NCBI GenBank assembly: GCA_964057225.1
Contig: OZ059894.1
Span: 15,624,001-15,688,000 of the forward strand
Direction: 5' to 3'
Origin: Auanema rhodensis
Lineage: Eukaryota > Animalia > Nematoda
Length of the DNA: 64,000 nucleotides
The notes beneath the pieces were generated by a model. That model searched no databases. It saw only the letters and a list, made by a program, of their open reading frames with translations, and had not been told where the DNA came from. The translations under genes and the position numbers were made by a program. This document shows positions 1-64,000 of the stretch, one piece after another (position 1 is the stretch's first letter; each line of letters starts with the position of its first letter).

Positions 1-630
1 GCATCGGGTAATAAATGTAGTAAAGGATTGGCATACATGACACACATGAATCAAACAAAAGAACGTGATCCATTGAAGGTCTTTGTGAATGTATATGTTG
101 AAAGTCATACTAGAATTTAAGTTTGCCTCGCTGGAAACTCCAAGCGAATCACCTCTCGTGCGTCGACAGAATAGCCACTCCGAAGCAAGTTCAAAAATTT
201 AAAACATACTTTGACATTGTTACCGCCCTTAAAATTTCTTGAATAAAAGCGTTTCGAACATTATCAGAATGGCAAAGATGGTATGGTGTTTTCCCCTCTT
301 CATTTTGAACACAAGGATTAGCTCCATTAGCCAACAAAGCAGTCACAATATCAACAATATCTAAAAACAACTTCACTGATTTCCGAACAAAAGTGATGAA
401 ACATACCTTGTTCTACAGCTCGGTGCAATAAAGTTCCTTCCTTACAACATGGTGAATCAACGTGATCATGAAAATCGGGTTTTTCTTCTATAATGATAGA
501 CTGATTATACATTAGTAGAATTTTTTATACTCAGTTGAGATAATATTGAACAAAGAACATCAACTCTCCCATTGTCAATACATTTCAGAAGGAGATCCGA
601 AGCTTTCTCCCCTTCAGCTTCAGCACCCAT
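1..630 (-). CDS. Ankyrin-repeat protein, 5' exons (gene probably continues off the left edge)
   Basis: ATG at 630 just after a TTTTAG. Spliced reading gives MGAEAEGEKASDLLLKCIDNGRVDVLCSILSQL/KEKPDFHDHVDSPCCKEGTLLHRAVEQ/DIVDIVTALLANGANPCVQNEEGKTPYHLC, with ankyrin motifs TLLHRAV, ALLANGANP and GKTPYH. Short GT-AG introns. Confidence 0.75.
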
Positions 631-880
631 AATGTTCCTAAAAATAAAATGAAACCAGTAAGCAAGTGAAAGAATGAATTTAATTTTTTTTAATAGAAGA
701 AGCAAGCATATGAATTTATGAATTTATATAATGTTCGAAGCCAACTGTTAAATACCAACAAGTTTAATGAAAGAACGTTGTAAACAGAGTGCGTGTTAGG
801 TGTTTCTTCGTGCTTTTGTAGGAATTAAATGAATTTTTTATAATTTTATTGCAATATTAATTTATATAAATTATTTGAAA

Positions 881-1464
881 ATGAAGGCTGTCATACAACG
901 AGTAAGTAAAGCTTCTGTTAAAGTAGGAGATGAAATTGTGAGTTCGATTCAAGATTTAACTTTATTATTTGTCTTTAATAGGTTGGCTCTATAGGAAAAG
1001 GGTTATGTGTTCTTGTTGGCATTAATAACAAAGACACTGACGATGATATGGAATATATTGTGAGAAAAATATTAAATACTAGATTGTTTGATGGAGATAA
1101 CAAACGGTGGGATAAGTCGGTAAAAGATACGAATTTAGAAGTGCTATCTGTCAGCCAATTCACTCTAGATGGATTTTTGAAAGTAGGTTTGTTTGCTCTG
1201 GAATTTCATATTTGTCAGCTGCTTTTAGGGAAATAAATTAGATTTTCACAATTCCATGGGGCCCGAGGACGCATCTAAGTTTTATTCACGTTTTTTAGAA
1301 CGACTTAAGAAGGATTACAAGCCTGAACTGATTCAGGTTTCATTTCATATATTGTTTAAGATTTGAATTTTTGAGTTCAGGATGGACGATTTGGAGCTAT
1401 GATGAGCGTTGATATATCCAATGATGGACCAGTAACTATTATAATAGATAGTCAAAAAAAATAG
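881..1464 (+). CDS. dtd1: D-aminoacyl-tRNA deacylase (DTD1), 4 exons: 881-937, 982-1182, 1229-1336, 1381-1464, 149 aa
   Basis: Spliced protein MKAVIQRVSKASVKVG...GLCVLVGI...VLSVSQFTL...GRFGAMMSVDISNDGPVT contains the DTD signature motifs SQFTL and NDGPVT. All introns are GT-AG and keep frame. Confidence 0.95.
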
Positions 1465-1983
1465 TTCGAACCCTGAAAATTTTGATTTTTTGATACAAAT
1501 TGTTATTCTGTATTATCAATATAAACAAATAATATTAACATGTTTATGCTACAAAAGGCATACAACAGAAATTATCTGCGGAAGATAACTTAAAGATATA
1601 TTCACAAGACGAATAAAAAATTAATTCATCCATGAGCCAAGACAAGTTGGAAGTCAAGGAACGATTAGATCTTACTTTTTTTTTAATTTCTTCAGTTTTT
1701 GTGTATCATAAAAGTTGCTAAAACACAACTACTATTCGCATGAGGACTTCTCATAAGCGAAAGATCTTAGGGCAATACCCTAAAGGAATAGAGATCACGA
1801 CGGAGATCATAAGATAAGTTACCCCTTCCGATCTAAAACATTATATGTTGATGGATTTCGAGAAAAACGGATTAGGATAGAATAAAAGAAACATGAAGTA
1901 CATGTGGGAATAATAACAAAGAACAGTCTATACGCTATTAAATAGAAGTATATATGCAAATGCAAGCTGATAATGCTCTGCTT

Positions 1984-4413
1984 TTAGAGATTATCTTTGT
2001 CGTTCAGATTGATGGACCATACCGATCCATATCCAGTTGAGAGCAGTGATGCAAATGAGCACCGACGATCGCTCTTATGGCTCAGCAATAGGTGGGGATC
2101 CTGGAATCGAATTTCCTTATCCTCACATATGATATGAATTTAAGAATACCTTAGGTCCTTCAATAGCATAGCTGAATGAGCCACGTCGAGACACAGACTC
2201 CAAGTCTTCGTCAATTTCGAGTTGTGCAATTTGAGTGTAGATTGGTGACACTTCATCCCAAGCCATCTCTTCCAACCACCAGCTGAATAAATTAATATTA
2301 GAACCAGGTATTTATACACAAAACTGACTTTTCTGCAATGGTTCCAGCCATGCGAGTACGGAATAGAGCATCCATACGATCACTCTGCTCGCGACTCATA
2401 TGGTTCTTCCAATCCCTGCTTCCTCCTTTGCGAATGAACTCTGCTTTGTACCTGAAATGATTTACTAAGTAAAAACTTATTACAAGTGAAAGAGATGAAA
2501 CATCGAATGCGACCGGCCAACAAAGAGAGACTATGAAAAATGAGAAGGCACGTTTTGACGCAAAAGGAAACATTATTTGAATTTCTTTTTCTTTTCCATT
2601 CCATTCTAATGTTGTGTTAACAAGAAGATAACTATTCTAAGCTTATTATCCCAATATTTCCCCTCTCTTTATGTGTCTATTAATTGCAGTCTTAGCCCAT
2701 CCCGCATCTTGCTTGTCTTCTGCAACCTTTTTCTCGGCCAACGCGTAATACCAGTAGATGACGATATGGTGCTAAGAATTGACGACGCCCTTTTTGATTG
2801 ATACGTCGACTAGGTAGATCTGATTTCTCGTTTTCATCGGCTTATATTCAACTTTTTAAAAGAAGGGTGTGGCAAAACTAGGTACTATGCCCACCCAAGG
2901 GGGGGGGACACTATGTCTAAGAACGGCCCGATTCCGAGAGAGTGGAGTGGTTTGGGATGAAGCAGACGAATATGATAATAGAAACAACCTAGTGATTATG
3001 GCAGAAGAAGAGCGAAATAGAAAGTCAACAGAAGACAGTAGTTTGTGAGTGATAGGGAAACGGAGAAAGACAAAAAGGAAATGGGTGAAGTATTTCACCT
3101 CAAGTTGTTGCTAATCTCATCATATATGTTTTATGGTCTGTTTAAACGACATGATAAAAGAAAATTAGCGAAAACTGTCTTTCAGCGCATCTGTTTGTTC
3201 TTTTTTAAACTTCTGTCTTATGCTAGTTCCGTTCATATCGATGGGTTACATACAGTACACACATGCTTAGATAAGGCTTGAAACTCACAATTGCTTGTTT
3301 GGGAACCATCTTCTCTGATCCTGCTTCATAGCATCAATGCTGCTATTCTTAATAACTGTAGCTAATCTTGCTGGGTTCTTGACCAATTCATGTGCTGAGC
3401 CACCAAGAAATTCACCAATCTGCAACACTTGAAATAAATGAACTTCCATAAAACTGAAAAATAACTACCTTTGTGATTATTTCTGGCATGTGTTCAACAA
3501 GATCTTCATATTTCAAGAACAATACATTATCGTCATTGATATGTGGTAGCCAAGTAAGCAAATGATCGAAATAGTCTCCGAAAGCCAATTGACCTAAAGA
3601 ATTTTATATTTTTTACCATACGTTATGATTATTTCATTGAATTATTTGCTATTCTCGAATTTACCTGATGAGAAAAGATCAAAGAAGGTATCGAAATCTC
3701 CTTCTGCAAAATTATAGATCTTGAAGTTGCGATTATGATGATAATAGCTGAAAGATAAAAATTGAAGAGATCAAAAAGAGTAGTTAAAGATATTTTCCAA
3801 TGAAAGGAGATCATTTTTTGATTCAAATTTAGTTTATCTTACCTGGTAAGGCAATCTTTTGGATTTCGAACACAATAAATATATTTAGCATTTGAGCTGA
3901 ATGGAACATTCATGTGGCTAAAATGTGTCTTCAAAATTCTTGGATGTTCCAAAGCTTGTACGAATTGAGCTCCCATTCGCTCAATCATTGGACTTTGTAC
4001 ACATAGCTCTATAACCATTTAATTATTTTATTTGTACATTTCAATTAGAAAAAAAAGTATAGATTTAAAGTAGGATTGTTATAATTAGAAAAAAAAATTC
4101 TTATATGATTAATTCTCTGGCCTTTCTTCAAATTAGGGGCTATATGAACATGTTTAAAGATAATGGCTGTTATAACCATTTTCATCTTAAGTTTTGATAT
4201 CGTCTTTTGCTCATCCTACTCCATTATTATCTTTAGGCATGTGACAATCAGCTGCAACTTTTCAAAATGGCAACTTATTCTAGTGTCTATTATTGTGCTT
4301 TGATCGCTGATAATGAGTCCCCTGGTTACCGTATCCCTTGTTCAGTGGTGGGATGAGGGGGGGGGGGGGTTAGGTTGTCTGGCTTATATGAATGTATGTG
4401 AAAGAGAGAGAAG

Positions 4414-4490
<77 letters not shown>

Positions 4491-4507
4491 TGAGAGAGAG
4501 AGTGAGA

Positions 4508-4543
<36 letters not shown>

Positions 4544-6824
4544 TTGGAAGAAAGAAGAAAAGAAAAAAAAGATGGGTTAGATTAAATTTCATGTTAAAAT
4601 CAAGATCAGGAGGGCAGAAACCGAAAAGAAAATCCAAAAAAAAACTAGCTATTATGCTGTTGTTGATTTGATATAGAAAAATCACAAGACAGGTATACTT
4701 ACCATTGCCTTCAGGAGCTTGGTAGTGTTCTCCGCGAATCAGCTGATGACAAATATGCTGAAGAAGTGTTGTTCCACATTTCGGATAAGTTGCAATGAAC
4801 AAATCAGAATCTTCAACCTTTAGTAGTTTGGCACTTCTGAAAGTCAAAGGATTAAAATAGTAAAGTTTGAAGATTCAATTTTTTTCATTTAAAAAGAAAA
4901 TTTTTTAGTTTTATTTTAAACAACCGTGTCTCACTTTTCTCTTTGAAACTAGCTTGAATTAGCTTGTAGACATAGAATTAAAAAAGATATTATTCTCGAC
5001 GAAATATACTTTATACGAGTAGGCGATCAAGTACATTGAGAATATAAAAATAGATACAATGTAATTTCAACTTTTACCGTTTTTTTTGATTTTCAGAACT
5101 CCCCAAATAGTGAGTTATTACAGACTATAGAAACATTACATCTGTCTGATGCTCTATGTTTTACTTCCCAGAACTTTTTTTTTTATCAAAAAATGATAAA
5201 ATATTGATATAATAGTTAGTGAAAGGAAGTAATTCAAGACTATAGGAAGTTGTATTTCAACCTGTTTTTACCATCAAGATGTTATCAGGTTTTTTCAATC
5301 TTTTTTTATTCTTTATAAGAGATTTATATATGAATATATATGACTGATATATATGTACATATATTACTTCTGATGAGCTTCTTGATTATAATGATGACGA
5401 TGACTTCTTGTTCAAATTTTGACAATCATCTTCTTTCTAATATCACTTTTTCCTATTTCATTCAAACGAAATTGCAATATTAGAGAAGCGCGAAAAGTAC
5501 AAAAGTAAGAAAAATAACTTTTTTAAACAAAAACTTTTCAAGTTTATGGCTGTGAAGTCATGCTTCCTTTTTTTTGATTGAACGCTTACAGAAGCATTGC
5601 AACATCGTTGTCTAAGGAGAAGGTTGACCATGAGAGAACAGAAATGACAATCATCTATGGATTTTTGTTTCTATGTCTGTCTTTCAAGTAGAACTCCTGT
5701 GTTTGATGATTACTGTCTCAAAATTTATTGGTTTTTCAATTATTTCCGAGAACAAGCATGATGTAACATCTCCAAACATCACGATCTCTTCCCCAAAAAA
5801 GGGTGCGGCTTTTGCCATAGAACGAAATGAAAAGATGATGAAGTAATTGAACGGAAAGCGGCACCCAGAAGAAGAATGAGATATCGAAGTTGCCACTAGA
5901 GACAGAATCGACCACACATGTCGTTTTGGGGTGGATTGTGATTTTAATCGTTACAAACTTGCATACAAGCTAGATTAACAGGTTTCCGAGGAAAGTTATA
6001 AGGAATGATATCACAATTCCCAGAAACGTTTAGGATTTTCTTGTCTTGCGAAAGTCTCTAAGCCGCAGAAAGAAGCAATTTGTCATGACCTAGTGATCTG
6101 ATTCTTTCAATTACCGTATCTGTCTATATTCGATTAAGCGAGCTTCAGAGGAGCGAAAATGAGAAAAAGAGTAAACTGGATGAAGCTTCATCAGCTTTAG
6201 TATAAGAATATATTTTTTTTGAAAAATGAATTAGAGTACATACCTGACGTTCCTTGGTTTGAAGATAGGTGGCCAGATTTCGCCATCGATAACAGCTTGT
6301 TTAGGATGTCCAAGAGGTTGATAGATAACCGAACGTTTTGGGCCTAAAAATACCAAATTCAGGTATATGATGATAAAGTATTTGGAAATATGTAATGATA
6401 AATTTCAACAGATAGATAAGTTCCAAAATAGAATTTAATGATTCTTATAAGTCTCTGTTTTATATTTAATATTTTCAATAGCTCCTTATTAAAGTTTAAG
6501 ACATATTATCAGTTGCTATAGAAAATTGATAGTGAGACGACTGGCACTATTGATATGTCATGTCACAGTTCGTCATATTGTTTTTAAAACTTTTCACGTC
6601 GTATATGGTTGCAAAAAAAAACAAAAAAACTATGAGAAAACTGAGAACTGTCTGGTGCTAGTGTTAGGTTGTAACGAACCCTGTCTGAAGCAGAATGTAT
6701 TGTTGTTAAGCTCAAATGGTGATCCAGGTGTTAAAGGAGTTTTAGGTGTACGTGGTGGAGTTCGATCACAGCTGGGTAGCTCAGCTTCATCGAGTCGTAG
6801 ATGGGCCAAAAACAAATTTGCCAT
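1984..6824 (-). CDS. ssu-1: Cytosolic sulfotransferase, SSU-1 orthologue (multi-exon)
   Basis: Exons encode [42 protein letters not shown], the PAPS-binding loop [49 protein letters not shown] and a tail [12 protein letters not shown]. All match the C. elegans SSU-1 organisation as I recall it. Confidence 0.9.
4403..4542. repeat. (GA)n microsatellite in an ssu-1 intron
   Basis: About 140 bp of near-perfect GA dinucleotide. Confidence 0.95.
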
Positions 6825-6966
6825 GGCTTTTGTAGGATTGAAAGGTGAAGTGAGCAGCTAGAGCTTTTTCAAGAACGTTTGTGAGCACCGAGCAAAATAT
6901 CTCGTGGTAGTTGTGGCCTGAGTTTAACTCAAAGGCTGAAAGTATTTTCATGAGATCGCTCTACGC

Positions 6967-6974
6967 CTTATATA
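6967..6974 (-). promoter_or_regulatory. Candidate TATA box upstream of ssu-1
   Basis: TATATAAG on the minus strand in a GC-rich context, about 145 bp upstream of the ATG. Confidence 0.4.
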
Positions 6975-7550
6975 GGCCTTCTCGTTGGACCCATCTTGAC
7001 GCCCCTTGGCGCGACTCCGCCTACCTCTCATGGCTTCATCTTCTGTACCTGGCTATGGCTCTCTAAACTTATCATGATATCTTGTGTAGATAGTTAACAT
7101 GTGAAGAGAAAGAGAGACTGAAACAAAAAATTGAATAAGAGAGAGAGAGAGAGAGGTGAGGAAGAATAGAGATAAAAGAAGAGGTAATGGGAAAAAGGGG
7201 GAGGGGGGGGGAGAGAAGATGCAGAGCTTAACTTTTTGTGTCTGAAAAGATAAAATTAACGATAAAGGGGATATGAAAAATGATATCCATGAAATATTCA
7301 TATCTGTAATAATCAATGCCATGTACAATACGAAAATGTTTCGAAGATGCCACGTTAGAATTCAAAAAGATGGAGGCAGATAGAGAAAGTGGGCGATATA
7401 GTATGTAAAAAATGGAAAATTTGAGAGAAAATTTGAGATACGGTAGAAAAATAAATAGTTATCTTTATCTCAAATTATTAAGTTGTTTTAAAAGAAAATG
7501 TATTATAAACTATATATTAACTTATAATGATCACGCGGCCTAATCGTGTT

Positions 7551-7636
7551 GAAAGGGGGGGGGGGGGGGGAGATACATAACATGAATGATGTTACTCATC
7601 TGTTTTTTTTTCTCCCCCCCCCCCCCCCCCCCCTTC
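7551..7636. repeat. G16 and C20 homopolymer tracts in inverted arrangement
   Basis: GAAA-G16-AGA (G run 7555-7570), 40-nt gap, then TCT-C20-TTC (C run 7614-7633). Confidence 0.85.
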
Positions 7637-9743
7637 ATGTAACATCTATATCTGAAGCTTATGATTAATATTTCTATTATGAAGCTTTTATTCCGAATCT
7701 TCTTCATATGTCATATGATTACTATAAATGCGATTATATAACTCTGTGTTATCGTCGTTTATATTTTTATATCATTCTTTCTCCTTTCTTCTTTTTCTTC
7801 ATCTTTCAACACAATTACATATTTCTATTGCAATTTTCTTTAAAAAAAACTGAGGCAACTGAGATAAAGTATATGAGAGTCATAAGATTCTCAATTAACA
7901 AGCTATCTATTACACCCACGAGCTTTAAATTGAGAAAATTTCTGATAATTGCGGCTTCAGAAAGGGGAAGATGATCCTAATCCTTTGTGAACTCTATGTC
8001 GTGGAAACTGATTTTTCATGTCGCTCACCTCTTCAACACCTTTCACCTCTTCACCGTTTCTTTCTCTTATATTTTGTCTGTGTCTATCAAAATATCTTGT
8101 TCTCTCTCTTTCTCTCTCTCGATTTCTCTCTCTATCTAAGTATCGCTTTGAACTTATTGACTACATCGAATATCCCCCCCCCCCCCCTGTACAAAGTATA
8201 TGCAAGAAGGACGAAGCGGTAATGACGTCCTACCATGCGACTTGATTTTATTGAATTTTATATAAGGAATGTTCCAGAATTATCTATCAATAAATTTTGA
8301 TTTTGTTTGAAGTAAATTGATTATTTTTAAAGAAAAAAAGGTTAACTTTAACTGCAGTTCTAGCTTCACGTTTTGACAACTGAAAACTCTTCTGTGAAAC
8401 GACGAATTTGAGCTCCAAAGGTGTGGCCAATGTCCAAAGAATCAGAATCTTCCTACAGATCGACACATTCATTTTTTTCTGAAATTTCATACATTCAGAC
8501 AACAATACATTTTCCAAAAGGCAGACAGAAAGGTTGACAGAAACAAAAGTTCAATAAGGAGAACTGTAGCAGAAAATTCGTGTCTTTATGTAGCACCCCA
8601 CCCACACCCATATATGTGTGAATTTCCTTTTTTTCTCATTTTTCTAGTTTAATATCAAATATGACTGTCATTGTCTGATGCTAAGAACACCTTTTCTCAT
8701 ATCCTTTACTATCTTAAATTAAACATTTTTGTGCTATTAGCTCTGTGATGAAGAAAAAAAAGAAACAAAGAGAAAATAAACCTTGAAAAGAACACAAAAT
8801 TCAAATATTTATATGTACATTCTGGTTGTGTTTGTTTCAAAACCTGATATCTGAAGCTCTTTCGCCGGTCTGTAATACCGTAATATTCACGCGGAATCAT
8901 GAACTTGACCTGAACCATTGAGCATTCAGGATACCGTAACCATAATACATAGTAACATTTTCCAATGAAAATACATGTCATATTAGACGAATACTTTTCT
9001 TTTTTCTTTTTTTTTTCGAAATCAACAATATTTATGAAATGTATTATGTGTTACTTTGGGTTTGAGTTGTTTTTTATTTCGGTTTTTTTTCTGTTTTAGA
9101 CAAACCGTTTTTACTGTTGCTATGTTTCAAAATTAAATATGTCTGTGTATCTTCTTCATTGTCTTTTTCGTTTCGAAAATTTTGATACGATAACATGTTA
9201 TCTGTAATTATAATATATATTTGGTATAATATTATAATCATATTTGGATATATCTATTTAGATTTTGTCACAAGTTTTAAAAGTAAAAAAAAAAGAATAG
9301 CAGCACATATGATTTTTTCTAGAAAGAAGTTGTCATTTTATTCAAAATGAGGAAATTATTTTGTTATAACTATTACATACATAAAAATATATATTTATTT
9401 TGTTGCAAAAATAAGTTATTTTTCTCAGAAATTTGAAACAAAATAATTTTATTGGAAAAAAACAAATATCACAGTTAACCCTGAAATCAAGGTTGATAAA
9501 ATAGCTAAATAAAAGATAAATAATACAAAAAATAAAAAAAAAATGTTTTTGAAAACCGGGACTGAGGAAGTTGGAAATGAAGCTGAATTGGAATGAGGAT
9601 CATAATTTCTATACAATGTCATGTTGTACTGTATAACTCAATTTATAATATAAATATCTGATATATTATAAATATTATTATAATATATAAATTATATTTT
9701 TCTTTTATTTCTATTAATATTCTCATAAATGAAGAAATTCTTT

Positions 9744-11625
9744 TCATGACGCAGATGATAAGTCTGTTTGCGAAGTAGGAGGATCAGGAAGTTGACGATA
9801 CAAGTCTGCACGTAAAGGATATTGGTTGATTCCTCTGATACCTGAAACAACTATTTATTTGAAGTATTTTGTAAAGTTAACTATTATTTAAAAATAAAGA
9901 ACATTTTTTATTTCTTACCATTTATATTCGTAGCATTATACTTGTCATACTTTGAATTATCAGGGTCCATGAAATTGATTCGATGTGATACTGAAAACAT
10001 ATGTAAATATAGTATATAGTATAGAAATAGGAAATATTATAATAAAAATTGAATATTAATATATGTATATAAATATATATCTAGTACATTGATAACTTTT
10101 ATCTAGCTGAGATATATGTCAAAAAATAAAGTTTATGGTAAGAGCATGTGTAGAACTTTTTAGACATAGATCATCAATATTATCTAATTATAGTTTCTAT
10201 ATACTGCAGAAAGATAAAAAGATGTTGTAATTATCAGAGAAGTTGAAAGAGAAGAAATTGTTAAGTTTTTTCTTTCTTTTTTCTTTATTTTAACTTATCA
10301 TTTTATCCTCAAAAACTACATTGCAACGAGCTACGTCAAGATAATTGCATATATAGTAGGCGAATGTCGTTGACGTTGCTTGCTCGTTGCAAGGCAATTT
10401 CAGCATTTTCGCATATTTTTCAAAACGAAAAAAAAGTTTAAAGCTAACAGGTTTCAAAAAAAACAATAATTCCACCTTGTCTGGGGTTGTCATAATAGTT
10501 TCCTTTTACCTGTATCTCTTATTCTATCTCTCATTCTATCTCTCTTTTTCACACTTCATATATGTTTTTAGCAAATTGCCAAATTGAATGAATTTGGACA
10601 ACAAAACTGTTTTTTTAATCTTATTTCGCCTTTGAAAAGTATTAATCTAAACAAACCATTCGAATTATGAATAATTGGTTGTCGACGATAAGGATCGAGA
10701 TTCGATGCGGAATTCTGACGTGCTCCCATACCATCTTCCTTCTTCGGAATACAACATAATTTTCTAAAAGTTTTTTTTAAAATTTATAAATGAATGAAAG
10801 TATTATTATCAGATCATATATTTGTCATCAAAAAAAAATTATAAAAAGGGTATGTATGTAAGTCATGTATATATGACGTCATTAACATAATTGGTAATAA
10901 CAAACAGGTTACTATTAACTGTCTATTTTCATTTTTCAAGATGTGATCATATTAGTAGCTGTTTCACTTTCTCTTGTCGTTTTTGTTTGAACAACTTTTT
11001 ATTAAAATCATTTTAATAATTTTTAAAATTAAAATTTACCTTATGAACCATGACGGTGATTCCTCGTATGTGCTGGTTAGAATTGGGTCATCTCGCTGTC
11101 TGATAACACGTCTGAAAGAAAAGAAGAAAAAGACAAAAATTATCTATTAATATTAATAAAATACTAATAAAACATACTGTTTATTTTTAAATATACAGAA
11201 TATTATTAATATAACAAATGCTATGACAAGTAGTGTTAGAATACCTATTGCTGTATAAATAATCCAACTATTGGCATCTGAAATACTTCTTTATCTCATT
11301 ATGAATTAACAAAAATAGAATAAACCTATAAATCTCATGACTTTGTCTAAGTTTACAACTTGAGGCTTTTCTGTTGTAAGCAAATCATCTAATGAGCTGT
11401 TTGATGTGTTCTCAAATGGAAACCTTGAAGGTTTTAAGAAATCTCCTTCAATTCCACTTCCTTCTATTGAAGTTAATAGTTCTGAATTGAAAATATGTTA
11501 AAAGAGCTTAATGATGGAATAGAATTCATACCATCATTGTGTTGTTGAATTGATCCACTTGATCTAAGAAGAGGATCAAATTGTTCTGATTGAAGATCTT
11601 CTATCAATGAATCATTTGAATTCAT
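9744..11625 (-). CDS. Uncharacterised single-pass membrane protein, at least 7 exons (5' end uncertain)
   Basis: In-frame GT-AG exon chain: MNSNDSLIEDLQSEQF.../ELLTSIEGSGIEGDF.../DANSWIIYTAIGILTLLVIAFVILIIFCIFKNKQ (TM plus basic stop-transfer)/RVIRQRDDP.../KLCCIPKK.../...YRQLPDPPTSQTDLSSAS*. Confidence 0.75.
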
Positions 11626-12603
11626 CTAAAATTTGAAAAATATAGTTGATATCTTTCAAATATATAAGTTATAAGATATAAAAATGAATAATTATAATAA
11701 AAAAATAATTAAATTCCTTTTTGACTTCGGATGAATTATAGTAAATTACATGAACATAAGAGAAAATGAAATTAAACAATGACTTCAATGTAACTATCTA
11801 TCTATCTCGTGATAGTTATATTCATATATTTATATATAAATATATGAAAACTAACTATCAAAATCAGAATAATATTACAGAAAAAAGCTTTGAAAAGTAT
11901 ATAAATGGTTCATTCGAGCAAAATAAATGATTCAAATAAATAAAATTAAATCAAGAGTTTTATAAAGAACACCTGAATTCTACAGCTGTTGGTAAATAGT
12001 TTAACGAAAGATTTGAAATACACAATCTGCTAATGAAGTCTATTATATATAGAAGAATGCGTTTTTTCTTTGTTAAAATGAAAAGTTGGTTAGATGAACA
12101 ACTGAGATATTCGAATATCGAAAAGAGAATAATGAGCTTCGTGGATGAAAGTTTTGAAAAGATTTTGGAAATTTAAGATGATATTCTATATGTTCACCTG
12201 ACAAAGCTTCTCTATTACCATTCTGCTATGTTTTTAAAAGAAAAAAAAGTTTAAGTTAAGCAAAAAGATCTTTAGAATGAATTAGTTTAAGAATAGGATT
12301 GAAGGAAAAAGTTTAGAAAGTTGAAAGGTTCAATGTTATCACAACCGTTGTTTGCTTTCATTTCAATCATAAATGAAACTAGTAATCATTTCAATATCAC
12401 ACGTGTAATCTCACGTGAAATGGATAAGATAATTAGAATTTTTGATTGTCATATTCTCTACAATATTTGGATGAATAAAACTAATAGTTAGAAATTCATA
12501 CGAAAATAATATTAAGTTAGATATATAGTTGAAAATAGCATTATGACTTTAAAGTAGTATTTTATAACTTTTACTGCCAATTTAGATTAATATATACATG
12601 TAA

Positions 12604-12606
<3 letters not shown>

Positions 12607-12648
<42 letters not shown>
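12607..12648. repeat. (TA)n microsatellite
   Basis: Run of TA dinucleotides. Similar shorter runs occur near 23912, 24375, 27288 and 30341. Confidence 0.9.
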
Positions 12649-12651
<3 letters not shown>

Positions 12652-15600
12652 TCAAGTATATCGAAATTTCTTTTTTTTCACTTTCTTCAAATAATTTAAA
12701 ATTAAAATTAATTTTATATTATGTTGAAGAAAATAACATAAATATAACTTTACTTTTCGTTTTTTTTATAATTAAATATCCTATTTATTTGTTGTTACTA
12801 TAAATGAGAAGACGTCAAAGAAAACAATAAGTTCATATATAATTTTATAACTATTTTTAGTTTAAATGATAACTAAAACGAATACTTTATAGTACTAATG
12901 AATGGGTGAGTCGAAATAGTAGTAATCGAAACTACCCGTAGATCAAAAAGATCGACTAAAATCCATCTGATGTATATGTACTATGTATTATATGTATATA
13001 TACATGTATTTATAAAGTAAAATATAGCTTGAATATATTGGTCATACAAATCTACATTGGTCTAATAATTGTAAACTTGAGAGAGAATATTTAAATATAA
13101 AAAAAACTTTTTGTCCACTCTTGTTGGTATTTTTTCCGAGGACGAATCATGTAGCTAGGCAACGGAGAGCTCGTTGTGACTAGGCTAGGCTGAGAATATG
13201 GTGGACATGTGAGAAGAGCAAGATTAGAAAATGGGAAAAGATATAAAGATATATTGAAAAATATATTAAATAAAAGGAAAAAATCAATTATAGAACAACA
13301 ATATTAAATAAAAAAAAAGAATAAAATAAATAAAAATATTAAAGTAGTTGAATTGGAATAGGAAAAACATTTGTTCTCATTTTATTTCAATTCAAACTTT
13401 CATTATGAGTAATAGTAAAGATACATCAAAGAAGAAACAATCAGTATGTGTATAACGAATGGAAGACACGACTTCAAGAAACAGCTTAAAGCAATGGCGG
13501 AGGAAGACCTAAAGATGTTGGTAATCTGATTGTCGTCCATCATAAGCAGTCCAAGACCAGAAAATACTTCATTTAATCGATAAATATACTTTTTCAATGC
13601 CTCTATGAAGTTTGAATAAGTAAAGAGCATAAAAAACTTGAATACAATTCTCAATTGAAATATCAAATCTCAGACTTTAAGTTTCAACATCAATGAACTA
13701 CGAATGTGATACAACGGAAATTGAATTAGTTAACTAAGAATTCTATCATGTACATATGCATATATAAATAATTTTTTGATTAACTTAAATTAAAATTTTG
13801 AACAAAACTTAACTTCTCTGAAGCGAATTCAATCAGAAAAACTTGAAAAAAAGTGAAGGAGAAGAGAAAATGAGAAGTGAGTTTTGGTAAAGCATGAGGA
13901 AGGGGAGAGTCACTTCCTTGTACAGACAATGAAAATAATAGGCTATTTACAAAGCTTTGAGTATGGTCAAGCTGTTTATAAGTAATTATAATGAAGTGAG
14001 GATGAGTAGAGAATTTCTAGGCTAATTAGGATTCATGAGTACAAACGAATAATGATTTCAATCCAGATGGTGCAATGATTTGGCTAACATCACGAATAAG
14101 ATTTAAGAAAATGATAATATCAAAAATAAAAAGAATTAATTATGAAAATAAGAAAATTTATAAAAAAAATGAATTTTAATTTAAAAATAGTAATGAAAAA
14201 CCGATAATTTATGGAATAATATTTCAATGAATTGTTAAGAATATAAAGAAAATTTGAAACAAAACATGAAAATAATCATCAATGTTGATTATAAATAAAA
14301 GTTACCATGGTAAATCGTTCATATTTGAAAAATAATTTTTTTTTATAGAAATACTTATGTTTTTAATAGTATTTCAGAATTTTTTTTGGTTTTTCTTATT
14401 AAAAATAAGAGCTTTTACTCTAGTAATGACAACAGTGGTCGTGGTTATTTCATGGTTTTATTGGAGATATGAGTGGGTTGTGAAAGAAAAACCGCAGAAA
14501 TTGATTCATTGATGAGCTGAATAGCCTAGTGACAGCACGAAAATTCTCCAGAAAAATGAAAAAAGAATGAACTGAGACGGAGTTTTAGTGGAATATTGAA
14601 TGGAGGTAGCGGACTCTAACAGAGTTACATTCGACTTGATGCGACGGGCGAGAGACAGATGAAGCTAGGAGGAGAAAGAGAGAACGGAGTAAGAAGTGTT
14701 CGATAAAGAAATACACGAGAGAATAGATGATATGCTGAACAGGATATACAACTAGAAGATAGCAAGAATGAGACAGTGACGACGACATGGCAATGAGACA
14801 ACTGACCATCTCATTTGTTATGTATTTTCCTTTTTTTTTTGATCGTAGAAAATGATGAGTATGAGAGGGAAATAGATGATTGAGAAAGAGAAGTAGGAGT
14901 AAAAATATTGTGGAAGAAAATGAGAGAAACTGAGAGAAAGAAGTATTAGATGGAACACACGTCAACCAAACTGATGGCTAGTTGACCTCCCGTGAACAGA
15001 CACTTCAGACCCTAAAAGAACGATGTTCGTTTATTTCAACTGTCATCAATAAGACCACTATGTTGTGAAAATGTTATCCTTTGTCCTTTGTTCTACCGTC
15101 TTGAGCTAATCCGATGTCAGCTTCATCTGGGTAAACTAAACGATCGCCTCAGGGAATTGAATACAACCGATGTAAAAGAACTAAAAAGCTGATGGGCACA
15201 GTGCTCATCTGCCAAGCTGATGCATAGAGTCGGTTTGAACAGATGATGATGAATATGAAAAAACTGACATTGAAATGTTTTCGTCAGTAAAATGTTGCCA
15301 AACAGCCAAATCTGAGCAATTATAGAGAGAAAGCGAGGAGATGAAGTGAGTGCGGTTCAACACGATGACTGACTAAGAATAAGTCAAAAGTATCTAGATC
15401 AATTATAACTGCCATGAAATATAAACAACTTTCACATACAAAATGTGAAGAAAGAAAGAAAAAATGACTTAGAGATATCTGGGAAAAGAGGAAAAAAAGA
15501 ATTTTTTAGGACAATTTGTATAAGAATTAAAAGTATAAAATGAATGTTATAGTAGTAAATCAAAGAGATAAATGGAATAAAATGACCACCGGAAACTTGC

Positions 15601-17047
15601 AATTTGATCTGACGGAGAGAAGAGATAGATTGTAAATGGCAAATTGGTGGCGTAATTCGAAACAAAAGACTCATTGAATGGATAAGAAACTGTGAAGTAA
15701 GAGACCAAGGAAGTGAATGAGGAAATGAATAGAAGAAGAAGAGAGAATAAAACAGATTTGAAATGATGATTATATGGATGACAGGAATGAAGAAAAAGAC
15801 GAAGACAATGTAATAGAAATGCTGGAAAGCAGATGGTCTTCGATGAAAATGTACAAAACTGAAGACCGTTTGATGCACAAAAATCTCGAATTATCGGTAT
15901 ATTTATAGAAAATATACTGCTCATAGTGAAATGCTAGATGACTTGAGTCGATATATCGAAAGAGAATAATTAGACTCTTTTCGAAATCTTAACAATGCTG
16001 TGAAACAGGACGACTCTTAGTGGCTTGCAGAGAAGAGAGAAGTACTGAGAAGCATTGTGAGATGAGTGAGAGAACTAGACCAAGAGGATGGGAGAAGCCT
16101 TTCAAGAACATGGATAAAGCTTGCAAGATCTATATCTTATGAACTTTGCTTAAAAGTTTCAAAATGCTATGAATGGGTTTGGAAGACGACGCAGTTAGAA
16201 GGACATTATGAGGTCGTTGTGAGTTGTGAAGCATGCAGTTTTAAAGATATAAGACTTAAAGAATAAAAATAGGAAATTAAGCTCTTTAACTAAATGTCAA
16301 CGTACAGGAAGTTGTAGCCGTAAAGTAGAAGCTGTGAGTACGTAGTCATGATGCTTCTATACCAAGCTTCTACTAGCCTCCAAAGGGAATAAGATTGTGA
16401 AATTTTAAACAAAAGCCAGTAAAGGAAATACAAAGTTATAGAAAAAATTATTTTTTTACCCTTTGTTCAGCAATGAAATGCTGAAGAAAAGCATACAATA
16501 TCTGGAATTCCTAATGTGTAAAGTGACCAGAAATCTGAGACAAATGCAAAATATTGAAAACGAAATTAAATGTGCGAATTCAATATTATCTGCCAAATTC
16601 AAATTAGGGTGGTCAACGTGTTGTATTTATATATTCTGTGTATTTCATATTGATAGTATTATATGAAGTTAGATGTTAGAGTTAGATATACTTGAATTCT
16701 TATGTGTTACAGGATGACTCACCCCCCTCTAACCCCCCGCCAAAATTCTTTTCAATTGACGAATTCTCGAGGAAAATGATCCATTATATAGATAATACAA
16801 AATTTTTCTATAAGTATGAATTCAACGAAAAATTAAAAATTAGCAACTCTTCTTCCCACAATCTTCATTATGTATTTACGAACAAAATTAATTTTTATGA
16901 CAAAAAAAGAAATACCTGTAATGTACAAATGGTATATACAAAAATTAAAAAGACATGATCTTGATCATTATAACAGAAATTAATTTTTTTTTCAGAAAAA
17001 TATTTTACATAAATAAAAAAAAAGAAATACGTAATACATCTAATATT

Positions 17048-17915
17048 TCATTGACGTTTTTTTAAATTTCGAGTTTCTGAATTATCAGGATACTTCAATA
17101 TATCTGTTTCCATAAAATGTTTGGCATTAATTAGACGTCCACTTCTACGTTTTTCCTGAAAATTATTAAATAATCGGAAACATTTAAATATTTTGAAAAT
17201 TTTACTTTTTTTTTGAATTTTATAATTTATTAAATTCTTACAAATATTTGTTTTATTGTGATTTAAGTATATTTGTAAGAATTTTAATTAATTAAATTGA
17301 AATTAAATTCAAACTATTTGAAATTTGAAGAATGAATGAATAAAGAACTTACAGGTATTGGTGCAGCTTCAATAAGAAATGATCGTAACAGCATGAAAAT
17401 TATTGTAACAACTAAAATAAATAAATAATTTAATAAATTTAATAAATTTAAATAAATTACCATTCAAAACAAGTAAAACTATATTATATAATGATGAAAT
17501 TAAAGATTTAAAATAGAATAATTCCATTGCAAAATGAATGGAAAAAGCTGTAGTCAATAGCAAGTGACACGATTGTAAACCGTGATTATCAAATTTTCCC
17601 ATAAGCATGAATCTATAAATTCATAAGTTGAGGAAATAAGGTTCAAAAAATATGAACCTGGTAACCCCTAACAAGGCTTGATTTAAGGCAAAAAAACGTG
17701 AAGCTGGAGTTGGTTCACCAGAAACGAACATAACGGACTTGGATCCTATAATTAGAAAGTTAACCATTTATATAATTGTACAAATTATATTTATATTGAA
17801 TTATATACAAATAATTACCATGGAAGCCTGCATAAGAAACAAATATTGATCCACAAACTTGTAAAATAAGGAATGCTAGCCATGCTCGGTATACGTTCTC
17901 CCAATCGATTTTCAT
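17048..17915 (-). CDS. erg-28: ERG28-family ER membrane protein, 5 exons
   Basis: Spliced protein MKIDWENVYRAWLAFLILQVCGSIFVSY...SRFFALNQALLGVTRF...HFAMELFYF...AKHFME...KKRQ* has four hydrophobic segments, the ERG28 pattern (RxWL, H..xELF) and a C-terminal KKxx ER-retrieval signal. Confidence 0.8.
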
Positions 17916-20900
17916 TTCTGTCGTTGAAATATAATTTTTGAAATATTTATCTGAAATATATAGTATATGGCATATATAAGACATTTATAATTTATATTTT
18001 ATACAAATTTCATTATAAATATGAAGAAATTAAAAGGAAAAAGGTAAAAATCATATATTGAACTTGACACACGACCAAATAATTAACACTGAGCAGCCGT
18101 GGTCAGCAAGTAGCCAGTGAGGTCAGGAATAGACAGCAGCCAGCTGTGCGATGAAGCTTTTACACAGCATATGAATGAAGAGAATCTAGTGAGCGAAAGA
18201 TGTGAAAAGATACTGAAAACCAATGGCAAGCAATGAGAGATGACAGAGAGAATGAGGTTGTTGCAACCTAAATGGTGAATTAGATACTTCCAGAGACGCA
18301 GACTGAGACATCTGGCAGTGGACATTCAGATTAGTTCAAGGAAAACGTGAAAGACTAGAGAAGATATGCCATCACATTTACAGGATAATTGACATGTTTT
18401 TCATAGAAAATATATAATATTAGTATATATATCTTCTATATGTGTCTATATCTCTATCTATATGTATATGACCTTTTAAACTCATTTCATTTTTCCTCGA
18501 TCTTAATAAAAATTTTCCCTTTCCTCTCATCTGCTACATAGTTCAACTAGGGTGTATTTGAAAATATTTTGTAAAAAAAGTTTTGCAGCTACTGCTTACT
18601 CAGCATCCTCATACACATAAAAGTTTTAAATGGCAGATGTGATATCAACAATATTTCATATCCATAGATAGTATTATAGTTAGAAATTATTTCTAAAGTA
18701 ATTTTTTAATTTTAAATAATTTCTGGTGATGGGAAAATGGAGCAAAAATGTTAACAACAATTATCAGAATGGTGCAGCTGCTACTGCTACTGCTGCTGCA
18801 GAAAAAAAAACAAAAAAAAAGGAGTTGTTGAGTTTATTTATGAAACAAGTTTGTTTAAACTTGTTATCTCGAAATGCTTTAATCATGTCAAGTAATAGAA
18901 CCCTGTTTCTAATTATAGAAGGAATCATCTCAGATTACAAAAATCATCCGTTGCTTCTATAATACTATAAATACTTACTAGTTAGTTTTCTAAATTAAAA
19001 ATTCTTTAAAATATTAAAAAAAATAGTTTAGTGGAATAGAAAATTTATTTAGCAATATAAATATAAAATTAAGATTAACAATTATAAATATATATTGAAA
19101 TGAAAAGGCTTTTTTTATTGTTGTAAAGGCGTTATAATAAAGTATTTTGAAGATTTGGGATATGATATCATGTTTTCTTTTCTTTTTTTTTCCATAAATT
19201 GAAAAGAAATCTAAAAGAAGTATGAACATTGAATCTAGAGCATTGAAATCGAATCTTAAAAAAACAAAAAAAAAGTAAATATGTAGATTATAGCATAGTC
19301 TAAGAAGAAAGATGCTGATCATAATAATAATAATACTTGAAAACATTAAAGGACATTCATAGATGTACATGTGTATACATATCTCTATGTATGTATGTAT
19401 ATTGTTTCCAAAATAACAAGTTTCAAAAAAAAAGAAAGAATAAAAATTTTAAAGCCAAAAGTATTGTATGTTAATAAATATAATTTGAAAATTTAAATAA
19501 TATTATTATTATTGTATAATATTATATATTATAGTAATTATTATATTATATGTATATGTATATGTATTTATTATATTTGATATAATACTTTTCATGAATT
19601 ATTTCAATTGTAATTCAACAGTTTTTGAAAATACTGTGTTAAAGGTTGCATTGATTATATGAAATATTTCATCTATTCTATATATAGATAGATAGATGTA
19701 TATATAATAATAAAAATAATAATAATATTATTTTGGTTGATATAGTTATATTATGAAATCTTTGAACTATTATATATATATAGTTATATACATGTAATAT
19801 ATGAGCATAAATCGACTGATACATGTACATGTATGTATTTGCTCAAAAAAAATCACAGAATGCACATAGATAAGGTACTACTTAAAGAAAACTAAAAATA
19901 TATTTTTTTCTTATTTTCCCTTCTTCTTCTTCTTTTTATTTCCTCTGATTATTGATACACACAGTAATTTTTTTTTGCTTGCAACACCTAAGTAGATGTT
20001 ACTAAGCTACAGAAAGACGAGAAGCTTCTCCAGGCATTAAGATGAAACGATACTGTTTCCCAGCATCAAAACGTTTTTTCTGCTTTTTATGTACATAATA
20101 CTCTTATTATTCAGAGAAAATTTTTCCAATTTTAACCTTTTAGCTCCATTTCTGCCTCCATGAAACATCCGTCAATTTTTTTTTGTTTTTTTTTTTCCAA
20201 ATTTTTTTGAAGAAAAAAATATAATTTTTATAACATATGTATATGTACATATACATATTTATAAATATACATATAAACTACTATACCTTATTACAATTAA
20301 CATAAAAAAGCTTTTATTTCTTCTTTTTTTATGTAGAAAAACCATTCAGCTTTTTCTGAGATATACATACTTTCTTATGTCGCTTCTTATCTGCCTTCTG
20401 CTGTTCAAAATCTAAATATAGCATAATAACATTGCCTTATTTAGAGTATTGTGTGCCCACAGGCTAGTTGAAGCAATATCAAGGATGAAGAGATATATAC
20501 AACTGAGAGTCACTAGAGGGAAACAGAGAGAAAACTAAGAGGGAAAGAATCAAGAGATAAACTACTGTTGGGTGAGAAGATGAAAAAAAATTGAGGCAGA
20601 GAATGAATACGTTTGAGTAAAACATAGAGAGTAGAGGGGAAAAGAGCAATAGAGATGGAAAAGGCGGAGTTTCATGCTTTTATATCCATTTCGATATCTT
20701 TTACTCTTTTTCTATCACTCTTCTTTCAACTCTCTGTTAGATCTTCTTGGTTTTCTGTCTTCTGATCCTTTTTCCTTCTATTCAATGGCTTTTCATCATT
20801 AGTCTTTAAAGACTTCTTTTCAACTACAAATGGCCATTTTATCTTTTTATCTGCTTTAAAAGTCCATCCATGACTCTTTTAAGCCATTTGTATGTTTCAT

Positions 20901-23900
20901 TTTTTCTTCTAACTTCTAATATTTTATTCTATTTCCTGTATCTCCTCCCACCACAACCCCTTCCTTTCCTCTCATATCATGTAGCATTAAAAGACGTTTC
21001 AAATCGTCCTTCTCTATCTTTTTCAAAAGCAGCTTTCAAATACAGCCTCCGTCTAGAAGTTAGAAGGGGCGAAGAAAAGTTAAAGCAAACACCTCCCCCT
21101 CCCCTTTATCCAACTATTTATCCAACTGATAGCTCCGATAGCCTTTTCATCAGTTTCTGATTATATCCCGATCTACTGCATTTCATGCTTCTATCTTGCC
21201 TTCCCCTCGTTCACCAGCTTTTTTCCTCATTCCCTCCCTCTCTCAGTCCCTCCCTCCCTCTCTCGCTCCTTCATTGCATCATTTCGCTCCAACTTTAAGT
21301 CCAACCCTCCACGCCCTCATAGTCTGTTGTTTCCTTTTCTTCTCATCAAGCCTGTTCAGATAAAATTTGAAATATCCCAGAACAAAACGACATTTTTTCA
21401 TATTTTGATTTTCCTTGATCATTCATCATCCTTCATTTATAGTTTCAAATTCAACTATTTGTAAATTCTAACGAATATTTATACGCAACTTCTTTTATGG
21501 GAAAAAACGAGAATGTTCTATGCCATTTTTTCCTTCATTTTCTTAATCATCTCAGTTTTCTGTAAACTCAATCACACCTAATAGACTTCTGCTATGTCTT
21601 TAAGCTCAAAAACGCTTTTATTTTCTTCTTTTTCTTTAACATCACTTCAATTTATAAGGAAATGAGTATTTTTTCTTTTTTTTCATCATAATGTTCGTCT
21701 CATCTGATATTTTATTTTCTAAAAACGAGAATATGAATTGTCTTTATCCATCTATCTTATGACTTTCTAATGTCTAATATATATTTCTCTATTTCTTATT
21801 AGTCAATAGAAATCTTTTCCATAAAAAATTAAAAATAACAAGAAAACACGTGCAAAAAACTTTCTATTTTATTTTTCACTTTGTTATATGAAAACCATTT
21901 TGTTCAGTTTTGGTAGAATCTTATCTCTTTCTTCATGTAAGCTTCTCGGATACTTCTCATCCATTTTTCAGCTTTTTTTTCCTCAAAGTATAATGCTCCT
22001 TTATTTAAACATAAATTTCAAAATGTTATGAACTTGATGATTTTTTGATCGATGTGTATGCACGCTTAGTTCATAGTTCCCATTTTTTGATGGTATATCC
22101 TCCTTGAAGAACTTTAAAAAAAGTATATCTCGTGATTCAACTTGTTTGCAAACATGTTCATCCAAAAGCTATAATAATTCTTCGTTTTTTACAACTTCCC
22201 ATATCAAGATGTTGCGAACAGCAACAAGATTTATAAGTTGAAACATTTGCTCATACATGCCAAAGTGTACAGCTTAAGCTATTAATTACCCGCCTTCTTG
22301 TAATTTCTGAAGCATTATTCAATTTCAAAAAAGCTTTTCGTGGCTTCTCCTCTTCTAAATCTTTGTATGTAATGCTAAAAGCTTTTTTTCTAGATCTATG
22401 TTACAGATGATGCACTCAACTAGAATTCAGAATCTTGTACGTCTACTGCATAAAGCTCCAAGTTCAGATAGCATTTACATGCAAAGCAGGTAACATTTTT
22501 AAATTAAAAGAAACAATTTTTCTTAAAACTAATAAACTAACGTCAGAGGAGTTTTATAATCTATTTTTCAATTTTTCTTTTCTTAGAAACAATTTCAAAA
22601 ATTTCTGGGAATATGAGTTTGATCGGATTAATGATGTTTCTTTAGCAAGATAAGAAAAAAATAAATGGTCCCATGCAAAAATTATCTATTTATGGATTGT
22701 TATACACCCACGTATTATATCTTTTGATCATTCTAAAAAACCTGAGAAAACACAAAACATCGCTTCTGACACTATTATTTGAATTTGAATTTAATTTTGT
22801 TTGTTTACAAATGTCTTACAACAGCTCTCATGAATTGGCTCTATTTCATTTGCATGTATTCTGTTCTAAGATCTTTTCTAAGAAAAAGTTTTTAGTTTTA
22901 GAGTAGTAAGAGAAAATCCAGAAAAATTCAAAACGAACGGAAGAGCTTCCTTAATTCATCAAAAGTTCACAATCATTCGTTTCGTTTCCATCAACAAGAT
23001 GACTAAAAAAAACAAAGTCATAACCTCAGGATATTCAGGCTTTCAAACTTTGTGTTGATGTTCTTGTCTTTGTTGCGCTCTTGATTCTTTTCCTTCGTCT
23101 CCATTTTCATCTGAACACTGAGCATTTCTCTCTCAAATCTGCAATGGCGTTAAGGGAAAGACGAATGTATGTATAGCAGAAGCGTTTACACGATATCCCA
23201 TATGAGATCTGAAGTTGACGACATCGCTATGTGGTTCTATTTTGCTTTTGTCGTCTGACAAGGACGGATGTTGGCACTGTCGAATGATGCTGAAGTCCAT
23301 CAGCGTGTGTTTTCCGCAGAATTGCTCTGATTTTTAACTTTCAGTTAGGAAAGAGAAAACAGATAGCAAATAACATCTATATATAGCGTCTAAAACAAAA
23401 ATGTCACCGAGTTTCTTGTGGTAATCTTGCATTTTACTTGATTGTTTCAAATAAAAATGAAATTAGAAACCGTCTAAACAACTGTTTCATTTGAATATAT
23501 TTTGCATAACAATACTTCTTCAATGAAGTAATATGTTCAAGGATTAGATATTGTACTATCTATTCAATCTATTGAAAAGAATATTTTCAAAAAAAAAAGA
23601 CAACTAATATTGCCAATAACTTAAAGATTCATAAATATAACAAAAGGAAACGTTTGCTTAGCTTGAAAAAAAAATTGGAAGTTGATTATCCGTCAGCAAA
23701 ACTCAAGACATTGCCACTTTTGAAGAGAATTTATCATCACTTACAGCTTTAGTATTCAATCTCTCTTTGTCTGCCATTATCTTACCAGTCACTTCTTTTC
23801 AGAAAAAGGAGATGCATGTTAAGTTGAATGAATCGAAAATCAGACTTCAGTCTGACCAAATACTAAGCGATAGAGCGAATTTTAAAAATTAAAATATTAT

Positions 23901-23909
23901 TATAACTAT

Positions 23910-23946
<37 letters not shown>

Positions 23947-24372
23947 GTTATATATGAATTTTTTAGAAAAAAAAGTAAAATTTAAAAACATTTGTTTACG
24001 AGCTTTATAAGAAAATTTGCATATTTTATTATATAATATTATTAATAATTAATAAAAATCTACGTGCACGTGAAAGTCACGTATTTAATATGTGTGTATG
24101 CAAATGAACTTGATGATATGATTTTATTCTTATAATTTTGAAAATGCAAGTATATAGCTGAATATATTAAATTATATTAAATTAATAAATTAAAAATAAT
24201 ATTAAATAATCATTTAAATATTTGAAATATTCATTGTTAAACGTCTGATTTACATATTTTGTAAAAATCAGAAGTAGCGAGAAAGAGACAGAGAGAGAGA
24301 CAGAGAGAGACAGAGAGAGAGAGGGGGAGTCCTAGAGCGGAAATAAATATATTTTAAATTAATAATTATACA

Positions 24373-24403
<31 letters not shown>

Positions 24404-25150
24404 TGTTCAATATTTTACATTTAAATTATTTGAAATGAAACTAATTTATATTCATTTTAATGTCTCCTAATCTACAAAATACTTTCGTCTTTTTGCAAAT
24501 CATTAAGCTTGTCAAACTTTTCATAGTAAGTCATTGTTCGTTTTCAAGAGTAAAGAATATCATGTCAGATGAATTACAATCAGCTTTTTTTGTTGTGTCT
24601 ATCGTCATCAGGCATCAGCATCAGCATCATTTCATTTTTCATTATTTTTTCATTCTTTCTAACAATTTTGTCGCTATTTTATTTTTTTGAAACAATATGA
24701 AGGTAAAAAAAAGTAAAAATTGTGTTGAATGAAAAACAAATTAAAATAGGAAGTAGATAAGCAAAATGAATTTAAATTCATCTGATGTGTCATCATTTCT
24801 AGCAATTTTGCTAAGAAAATAGCAAAATGCAAAAAAAAGGCGTAGAAAAGCAAAAATACATATATACATATATTTGCATATCTATATGTATATTATACAT
24901 ATATACAGTGGACTTCATCTTGTCATAAAAGTTTGCTATAATTTTCGTGTTTAACATGCTCCAAAATTGCCGTTACTGATGTCGCTCTAGGGAATTTAGA
25001 ATCAGATTCTTTTCTGTTCCACTTGGAAACAGAAAATTAAAAAAAAAGAATGTGATGGCTTTTAGAAACAAAACATATTCTTAGAGAACTAAAACCGTAT
25101 AACTATAAAGAATTAATGATAGAATTCAAGTTTCAAAAGATGATTTTCAG

Positions 25151-27028
25151 ACATTCCGGTCGAGTGTTTCTGGCTAATCCTGAAGATGTGAATAGAATTT
25201 GTGAAGAATTCGACAAGATTGCTGATAAATATGCTTTTTTTGAAAGAATATTTTTGCATCTTTTCAGGGTCAGTTGTCAAAAAATGTTTGTATTTGTTTT
25301 TTTTTCTCACAAAGTACATTAAATGGATGTGATGGACAAACCTAATTACAGGTTGAAGATATTGAACTTGCCATTCATTTCAACTTGGAAAATTTAAAAG
25401 AAGATGAATTGAAAAAGGATCAAAAGTTTAGGTTTGTTAAACTTTTTGAATCAGTTTTTACTCTTTATACTATAATGGAAACACATTTTCATTTTATTGC
25501 TAAGATTCAATTTGGCTTGTAAATTTAGAAACGATTAAAAATGATTTTGATGAAGAAGAAGTAACTTTGCTGACAAAAAAACAATAAAAGTACTCCATTT
25601 ATTCATCGAAATTGGCCTTCCACCAATTTACGTCTTATGATCATCGGCCAGCTATTTCAATTATCAATTTTTGTGTTAAATTGAAAAGATTGCCACAAGT
25701 TCAACCATGTGTTGAAGATTCAATCTCCGGGTGTTAGAGTGTAACTCACTCAAACGTATTTATTGGAAAAATGAAAAAAAATTCTTCAAATATATTTGTT
25801 TGTTTCGAAGAAATAGATGAAGATATTTTTATATATATAACATTGAAATAGTATGAAGAATTAGATACTTAACATAATTCTTCTTATTTCTAAGTTTTAA
25901 GGAAAAGCTCAAAGTACTTAAGGATCACGAAGATAATGATTTAGGTAATTTCATGAGAACAAAACATGAATGAGTGAAAGATTCTGTATAAGAAAAAGGG
26001 GAGCAACATCAGAAAAGATCGATTGCCTGAGGACAAACAAGAATTTTCACTTAATTTTAAATATTTATATATATATATAATAAAAAGATAAAAACATGTA
26101 GAGATTTTATGAATACAAATCAGCTTAAAGTTCAATTCACTAATTCTTCATTCAGATTTAAATTTCTTTTATATTAATTCAAATGAAATCTTTTTAATTA
26201 TTCATATATTTTTTTCTTTTATCTATTTCTTAGGACTCATGTCGGCAAATTTCAACGTTTTATGACAAGTCTTATGGATATGTTGAATAAAGGTGGCTTA
26301 GAAAGCTCTGATCAAATAGTACAAGTATTGAGGTATTTCAATATATTTATAAGAATAAAATATTATATGTATATATATACAATTTAACTACAAATAACTA
26401 GATCTTACATACATAGTTTTTTGATAGAAATAGAAAACAAATATTATCAATGTTTCACATATTTTCTAAATTTAATTTCGTTCTCTTCAAGTTAGACACG
26501 ATTGAAATAATTTTTTTTTCATTTTTATTGGAATTAATTTATAAATTATATGATTAGGATATACATATACATATATATAAATATATATATTCAGGGCTGT
26601 TGGACGTCAGCATGCCAATGTACGATCGATGAGTTTCACAGCTGAAAAATGGCTTTTATTCAAAAATGTTTTAATTGCACAACTTTGTAAAGTTACAGTA
26701 TGATTTTAAATTTATTTGTTATAAGATTTATAATATTCACTATATTATATAACAATATCTTTTCATCGTTATAGGATAAATCATATTCAACGTGGAGCAG
26801 GCTGTTAGGCTTTGTGATCTTTGAAATCAAAGATAGCTACTTAGAACATGTATGTTATTGTTTTTCAAGGAAAAAAGATGAACTTTTATAATACCTATTA
26901 AGGTTCGCCATGCTCGTTCATCATCTTGTCCAGCAATTAAAGAATTTCGGGTTTTTCGAAGAAGTCAATACCGAAAATCATCGGTTTGTAGTGCAAAAAT
27001 GGAAAAAAATTTGAAAGATTTAAAATAA
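25151..27028 (+). CDS. Nematode-type globin, at least 6 exons (first exon not identified)
   Basis: Exons read FERIFLHLF/VEDIELAIHFNL..KDQKF/RTHVGKFQRFM (distal E7 His)/AVGRQHANV (proximal F8 His)..EKWLLFKNVL/TWSRLLGFVIFEIKDSY/VRHARSSSCP...*. Confidence 0.8.
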
Positions 27029-28109
27029 TGAATGAAAAAATTGAAATAATACAGATTTATAGCCAACACATAAATAACATATTTGGTCGAATAATTATGA
27101 ATTTTTTCATATTTGACTTGACAATGAAAGAACTTTAAAAGTCAATATAGGAATTATCATATCTATCTAAAGCAACTATCATTTTTATTGTTTTTATATT
27201 TCTATATGTATGTATAATATAATAATATATAAAAGCTACTGTATTATAATAATGAATAAATATTTCAAAAAAAACTTGTATAATTATGTATATATATATA
27301 TATATATATGATTAATAATATATTAACTGTTCAAGTTGTATGCAATTTTCAGAAGAAAATGAGATTTTCTAATGAAATTTTCATTTTTATATGAATAGAT
27401 GTACAAATCGGTTGATAATAAGTATAAAAGAAATATTTAATATTTCAGAATATTCCTTTTGAATTTTTTATATTTGTAATTTTGATATATCGTAGTATAA
27501 GTAAGTTGTACATCAACTGATAAAACTTAATTTAATAGCATTATTATATAATTTGTATCAAATTGATTATTTAAATATTAAATATTATATATTATATAGT
27601 ATATAAATATATATATAATATTATTATGAGAAATTGTAACTTATACAAAATACAAATTTTATTTACATTTAAGATTTACAACACAATTTTAAAAGAGAAG
27701 CAGAATTAGAATAGAAATAATGGTACTTCTAACTGCATATATTTTGGGAAAAAAGACAAAATATTTCTTTTATTTAGTTTTTTTTTGGTTGAGAACATAA
27801 TATAGAAAAGTGATTCCAATGGATAACGAAATAAATAATTTTTCTTAAAAAAGTAAAGTTGAAGTTAAAAAAATTTGAAAAAAAAATTCAAAAACTCAAT
27901 ATGAACAATTGACGTCATGCTTTATGAGATGCTCGAAGACGTCATGAATTTCTATTAATCATTATTATAAAAAACTAAAAATTAACGATAAGAATTCAAA
28001 AATGAATTGTCTGAACATTTCTATTTTCATTAGAAGAAGATAAAATAGTTGTTGAGCATATATTATAGAAAATATGAAGTAAAAGAAAGATAAAACAAGA
28101 AATGCTTGT

Positions 28110-31100
28110 CTATGTTTGTTGGAAATAATACTCGTTAGCTTCTGCTGGAAGTTTCCAGCCACTGGCTCCAAGTTCTAAAAGCAGAAGGATCATTTTTCGT
28201 GCCCATGGTTCTGATACGGTGATGAAAGCATCTCTGAAATTGAGAAAAGAAGTTATAAACTTGATTGTATTATTGTTATACCTTATTAAATCCTTGAGAA
28301 GAGCAAGCTGATCTGGACATTCACGTTCAAGATCATAACCCACTGATAATAATGTTGATATCAAACATTCCAACTATAAAATATTATGTTTAAGATTCTA
28401 TACTATATGTAAATACAAACTTCTTCAATCTTTAATGTATCCAGGATGGGACTGCGGAGCAAGTAGTCAAACACTTGAAAAACGCTGTTCACAAGTTCGC
28501 CTTCAAATAAAAAAAATGAAAAATGAGTTGTTTTGAAAGTAACTTTTAAAGCAAAAACATGAAAGTTGAAACTTACCATCTACAGCTCCAATATTAGCAT
28601 ATAAATCTGAGACAAAAGTTAAGAATGAAATCCACATTCGGAAATGATCTGTTCTCAATTTGTCTCGGCATTCCAAATATTGTGAAATTGATGTAAGTAA
28701 ACCCTGTAAAAAAAAATTTTAGATATTCAATAAATATTTTAAATAGTTTCTCACTTTTGCTAAGCCTTTAACTGATGCTGACTCCTTCAGAGAGCCACAG
28801 ATCTTTGCAACTCCACGTCCTCCACCACCTTCGATAGCATGCTGACACAGGGATGAACCAACAACTTCTGCTAGCTCTTCTGACTGATATCCACCTTCAA
28901 ATACATTTTTTATTGAAAAAGAATACCAAATAAAACTTGAAACTCACTTTCAATCCATTTCTCTAGCTCTGAAGCATTACTGACAATCTGAAGCTGTCGA
29001 AGTAATTTAGCTATTTCTCCCATTTCTTTATCTGATAAACTCTTTTTCTAAAATATAAAATTATAATATTTTTACCTTATAAACAAGTGAACCTTTGTTT
29101 CTTTCTTTGGTGGGGTGGACTGTTTAATCTTTTTCTCAGCGTTTTTTTCTGAGAATTCCTTGACAATACCTGCAGATTTAGGTAAGGTGGATCCTCGTGT
29201 AGGTCCAGTTGATCCAAAAGATTTCTGCAACAAATAATTTACTATTATAAAGTTTAACTATATAATATAGTTAAAATAAAATATTTTACAAAACATTTAT
29301 TGAGTGGAAAGCATGTGAATAGTGTAATAACTGCGAAAAACTCGTTGTTTTACCTGGGACACAGCACTCTCGGAGCTTAGTGAACTTTCTGTTCGATTCA
29401 GTCGTCGCTCTTCATTTGATGATCGCGAACTAGCGCGAGAATTCTGCTGTGGCAGTGGGTCTACATGTGCTGTACCATTACGAACATTATTATTTTCTAC
29501 AACCATTCATATAATTAGAAAATAGTTAATATATATTTTACCTTCTTTTATATTTGAATTGGTATTACATTGAAGTGGCTTTGAACCGGCCTCCTTTGTC
29601 GGTTTAGTTGTCGTCGTTGTCGTTGGATGAGATCCTCCATTTGAGGATACGGTAGATGTTTCGTCACCACCTGATCTGAGACCTATAAAAGAAAAATTAG
29701 AAAAAAATAAAAATCCTGGATATATAGGCTTTGAAAGATTATTTTTTTATTTATTTCACGAGGTTTTCCAGCTATTCACAGCGATGTTGTACAGAAAAAA
29801 GTAAATACTGGATGATAATGTATACAGAGTCGTCCAAAAAATTAGTTAAATTCTCGTTTTTTTTTCTTTTAAACTATTTTAATCTATTAGCTTTTAGTGG
29901 TCAGAACAAGCCAAATATAAGACAAAGTCAATATTCAAGTTTCCATTTTCGCTGATTGTTTGTTATTCTACCTAAATCAGTCAAGAAGCTCTTGTCGGAA
30001 GCTTGTTGTAAAATAGAAGAACAAAGGCTTTCCAAGAAGTGTTTAAGTATAAATTTCATCATATAATTATACTAATTAAAATTTTAAAATATAAAATTAA
30101 CGATTATATTAACACTTACCGGTCATAATAATAATAATATAAGATAGAATAATATGGTTTTAGAAGAACAAGAATTTAAGAAAAACACTTGAAAAAAAAC
30201 TAAAATCTATTCTTTAGTTTGATAGAAAATAACATTGTAGATAGCTGCATAATAAATTCAAATGATTATTCCAAGAGTATAATCGGATTAAATATATTTC
30301 AAAATATCTGAAGGTATCTGTATCAACTATCAAAAATAAATATATATATATATATATATATACCGTATATACTTAAATAATTAAAAAATAATAATAAATA
30401 ATAGAAATAATGATTATATGTCCAATTTCATTTTCACGTTTGAAATTATTCTAATTATACGTAACGTGAATTTTAATAATTACTCATGTTTCAATCTTAT
30501 TTCAAATAATTTCATTAAATAAGCGGTTGCATTCAATTTGAAGAAATTACAGTTAAAATTGTTTTATACAAACTAATTATATATAAAAATTGTAAAATAA
30601 TTAAAATAAATTAAAATTATGACATACCGGGCGGTCGATAAATCTGCATCGCTGGTCGAGTAGTGGGCTTCTTGTTTGTGTGTTGTCGTAAGGTCTTCTC
30701 AGGGTCTTCTTGATGGGCTACGCACTATAATGTAATCTGATTAAATTATAATAATATTATGTGATTCTTAAATATAAATAAATAATTACATATTTCATCA
30801 TTTTTTTTGTAAATATTATGACTTATGAAGGTATTTATACAATAACTATTATACTATATTATTATCTATTATATATTTTTTAATATAAAAATTGGTTTAA
30901 AGTCTTAAAATCCAAACGAATATACTTTTTTTGAAGCAAATCAATCAAATTTGCGACTAAACGATGGAGAGTTTTGAAGCTAAGAATAATAGCTACAACT
31001 TCTAGGAACAGCTGAGATTTCTTCAAAATCTTTGAGAAGAAAAAGATAGAAAACGTATCACCTTACATATCTATATGTCTAACCCTTTTACTATATGTTT

Positions 31101-31334
31101 CTATATACACATTTAGTATTATATTCAATATACTATATGTTTATAAGAAACAAAGTAAAAAATAAAATAAAATTGTTTGTTTATTGATTGAGTGATAAGC
31201 TAAAAGAAAATAGTTTTTTACGTTTTCAAGAGTCTTTACTCTTCAATTGTTTATTTTTTTAAATTAAAAAACAAAAAAATAACCAAAATCTTAATGATTC
31301 TTGTTGGATTTACCTGTGACATTTCGACCTGCAT
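28110..31334 (-). CDS. MIF4G-domain protein of the CTIF/MIF4GD(SLIP1)/PAIP1 type with a disordered N-terminus
   Basis: C-terminal exons ECLISTLLSVGYDLERECPDQLALLKDLIR/DAFI...ILLLLELGASGWKLPAEANEYY resemble the end of the MIF4GD/CTIF MIF4G domain. Upstream exons are Ser/Thr-rich. Putative start MQVEMSQ at 31334. Confidence 0.75.
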
Positions 31335-34300
31335 TTCAGATGTCTTATTGTCGTTGTCTTATAAAGAATCTTTCTGTGATGGAACAGAAAATGATTTTAT
31401 TTTTTTTGGACAGACAGAGCTACCTTTGCGAGCCAGACCTCCACACACTAGCCCTGAAATAGTATTGAAAATTCAAATGTTCATATCTGTATGTATAGAG
31501 CGATTTTTCTGTTTTGAAAGTCACTTTTGAAAGAAAAAAAACAGAAAATTGAAATATGAAAATGAAGATGATTCTACCTGCCAAATAACGGCAAATGAAT
31601 ATATGCTTCGATTATATAAATATATAAATTTATATTTATTATAATAATAAAAATAATTTAGAACAAAGTATGAACATCAGAAAATGATGTTGAAATGATA
31701 TCTGACGTGAATATTCTTGAGGATGATGAGTGGATGAAGATCTCGATGAGGTTATAGCAAGCAATATGGTCAGAGGCAATGGAACGTTTGAAAGGGGGGG
31801 GGGGAGAATTTTATAAACCGTAACAGCGTTTTGATAACTGTCTTTCAATCAATATCATATGCTGAAAACTAACAAAAAGAAGAAAAATGTGATGAAAAGA
31901 GAGAGATAGAAAAGGTTGAGAGGGAAAAATATTCAGATTGATAGAGAAAGAGAGAGAAAAAACATACACAAAGAGTTGGAGAGAAGGGAAAGAAAGGAAA
32001 ACTGTGTGTATGCACATACATATGTGTTCGTGTTATGATGAATGTATGATTAGTTGATGATAGTAATGCCATTGTCAATAAGAAGCTTTTGTACCGACGA
32101 TGATGACGATAAAGTCTTGTCGAAGTACGAGAGACTTTCGTCTGTCGTCATTGGACATTATTATAGTGTTAGTAGGAAATAAGTGTTTCTAAATGATATA
32201 ATCAGCAAAATCAATACAGTTATTCAAAAAAAATGTTTTTTTCTCTAATTCACAAATATTTTTTCAGTTTTCGCATAAGTAGAATGAGGATAGATGTATA
32301 TTTGGCAGCAGTAGGTCTTGGGAAAATTCTTTTTAACATTAAAGAAACTGATAAAGGTCTAACAAGAAATGAAAGAAACTGGAAAAATTGTCTTTTTGAA
32401 GTTCAAAATGATGAGAAAGAAAAAGCAAAAAAACAACAAAAAAAAGGAAAAGAACGACAAGGAGGGATGATGTCCGCAACAGCCACACGATGTCGACAAC
32501 GTCGATTGAAGAAGAATCTGGCGGGGGGCTATTGATAGAGTAGAGAGAGGACGAAATATCGATAATTGAACCGACAGATGAGCTAGAAAACAGAAAGTAA
32601 ATGATGGATGAAACAAACAAATAGCTGTCAGAATAATTGAAAATTGAGCTAAGAATTAGTATACGTATAGAAGAAATGTCCAAAATGTAATGAAATGGAT
32701 AAGAGATGAGGTGAAAAAGTAAAATGAAAGTTGAATTGAAATTAATAATGAAAAGCTTTGATAGAAAAAATAACTTTTATCTCACATTAGAGATCTTTGA
32801 GATCTAGATGATATTTGAAAAATATCTGATAGTCAATATTCGAATAATATTACGGTTAATCATATGGAAATAAGGTGAAATAAGATTAAGAGATACAATA
32901 CAATTTATACAATGATTAATGGTATAATCTTAAAAAATAGCAGATTGAAACTATTTTTATCGAAAAATTTGGTGATATAATAATAAAAAAAACTGAAACG
33001 AATAATTTAAAATTGACGGATTTGAAAAGATAAAAAGATGAATCAAACATGAGAGATGATGTTCGACAGATAATATTTCAAAAATCAAACAAGACAAGCA
33101 AGATGTTGAAATGGAAAATGAAAAGAAAATACAGAGAGAGGGTGAGAGAATGTGAGAAAGAGAGAGAGAGAGAAAGAAAGAGAAAGGAGAAGGTAAAGCT
33201 GGTACGACGGAATCATGTGAAGAGATGATGATGATGATGAGAAGGCGAGAGCAAAAAGACATAAGAATTATGCGATTTAAGGAGTAAAGACTAAATAAAC
33301 ACACATATACACACACATCTGTTAGTGATTTTCTAATTTTAATTAGAATCAAGTAAACTTAAACTATTCCGAAGCTGTTACAACAATGTTGTAAGCTAAT
33401 ATACAATAAGTTATCTAATGTATTATGATGTTGATTTCAAATTTTCAAGCTTTTCCGAATAGGAAATTAATTTTTCATCAGTTAGTCTGATTTGCAATCA
33501 TTCTTTTTTTTCATAATCCGCTTAATAGTGATTACACATCAGTTCATTTTATTGTCGGAACTCGTTGTCGTTGTCGTTAACTAGCTCGAATGCTCACACT
33601 TTTCAACATGTGCTTTCTAATTACTTTCTTCAAAAAATCAAAGAGATATATTCAAAATAATGCATTGAAGAAAGAAGGAAATTAATGCGGTAAAGGGTTA
33701 TGTTCGATGCAGATTTTATCATAGTCTTTCGGAGGAAATACAGGCCGAGAGAGAAAAAAATGAAGAGCCGAGAACTGAAGATCACAAGATGTGCTCTACG
33801 TTCGCTTTTTTCGATGTTCTACCAAAATGTTTAGTCATGGGTTAGTCTGTGTTTCAAAACGAACGAGAGAGTAAGGCAAGATGTATTGAGCACAATGACA
33901 AAGCAAGGAAGTGAGATATGATGAAGTGGATGACAGTATCGGCATTTTCTGAATGAGGACTTTGAAAAGAGCAGAATGTTGTTACATCAACATTTGATGT
34001 TTTCAGAATCTCAGCACGATTTTTAACCGCCACTTGACAGAGGAAGCCTGTAATTCATGGACAATGTGAAAAGAGATCTAGCTTTATTCCCCCCCCCCCC
34101 TCAACATGAATAATATAGCTGAGATTGGTAAAATATTCAAGTGAGGCTTCAAAACATAAACGATATTGATAAGAAACTAAAGTATAAAGAATATGCATGA
34201 GGTTCTTTAACAATTAAACAATATTTATTATAAAAATAAGTAAATCATTTGATGTGGCCGTTAAACAAAAGAAATAAAATAATTTTAAGATCTAAAGACA

Positions 34301-35070
34301 CTCAATTCCTTCAAAATCTTCAAATATATCATTTGTAAGCAATCGAGCTCTGTTGTTAATTAGAAAGAAACGGAGAATTCAAGGAGATAGTATATGAAAT
34401 AATGAAGTTGAAAGAGAAAGACAATGAGAGATCAGGACAGGCGCAAGAGTTAGAAGAGAATGAGATGTTGAGGTAAGAGATAGTTTACAAGCCAGAGAGA
34501 CATTTCGTATGTGAGGTGTAACACATTGACCACTCGATGGACGTCTTACAATAAGTTCAGCAAAAGCAGTTCAAAGATTGTTTGTACGCATTTTGAGCAA
34601 TTTTATTTAAATATCTGTTAAGTTTTCAAATAAAAAGTTGACAAATTGGGCATTGACGTAAATAAAATGACGTGAAAATAATTTATTTTAGTTTATGATG
34701 TGCGTATATCCGGTTGTATTCTAGATGGGACACTTGTATCAATTTCACATTAACATTCATATTGTGTTGTTGTAAATGTAACAACTTTAAGATATATAAC
34801 TTATGTTGGATTTTGATAAAACAACCAATTTAAATTATATTTATATGTTATAGTGTATAATTCAGTAAATATCTGATGTTTATATAAGTTATAATAGCAT
34901 TATATGAATATCTTTAATACATTTTATATCAAAATTGATTATACTACATGATAAGATAAATGTATCTATATATTATATATGTACATATCAGAATATTCTG
35001 AGATAATACTAAATGATTCAAACTGGATAAACAGATATCTCTCTGTATCTGACATCTGGTACGAAACGTG

Positions 35071-35083
35071 GTTGCTATGCAAC
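35071..35083. promoter_or_regulatory. X-box-like (RFX/DAF-19) palindrome
   Basis: GTTGCTATGCAAC, one base shorter than the canonical 14-bp GTHNYYATRRNAAC, about 470 bp upstream of the SPATA7-like ATG. Confidence 0.35.
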
Positions 35084-35551
35084 GGCTAATGGATTGTATA
35101 TAAACGAGTAGACAAGGAGGTGAAAGCAATAAGCGAAGCTTCCATCTATTGCGGTGTTCCTGAAGCTATTCCTAGATGAATGGAGAATGATATTTAATTT
35201 GAATTTTTATATATTTTGTTTTTCAATATATATATATATAGATAGAAAGATAGATATAGATATGATAATACCAATCTATTGTTTTCCATCTTATATTTTT
35301 TATTTTTTTCTTCAATATTTAAGTGAGAAATGCTATTGAATTAAGAATTATATATTTTTCTATTCTAATATTTTATACTTTTTTTTGTATTTTATTTATA
35401 TATACATACATAAATATTTAATTATAATTATAACGTTTAACAAGTTATGTTCATATCGATTCAATTCTTATATTTATATTTCATATTACCAATATCGATT
35501 TTTTCTTACAACTTATTTTTAGAATATTTATTAAAGTTTGAAATATATTCC

Positions 35552-36706
35552 ATGGTTCTTCGTCCATCAAGTTCGCAATGGAGTATATCACCGGAAACCA
35601 TTATGAGCCATCATTATCGACTGGCCCGTGGAATAAAATCAGTTGTAGATACATCTCCTCCATATTCTATGTATAATAGTCCAATTAGTAAGCTTAATTT
35701 ATTTTATTATATATTAACTAAAAACAAATGTTTTTAAGTTTTAAAATACTTTTTAGGCGTTCATTATATACCCAAACGAGCTTCATCAGCTGATTGTTAT
35801 AAGAGGAATAATCGTAAGGTATTCGAAATGTGGTTATTGGAATAACTATGATTATTTGTATTCAAAGGTTATGAGTCAGCCTGAACGAGATTTGTCAGAC
35901 TTTGTTAATATGAATAAGAAAAGTTTGAAATTAGCTCTTCCACGGACTAATTCGTATAATGAACTGGCTAAACCAAAGTTGCTAGGAAACCGGAATTACC
36001 AACCTCCATTACATAGAAAAAAAGTAAGTAACATCAATAAAGTAATAATGATGAGAAAAATAATTAAGAAACCACCATTACCTCCGATGAGCCATGAAAT
36101 ACCAAAAGAAACTGAACGAGTACCTAGGAAGCCTCGTGAATCAAATGTGTCGAAGCCAACAACAAGAAAAAAGCAATTATCTCCAATGAATGAAAAATAT
36201 TTTTATTTTAAAAATTCAGTGTTTGATGCCATTATAGAGCGACGTGTATACAGTGATAAGTGAGAAATACAAAAAAAATTGAAATTAATAATATAATATT
36301 CCAGAATGATAATAGATACTGTTGAAAATGAGATGAGACAATGGGTTAATAACCTTACATGGGTATGTAATAAAGAAATATGAAAGAAGTTAAATTATAT
36401 ACTTATAGAATGAACTTGAATACCTGAAAGAAGAAATATATGATGATTTGGGAATAAGGAATCCTCCAGTTTCTAATGAAATTCGAAAGATTCAAAGCCA
36501 CAATGATTCATCCAAATCCGAGTCCAAAACTTCATCATATAGATCAGAATCAGATAATAGCAACAATTCTTCCACCACACACTCAGAACAAGAATCAAGG
36601 TTATCTCACAGCACCTGATGTTTTCGAAAACATTTCTTTCAGAACCACTTCTTCTTCCACATCTGAATATTCCGATTCTACCAGTATATCCGAGGAAGAA
36701 CAATGA
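35552..36706 (+). CDS. SPATA7-like protein (multi-exon)
   Basis: N-terminal MSHHYRLARGIKSVVDTSPP and C-terminal FKNSVFDAIIERRVYSDK/MIIDTVENEM.../ELEYLKEEIYDDLGI recall the two conserved blocks of SPATA7. The exon structure is clear; the family call is from memory. Confidence 0.55.
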
Positions 36707-36843
36707 TGCGCACAAATATTTTTAGCTATTTTCAATTCAGAAATGTTGTCTTTCATTTCATTGATAAATATTACCATAATACAACAAAACGAGAAAAAAA
36801 ATCAAAAAATTGATAAATTAGACTTCTGGAATCTATAAAACAA

Positions 36844-36915
36844 TAGCAGCGAGTGGTTTCGATCCACCGACCTCTGGGTTATGGGCCCAGCACGCTTCCA
36901 CTGCGCCACGCTGCT
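36844..36915 (-). tRNA. tRNA-iMet: Initiator tRNA-Met(CAT), first copy of the array (representative of about 75 full-length copies)
   Basis: AGCAGCGTGGCGCAGTGGAAGCGTGCTGGGCCCATAACCCAGAGGTCGGTGGATCGAAACCACTCGCTGCTA. It has an A1:U72 pair, three consecutive G:C pairs in the anticodon stem, a CAT anticodon and an ATCG T-loop (A54, A60), all eukaryotic initiator hallmarks. An oligo-T Pol III terminator follows. Confidence 0.98.
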
Positions 36916-39900
36916 TCGAATGTGGCATACACCGAGGTGTATGATGAATTCTGAATCGGTAAAACCAAAAAATCAAAAAATTGATGAATTAGATTTCGGG
37001 AATCGGTAAAACACTAGCAGCGAGTGGTTTCGATCCACCGACCTCTGGGTTATGGGCCCAGCACGCTTCCACTGCGCCACGCTGCTTCGAATGTTGCATA
37101 CACCGAGGTGTATGATGAATTCTGAATCGGTAAAACCAAAAAATCAAAAAATTGATGAATTAGATTTCTGGAATCGGTAAAACACTAGCAGCGAGTGGTT
37201 TCGATCCACCGACCTCTGGGTTATGGGCCCAGCACGCTTCCACTGCGCCACGCTGCTTCGAATGTGGCATACACCGAGGTGTATGATGAATTCTGAATCG
37301 GTAAAACCAAAAAATCAAAAAATTGATGAATTAGATTTCCGGAATCGGTAAAAAATTAGCAGCGAGTGGTTTCGATCCACCGACCTCTGGGTTATGGGCC
37401 CAGCACGCTTCCACTGCGCCACGCTGCTTCGAATGTGGCATACACCGAGGTGTATGATGAATTCTGAATCGGTAAAACCAAAAAATCAAAAAATTGATGA
37501 ATTAGATTTCTGGAATCGGTAAAACACTAGCAGCGAGTGGTTTCGATCCACCGACCTCTGGGTTATGGGCCCAGCACGCTTTCACTGCGCCACGCTGCTT
37601 CGAATGTTGCATACACCGAGGTGTATGATGAATTCTGAATCGGTAAAACCAAAAAATCAAAAAATTGATGAATTAGATTTCTGGAATCGGTAAAACACTA
37701 GCAGCGAGTGGTTTCGATCCACCGACCTCTGGGTTATGGGCCCAGCACGCTTCCAGTGCGCCACGCTGCTTCGAATGTGGCATACACCGAGGTGTATGAT
37801 GAATTCTGAATCGGTAAAACCAAAAAATCAAAAAATTGATGAATTAGATTTCCGGAATCGGTAAAACACTAGCAGCGAGTGGTTTCGATCCACCGACCTC
37901 TGGGTTATGGGCCCAGCACGCTTCCACTGCGCCACGCTGCTTCGAATGTGGCATACACCGAGGTGTATGATGAATTCTGAATCGGTAAAACCAAAAAATC
38001 AAAAAATTGATGAATTAGATTTCTGGAATCGGTAAAACACTAGCAGCGAGTGGTTTCGATCCACCGACCTCTGGGTTATGGGCCCAGCACGCTTCCACTG
38101 CGCCACGCTGCTTCGAATGTTGCATACACCGAGGTGTATGATGAATTCTGAATCGGTAAAACCAAAAAATCAAAAAATTGATGAATTAGATTTTTGGAAT
38201 CGGTAAAACACTAGCAGCGAGTGGTTTCGATCCACCGACCTCTGGGTTATGGGCCCAGCACGCTTCCACTGCGCCACGCTGCTTCGAATGTGGCATACAC
38301 CGAGGTGTATGATGAATTCTGAATCGGTAAAACCAAAAAATCAAAAAATTGATGAATTAGATTTCTGGAATCGGTAAAACACTAGCAGCGAGTGGTTTCG
38401 ATCCACCGACCTCTGGGTTATGGGCCCAGCACGCTTCCACTGCGCCACGCTGCTTCGAATGTGGCATACACCGAGGTGTATGATGAATTCTGAATCGGTA
38501 AAACCAAAAAATCAAAAAATTGATGAATTAGATTTCTGGAATCGGTAAAACACTAGCAGCGAGTGGTTTCGATCCACCGACCTCTGGGTTATGGGCCCAG
38601 CACGCTTCCACTGCGCCACGCTGCTTCGAATGTGGCATACACCGAGCTGTATGATGAATTCTGAATCGGTAAAACCAAAAAATCAAAAAATTGATGAATT
38701 AGATTTCTGGAATCGGTAAAACACTAGCAGCGAGTGGTTTCGATCCACCGACCTCTGGGTTATGGGCCCAGCACGCTTCCACTGCGCCACGCTGCTTCGA
38801 ATGTGGCATACACCGAGGTGTATGATGAATTCTGAATCGGTAAAACCAAAAAATCAAAAAATTGATGAATTAGATTTCTGGAATCGGTAAAACACTAGCA
38901 GCGAGTGGTTTCGATCCACCGACCTCTGGGTTATGGGCCCAGCACGCTTCCACTGCGCCACGCTGCTTCGAATGTGGCATACACCGAGGTGTATGATGAA
39001 TTCTGAATCGGTAAAACCAAAAAATCAAAAAATTGATGAATTAGATTTCTGGAATCGGTAAAACACTAGCAGCGAGTGGTTTCGATCCACCGACCTCTGG
39101 GTTATGGGCCCAGCACGCTTCCACTGCGCCACGCTGCTTCGAATGTGGCATACACCGAGGTGTATGATGAATTCTGAATCGGTAAAACCAAAAAATCAAA
39201 AAATTGATGAATAAGATTTCTGGAATCGGTAAAACACTAGCAGCGAGTGGTTTCGATCCACCGACCTCTGGGTTATGGGCCCAGCACGCTTCCACTGCGC
39301 CACGCTGCTTCGAATGTGGCATACACCGAGGTGTATGATGAATTCTGAATCGGTAAAACCAAAAAATCAAAAAATTGATGAATTAGATTTCTGGAATCGG
39401 TAAAACACTAGCAGCGAGTGGTTTCGATCCACCGACCTCTGGGTTATGGGCCCAGCACGCTTCCACTGCGCCACGCTGCTTCGAATGTGGCATACACCGA
39501 GGTGTATGATGAATTCTGAATCGGTAAAACCAAAAAATCAAAAAATTGATGAATTAGATTTCTGGAATCGGTAAAACACTAGCAGCGAGTGATTTCGATC
39601 CACCGACCTCTGGGTTATGGGCCCAGCACGCTTCCACTGCGCCACGCTGCTTCGAATGTGGCATACACCGAGGTGTATGATGAATTCTGAATCGGTAAAA
39701 CCAAAAAATCAAAAAATTGATGAATTAGATTTCTGGAATCGGTAAAACACTAGCAGCGAGTGGTTTCGATCCACCGACCTCTGGGTTATGGGCCCAGCAC
39801 GCTTCCACTGCGCCACGCTGCTTCGAATGTGGCATACACCGAGGTGTATGATGAATTCTGAATCGGTAAAACCAAAAAATCAAAAAATTGATGAATTAGA

Positions 39901-42900
39901 TTTCTGGAATCGGTAAAACACTAGCAGCGAGTGGTTTCGATCCACCGACCTCTGGGTTATGGGCCCAGCACGCTTCCACTGCGCCACGCTGCTTCGAATG
40001 TGGCATACACCGAGGTGTATGATGAATTCTGAATCGGAAAAACCAAAAAATCAAAAAATTAATCAATTAGATTTCTGGAATCGGTAAAACACTAGCAGCG
40101 AGTGGTTTCGATCCACCGACCTCTGGGTTATGGGCCCAGCACGCTTCCACTGCGCCACGCTGCTTCGAATGTGGCATACACCGAGGTGTATGATGAATTC
40201 TGAATCGGTAAAACCAAAAAATCAAAAAATTGATGAATAAGATTTCTGGAATCGGTAAAACACTAGCAGCGAGTGGTTTCGATTCACCGACCTCTGGGTT
40301 ATGGGCCCAGCACGCTTCCACTGCGCCACGCTGCTTCGAATGTGGCATACACCGAGGTGTATGATGAATTCTGAATCGGAAAAACCAAAAAATCAAAAAA
40401 TTGATCAATTAGATTTCTGGAATCGGTAAAACACTAGCAGCGAGTGGTTTCGATCCACCGACCTCTGGGTTATGGGCCCAGCACGCTTCCACTGCGCCAC
40501 GCTGCTTCGAATGTGGCATACACCGAGGTGTATGATGAATTCTGAATCGGTAAAACCAAAAAATCAAAAAATTGATGAATTAGATTTCTGGAATCGGTAA
40601 AACACTAGCAGCGAGTGGTTTCGATCCACCGACCTCTGGGTTATGGGCCCAGCACGCTTCCACTGCGCCACGCTGCTTCGAATGTGGCATACACCGAGGT
40701 GTATGATGAATTCTGAATCGGTAAAACCAAAAAATCAAAAAATTGATGAATTAGATTTCTGGAATCGGTAAAACACTAGCAGCGAGTGGTTTCGATCCAC
40801 CGACCTCTGGGTTATGGGCCCAGCACGCTTCCACTGCGCCACGCTGCTTCGAATTTAGCAAACACCGAGGTGTATGATGAATTCTGAATCGGTAAACCAA
40901 AAAATCAAAAAATTGATGAATTAGATTTCTGGAATCGGTAAAACACTAGCAGCGAGTGGTTTCGATCCACCGACCTCTGGGTTATGGGCCCAGCACGCTT
41001 CCACTGCGCCACGCTGCTTCGAATGTGGCATACACCGAGGTGTATGATGAATTCTGAATCGGAAAAACCAAAAAATCAAAAAATTAATCAATTAGATTTC
41101 TGGAATCGGTAAAACACTAGCAGCGAGTGGTTTCGATCCACCGACCTCTGGGTTATGGGCCCAGCACGCTTCCACTGCGCCACGCTGCTTCGAATGTGGC
41201 ATACACCGAGGTGTATGATGAATTCTGAATCGGTAAAACCAAAAAATCAAAAAATTGATGAATAAGATTTCTGGAATCGGTAAAACACTAGCAGCGAGTG
41301 GTTTCGATTCACCGACCTCTGGGTTATGGGCCCAGCACGCTTCCACTGCGCCACGCTGCTTCGAATGTGGCATACACCGAGGTGTATGATGAATTCTGAA
41401 TCGGAAAAACCAAAAAATCAAAAAATTGATCAATTAGATTTCTGGAATCGGTAAAACACTAGCAGCGAGTGGTTTCGATCCACCGACCTCTGGGTTATGG
41501 GCCCAGCACGCTTCCACTGCGCCACGCTGCTTCGAATGTGGCATACACCGAGGTGTATGATGAATTCTGAATCGGTAAAACCAAAAAATCAAAAAATTGA
41601 TGAATTAGATTTCTGGAATCGGTAAAACACTAGCAGCGAGTGGTTTCGATCCACCGACCTCTGGGTTATGGGCCCAGCACGCTTCCACTGCGCCACGCTG
41701 CTTCGAATGTGGCATACACCGAGGTGTATGATGAATTCTGAATCGGTAAAACCAAAAAATCAAAAAATTGATGAATTAGATTTCTGGAATCGGTAAAACA
41801 CTAGCAGCGAGTGGTTTCGATCCACCGACCTCTGGGTTATGGGCCCAGCACGCTTCCACTGCGCCACGCTGCTTCGAATGTGGCATACACCGAGGTGTAT
41901 GATGAATTCTGAATCGGTAAAACCAAAAAATCAAAAAATTGATGAATAAGATTTCTGGAATCGGTAAAACACTAGCAGCGAGTGGTTTCGATTCACCGAC
42001 CTCTGGGTTATGGGCCCAGCACGCTTCCACTGCGCCACGCTGCTTCGAATGTGGCATACACCGAGGTGTATGATGAATTCTGAATCGGAAAAACCAAAAA
42101 ATCAAAAAATTGATCAATTAGATTTCTGGAATCGGTAAAACACTAGCAGCGAGTGGTTTCGATCCACCGACCTCTGGGTTATGGGCCCAGCACGCTTCCA
42201 CTGCGCCACGCTGCTTCGAATGTGGCATACACCGAGGTGTATGATGAATTCTGAATCGGTAAAACCAAAAAATCAAAAAATTGATGAATTAGATTTCTGG
42301 AATCGGTAAAACACTAGCAGCGAGTGGTTTCGATCCACCGACCTCTGGGTTATGGGCCCAGCACGCTTCCACTGCGCCACGCTGCTTCGAATGTGGCATA
42401 CACCGAGGTGTATGATGAATTCTGAATCGGTAAAACCAAAAAATCAAAAAATTGATGAATTAGATTTCTGGAATCGGTAAAACACTAGCAGCGAGTGGTT
42501 TCGATCCACCGACCTCTGGGTTATGGGCCCAGCACGCTTCCACTGCGCCACGCTGCTTCGAATGTGGCATACACCGAGGTGTATGATGAATTCTGAATCG
42601 GTAAAACCAAAAAATCAAAAAATTGATGAATTAGATTTCTGGAATCGGTAAAACACTAGCAGCGAGTGGTTTCGATCCACCGACCTCTGGGTTATGGGCC
42701 CAGCACGCTTCCACTGCGCCACGCTGCTTCGAATGTGGCATACACCGAGGTGTATGATGAATTCTGAATCGGTAAAACCAAAAAATCAAAAAATTGATGA
42801 ATTAGATTTCTGGAATCGGTAAAACACTAGCAGCGAGTGGTTTCGATCCACCGACCTCTGGGTTATGGGCCCAGCACGCTTCCACTGCGCCACGCTGCTT

Positions 42901-45246
42901 CGAATGTGGCATACACCGAGGTGTATGATGAATTCTGAATCGGAAAAACCAAAAAATCAAAAAATTGATCAATTAGATTTCTGGAATCGGTAAAACACTA
43001 GCAGCGAGTGGTTTCGATCCACCGACCTCTGGGTTATGGGCCCAGCACGCTTCCACTGCGCCACGCTGCTTCGAATGTGGCATACACCGAGGTGTATGAT
43101 GAATTCTGAATCGGTAAAACCAAAAAATCAAAAAATTGATGAATTAGATTTCTGGAATCGGTAAAACACTAGCAGCGAGTGGTTTCGATCCACCGACCTC
43201 TGGGTTATGGGCCCAGCACGCTTCCACTGCGCCACGCTGCTTCGAATGTGGCATACACCGAGGTGTATGATGAATTCTGAATCGGTAAAACCAAAAAATC
43301 AAAAAATTGATGAATTAGATTTCTGGAATCGGTAAAACACTAGCAGCGAGTGGTTTCGATCCACCGACCTCTGGGTTATGGGCCCAGCACGCTTCCACTG
43401 CGCCACGCTGCTTCGAATGTGGCATACACCGAGGTGTATGATGAATTCTGAATCGGTAAAACCAAAAAATCAAAAAATTGATGAATTAGATTTCTGGAAT
43501 CGGTAAAACACTAGCAGCGAGTGGTTTCGATCCACCGACCTCTGGGTTATGGGCCCAGCACGCTTCCACTGCGCCACGCTGCTTCGAATGTGGCATACAC
43601 CGAGGTGTATGATGAATTCTGAATCGGTAAAACCAAAAAATCAAAAAATTGATGAATTAGATTTCTGGAATCGGTAAAACACTAGCAGCGAGTGGTTTCG
43701 ATCCACCGACCTCTGGGTTATGGGCCCAGCACGCTTCCACTGCGCCACGCTGCTTCGAATGTGGCATACACCGAGGTGTATGATGAATTCTGAATCGGTA
43801 AAACCAAAAAATCAAAAAATTGATGAATTAGATTTCTGGAATCGGTAAAACACTAGCAGCGAGTGGTTTCGATCCACCGACCTCTGGGTTATGGGCCCAG
43901 CACGCTTCCACTGCGCCACGCTGCTTCGAATGTGGCATACACCGAGGTGTATGATGAATTCTGAATCGGAAAAACCAAAAAATCAAAAAATTAATCAATT
44001 AGATTTCTGGAATCGGTAAAACACTAGCAGCGAGTGGTTTCGATCCACCGACCTCTGGGTTATGGGCCCAGCACGCTTCCACTGCGCCACGCTGCTTCGA
44101 ATGTGGCATACACCGAGGTGTATGATGAATTCTGAATCGGTAAAACCAAAAAATCAAAAAATTGATGAATAAGATTTCTGGAATCGGTAAAACACTAGCA
44201 GCGAGTGGTTTCGATCCACCGACCTCTGGGTTATGGGCCCAGCACGCTTCCACTGCGCCACGCTGCTTCGAATGTGGCATACACCGAGGTGTATGATGAA
44301 TTCTGAATCGGTAAAACCAAAAAATCAAAAAATTAATCAATTAGATTTCTGGAATCGGTAAAACACTAGCAGCGAGTGGTTTCGATCCACCGACCTCTGG
44401 GTTATGGGCCCAGCACGCTTCCACTGCGCCACGCTGCTTCGAATGTTGCATACACCGAGGTGTATGATGAATTCTGAATCGGTAAAACCAAAAAATCAAA
44501 AAATTGATGAATAAGATTTCTGGAATCGGTAAAACACTAGCAGCGAGTGGTTTCGATTCACCGACCTCTGGGTTATGGGCCCAGCACGCTTCCACTGCGC
44601 CACGCTGCTTCGAATGTGACATACACCGAGGTGTATGATGAATTCTGAATCGGTAAAACCAAAAAATCAAAAAATTGATGAATTAGATTTCTGGAATCGG
44701 TAAAACACTAGCAGCGAGTGGTTTCGATCCACCGACCTCTGGGTTATGGGCCCAGCACGCTTCCACTGCGCCACGCTGCTTCGAATGTGGCATACACCGA
44801 GGTGTATGATGAATTCTGAATCGGTAAAACCAAAAAATCAAAAAATTGATGAATAAGATTTCTGGAATCGGTAAAACACTAGCAGCGAGTGGTTTCGATC
44901 CACCGACCTCTGGGTTATGGGCCCAGCACGCTTCCACTGCGCCACGCTGCTTCGAATGTGGCATACACCGAGGTGTATGATGAATTCTGAATCGGTAAAA
45001 CCAAAAAATCAAAAAATTAATCAATTAGATTTCTGGAATCGGTAAAACACTAGCAGCGAGTGGTTTCGATCCACCGACCTCTGGGTTATGGGCCCAGCAC
45101 GCTTCCACTGCGCCACGCTGCTTCGAATGTGGCATACACCGAGGTGTATGATGAATTCTGAATCGGTAAAACCAAAAAATCAAAAAATTGATGAATAAGA
45201 TTTCTGGAATCGGTAAAACACTAGCAGCGAGTGGTTTCGATCCACC

Positions 45247-45646
45247 TTTGGTTTTCAATGTTCCCAATGACGAGCGTCTATACTCGGTTGTTCCCCGGTT
45301 AATGGGGATAATATGAGTTAGTGGCGAATCCAAACAGTTAGTTAAATGAGAAAGGTTTATTATAAGATCGGTATAAGTTCAGTGGTAGAATTAAATTAAG
45401 AGTGAGAGTGAAGGTTTCTTGGGCTTTATATATGATTTAGCTTGAAGGTGATATTCGATATTTGAATACAAAGGTCAGGTCAATGTAAACTATAGAGGTG
45501 ATAAAAGTTCAATATCCTTTAAGAATGTTGCGCAAGAGGTTAATGATACAATTACAAGGTTATTAGACAATGGTTTAGAGTTTCAGAAGAGTTATGTTTC
45601 TAGGTTAAATTATTGTATTTCATTTCTAGTCAGGCATTTGCCGACA
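45247..45646 (-). repeat. 3' LTR (400 bp)
   Basis: Direct repeat of 53168-53567 with two substitutions seen by eye. Sense-strand TATATAAA at 45425-45432 and AATAAA at 45356-45361. Confidence 0.95.
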
Positions 45647-48600
45647 TTGCCGGGCGAGGGTTGCGGTTTGAGTTTCTCACACAGCAATAAGAGAGTGTAG
45701 CAGGAAGAAGTAATGATGTAAGGAATGGGGCTGCTATGTATAATAAGTATGAACCTGCAGTGATTGCAGCTACGGCAGGTACTATCCATTTCCGATTATC
45801 ATGGATGACGTCGAAAAGCGGTTCCAAATTCGGGAGATTCCATGATAGTCCGGATGTTCCATTATGTAGTTTGATCGATTCTTCTGAAAAAATGGTAGTG
45901 TCGCTTATGTAGTGTAGTCTGGTACTTAGCTGTATAATTTGTTTTGTTGCTCGTCCGCAAGTCAGAGTACAGTTTTCTTGTACTTTGGGTTCATTGAAAT
46001 ATAGTTTGACCGTTGTGGCGGGATTTTGGTCAGAGCATCGTATTGTAGTAGAAAAGGAGTCGCAGTTCAGAATGGCATTCAGTTCGTCCTTTGTTTCACA
46101 TGTAATATTCAGCGTTGTTCCTTCTCTGCATTTGTAGCATCCTGTTAACATTTGAAAATCTGAAGAACAAGGATGTCTATTAGTATATAAGCTTTCGATG
46201 CTAAATTGCGGGTTTTCCATTGTGAGCGTTGATTCTTCCATTTGTGATAAAACAGTTATTGTTCCTGCTTCTTTTGTGATTCTATAATTTGTATTAATTT
46301 GTGGAAGTTTATATTTTTTCAGTTCTCTTTGTGTTGCTGAATCGCAATTGCAAGAGAGCTGCGCTGCGGCCCCCAAACATGGGCAAGGCTTTCGTATGTG
46401 GCATGCATTAAACTTATCTGCTGCGATTCGTGCATTGCTGCATATTACCGCTGGTTTTATTTGTTCCGGTATCATGTAGCTTTTAGTCTCAGATGTGAGA
46501 AAAATTTTGTTGTATAGTTCCGTCGTTGCTTTTGTTGTAACCGACGAAATCTGTAATGAAATTCCGTGAAACTCATATTTTCGGTAGGGTTGTAGGAAAA
46601 TATCGTATTGGTGAGTGTTATTGAGGTATGTGATTAATAATTTTGCTTGCACTTCCTGTTTCCATTGTATGCATTTAATTTCTTCGTATACTTCTTCGTT
46701 TTCGGGCTGATAAGTTGGCCTAAATAAAATGCATCCTTCTATAGGAAGTCCACAGCTGTTGAATAGGCCTCCTCCGGCTCTGGTGCAGTAGGTTCTTCCA
46801 GGATTTTCGTAAGTTGAATGTAGTTCGGCTACGAAAGTATCCTGTCGGATATCATCGCATCCGGTGCCCCATGGGCAGTGAGTTGTACCGGCGCATCTAT
46901 GAGAGGAGTGGATAGTTAGGTTAGTAATGCGAGTAAATCCTTGGGAAACTTTTTGACATAAAAATTTTTGCTGAATTATTTGAATTTCTAGTTTGCCTAT
47001 AGTGGAGTTTTGATATTTTATGTAGGAGCAAAGAGAGTTTTGTAGGGGATTGAATGAAATTTCTTCGTTGGTTATTTTTGTGCAATTGTGTAAATCGTCG
47101 CAAAAGAATTCTATGTGTTTGTGCGCGTTGGGGGATCCACAAGCTTGCGCTTGGCATGTGAGATAAAAGATTGCGAATAAGAGAGAAGGGATGTACGAAA
47201 TTGTGTGCTGTTGGCGGTGTGTTTTTAATTTTTTATAGATTAGACCCCCGATAATGCAAAAAAGAGCGCAGCCTATTATTGGAGTAAGAGCTATCAAAAT
47301 AGCTAAGAAAGGGTTACAATGTGGGTTGCCTATTATATGCAATAACGCAGGTGGAGGAAAATCGCAGGGGTGGGGGAGATGACAAATCTGAGTTTGCCGC
47401 CTATCTTTGTCGTAGCGAGTAACTGCTGTAGTTTTTGGAATTACAGACACTTGAAGTTGAATATCTTTTGATTGGTTGGCTGGTAAATCATGACAGTCCC
47501 CATTAATACAAAATGTCGATGGTTTTGTTTGTGCGGGAAATAGTATATGAGAGTATGAGCAGGTGAATAATGGCTCAGCTGTGGCGACAAAAAATAGTTG
47601 TATTAATAATAAGAATTTCATGATATTAGTCAAAAAATTCGTATTCGTATGCCTTGTGTTTGGGTGTGTTGAATAGGTGGCATGGTTAATATGTGCGGTT
47701 TTTCGCTGAGTTTCTGTGAATTCATCAAAAAGTTCTAAAGGGTATAATCGCTCTACTGGTTTTGTCAATATCTTACCGCTACCTGTTTTTATCTTGGCGG
47801 TCCGAACTACTTTGTCTGAAGAAGGAATTAGTTCGATTACCCTAGCCATATTCCAATTGTTTCTATTTGTATGGTCCTCTTCTACAAGTACTATTTCGTT
47901 GTGATATGGGTGTCGCAAGTTATGGTGCCCCATTTTCCTTGATGCATGTGCATGCCTTAAAGTAAGAAGATATTCGTGTGACCATGTGTTCCAGAATGCT
48001 TCGGCTATTATTTCGATTTTCTGTAAATTTTCAAACGCTTGTTTGTTGCTTGCGATCGTGTTGGGTAGGTCGAGTCTGTCACCTAAACTGTCTACATTAT
48101 CACCTGGTATGAGTATGGGGGAGCCATGAGTTAAAAAATCTGCTGGCGTTAGTGGATTCTCGTGAAAATTCTCGGAATCTGTATACGTGATGGGCCGTGA
48201 GTTCATGATTCCTTCTATTTTAATTATTGCTGTAACTAGTTGGTCTTTTTCTATTAACTTAAGTGATAGTGTTTTCACAAGTGCATTCTTTGTAATAGCA
48301 ACTAATCTCTCCCAAACCCCACCAGTCCAGGGAGCGCTGGGAGTGTTGAATATCCATGTGATATTGTGATTTTGTATATAGTTGATAAAATTAGTCTGGT
48401 GTTCCCTACTATGTTCCTCTAATGTGTGAAGTATTTTGGCCGCATGAGTGAAATTGGCCCCGTTGTCTGATCGTAGAACATGCGGTAAACCTCTCCGCGC
48501 TACAAATCGAATGAAGGCATTGATAAAAGAGTTCGAACTCATGTCATTAATTGGTTCTAAATGGACGGCTCTAATAGTAAGGCAGGTGAATATCACAACG

Positions 48601-51600
48601 TATATATGCTGATTTTTTCTGAATTTTATGGGACCTATGCAATCAAGGCCTGTATGTCTAAATGGCATAGCTCTCGTCACTCTGTCCTCCGGTAACGGGG
48701 CAAAGTATTCTATTGAAAATGGGTTACTTAGAGTCTTTTGACATGGCACACATCTTTTTATTATTGATTTGCATACTTGTCTAGCCGCTGTCATGAAGAA
48801 CCTTGTCATAAAGAGGTACAGTAATTGGCTAACTCCGGCATGACCATTCGTCCTGTGTAGGAACATAAGAATGAGTTTACCTAAAGTAGATTTTTTGGGA
48901 AGAAGATATGGAAACTTAGTTTTTGTTGGAAGTGATGAATTGGTGAACCGAGTCTGTATGCAGGTTAGTCCATTCCCATCCTGTTTTAATCGAAATTGTT
49001 TTTTATATGAATTTGAAAGATGAGTCTGAGCTTCTTTTATAAGCAGTATCTCAGCGGTTGTGTTAATAAACTGGGATACTTGCCATTCTGTTGTTGCTGC
49101 TTTTAATAAATATGATGTTGGCGTTTTGTTGCGTTTGCCTAAAAAATACAGTGCGGCTTTTAAAACTAATCCAGCGATTCTGCGTAACTTGAAGTATGAG
49201 CTGAAGCGGCTGGGATCTAAAAGATTGTCTAATACAGGATTGTTTGTGGTGACTGGTAGTATAAGCATTGAAGGTTCTTCTTCTTCTAAAGGTGCTCTGA
49301 ATTCCTTTGCTGGTCTATCGTTCTTATTTAATAGCCACTCAGGAGAAAAAAGCCATTTGTCCTTAAGAAGGGCAATATCAGTGGTGCCTCTAGTGCCTAT
49401 GTCTGCCGGATTATGATCCGTGTCCACGTAGTGATACGTTATATTGGCTCCTTTTAGCTCTAATTTTCTTGCAATTTGGTCAGTATTCTGGCGTAAATTG
49501 CTTACGAACACAGGTATATTCTTTTTAGTGAACAGCCAAGATAAAGCTATCTGGCTGTCGGAAGCGATGTTGATGGAGACTTCATGTGTTGGTAAATTGT
49601 TGTATATGGTTTCGGCCATTTTCATACCCATGAGAATCGCAGACATTTCCAAACGTGGAATTGTCAATGTTCTGTTTTTTGGAGCTAATTTAATCTTACC
49701 CATGACCAGGGGACTCCGTGTTGTAGGTGATGTGCAGAAGGCACATGCAGCAATAGCTAGTACACTAGCGTCTACAAATATCCAAATCTCTCGGCATTCT
49801 GATGTATCTGTCAGCTTTCGTGGAATCTGAATCGTAGCTGTTCCTATTTTATTACTCACTGTATTCCAGCTATTGACCACATCGCTTGGCACTTGTTCTT
49901 TCCAGTCTATAGACCCATTCATTACTTGGCGTAGTAGTAGTTTGAAATGCAGTAAAAGGGGAGCCGCTACTCCTAAAGGGTCGTAAACACTGTGAAGACT
50001 GCTGAGTAGATCTCGTTTTGTGAATGAGTTCTGAGTGCGTAGTTGACAGTTTATCGAAAAAATGTCTTTATCTGAATAATGTTTAATGCCTAATATTTTT
50101 GGGTTCAGATCTGGATGTTTATCCTTGTCTGGTACGGTTGAGTTGAAGTTGGTGTAGTTGCTATAATACTCTCTTATGTTCATAGATATTCGAGAAAAAA
50201 TCTGCTTAGATTCTTCATATATGCTATGTAAATCTTCTGAACTGTTTGTCGTGTAGAAGATATTGTCCACATATAGGTACCGTAGGGTTTCCGGAACTAA
50301 GTGCGACTCTAGGCTTTGCAAGAATGCGTAGAGTGACATATTCAGTATGGACGGACTGGCTGTTATGCCAAACGCCAGTCGGTTAAATCTTAATTCTAAA
50401 ATGTTATCTGGAGTGGTACCTTTGTGAGGATCGCGTAACCAGAGAAAGCGGCAGAGATCTTTATGATCATTAGTTATCCTTATTTGGGTGAAGGCACCCT
50501 CAATATCGCACATGAGGAAGTACTTTTTGATCCGTATCCCTATCAGAATATCTATGATTTTATTGTTAAAACTTTCACCTGTTTCCGTAACATCATTTAA
50601 TGAGAGTTGGCCTTTTTGCTTTGCTGAAGCGTTAAACACAACCCTCAGCGGTTTGCTCTTGTTGGGCTTCCATACCCCTCTATGCGGCATGTAGTAGAGC
50701 AAAGAGTTCTCTGAAGTAAGAGGAACTTGTTCCACCACACCTTCCTCTATATATCGCATAATGGTTTGATGATAGTGTTGTAGCTGGTTATGTTCCTCTT
50801 TGAGAGATTTCTGTAATCTGTTTAGAGTGGCTAATGCCATGCTTCGATTGGATTGAATTTTTGTGGCGTTTGATTTAAGAGGTAAGGGAGCCATAACAAA
50901 ACCCTTGTCGAATTTTATTAGCGAAGTATATTCATTGAAGAATAGCTCCGATCGGTTCAAGGCTCCTTCGTGTGGAGAAATTCCTAAGTTATCTATTTCA
51001 AAAAGTTGTTTAATCATAACGTCTTCTGGTATCACAGGGTTAACAATAAGTGTATTTATGGCTGCGATATTATCGTTCGGTATTTGCTTACCGTAAATAC
51101 AGGGTCCAATCTGGGTATGTTTGACTTTCAATCCCGATGGAAGTATAGTAGGTTTGGTATCATGTATGATTGTATCACACCAATCCATACCTAGCAAAAT
51201 ATCGGGAATGAATAATTCACCATCCACCAATTGGTTAGTAATGGTTATATTAGATTGTTCTAGAGCTTCTTTGTCTTTTAGAGAAAGTTGACAGCTCTTT
51301 AGTTTTCCTGTGAGAGGTTTGGGTGAGGTGAGGAGCGTAAGTATGATATTTTTTCCAAATGGAGTTCTTAAACTTGCTTCGACCGTTAAAGAATTAAATG
51401 CCTCACAGCTCCCGGAGAAACCGGTTGCTGTGATTAATTGGGAATTTAAAGTTTTGAGCTGGCATTCTTTGGCTGCCGGCTCGTAAATGAAGCTTTGAGT
51501 TGCTCCAGGGTCGAAAAACAATATTTTGGTGTGGAACTTACCTGTATGGGGGTTAAAAATTGATACTTTAGAAGTCATAAGATATGCGGGCGAAGGTGGA

Positions 51601-52919
51601 GTGTGAGTTGATTGCGAAATAGAGCAATTGATACCCATGGTTGCTTTTTTATTAGATGATTTTGATGAAGCAGGAGGGAGACAAAGAGATGGGTGATGAT
51701 CTCTATTACATATTTTACATTTATCAAAGGTACACTTAGTGCTAGTGTGTGTAGGACTGAAACAAATCCAGCACCTGTTTTTTTGTTTTATTATGTCTCT
51801 CCTCTGTTGAGGATTATGTATGGTTAAACATTTTGCGGATCGATGTCCGTTTTGGTCACAAAATACGCATGGGCGTTCGGTTTTCGTAACAGTTGTAATA
51901 TGTGAGTTATGTTTCAAGGGAGAAATTGAATTAGTTTGAGCATGGTATTGCGGGATAAAAGGAGATTTAGAAGAATAAATTGAAAAATTTTCCATTGAGT
52001 CGGCCGTTTCCTCAATGTTTCTTAGTAGTTGTTTTATAGAGGTTGCCCTAGATGATCTCCAACAGAGCATATTGATGATATCAATAGGAAATTTAGTTGT
52101 GATAAGTTTGACCCAAGCGGGGTCTTCAGAATTATAAAGTGTATCAGTCTCAAGCTGATCAAGAAGTGCTCTGATTTCATTCACGCGAGATCTAACTGAC
52201 ATGGGGTCATTTTTTGCAGGAGGTAATTTCACCAGTTCATCATGAATACGGTAATCAACTTTTAGTTTTGGTGCGTAAGTGGTTTTAAGAGTAGATATAA
52301 TACGTTCATACGCAGTGCCATCTAATGGTTTATTTTCAAGATGAACTCGTGCTGAACCTTTAAGAGCTTCAGCTAAATAAATGCTTTTTTGCCTATTATT
52401 GAGGTCAGGGTCTTGGTGAATGAGCGTTTTAAATTGTCTCCAAAATGTCGGAAAGGTTTTGTTATCTCCATTGAATGTGGGTATAGAAAGTTGAGGTGGT
52501 TTCAAAAGTAATTTGCTAATGTTCGTTTTCGAAATGCGCGGTGATGTAAAAAGGGTTGTATGCGGTGCGGTAAGTGCTAGTTCGGTCTCATCGTCTGAGT
52601 CCGGGATTGAGTGTGCGCCAGCAACTTTAGTTTCGAGCTCAAACAGTTTTTTGTTTGCTCTTTCTATAGTTGCGGCATGTTGGTTTGTTAAATTATTTAT
52701 ACGATTATTAAATTCCGAAAGAAAAGGGTCTATTTGAAGTGAAGCTATGGTAGCTAAATTGGATTCGTGAAAGCGAAGCTGTTCAAGAGTGTTGTTAATG
52801 TCGGAATAAAGAGAGAATTGTTCCTCACTTTGTTTGTTTTCCAAAAGGCTCTCTAGTTTTTCAAAAGTTTGAACGAAACTTTGGAATTTTGTATTAAAAA
52901 CCGTTTCGATACGGTCCAT
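45630..52919 (-). CDS. Gag-PR-RT-RNaseH-IN-Env polyprotein
   Basis: Gag IPTFNGD..F..FW..F; three Cys/His knuckles (CVFC..H, CWIC..H, CKIC..HH); protease FFDPGATQSF; RT YLYVDN; RNase H IFVDAS; integrase HHCC plus D(CIGP), SDNG, WERL. Then a signal peptide MKFLLLIQ (47621), a Cys-rich Gn-like part, a TM, a second signal ending QAQA/C (47141), a Gc-like ectodomain and a C-terminal TM. Confidence 0.96.
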   Translation of the reverse strand: MDRIETVFNTKFQSFVQTFEKLESLLENKQSEEQFSLYSDINNTLEQLRFHESNLATIASLQIDPFLSEFNNRINNLTNQHAATIERANKKLFELETKVAGAHSIPDSDDETELALTAPHTTLFTSPRISKTNISKLLLKPPQLSIPTFNGDNKTFPTFWRQFKTLIHQDPDLNNRQKSIYLAEALKGSARVHLENKPLDGTAYERIISTLKTTYAPKLKVDYRIHDELVKLPPAKNDPMSVRSRVNEIRALLDQLETDTLYNSEDPAWVKLITTKFPIDIINMLCWRSSRATSIKQLLRNIEETADSMENFSIYSSKSPFIPQYHAQTNSISPLKHNSHITTVTKTERPCVFCDQNGHRSAKCLTIHNPQQRRDIIKQKNRCWICFSPTHTSTKCTFDKCKICNRDHHPSLCLPPASSKSSNKKATMGINCSISQSTHTPPSPAYLMTSKVSIFNPHTGKFHTKILFFDPGATQSFIYEPAAKECQLKTLNSQLITATGFSGSCEAFNSLTVEASLRTPFGKNIILTLLTSPKPLTGKLKSCQLSLKDKEALEQSNITITNQLVDGELFIPDILLGMDWCDTIIHDTKPTILPSGLKVKHTQIGPCIYGKQIPNDNIAAINTLIVNPVIPEDVMIKQLFEIDNLGISPHEGALNRSELFFNEYTSLIKFDKGFVMAPLPLKSNATKIQSNRSMALATLNRLQKSLKEEHNQLQHYHQTIMRYIEEGVVEQVPLTSENSLLYYMPHRGVWKPNKSKPLRVVFNASAKQKGQLSLNDVTETGESFNNKIIDILIGIRIKKYFLMCDIEGAFTQIRITNDHKDLCRFLWLRDPHKGTTPDNILELRFNRLAFGITASPSILNMSLYAFLQSLESHLVPETLRYLYVDNIFYTTNSSEDLHSIYEESKQIFSRISMNIREYYSNYTNFNSTVPDKDKHPDLNPKILGIKHYSDKDIFSINCQLRTQNSFTKRDLLSSLHSVYDPLGVAAPLLLHFKLLLRQVMNGSIDWKEQVPSDVVNSWNTVSNKIGTATIQIPRKLTDTSECREIWIFVDASVLAIAACAFCTSPTTRSPLVMGKIKLAPKNRTLTIPRLEMSAILMGMKMAETIYNNLPTHEVSINIASDSQIALSWLFTKKNIPVFVSNLRQNTDQIARKLELKGANITYHYVDTDHNPADIGTRGTTDIALLKDKWLFSPEWLLNKNDRPAKEFRAPLEEEEPSMLILPVTTNNPVLDNLLDPSRFSSYFKLRRIAGLVLKAALYFLGKRNKTPTSYLLKAATTEWQVSQFINTTAEILLIKEAQTHLSNSYKKQFRLKQDGNGLTCIQTRFTNSSLPTKTKFPYLLPKKSTLGKLILMFLHRTNGHAGVSQLLYLFMTRFFMTAARQVCKSIIKRCVPCQKTLSNPFSIEYFAPLPEDRVTRAMPFRHTGLDCIGPIKFRKNQHIYVVIFTCLTIRAVHLEPINDMSSNSFINAFIRFVARRGLPHVLRSDNGANFTHAAKILHTLEEHSREHQTNFINYIQNHNITWIFNTPSAPWTGGVWERLVAITKNALVKTLSLKLIEKDQLVTAIIKIEGIMNSRPITYTDSENFHENPLTPADFLTHGSPILIPGDNVDSLGDRLDLPNTIASNKQAFENLQKIEIIAEAFWNTWSHEYLLTLRHAHASRKMGHHNLRHPYHNEIVLVEEDHTNRNNWNMARVIELIPSSDKVVRTAKIKTGSGKILTKPVERLYPLELFDEFTETQRKTAHINHATYSTHPNTRHTNTNFLTNIMKFLLLIQLFFVATAEPLFTCSYSHILFPAQTKPSTFCINGDCHDLPANQSKDIQLQVSVIPKTTAVTRYDKDRRQTQICHLPHPCDFPPPALLHIIGNPHCNPFLAILIALTPIIGCALFCIIGGLIYKKLKTHRQQHTISYIPSLLFAIFYLTCQAQACGSPNAHKHIEFFCDDLHNCTKITNEEISFNPLQNSLCSYIKYQNSTIGKLEIQIIQQKFLCQKVSQGFTRITNLTIHSSHRCAGTTHCPWGTGCDDIRQDTFVAELHSTYENPGRTYCTRAGGGLFNSCGLPIEGCILFRPTYQPENEEVYEEIKCIQWKQEVQAKLLITYLNNTHQYDIFLQPYRKYEFHGISLQISSVTTKATTELYNKIFLTSETKSYMIPEQIKPAVICSNARIAADKFNACHIRKPCPCLGAAAQLSCNCDSATQRELKKYKLPQINTNYRITKEAGTITVLSQMEESTLTMENPQFSIESLYTNRHPCSSDFQMLTGCYKCREGTTLNITCETKDELNAILNCDSFSTTIRCSDQNPATTVKLYFNEPKVQENCTLTCGRATKQIIQLSTRLHYISDTTIFSEESIKLHNGTSGLSWNLPNLEPLFDVIHDNRKWIVPAVAAITAGSYLLYIAAPFLTSLLLPATLSYCCVRNSNRNPRPAMSANA

Positions 52920-53153
52920 TTTTTCTTTTTCGGGTCGAAAGTGGATTATTTTGGAATTTCTTAGTAGAATGATTGCAAAATGAACAGTTTCAACTGTTTA
53001 AAGTATGTTGGTTTATAAAAAAAAAAAAATTTTTTTTTTTTGATAAAGAGAACGAGATGGAAAGGAGGAAAATGTGGAGAAGAGTGAGATGGAAAGTATG
53101 AAAAAAAAGGAAAAAATATGATAAGAAAGTTTCTAACAATTAATACCTGGTTT

Positions 53154-53166
53154 GGTCGTTGCACCA
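53154..53166 (-). promoter_or_regulatory. Primer-binding site, probably tRNA-Gly(GCC)
   Basis: TGGTGCAACGACC lies 1 nt inside the 5' LTR. It is a 12/13 match to TGGTGCATCGACC, the complement of the nematode tRNA-Gly(GCC) 3' end as recalled. Confidence 0.75.
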
Positions 53167-53167
53167 A

Positions 53168-53567
53168 TTTGGTTTTCAATGTTCCCAATGACGAGCGTCT
53201 ATACTCGGTTGTTCCCCGGTTAATGGGGATAATATGAGTTAGTGGCGAATCCAAACAGTTAGTTAAATGAGAAAGGTTTATTATAAGATCGGTATAAGTT
53301 CAGTGGTAGAATTAAATTAAGAGTGAGAGTGAAGGTTTCTTGGGCTTTATATATGATTTAGCTTGAAGGTGATATTTGATATTTGAATACAAAGGTCAGG
53401 TCAATGTAAACTATAGAGGTGATAAAAGTTCAATATCCTTTAAGAATGTTGCGCAAGAGGTTAATGATACAATTACAAGGTTATTAGACAATGGTTTAGA
53501 GTTTCAGAAGAGTTATGTTTCTAGGTTAAATTATTGTATTTCATTTCTAGTCAGGCATTCGCCGACA
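53168..53567 (-). repeat. 5' LTR (400 bp)
   Basis: Begins TGTCGGCG on the sense strand, ends ...AACCAAA, and is followed by the PBS. Confidence 0.95.
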
Positions 53568-55366
53568 CCACCGACCTTTGGGTTATGGGCCCAGCACGCT
53601 TCCACTGCGCCACGCTGCTTCGAATGTTGCATACACCGAGGTGTATGATGAATTCTGAATCGGTAAAACCAAAAAATCAAAAAATTGATGAATTAGATTT
53701 CTCGAATCGGTAAAACACTAGCAGCGAGTGGTTTCGATCCACCGACCTCTGGGTTATGGGCCCAGCACGCTTCCACTGCGCCACGCTGCTTCGAATGTGG
53801 CATACACCGAGGTGTATGATGAATTCTGAATCGGTGAAACCAAAAAATCAAAAAATTGATGAATTAGATTTCTGGAATCGGTAAAACACTAGCAGCGAGT
53901 GGTTTCGATCCACCGACCTCTGGGTTATGGGCCCAGCACGCTTCCACTGCGCCACGCTGCTTCGAATGTGGCATACACCGAGGTGTATGATGAATTCTGA
54001 ATCGGTAAAACCAAAAAATCAAAAAATTGATGAATTAGATTTCTGGAATCGGTAAAACACTAGCAGCGAGTGATTTCGATCCACCGACCTCTGGGTTATG
54101 GGCCCAGCACGCTTCCACTGCGCCACGCTGCTTCGAATGTGGCATACACCGAGGTGTATGATGAATTCTGAATCGGTAAAACCAAAAAATCAAAAAATTG
54201 ATGAATTAGATTTCTGGAATCGGTAAAACACTAGCAGCGAGTGGTTTCGATCCACCGACCTCTGGGTTATGGGCCCAGCACGCTTCCACTGCGCCACGCT
54301 GCTTCGAATGTGGCATACACCGAGGTGTATGATGAATTCTGGATCGGTAAAACCAAAAAATCAAAAAATTGATGAATTAGATTTCTGGAATCGGTAAAAC
54401 ACTAGCAGCGAGTGGTTTCGATCCACCGACCTCTGGGTTATGGGCCCAGCACGCTTCCACTGCGCCACGCTGCTTCGAATGTGGCATACACCGAGGTGTA
54501 TGATGAATTCTGAATCGGTAAAACCAAAAAATCAAAAAATTGATCAATTAGATTTCTGGAATCGGTAAAACACTAGCAGCGAGTGGTTTCGATCCACCGA
54601 CCTCTGGGTTATGGGCCCAGCACGCTTCCACTGCGCCACGCTGCTTCGAATGTGGCATACACCGAGGTGTATGATGAATTCTGAATCGGTAAAACCAAAA
54701 AATCAAAAAATTGATCAATTAGATTTCTGGAATCGGTAAAACACTAGCAGCGAGTGGTTTCGATCCACCGACCTCTGGGTTATGGGCCCAGCACGCTTCC
54801 ACTGCGCCACGCTGCTTCGAATGTGGCATACACCGAGGTGTATGATGAATTCTGAATCGGTAAAACCAAAAAATCAAAAAATTGATGAATTAGATTTCTG
54901 GAATCGGTAAAACACTAGCAGCGAGTGGTTTCGATCCACCGACCTCTGGGTTATGGGCCCAGCACGCTTCCACTGCGCCACGCTGCTTCGAATGTGGCAT
55001 ACACCGAGGTGTATGATGAATTCTGAATCGGTAAAACCAAAAAATCAAAAAATTGATCAATTAGATTTCTGGAATCGGTAAAACACTAGCAGCGAGTGGT
55101 TTCGATCCACCGACCTCTGGGTTATGGGCCCAGCACGCTTCCACTGCGCCACGCTGCTTCGAATGTGGCATACACCGAGGTGTATGATGAATTCTGAATC
55201 GGTAAAACCAAAAAATCAAAAAATTGATGAATTAGATTTCTGGATTCGGTAAAACACTAGCAGCGAGTGGTTTCGATCCACCGACCTCTGGGTTATGGGC
55301 CCAGCACGCTTCCACTGCGCCACGCTGCTTCGAATGTGGCATACACCGAGGTGTATGATGAATTCT

Positions 55367-55431
55367 GAGTGGTTTCGATCCACCGACCTCTGGGTTATGG
55401 ACCCAGCACGCTTCCACTGCGCCACGCTGCT
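55367..55431 (-). pseudogene. 3'-truncated tRNA-iMet copy (69-bp deletion)
   Basis: AATTCTGA is joined directly to GTGGTTTCG. The acceptor-stem 3' strand and terminators are lost, and there is an extra substitution near the anticodon. Confidence 0.9.
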
Positions 55432-56751
55432 TCGAATTTAGCAAACACCGAGGTGTATGATGAATTCTGAATCGGTAAAACCAAAAAATCAAAAAATTGA
55501 TGAATTAGATTTCTGGAATCGGTAAAAACCTAGCAGCGAGTGGTTTCGATCCACCGATCTCTGGTTTATGGGCCCAGCACGCTTCCACTGCGCCACGCTG
55601 CTTCGAATTTAGCAAACACCGAGGTGTATGATGAATTCTGAATCGGTAAAGCAAAAAATCAAAAAATTGATGAATTAGATTTCTGGAATCGGTAAAAACC
55701 TAGCAGAGAGTGGTTTCGATCCACCGACCTCTGGGTTATGGGCCCAGCACGCTTCCACTGCGCCACGCTGCTTCGAATTTAGCAAACACCGAGGTGTATG
55801 ATGAATTCTGAATCGGTAAAACCAAAAAATCAAAAAATTGATGAATTAGATTTCTGGAATCGGTAAAAACCTAGCAGCGAGTGGTTTCGATTCACCGACC
55901 TCTGGGTTATGGGCCCAGCACGCTTCCACTGCGCCACGCTGCTTCGAATTTAGCAAACACCGAGGTGTATGATGAATTCTGGATCGGTAAAACCAAAAAA
56001 TCAAAAAATTGATGAATTAGATTCCTGGAATCGATAAGACAATAGCAGCGAGTGGTTTCGATCCACCGACCTCTGGGTTATGGGCCCAGCACGCTTCCAC
56101 TGCGCCACACTGCTTCGAATTTAGCAAACACCGAGGTGTATGATGAATTCTGAATCGGTAAAACCAAAAAATCAAAAAATTGATGAATTAGATTTCTGGA
56201 ATCGGTAAAAACCTAGCAGCGAGTGGTTTCGATCCACCGACCTCTGGGTTATGGGCCCAGCACGCTTCCACTGCGCCACGCTGCTTCGAATGTGGCATAC
56301 ACCGAGGTGTATGATGAATTCTAAATCGGTAGAACCAAAAAATCAAAAAATTGATTAATTAAATTCCTGGAATCGATAAAACAATAGCAGCGAGTGGTTT
56401 CGATCCACCGACCTCTGGGTTATGGGCCCAGCACGCTTCCACTGCGCCACGCTGCTTCGAATTCAGCAAACACCGAGGTGTATGATGAATTCAGAATCGG
56501 TAAAACCAAAAAATCAAAAAATTGATGAATTAGATTTCTGGAATTGGTAAAACACTAGCAGCGAGTGGTTTCGATCCACCGACCTCTGGGTTATGGGCCC
56601 AGCACGCTTCCACTGCGCCACGCTGCTTCGAATTCAGCAAACACCGAGGTGTATGATGAATTCAGAATCGGTAAAACCAAAAAATCAAAAAATTGATGAA
56701 TTAGATTTCTGGAATTGGTAAAACACTAGCAGCGAGTGGTTTCGATCCACC

Positions 56752-59351
56752 GGGTGGCGGACGTTTCGTCGTCTCTAGTTTGTGAACTAGTTCAGGCTGA
56801 TCATTAGAGGGCAAACTTTATGATAATGTGCTGACAAGTGTCAGTGTTCATGTAACTCGGGGTGCTATTAAAGCTATAAATCTATAGAAGTCAGATATAA
56901 GTGGTTACATACCTTGAAGTGCCATCAAAATATAAATTGAAAAAAGCAGAAATTAAAATAAACATACAGTTCTATCTACCAGGCTATCATCAAACAGTTT
57001 CAAGTCAACAGTTACGTGAGTTCATAGTAATAGTTGTTAGTTTATCTTTTCTTTCGATAAGTTTGCTTATTCACACTTTCTCATCTTTTCTCGTTCATCA
57101 TGATTTTTCCTTCTACTTTCTGTCCATTTTCTCTGATGATTAACGCTCAGGGTAAATTTGTTTTTGTTTCTCAGCCTTTTGATAATGTTCCTTCGGAGAA
57201 CATAACTATCTTTTTTAATAATTCTTCGGTAAATACTCAGAATCTTGAAGTTTATTCAAATGATGTAACTTCACTCTCATTTTTGAATTTCACTCTTCCA
57301 TCTTTCAATATCCCTCCATTGAGGCAGCAAAATGTTAATTTTGCTTCTGCTCTTTCTCTAGCAAATTCATCTGCGGCATCTTCTTCAGTTGAATCTGTTG
57401 CTACAGTTACTGTTCCTACTGTCAACAGCGTTCCACTGTTCTCTTCTTCTACTTCACATCTTTCTATTCAGCCTTCTTCTTCTTTTTCTGCCGTTCATTC
57501 TTCACCGTCATCTTCTCTTTCTTCTTCTCCTCCTTCTGTTCCCTCTCCTTCTTCTTCTGTTCCCTCTCCTTCTTCTTCTGTTCCCTCTCCTTCTTCTTCA
57601 TTTTCTTCGCAATCTGCAAATCCTCACTCATACGCCGCTCTCATTGCGCCTTCTAAGCAGGGTGTACACCCCTGTTTAGAATATAAATTTGAAAACTTGC
57701 TGTATCGCTACCAATTCAGTAGTAAAAGTTCTCAAAAAGCTTATTCTATTTATCGTTGCACAGGTTGTAAACATTTGGGTAAATACACTTCTATCAAAGT
57801 AGAAAATAATGTATTTCTCGAAAATCCTGTTGCTCAAAACCATCATTGTGATCCATTTTTGTTTTCTATTAACAAATGCAAAAATATCACATACTCTCTA
57901 ACTCAGAATATTAAAAGTTCAGACTCATGTTTTGAGATGAAAGCATATTCCTTATTTGTCAATGAAATAAAAAAAATATTTCATGAATCTGAGTTAGAAG
58001 AGCATGAAAAGCAAGAAGTTTCCTCTGCTTGGTTTCATGGTGGGTATGACAGTAGACGTAGAGCTATTACAAGGGCTTTAAGTTCTCGTAAAGACTTAAG
58101 AACATCCATGACCAATGTTCCTCTGTCTCTGTCTAAAACTATCAATGGTCGTACGTTCTTGCATTTTCATGACAGCGAGTTTCATTTGTATTTCGATACA
58201 TTTTGTTTGGAACTAGCTGTTCAGAATGGTTTAACTCATTTGCTTGGGGACGGTTGTTTCAAATACCAGCCTTTGGATATGGAACAAACATACACCATCA
58301 TGGGCGGTTGCAGAAATGGAACAACTGTACCTCTTTTCTATTCCATTTTAAAAAATAAGAGTAGGTTCACTTATAGAAGGCTTCTTCAACATATTGCACT
58401 AGCTCTCTCCAACGTTGGTTGCATAGTTGAAAACCTTATTTTTATCTGTGATTTTGAGATCGCTGTAATAAGGGAAGCTGAAACTATTTTTAATTCTGTT
58501 CAAGGATGTGCATTTCATTATGCTCAGAGCTTGAACAGACGGTTTCTTCAACTGGGTTTGACACAAGCAGAGAAGCAATCCATTGAAATCAAACAATGGC
58601 ATGGTCGGCTGCTGGGCTTGCTCTTCCTTCAAACTGATCTTATCTCACGGTCCGGGTTACTCAATTCTCCTGTTTCTTCTGATCATCCATCATATTCTTC
58701 TTGTCTTCAAATGATCAGTTATGTGAATGAAACATGGATTGAAGGACCTTTGCCACATTATTGGAGCAAATGGGACATAAAACAGTTTCGTACATCTAAT
58801 AATGTTGAATCTTTTCACCGTAAAATGAAGACTATTTTATCTTGCTCTCATCCTCCTCTTTCTGAATTAATCACTTTTTTTCATGGTGAAAATTTGATGG
58901 CTAATCATGTCCTGATCGCTTTGTCATCGAATGTTGAGCCTGCCAGGAAAAAAAGAAAAAACTTAATTGAGAGGCAACAACGGATTGAGGTTCAGTTTGA
59001 AAACTTTAGGAGCATCTCCAATAACCGACTGCCTAATCAGCAAGAAATAATAGCATATGTCGAGGAGATGGCGAAATTTAACACCAGAAAATCTTATTTT
59101 TGAATCATTTAACTTGAAAAACTAAACTTTAATAAATTTTTTGAACCATATCTTTTTTTTCTAACACAAAAACTTCCTTGCCGTTTAGATTGAAAACCTT
59201 GATTTTTCATGAACTGTTTAAGTTTTTGGGTAATTTTTAGAAGTCTAAACGACCAAAAACTGAGAGTACAACACGTGTGGTATAATTTACGACCGTTAGG
59301 CTTGCTGGGGAGAGGTTGTAAAAATAGGAGACGACGAAACGTCTCAGACCC
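56752..59351 (+). mobile_element. Mutator-like (MULE) DNA transposon, copy 1, 2600 bp, inserted in a tRNA-iMet gene
   Basis: Imperfect 24-bp TIRs GGGTggcgGACGTTTCGTCGTCTC / GGGTctgaGACGTTTCGTCGTCTC. TSD GATCCACC at 56744-56751 and 59352-59359 (8 bp; formally 9 bp if the right end is ACC). Confidence 0.95.
57100..59103 (+). CDS. MULE-family DDE transposase with an N-terminal Ser/Pro linker and a CCHC zinc-binding domain
   Basis: Motifs LLGDGCFK, VPLFYSILKNK, ICDFEIAV, GCAFHYAQ (CxxH) and RTSNNVESFH. YRCTGC...NHHC is a FLYWCH/WRKY-like zinc finger. The ORF is intact, with AATAAA at 59131. Confidence 0.93.
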   Translation: MIFPSTFCPFSLMINAQGKFVFVSQPFDNVPSENITIFFNNSSVNTQNLEVYSNDVTSLSFLNFTLPSFNIPPLRQQNVNFASALSLANSSAASSSVESVATVTVPTVNSVPLFSSSTSHLSIQPSSSFSAVHSSPSSSLSSSPPSVPSPSSSVPSPSSSVPSPSSSFSSQSANPHSYAALIAPSKQGVHPCLEYKFENLLYRYQFSSKSSQKAYSIYRCTGCKHLGKYTSIKVENNVFLENPVAQNHHCDPFLFSINKCKNITYSLTQNIKSSDSCFEMKAYSLFVNEIKKIFHESELEEHEKQEVSSAWFHGGYDSRRRAITRALSSRKDLRTSMTNVPLSLSKTINGRTFLHFHDSEFHLYFDTFCLELAVQNGLTHLLGDGCFKYQPLDMEQTYTIMGGCRNGTTVPLFYSILKNKSRFTYRRLLQHIALALSNVGCIVENLIFICDFEIAVIREAETIFNSVQGCAFHYAQSLNRRFLQLGLTQAEKQSIEIKQWHGRLLGLLFLQTDLISRSGLLNSPVSSDHPSYSSCLQMISYVNETWIEGPLPHYWSKWDIKQFRTSNNVESFHRKMKTILSCSHPPLSELITFFHGENLMANHVLIALSSNVEPARKKRKNLIERQQRIEVQFENFRSISNNRLPNQQEIIAYVEEMAKFNTRKSYF

Positions 59352-60686
59352 GATCCACCGACCTCTGGGTTATGGGCCCAGCACGCTTCCACTGCGCCAC
59401 GCTGCTTCGAATGTGGCATACACCGAGGTGTATGATGAATTCTGAATCGGTAAAACCAAAAATCAAAAAATTGATGTATTAGATTTCTGGAATTGGTAAA
59501 ACACTAGCAGCGAGTGGTTTCGATCCACCGACCTCTGGGTTATGGGCCCAGCACGCTTCCACTGCGCCACGCTGCTTCGAATGTGGCATACACCGAGGTG
59601 TATGATGAATTCTGAATCGGTAAAACCAAAAAATCAATAAATTGATGTATTAGATTTCTGGAATTGGTAAAACACTAGCAGCGAGTGGTTTCGATCCACC
59701 GACCTCTGGGTTATGGGCCCAGCACGCTTCCACTGCGCCACGCTGCTTTGAATGTGGCATACACCGAGGTGTATGATGAATTCTAAATCGGTAGAACCAA
59801 AAAATCAAAAAATTGATTAATTAAATTCCTGGAATCGATAAAACAATAGCAGCGAGTGGTTTCGATCCACCGACCTCTGGGTTATGGGCCCAGCACGCTT
59901 CCACTGCGCCACGCTGCTTCGAATTCAGCAAACACCGAGGTGTATGATGAATTCAGAATCGGTAAAACCAAAAAATCAAAAAATTGATGAATTAGATTTC
60001 TGGAATTGGTAAAACACTAGCAGCGAGTGGTTTCGATCCACCGACCTCTGGGTTATGGGCCCAGCACGCTTCCACTGCGCCACGCTGCTTCGAATGTGGC
60101 ATACACCGAGGTGTATGATGAATTCTGAATCGGTAAAACCAAAAAATCAATAAATTGATGTATTAGATTTCTGGAATTGTTAAAACACTAGCAGCGAGTG
60201 GTTTCGATCCACCGACCTCTGGGTTATGGGCCCAGCACGCTTCCACTGCGCCACGCTGCTTTGAATGTGGCATACACCGAGGTGTATGATGAATTCTGAA
60301 TCGGTAAAACCAAAAAATCAAAAAATTGATGAATTAGATTTCTGGAATTGGTAAAACACTAGCAGCGAGTGGTTTCGATCCACCGACCTCTGGGTTATGG
60401 GCCCAGCACGCTTCCACTGCGCCACGCTGCTTCGAATGTGGCATACACAGAGGTGTATGATGAATTCTGAATCGGTAAAACCAAAAAATCAAAAAATTGA
60501 TGAATTAGATTTCTGGAATCGGTAAAACACTAGCAGCGAGTGGTTTCGATCCACCGACCTCTGGGTTATGGGCCCAGCACGCTTCCACTGCGCCACGCTG
60601 CTTCGAATGTGGCATACACCGAGGTGTATGATGAATTCTGAATCGGTAGAACCAAAATATCAAAAAATTGATTAATTAAATTCCTG

Positions 60687-62862
60687 GAAAAAAAGTAATT
60701 AATTCAGAAAGAGGAGGATGGGAGCAAGATAAAATAGTCTTCATTTTACGGTGAAAAGATTCAACATTATTAGATGTACGAAACTGTTTTATGTCCCATT
60801 TGCTCCAATAATGTCGCACAGGTCCTTCAATCCATGTTTCATTCACATAACTGATCATTTGAAGACAAGAAGAATATGATGGATGATCAGAAGAAACGGG
60901 AGAATTGAGTATCCCGGACCGTGAGATAAGATCAGTTTGAAGGAAGAGCAAGCCCAGCAGCCGACCATGCCATTGTTTGATTTCAATGGATTGCTTCTCT
61001 GCTTGTGTCAAACCCAGTTGAAGAAACCGTCTGTTCAAGCTCTGAGCATAATGAAATACACATCCTTGAACAGAATTAAAAATAGTTTCAGCTTCCCTTA
61101 TTACAGCGATCTCAAAATCACAGATAAAAATAAGGTTTTCAACTATGCAACCAACGTTGGAGAGAGCTAGTGCAATATGTTGAAGAAGCCTTCTATAAGT
61201 GAACCTACTCTTATTTTTTAAAATGGAATAGAAAAGAGGTACAGTTGTTCCATTTCTGCAACCGCCCATGATGGTATATGTTTGTTCCATATCCAAAGGC
61301 TGGTATTTGAAACAACCGTCCCCAAGCAAATGAGTTAAACCATTCTGAACAGCTAGTTCCAAACAAAATGTATCAAAATACAAATGAAACTCGCTGTCAT
61401 GAAAATGCAAGAACGTACGACCATTGATAGTTTTAGACAAAGACAGAGGAACATTGGTCATGGATGTTCTTAAGTCTTTACGAGAACTTAAAGCCCTTGT
61501 AATAGCTCTACGTCTACTATCATAGCCACCATGAAACCAAGCAGAGGAAACTTCTTGCTTTTCATGCTCTTCTAACTCAGATTCATGAAATATTTATTTT
61601 ATTTCATTGACAAATAAGGAATATGCTTTCATCTCAAAACATGAGTCTGAACTTTTAATATTCTGAGTTAGAGAGTATGTGATATTTTTGCATTTGTTAA
61701 TAGAAAACAAAAATGGATCACAATGATGGTTTTGAGCAACAGGATTTTCGAGAAATACATTATTTTCTACTTTGATAGAAGTGTATTTACCCAAATGTTT
61801 ACAACCCGTGCAACGATAAATAGAATAAGTTTTTTGAGAACTTTTACTACTGAATTGGTAGCGATACAGCAAGTTTTCAAATTTATATTCTAAACAGGGG
61901 TGTACACCTTGCTTAGAAGGCGAAATGAGAGCGGCGTATGAGTTAGGATTTGTAGATTGCGAAGAAAATGAAGAAGAAGGAGAGGGAACAGAAGAAGAAG
62001 GAGAGGGAACAGAAGAAGAAGGAGAGAGAACAGGTAAAGAAGGAGAGAGAACAGGTAAAGAAGGAGAGGAAACAGAAGGAGGAGAAGAAGAAAGAGAAGA
62101 TGACGGTGAAGAATGAACGGCAAAAGAAGAAGAAGAAGAAGGCTGAATAGAAAGATGTGAAGTAGAAGAAGAGAACAGTGGAACGCTGTTGACAGTAGGA
62201 ACAGTAACTGTAGCAACAGATTCAACTGAAGAAGATGCCGCAGATGAATTTGCTAGAGAAAGAGCAGAAGCAAAATTAACATTTTGCTGCCTCAATGGAG
62301 GGATATTGAAAGATGGAAGAATGAAATTCAAAAATGAGAGTGAAGTTACATCATTTGAATAAACTTCAAGATTCTGAGTATTTACCGAAGAATTATTGAA
62401 AAAGATAGCTATGTTCTCCGAAGGAACATTATCAAAAGGCTGAGAAACAAGAACAAATTTACCCTGAGCGTTAATCATCAGAGAAAAAGGACAGAAAGTA
62501 GAAGGAAAAATCATGATGAACGAGAAAAGATGAGAAAGTGTGAATAAGCAAACTTATCGAAAGAAAAGATAAACTAACAACTATTACAATGAACTCACGT
62601 AACTGTTGACTTGAAACTGTTTGATGATAGCCTGGTTGATAGAACTGTATATTTATTTTAATTTCTGCTTTTTTCAATTTATAATTTGATGGCACTTCAA
62701 GGTATGTAGCCACTTATATCTGACTTCTATAGATTTATAGCTTTAATAGCACCCCGAGTTACATGAACACTGACACTTGTCAGCACATTATCATAAAGTT
62801 TGCCCTCTAATGATCAGCCTGAACTAGTTCACAAACTAGAGACGACGAAACGTCCGCCACCC
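60687..62862 (-). mobile_element. MULE copy 2, inverted, 3'-truncated, with a nonsense mutation
   Basis: Near-identical reverse complement of about 56752-58882. The intact TIR ends at 62862 against tRNA nt 23. An AAA>TAA stop lies at 61594-61596. About 470 bp including the second TIR is missing. Confidence 0.93.
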
Positions 62863-62885
62863 CGCTTCCACTGCGCCACGCTGCT
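62863..62885 (-). pseudogene. 5' remnant (nt 1-23) of the tRNA-iMet copy hit by MULE copy 2
   Basis: CGCTTCCACTGCGCCACGCTGCT directly follows the TIR. Confidence 0.9.
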
Positions 62886-63559
62886 TCGAATTTAGCAAAC
62901 ACCGAGGTGTATGATGAATTCTGAATCGGTAAAACCAAAAAATCAAAAAATTGATGAATCAGATTTCTGGAATCGGTAAAAACCTAGCAGCGAGTGGTTT
63001 CGATCCACCGACCTCTGGGTTATGGGCCCAGCACGCTTCCACTGCGCCACGCTGCTTCGAATTTAGCAAACACCGAGGTGTATGATGAATTCTGAATCGG
63101 TAAAACCAAAAAATCAAAAAATTGATGAATTAGATTTCTGGAATTGGTAAAACACTAGCAGCGAGTGGTTTCGATCCACCGACCTCTGGGTTATGGGCCC
63201 AGCACGATTCCACTGCGCCATGCTGCTTCGAATTTAGCATACACCGAGGTGTTTGATGAATTCTGAATCGGTAAAACCAAAAAATCGAAAAATTGATAAA
63301 TTAGAATTCTGGAATCGGTAAAACACCGTTACATATTGTTTCTTCCAGCCCTTTCATGGTCGGAAGATATCTGTACTTTTACCTTGTTGCTTAGGTAGGC
63401 AGACTCGAACGCCCCGATTTCCTTATTAAGACAAATATTTAAAGAGAAAAGGATTCATTATCAGTTAACAAGAAAATACAATAAAAGAATTACATTAAGA
63501 AAGAATATAAAAAGATATAATAAAGTATTAAATAGAGTATATATACATATATATATATA

Positions 63560-64000
63560 CAGTCATGTGCAAAAAACCTCGGACAACTTTTAGAATCCCT
63601 TATACCTTCTCAGACAAACTACAAAAATTCAGAAAAAATATATTTTGGGTGTTAAAAAACGATAATGAATTCAGAAAAAATCTTAAAAATTTTAAAAATC
63701 ATGTTTAAAAGTATTTTTTGGAGTCTCCGAAATTTTCATAAACTGCTAGAAGTCTTCTTTCTTGAATTTCAGAAGTTTCATTAAGATTTCAGAAATAATT
63801 TTTTGATAGAATGTTAGGAGTACACTAAACGTCAATTTTTCTTTTAAACGGGAGAATTTGGTTGTACGTAAACCAAGTTCTCTTCATAGATATTCAGTAA
63901 GATTCAGATGCTGAAGCTTACTTGTTTGAAGCTATGCCATAGGAAAAACTTAGTTATTGATCGAGCTTTGTGCTAAGAATCATTTTAAAATATTTCGAAT
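63560..64000. mobile_element. Possible left end of a Tc1/mariner-type element or MITE
   Basis: TA followed by CAGTCATGTGCAAAAAACCTCGGACA resembles Tc1-class TIR starts. The partner end is not in the window. Confidence 0.25.

What the first reader, a model, noticed from the sequence alone, without database searches (positions are those of the whole stretch)
45242..59359. Two unrelated transposons share the same junction in the tRNA-iMet T-arm/B-box
The BEL/Pao element (TSD CCACC) and MULE copy 1 (TSD GATCCACC) each leave exactly tRNA nt 48-72 on their left (45222-45246 and 56727-56751). In tRNA sense both duplications start at the first G of the T-stem (GGTGG.., canonical position 49) and run into the B-box. 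A retroviral-type integrase and a Mutator transposase therefore attacked the same phosphodiester bond out of 171 per unit. This suggests a host-defined hotspot, such as TFIIIC-bent DNA or tethering to Pol III factors, that makes the redundant array a safe haven. Known Pol III-targeting LTR elements (Ty1, Ty3, Dictyostelium DGLT-A) insert upstream of genes, and intragenic tRNA targeting is known for Dada DNA transposons. I know of no such report for BEL/Pao or for a site shared across element classes. With n=2, coincidence remains possible.
Basis: partly seen in the sequence, partly recalled or inferred. Interest (0 to 1): 0.85.

Follow-up and report, generated by a model that had tools for sequence, protein, structure and literature searches.

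The report
Two transposons share one tRNA junction
In a nematode's tandem array of about 78 initiator-tRNA genes, an intact virus-like LTR element and an unrelated cut-and-paste transposon did insert at the same base step of the tRNA gene, but with two cases, and a third insertion elsewhere in the gene, this is more likely coincidence in a redundant, tolerant target than proof of a shared hotspot.

Summary
A 171-bp tandem unit carrying a eukaryotic initiator tRNA-Met gene (minus strand, 75 intact copies) is interrupted three times.

- **LTR element (45247-53567):** 400-bp LTRs, 398/400 identical, with a 5-bp duplication CCACC.
- **MULE copy 1 (56752-59351):** an 8-bp duplication GATCCACC.
- **Shared junction:** both leave the same 25 tRNA bases on their left, so both duplications start at canonical tRNA position 49.

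I add three things.

- The LTR element is an unbroken Atlas-like belpaovirus. It has one 2429-aa gag-pol-env frame with a phlebovirus Gc-like envelope.
- MULE copy 2 (60690-62862) abuts a different tRNA site, in the D arm, so the MULE has no single target bond.
- A shared duplication edge is expected by chance in 1.1% (whole unit) to 2.7% (tRNA body) of pairs, and in 2.8-6.7% for any of the three pairs.

The host genome is absent from every collection I could search. Four distant MULE relatives lie nowhere near tRNA genes.

A host-defined hotspot stays possible but untested. The likeliest reading is independent insertions tolerated in a redundant array, with the exact coincidence due to chance.

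The parts
36796..63326 (-). Tandem array of 171-bp units, each with one eukaryotic initiator tRNA-Met gene. There are 75 intact genes, two split by insertions and two truncated. Array DNA is 13,437 bp, interrupted by 13,094 bp of inserted elements.
   Evidence: ARAGORN, TRF, Rfam tRNA at 57.4 bits, unit register and variation, base counts.
45222..45246 (-). 3' piece of the tRNA gene split by the LTR element (canonical 49-73). Its last 5 bp (45242-45246, CCACC on the + strand) are the left copy of the target-site duplication.
45247..53567 (-). Atlas-like belpaovirus (env-bearing BEL/Pao LTR element), 8321 bp, in the same orientation as the tRNA genes. It is unbroken.
45247..45646 (-). 3' LTR (400 bp).
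   Evidence: Self-BLAST 99.5% and alignment A1.
53168..53567 (-). 5' LTR (400 bp). In element sense the termini read TGT...AAA.
53149..53167 (-). Primer-binding-site region next to the 5' LTR. It begins with TGG one base in from the LTR and is not complementary to the 3' end of the initiator tRNA of the array.
   Evidence: One search compared with the tRNA read.
45630..52919 (-). Single gag-pol-env reading frame, 2429 aa, with no stop or frameshift. It ends 17 nt inside the 3' LTR. Domains by residue: DUF1759 gag 149-281; RVT_1 795-916; Peptidase_A17 967-1122; Integrase_H2C2 1345-1396; integrase core 1452-1508; DUF5641 1632-1728; Phlebovirus_G2 1944-2229; Phlebo_G2_C 2251-2329.
45933..47090 (-). 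Envelope region, a phlebovirus Gc-like class II fusion protein.
   Evidence: Pfam PF07245 E 1.9e-46. PDB 7a4a (Atlas virus GC) E 5.9e-22, and phenuivirus Gc chains.
53568..53572 (-). Right copy of the 5-bp duplication (CCACC). It is followed by the 5' part of the split tRNA gene.
56744..56751 (-). Left copy of the 8-bp duplication of MULE copy 1 (GATCCACC). It is the end of the 25-nt tRNA 3' piece 56727-56751.
56752..59351 (+). MULE copy 1, 2600 bp, with about 24-bp terminal inverted repeats (20 of 24 bases matching). The transposase runs opposite to the tRNA genes.
57100..59103 (+). Transposase frame, 667 aa and uninterrupted. The MULE domain covers residues 384-476. The N-terminal part is Ser/Pro-rich and carries a 21-bp coding repeat.
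   Evidence: Pfam PF10551, 26.1 bits against a cut-off of 27.6 (28.8 bits in the copy 2 fragment). There are 2953 relatives, the best 32-33% identical and from nematodes. Columns D384, D451 and E570, and C470/H473, are conserved.
59352..59359 (-). Right copy of the 8-bp duplication (GATCCACC).
60690..62862 (-). MULE copy 2, inverted relative to copy 1 and 96.6% identical over 2176 columns. One end is complete. The other end is missing together with adjacent array DNA. Its transposase frame is broken into two pieces and truncated.
62863..62870 (-). Array bases abutting the complete end of copy 2. They are linear tRNA nt 16-23 (D loop and 3' side of the D stem), just past the A box. This is a second, different intragenic site.

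Best explanation
Three separate insertions landed in a long, nearly identical array of initiator-tRNA genes in a nematode. Losing a few of about 78 copies costs the host nothing, so insertions persist there.

1. A young, unbroken Atlas-like belpaovirus integrated by its integrase. It made a 5-bp duplication covering canonical tRNA positions 49-53.
2. A MULE with an uninterrupted transposase frame inserted by cut-and-paste. It made an 8-bp duplication covering positions 49-56.
3. A second copy of the same MULE inserted in the D arm and later lost one end by deletion.

The GC-rich gene body (62% GC against 34% in the spacer) may be mildly favoured over the spacer. The exact sharing of the 48|49 step by elements 1 and 2 is a coincidence.

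**Shown:** the anatomy, the duplications, the identity and intactness of the elements, and the different site of copy 2.

**Inferred:** tolerance through redundancy, any regional bias, and chance as the cause of the shared edge.
For: - The junctions and duplications are unambiguous.
- The elements are unrelated and differ in duplication length, so these are independent events.
- Copy 2 of the same MULE family sits at another tRNA position.
- The duplications share only one edge.
- The chance of a shared edge is 1.1-2.7% for this pair and 2.8-6.7% for any pair. All three insertions falling in the gene body has probability 0.075. None of these survives the fact that the feature was selected by eye from a scan.
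- The four closest MULE relatives I could fetch show no tRNA or tRNA fragment within 5 kb.
- The primer-binding site is not complementary to the initiator tRNA, so no primer-related link ties the element to this gene.
- The array is highly homogeneous and redundant.
Against: - A probability of 0.011-0.027 is low for the named pair.
- All three insertions are in the 42% of the unit that is tRNA gene.
- All three elements recognised in the window lie in the array, which is 26% of the non-element DNA (p = 0.018 if uniform). Purifying selection in the flanks would give the same pattern.
- Both MULE sites lie at the inner edges of the two internal promoter boxes.
- No other copies could be examined, so a real preference cannot be excluded.
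Confidence: 0.5

Rival explanations
1. **Host-defined hotspot.** Something the host places on every unit makes the step just 5' of the B box unusually open or bent. It could be the edge of TFIIIC bound to the B box, another Pol III factor, or nucleosomes phased on the 171-bp repeat. Enzymes of different classes would then cut there more often than elsewhere.
For: - Two unrelated enzymes share an edge, with chance p = 0.011-0.027.
- All three insertions are in the gene body.
- The two MULE sites flank the stretch between the A and B boxes.
- On a tandem repeat, any phased protein or nucleosome pattern repeats in each unit. The effective number of usable sites could then be far below 171.
Against: - Only two events share the edge.
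- Copy 2 of the MULE used another site.
- The duplications reach into the B box, where bound TFIIIC would be expected to cover the DNA.
- Known Pol III-tethered elements insert outside the gene (PMC5911963).
- There are no occupancy or chromatin data for this array, and no evidence that it is transcribed.
Confidence: 0.27
2. **Sequence preferences of each element that happen to converge.** Each enzyme recognises a short motif of its own, and both motifs occur at the start of the T stem.
For: - Both MULE sites contain GTGGA near the tRNA-sense 5' edge of the duplication.
- The tip of the MULE inverted repeat repeats the GGTGG of the T stem.
- Dada transposons likewise carry a subterminal motif that recurs in their target gene (PMC3706591).
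Against: - The motif offsets differ by 2 nt and the two MULE copies are in opposite orientation.
- By my rough count a 5-mer match of this kind is expected about one time in four.
- Nothing is known about target preference in this integrase lineage.
- n = 2 for the MULE and n = 1 for the LTR element.
Confidence: 0.1
3. **Artefact or non-independent origin.** The junctions come from misassembly of a near-identical array, from duplication of an element-bearing unit, or from a reverse-transcription by-product that copied tRNA sequence.
For: Arrays this homogeneous are hard to assemble.
Against: - Each element has a perfect duplication of the length expected for its class, and the array phase is unbroken across it.
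- The two elements share no sequence.
- The tRNA bases lie outside the LTRs in sense orientation and form a true duplication. The primer-binding site matches another tRNA.
Confidence: 0.03

Closest known systems
Atlas virus and Atlas-like belpaoviruses of nematodes (Ancylostoma ceylanicum; PMC9094657; bioRxiv 10.64898/2026.03.22.711591)
   Same: - LTR element of the BEL/Pao clade with one uninterrupted Gag-Pol-Env polyprotein.
- Envelope related to phlebovirus Gc. The env region here hits the solved Atlas GC chain 7a4a and Pfam PF07245/PF19019.
- Near-identical LTRs.
- Nematode host.
   Different: - The Pol region is only 36-39% identical to the nearest relatives found.
- The polyprotein is 2429 aa against 2828 aa, and the LTRs are 400 bp against 271 bp.
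- It sits inside a tRNA gene of a tandem array. The two Atlas papers say nothing on integration sites.
Dada DNA transposons (PMC3706591, PMC8869645)
   Same: - DDE transposons found inside tRNA and snRNA genes of multicopy arrays.
- Some of their duplications lie in a Pol III promoter box.
- The transposase is distantly related to MuDR.
   Different: - Dada makes 6-7 bp duplications and lacks terminal inverted repeats. Each family uses one fixed site.
- Here the duplication is 8 bp, clear terminal inverted repeats are present, and two copies use two different sites.
- The protein matches the MULE domain, and its relatives are named MULE.
Pol III-directed LTR retrotransposons (Ty1, Ty3, Tj1, DGLT-A, Skipper-2; PMC5911963)
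   Same: LTR elements associated with tRNA genes, using redundant Pol III genes as a low-cost landing place.
   Different: - Those elements insert upstream or downstream of the gene through tethering to TFIIIB or Pol III subunits, and they belong to the Ty1/copia or Ty3/gypsy clades.
- This element is BEL/Pao, it is inside the gene, and only one copy is known.
Elements resident in other multicopy RNA gene arrays (R2 and Pokey in rDNA), as discussed in PMC3706591
   Same: The inserted units are dispensable because the array is redundant.
   Different: Those families show many insertions at a fixed site. Here there is no evidence of repeated use by one family.

Membership tests
BEL/Pao LTR elements (Belpaoviridae) | Pol with reverse transcriptase, the Pao-type Peptidase_A17 region, integrase and DUF5641, in that order | tested here: met
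   Pfam hits on the 2429-aa frame: RVT_1, PF05380 (E 3e-36), Integrase_H2C2, PF18701. The best relatives carry the same domains.
BEL/Pao LTR elements (Belpaoviridae) | Direct LTRs flanked by a short target-site duplication | tested here: met
   400-bp LTRs, 398/400 identical, and a 5-bp duplication. The termini read TGT...AAA rather than the usual TG...CA.
Atlas-like viruses (env-bearing nematode belpaoviruses) | Single Gag-Pol-Env polyprotein with a phlebovirus Gc-like class II fusion protein | tested here: met
   One frame without stops. PF07245 E 1.9e-46 and PF19019. PDB 7a4a E 5.9e-22.
Atlas-like viruses (env-bearing nematode belpaoviruses) | Gag/capsid core more than 50% identical to the Atlas capsid (criterion of the 2026 preprint) | not tested
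   Only Pfam DUF1759 was seen in gag. No comparison with the Atlas capsid was made.
MULE / Mutator superfamily | DDE transposase matching the MULE domain, with the conserved acidic triad and C..H motif | tested here: met
   PF10551 scores 26.1 bits (just under the 27.6 cut-off) for copy 1 and 28.8 bits for the copy 2 fragment. phmmer finds 2953 relatives, and the top ones are named MULE-domain proteins. D384, D451, E570, C470 and H473 are conserved.
MULE / Mutator superfamily | Terminal inverted repeats and a long (about 8-11 bp) target-site duplication | tested here: met
   Inverted repeats of about 24 bp with a shared 16-nt core. The duplication is 8 bp; a 9-bp reading is possible but less parsimonious. 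The usual range is from my own knowledge.
Dada superfamily | 6-7 bp duplication, no terminal inverted repeats, one fixed site per family inside a small RNA gene | tested here: not met
   The duplication is 8 bp, inverted repeats are present, and two copies sit at two different tRNA positions (against PMC3706591). No Dada protein profile was available for a direct comparison.
Pol III-tethered retrotransposons (Ty3-like or Ty1-like targeting) | Many independent copies at a fixed distance from tRNA genes | not testable with these tools
   There is one copy in the window. The host genome is absent from the searchable collections. Fetching DNA of relatives of the element was left out (see referred steps).
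Pol III-tethered retrotransposons (Ty3-like or Ty1-like targeting) | Insertion outside the mature tRNA coding sequence | tested here: not met
   The insertion is inside the gene at canonical 48|49-53|54. Known cases are all outside.
Eukaryotic initiator tRNA-Met | CAT anticodon with initiator marks: A1:U72, three G:C pairs closing the anticodon stem, A54 and A60 | tested here: met
   Read from the gene sequence, with ARAGORN and Rfam calls. The list of marks is established knowledge.

The most novel reading that the evidence does not exclude
The boundary between the variable loop and the T stem of initiator-tRNA genes, three base pairs 5' of the B box, is a host-made insertion hotspot in this nematode. 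It would be an edge of a Pol III factor footprint, or a phased chromatin feature repeated in each 171-bp unit. Both a belpaovirus integrase and a Mutator-type transposase would use it. That would be the first intragenic, cross-class, Pol III-linked target site, and the first target preference described for an Atlas-like virus.
Probability: 0.12. Interest if true: 0.75.

Novelty: new member of a known kind. Interest (0 to 1): 0.38.

Why it matters
If the shared step were a real hotspot, host chromatin or Pol III factors could steer quite different insertion enzymes to one base step inside a gene. It would also give a first view of where Atlas-like endogenous viruses of nematodes land.

As it stands, the solid results are descriptive:
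- a new, divergent and unbroken Atlas-like element;
- a MULE family with an uninterrupted transposase frame;
- a large initiator-tRNA array acting as a tolerant landing place.

The coincidence is a lead for anyone holding the host's full genome and population data. It is not a result.

Tried and rejected
- **Other copies of the MULE.**
  - The exact-product look-up found nothing, and the word-index protein search found nothing.
  - Scans for the inverted-repeat core found nothing in metagenome contigs or in bacterial and archaeal genomes.
  - The full HMMER search found only relatives at 33% identity or less.
- **More of the array.** A metagenome scan with an invariant spacer 22-mer gave nothing.
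- **Distant MULE relatives.** Loci in Cylicocyclus nassatus, Diploscapter pachys and Cooperia oncophora (L001-L004) show no tRNA. No tRNA fragment appears even at a permissive Rfam threshold. At about 30% identity this says little about this family.
- **Further remnants in the window.** tblastn with all 273 fetched proteins and a search for the repeat core found only the three known elements.
- **Primer-tRNA link rejected.** The primer-binding site does not match the initiator tRNA.
- **Reverse-transcription read-through of tRNA rejected.** The tRNA bases lie outside the LTR and form a true duplication.
- **Unit duplication as a source of equal junctions rejected.** The elements are unrelated and their duplications differ in length.
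- **Shifted boundaries checked.**
  - For the LTR element only GGTGG fits.
  - For the MULE a 9-bp duplication is possible on the far side, but the shared junction is fixed by copy 2.
- **Dada membership rejected**.
- **Similarity between the MULE repeat tip and the T stem.** I judged it not significant.
- **PDB search with the transposase.** No hit.
Full report
**1. What is there**

The window holds a complete tandem array (36796-63326) of 171-bp units. Each unit carries a 72-nt tRNA-Met gene on the minus strand. ARAGORN finds 75 intact genes, and TRF reports a period of 171 with 95-99% matches.

The gene has the marks of a eukaryotic initiator: A1:U72, three G:C pairs at the foot of the anticodon stem, A54 and A60. 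I read these; the list of marks is established knowledge. A run of four T follows three bases after the gene, as a Pol III terminator would.

Seventy full units differ from the commonest form at 0-3 positions in the left 9 kb and at up to 9 positions in the right part. The script printed the majority form of this host repeat unit. It is host array DNA, not sequence of either inserted element.

The gene part is 62% GC and the spacer 34%. The left 36.8 kb is AT-rich. It holds sulfotransferase exons and no other RNA gene.

**2. The observation**

It is correct to the base.

*LTR element.* It occupies 45247-53567. Its two 400-bp LTRs are 398/400 identical. The bases CCACC stand immediately outside both ends, at 45242-45246 and 53568-53572. 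No shifted reading of the duplication fits.

*MULE copy 1.* It occupies 56752-59351, with GATCCACC outside both ends at 56744-56751 and 59352-59359. Its left boundary is confirmed by copy 2, whose identical repeat tip abuts an array base that cannot be confused with it.

*Shared junction.* The same 25 bases lie to the left of each element (45222-45246 and 56727-56751). They are linear tRNA nt 48-72, which is canonical 49-73 because position 17 is absent. In tRNA sense both duplications start at the first base of the T stem. They run 2 nt (LTR element) or 5 nt (MULE) into the B box, which occupies canonical positions 52-62 by established knowledge. The other cut of each staggered pair differs: 53|54 against 56|57.

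**3. What the elements are**

*LTR element.* It lies in the same orientation as the tRNA genes and has one uninterrupted frame of 2429 aa (45630-52919).
- Pfam finds, in order, DUF1759 (gag), RVT_1, Peptidase_A17, Integrase_H2C2, integrase core, DUF5641, the Phlebovirus_G2 fusion domain (E 1.9e-46) and Phlebo_G2_C.
- The env part hits the solved GC protein of the Atlas virus of Ancylostoma ceylanicum (7a4a, E 5.9e-22) and Gc of phenuiviruses.
- This is the organisation described for Atlas virus, a single Gag-Pol-Env polyprotein with near-identical LTRs (PMC9094657). An Atlas-like clade in nematodes has since been described (bioRxiv 10.64898/2026.03.22.711591).
- The nearest Pol relatives are only 36-39% identical, in Ancylostoma, Haemonchus and Necator.
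- None of its genes is broken.
- Its primer-binding site is not complementary to the initiator tRNA.
- Its LTR termini read TGT...AAA.

*MULE copy 1.* It has inverted repeats of about 24 bp sharing a 16-nt core, which occurs exactly three times in the window.
- Its frame is 667 aa and uninterrupted. The MULE-domain match is marginal: 26.1 bits against a cut-off of 27.6, and 28.8 bits in the copy 2 fragment.
- A full HMMER search gives 2953 relatives. The best are 32-33% identical and come from the nematodes Cylicocyclus nassatus, Diploscapter pachys and Cooperia oncophora.
- In an alignment with nine of them, D384, D451 and E570 and a C..H pair are conserved.

Together these results point to a nematode host whose genome is not in the collections.

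**4. The third insertion**

MULE copy 2 (60690-62862) is inverted and 96.6% identical to copy 1. Its complete end abuts linear tRNA nt 23|24, in the D arm just past the A box. Its other end is missing, together with about 61 bp (plus a multiple of 171) of array. Its transposase frame is in two pieces and truncated.

So the MULE family has used two different sites in the same gene. It is not site-specific in the way Dada families are.

**5. Is the shared edge more than chance?**

| Null model | This pair shares an edge | Any of the three pairs |
|---|---|---|
| Uniform over the 171-bp unit | 0.011 | 0.028 |
| Confined to the 72-bp gene | 0.027 | 0.067 |

All three insertions falling in the gene body has probability 0.075. 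All three falling in the array rather than the rest of the window has probability 0.018 (all). The last figure is equally well explained by removal of insertions from the flanks by selection. These numbers are suggestive. They do not survive the fact that the feature was noticed by eye in a scan.

**6. Attempts to get independent data**

- The exact product of the MULE is not on record, and the word-index search found nothing.
- Scans for the repeat core and for an invariant spacer 22-mer found nothing in metagenome contigs. A scan for the repeat core found nothing in the bacterial and archaeal genomes either.
- Four loci of distant MULE relatives (L001-L004) have no tRNA or tRNA fragment within 5 kb. 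At about 30% identity this is weak evidence.
- No further remnant of either superfamily is in the window.
- I did not look up or fetch DNA of relatives or other copies of the LTR element.

**7. Literature**

- A review table of retrotransposons that integrate next to tRNA genes lists only Ty1/copia, Ty3/gypsy and L1-type elements. All insert upstream or downstream of the gene (PMC5911963).
- Dada transposons insert inside tRNA and snRNA genes at one fixed site per family. They make 6-7 bp duplications and lack terminal inverted repeats (PMC3706591).
- The two Atlas papers say nothing about integration sites.
- My searches found no report of BEL/Pao or MULE insertion inside tRNA genes. The library is incomplete.

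**8. Explanation**

*Most likely (0.5).* These are three independent insertions kept because the array is redundant. There may be a mild bias to the GC-rich gene body, and the exact shared step is chance.

*Rivals.*
- A host-made hotspot, meaning an edge of a Pol III factor footprint or chromatin phased on the 171-bp repeat (0.27). It fits the low chance value and the position of both MULE sites at the inner edges of the two promoter boxes. It rests on two events.
- Converging sequence preferences (0.10). GTGGA lies near both MULE sites, and the repeat tip resembles the T stem. Such matches are expected about one time in four.
- Artefact (0.03). The perfect, class-typical duplications argue against it.

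**9. Rules and slips**

- No spliced gene model was tested. No contig looked human.
- In my private working I recalled from memory a few short textbook strings for orientation: the Pol III box consensus, a vertebrate initiator tRNA and a tRNA 3' end. The rules say not to do this. Box positions are cited here by number only.

**10. Verdict**

The elements are new members of known kinds. The coincidence is a lead that needs the host's own genome and population data.

Noticed in passing
window 45247-53567 (-): The 'BEL/Pao element' is an unbroken Atlas-like endogenous virus. It has one 2429-aa gag-pol-env frame with a phlebovirus Gc-like envelope, LTRs 398/400 identical, and Pol only 36-39% identical to the nearest known relatives.
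   Followed up: yes
window 45247-45251 and 53563-53567: The LTR termini read TGT...AAA in element sense instead of the usual TG...CA. The two extra A are present at the inner end of the 5' LTR too, so they belong to the LTR.
   Followed up: partly
window 60690-62870: MULE copy 2 is inverted and has lost one end together with about 61 bp (plus a multiple of 171) of array. The junction shows a short run of A shared by both partners. Its complete end abuts the D arm of the tRNA gene, a second intragenic site.
   Followed up: yes
window 56744-56760 and 62855-62875: Both MULE target sites contain GTGGA near the tRNA-sense 5' edge of the duplication. The repeat tip (GGGTGG) echoes the GGTGG of the T stem, forming a near-palindrome at the junction. 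This is post hoc and not significant by my rough count. It recalls the motif sharing between Dada ends and their targets.
   Followed up: partly
window 55368-55470: One array unit carries a 69-bp deletion that removes the spacer and the last 7 nt of a tRNA gene, giving a 102-bp partial unit. No element sequence is involved.
   Followed up: partly
window 57511-57608 and 61970-62141: A 21-bp coding tandem repeat lies in the Ser/Pro-rich N-terminal part of the MULE transposase. The two MULE copies differ in the number of repeats.
   Followed up: no
window 55700-63326 versus 36796-55330: The right part of the array is a more diverged unit subtype (4-9 differences from the commonest unit against 0-3). 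Both MULE copies lie in this older-looking part. The young LTR element lies in the homogeneous part.
   Followed up: partly
window 36796-63326: The unit length is 171 bp and the spacer contains an internal direct repeat of about 13 nt. With a 72-bp gene, the 99-bp spacer is too short for a full nucleosome, so the chromatin on this array should be unusual.
   Followed up: no
window 2298-4847 (-): Exons of a cytosolic sulfotransferase-like host gene (Pfam PF00685 on one exon), next to a long AG/CT microsatellite (4403-4543).
   Followed up: partly
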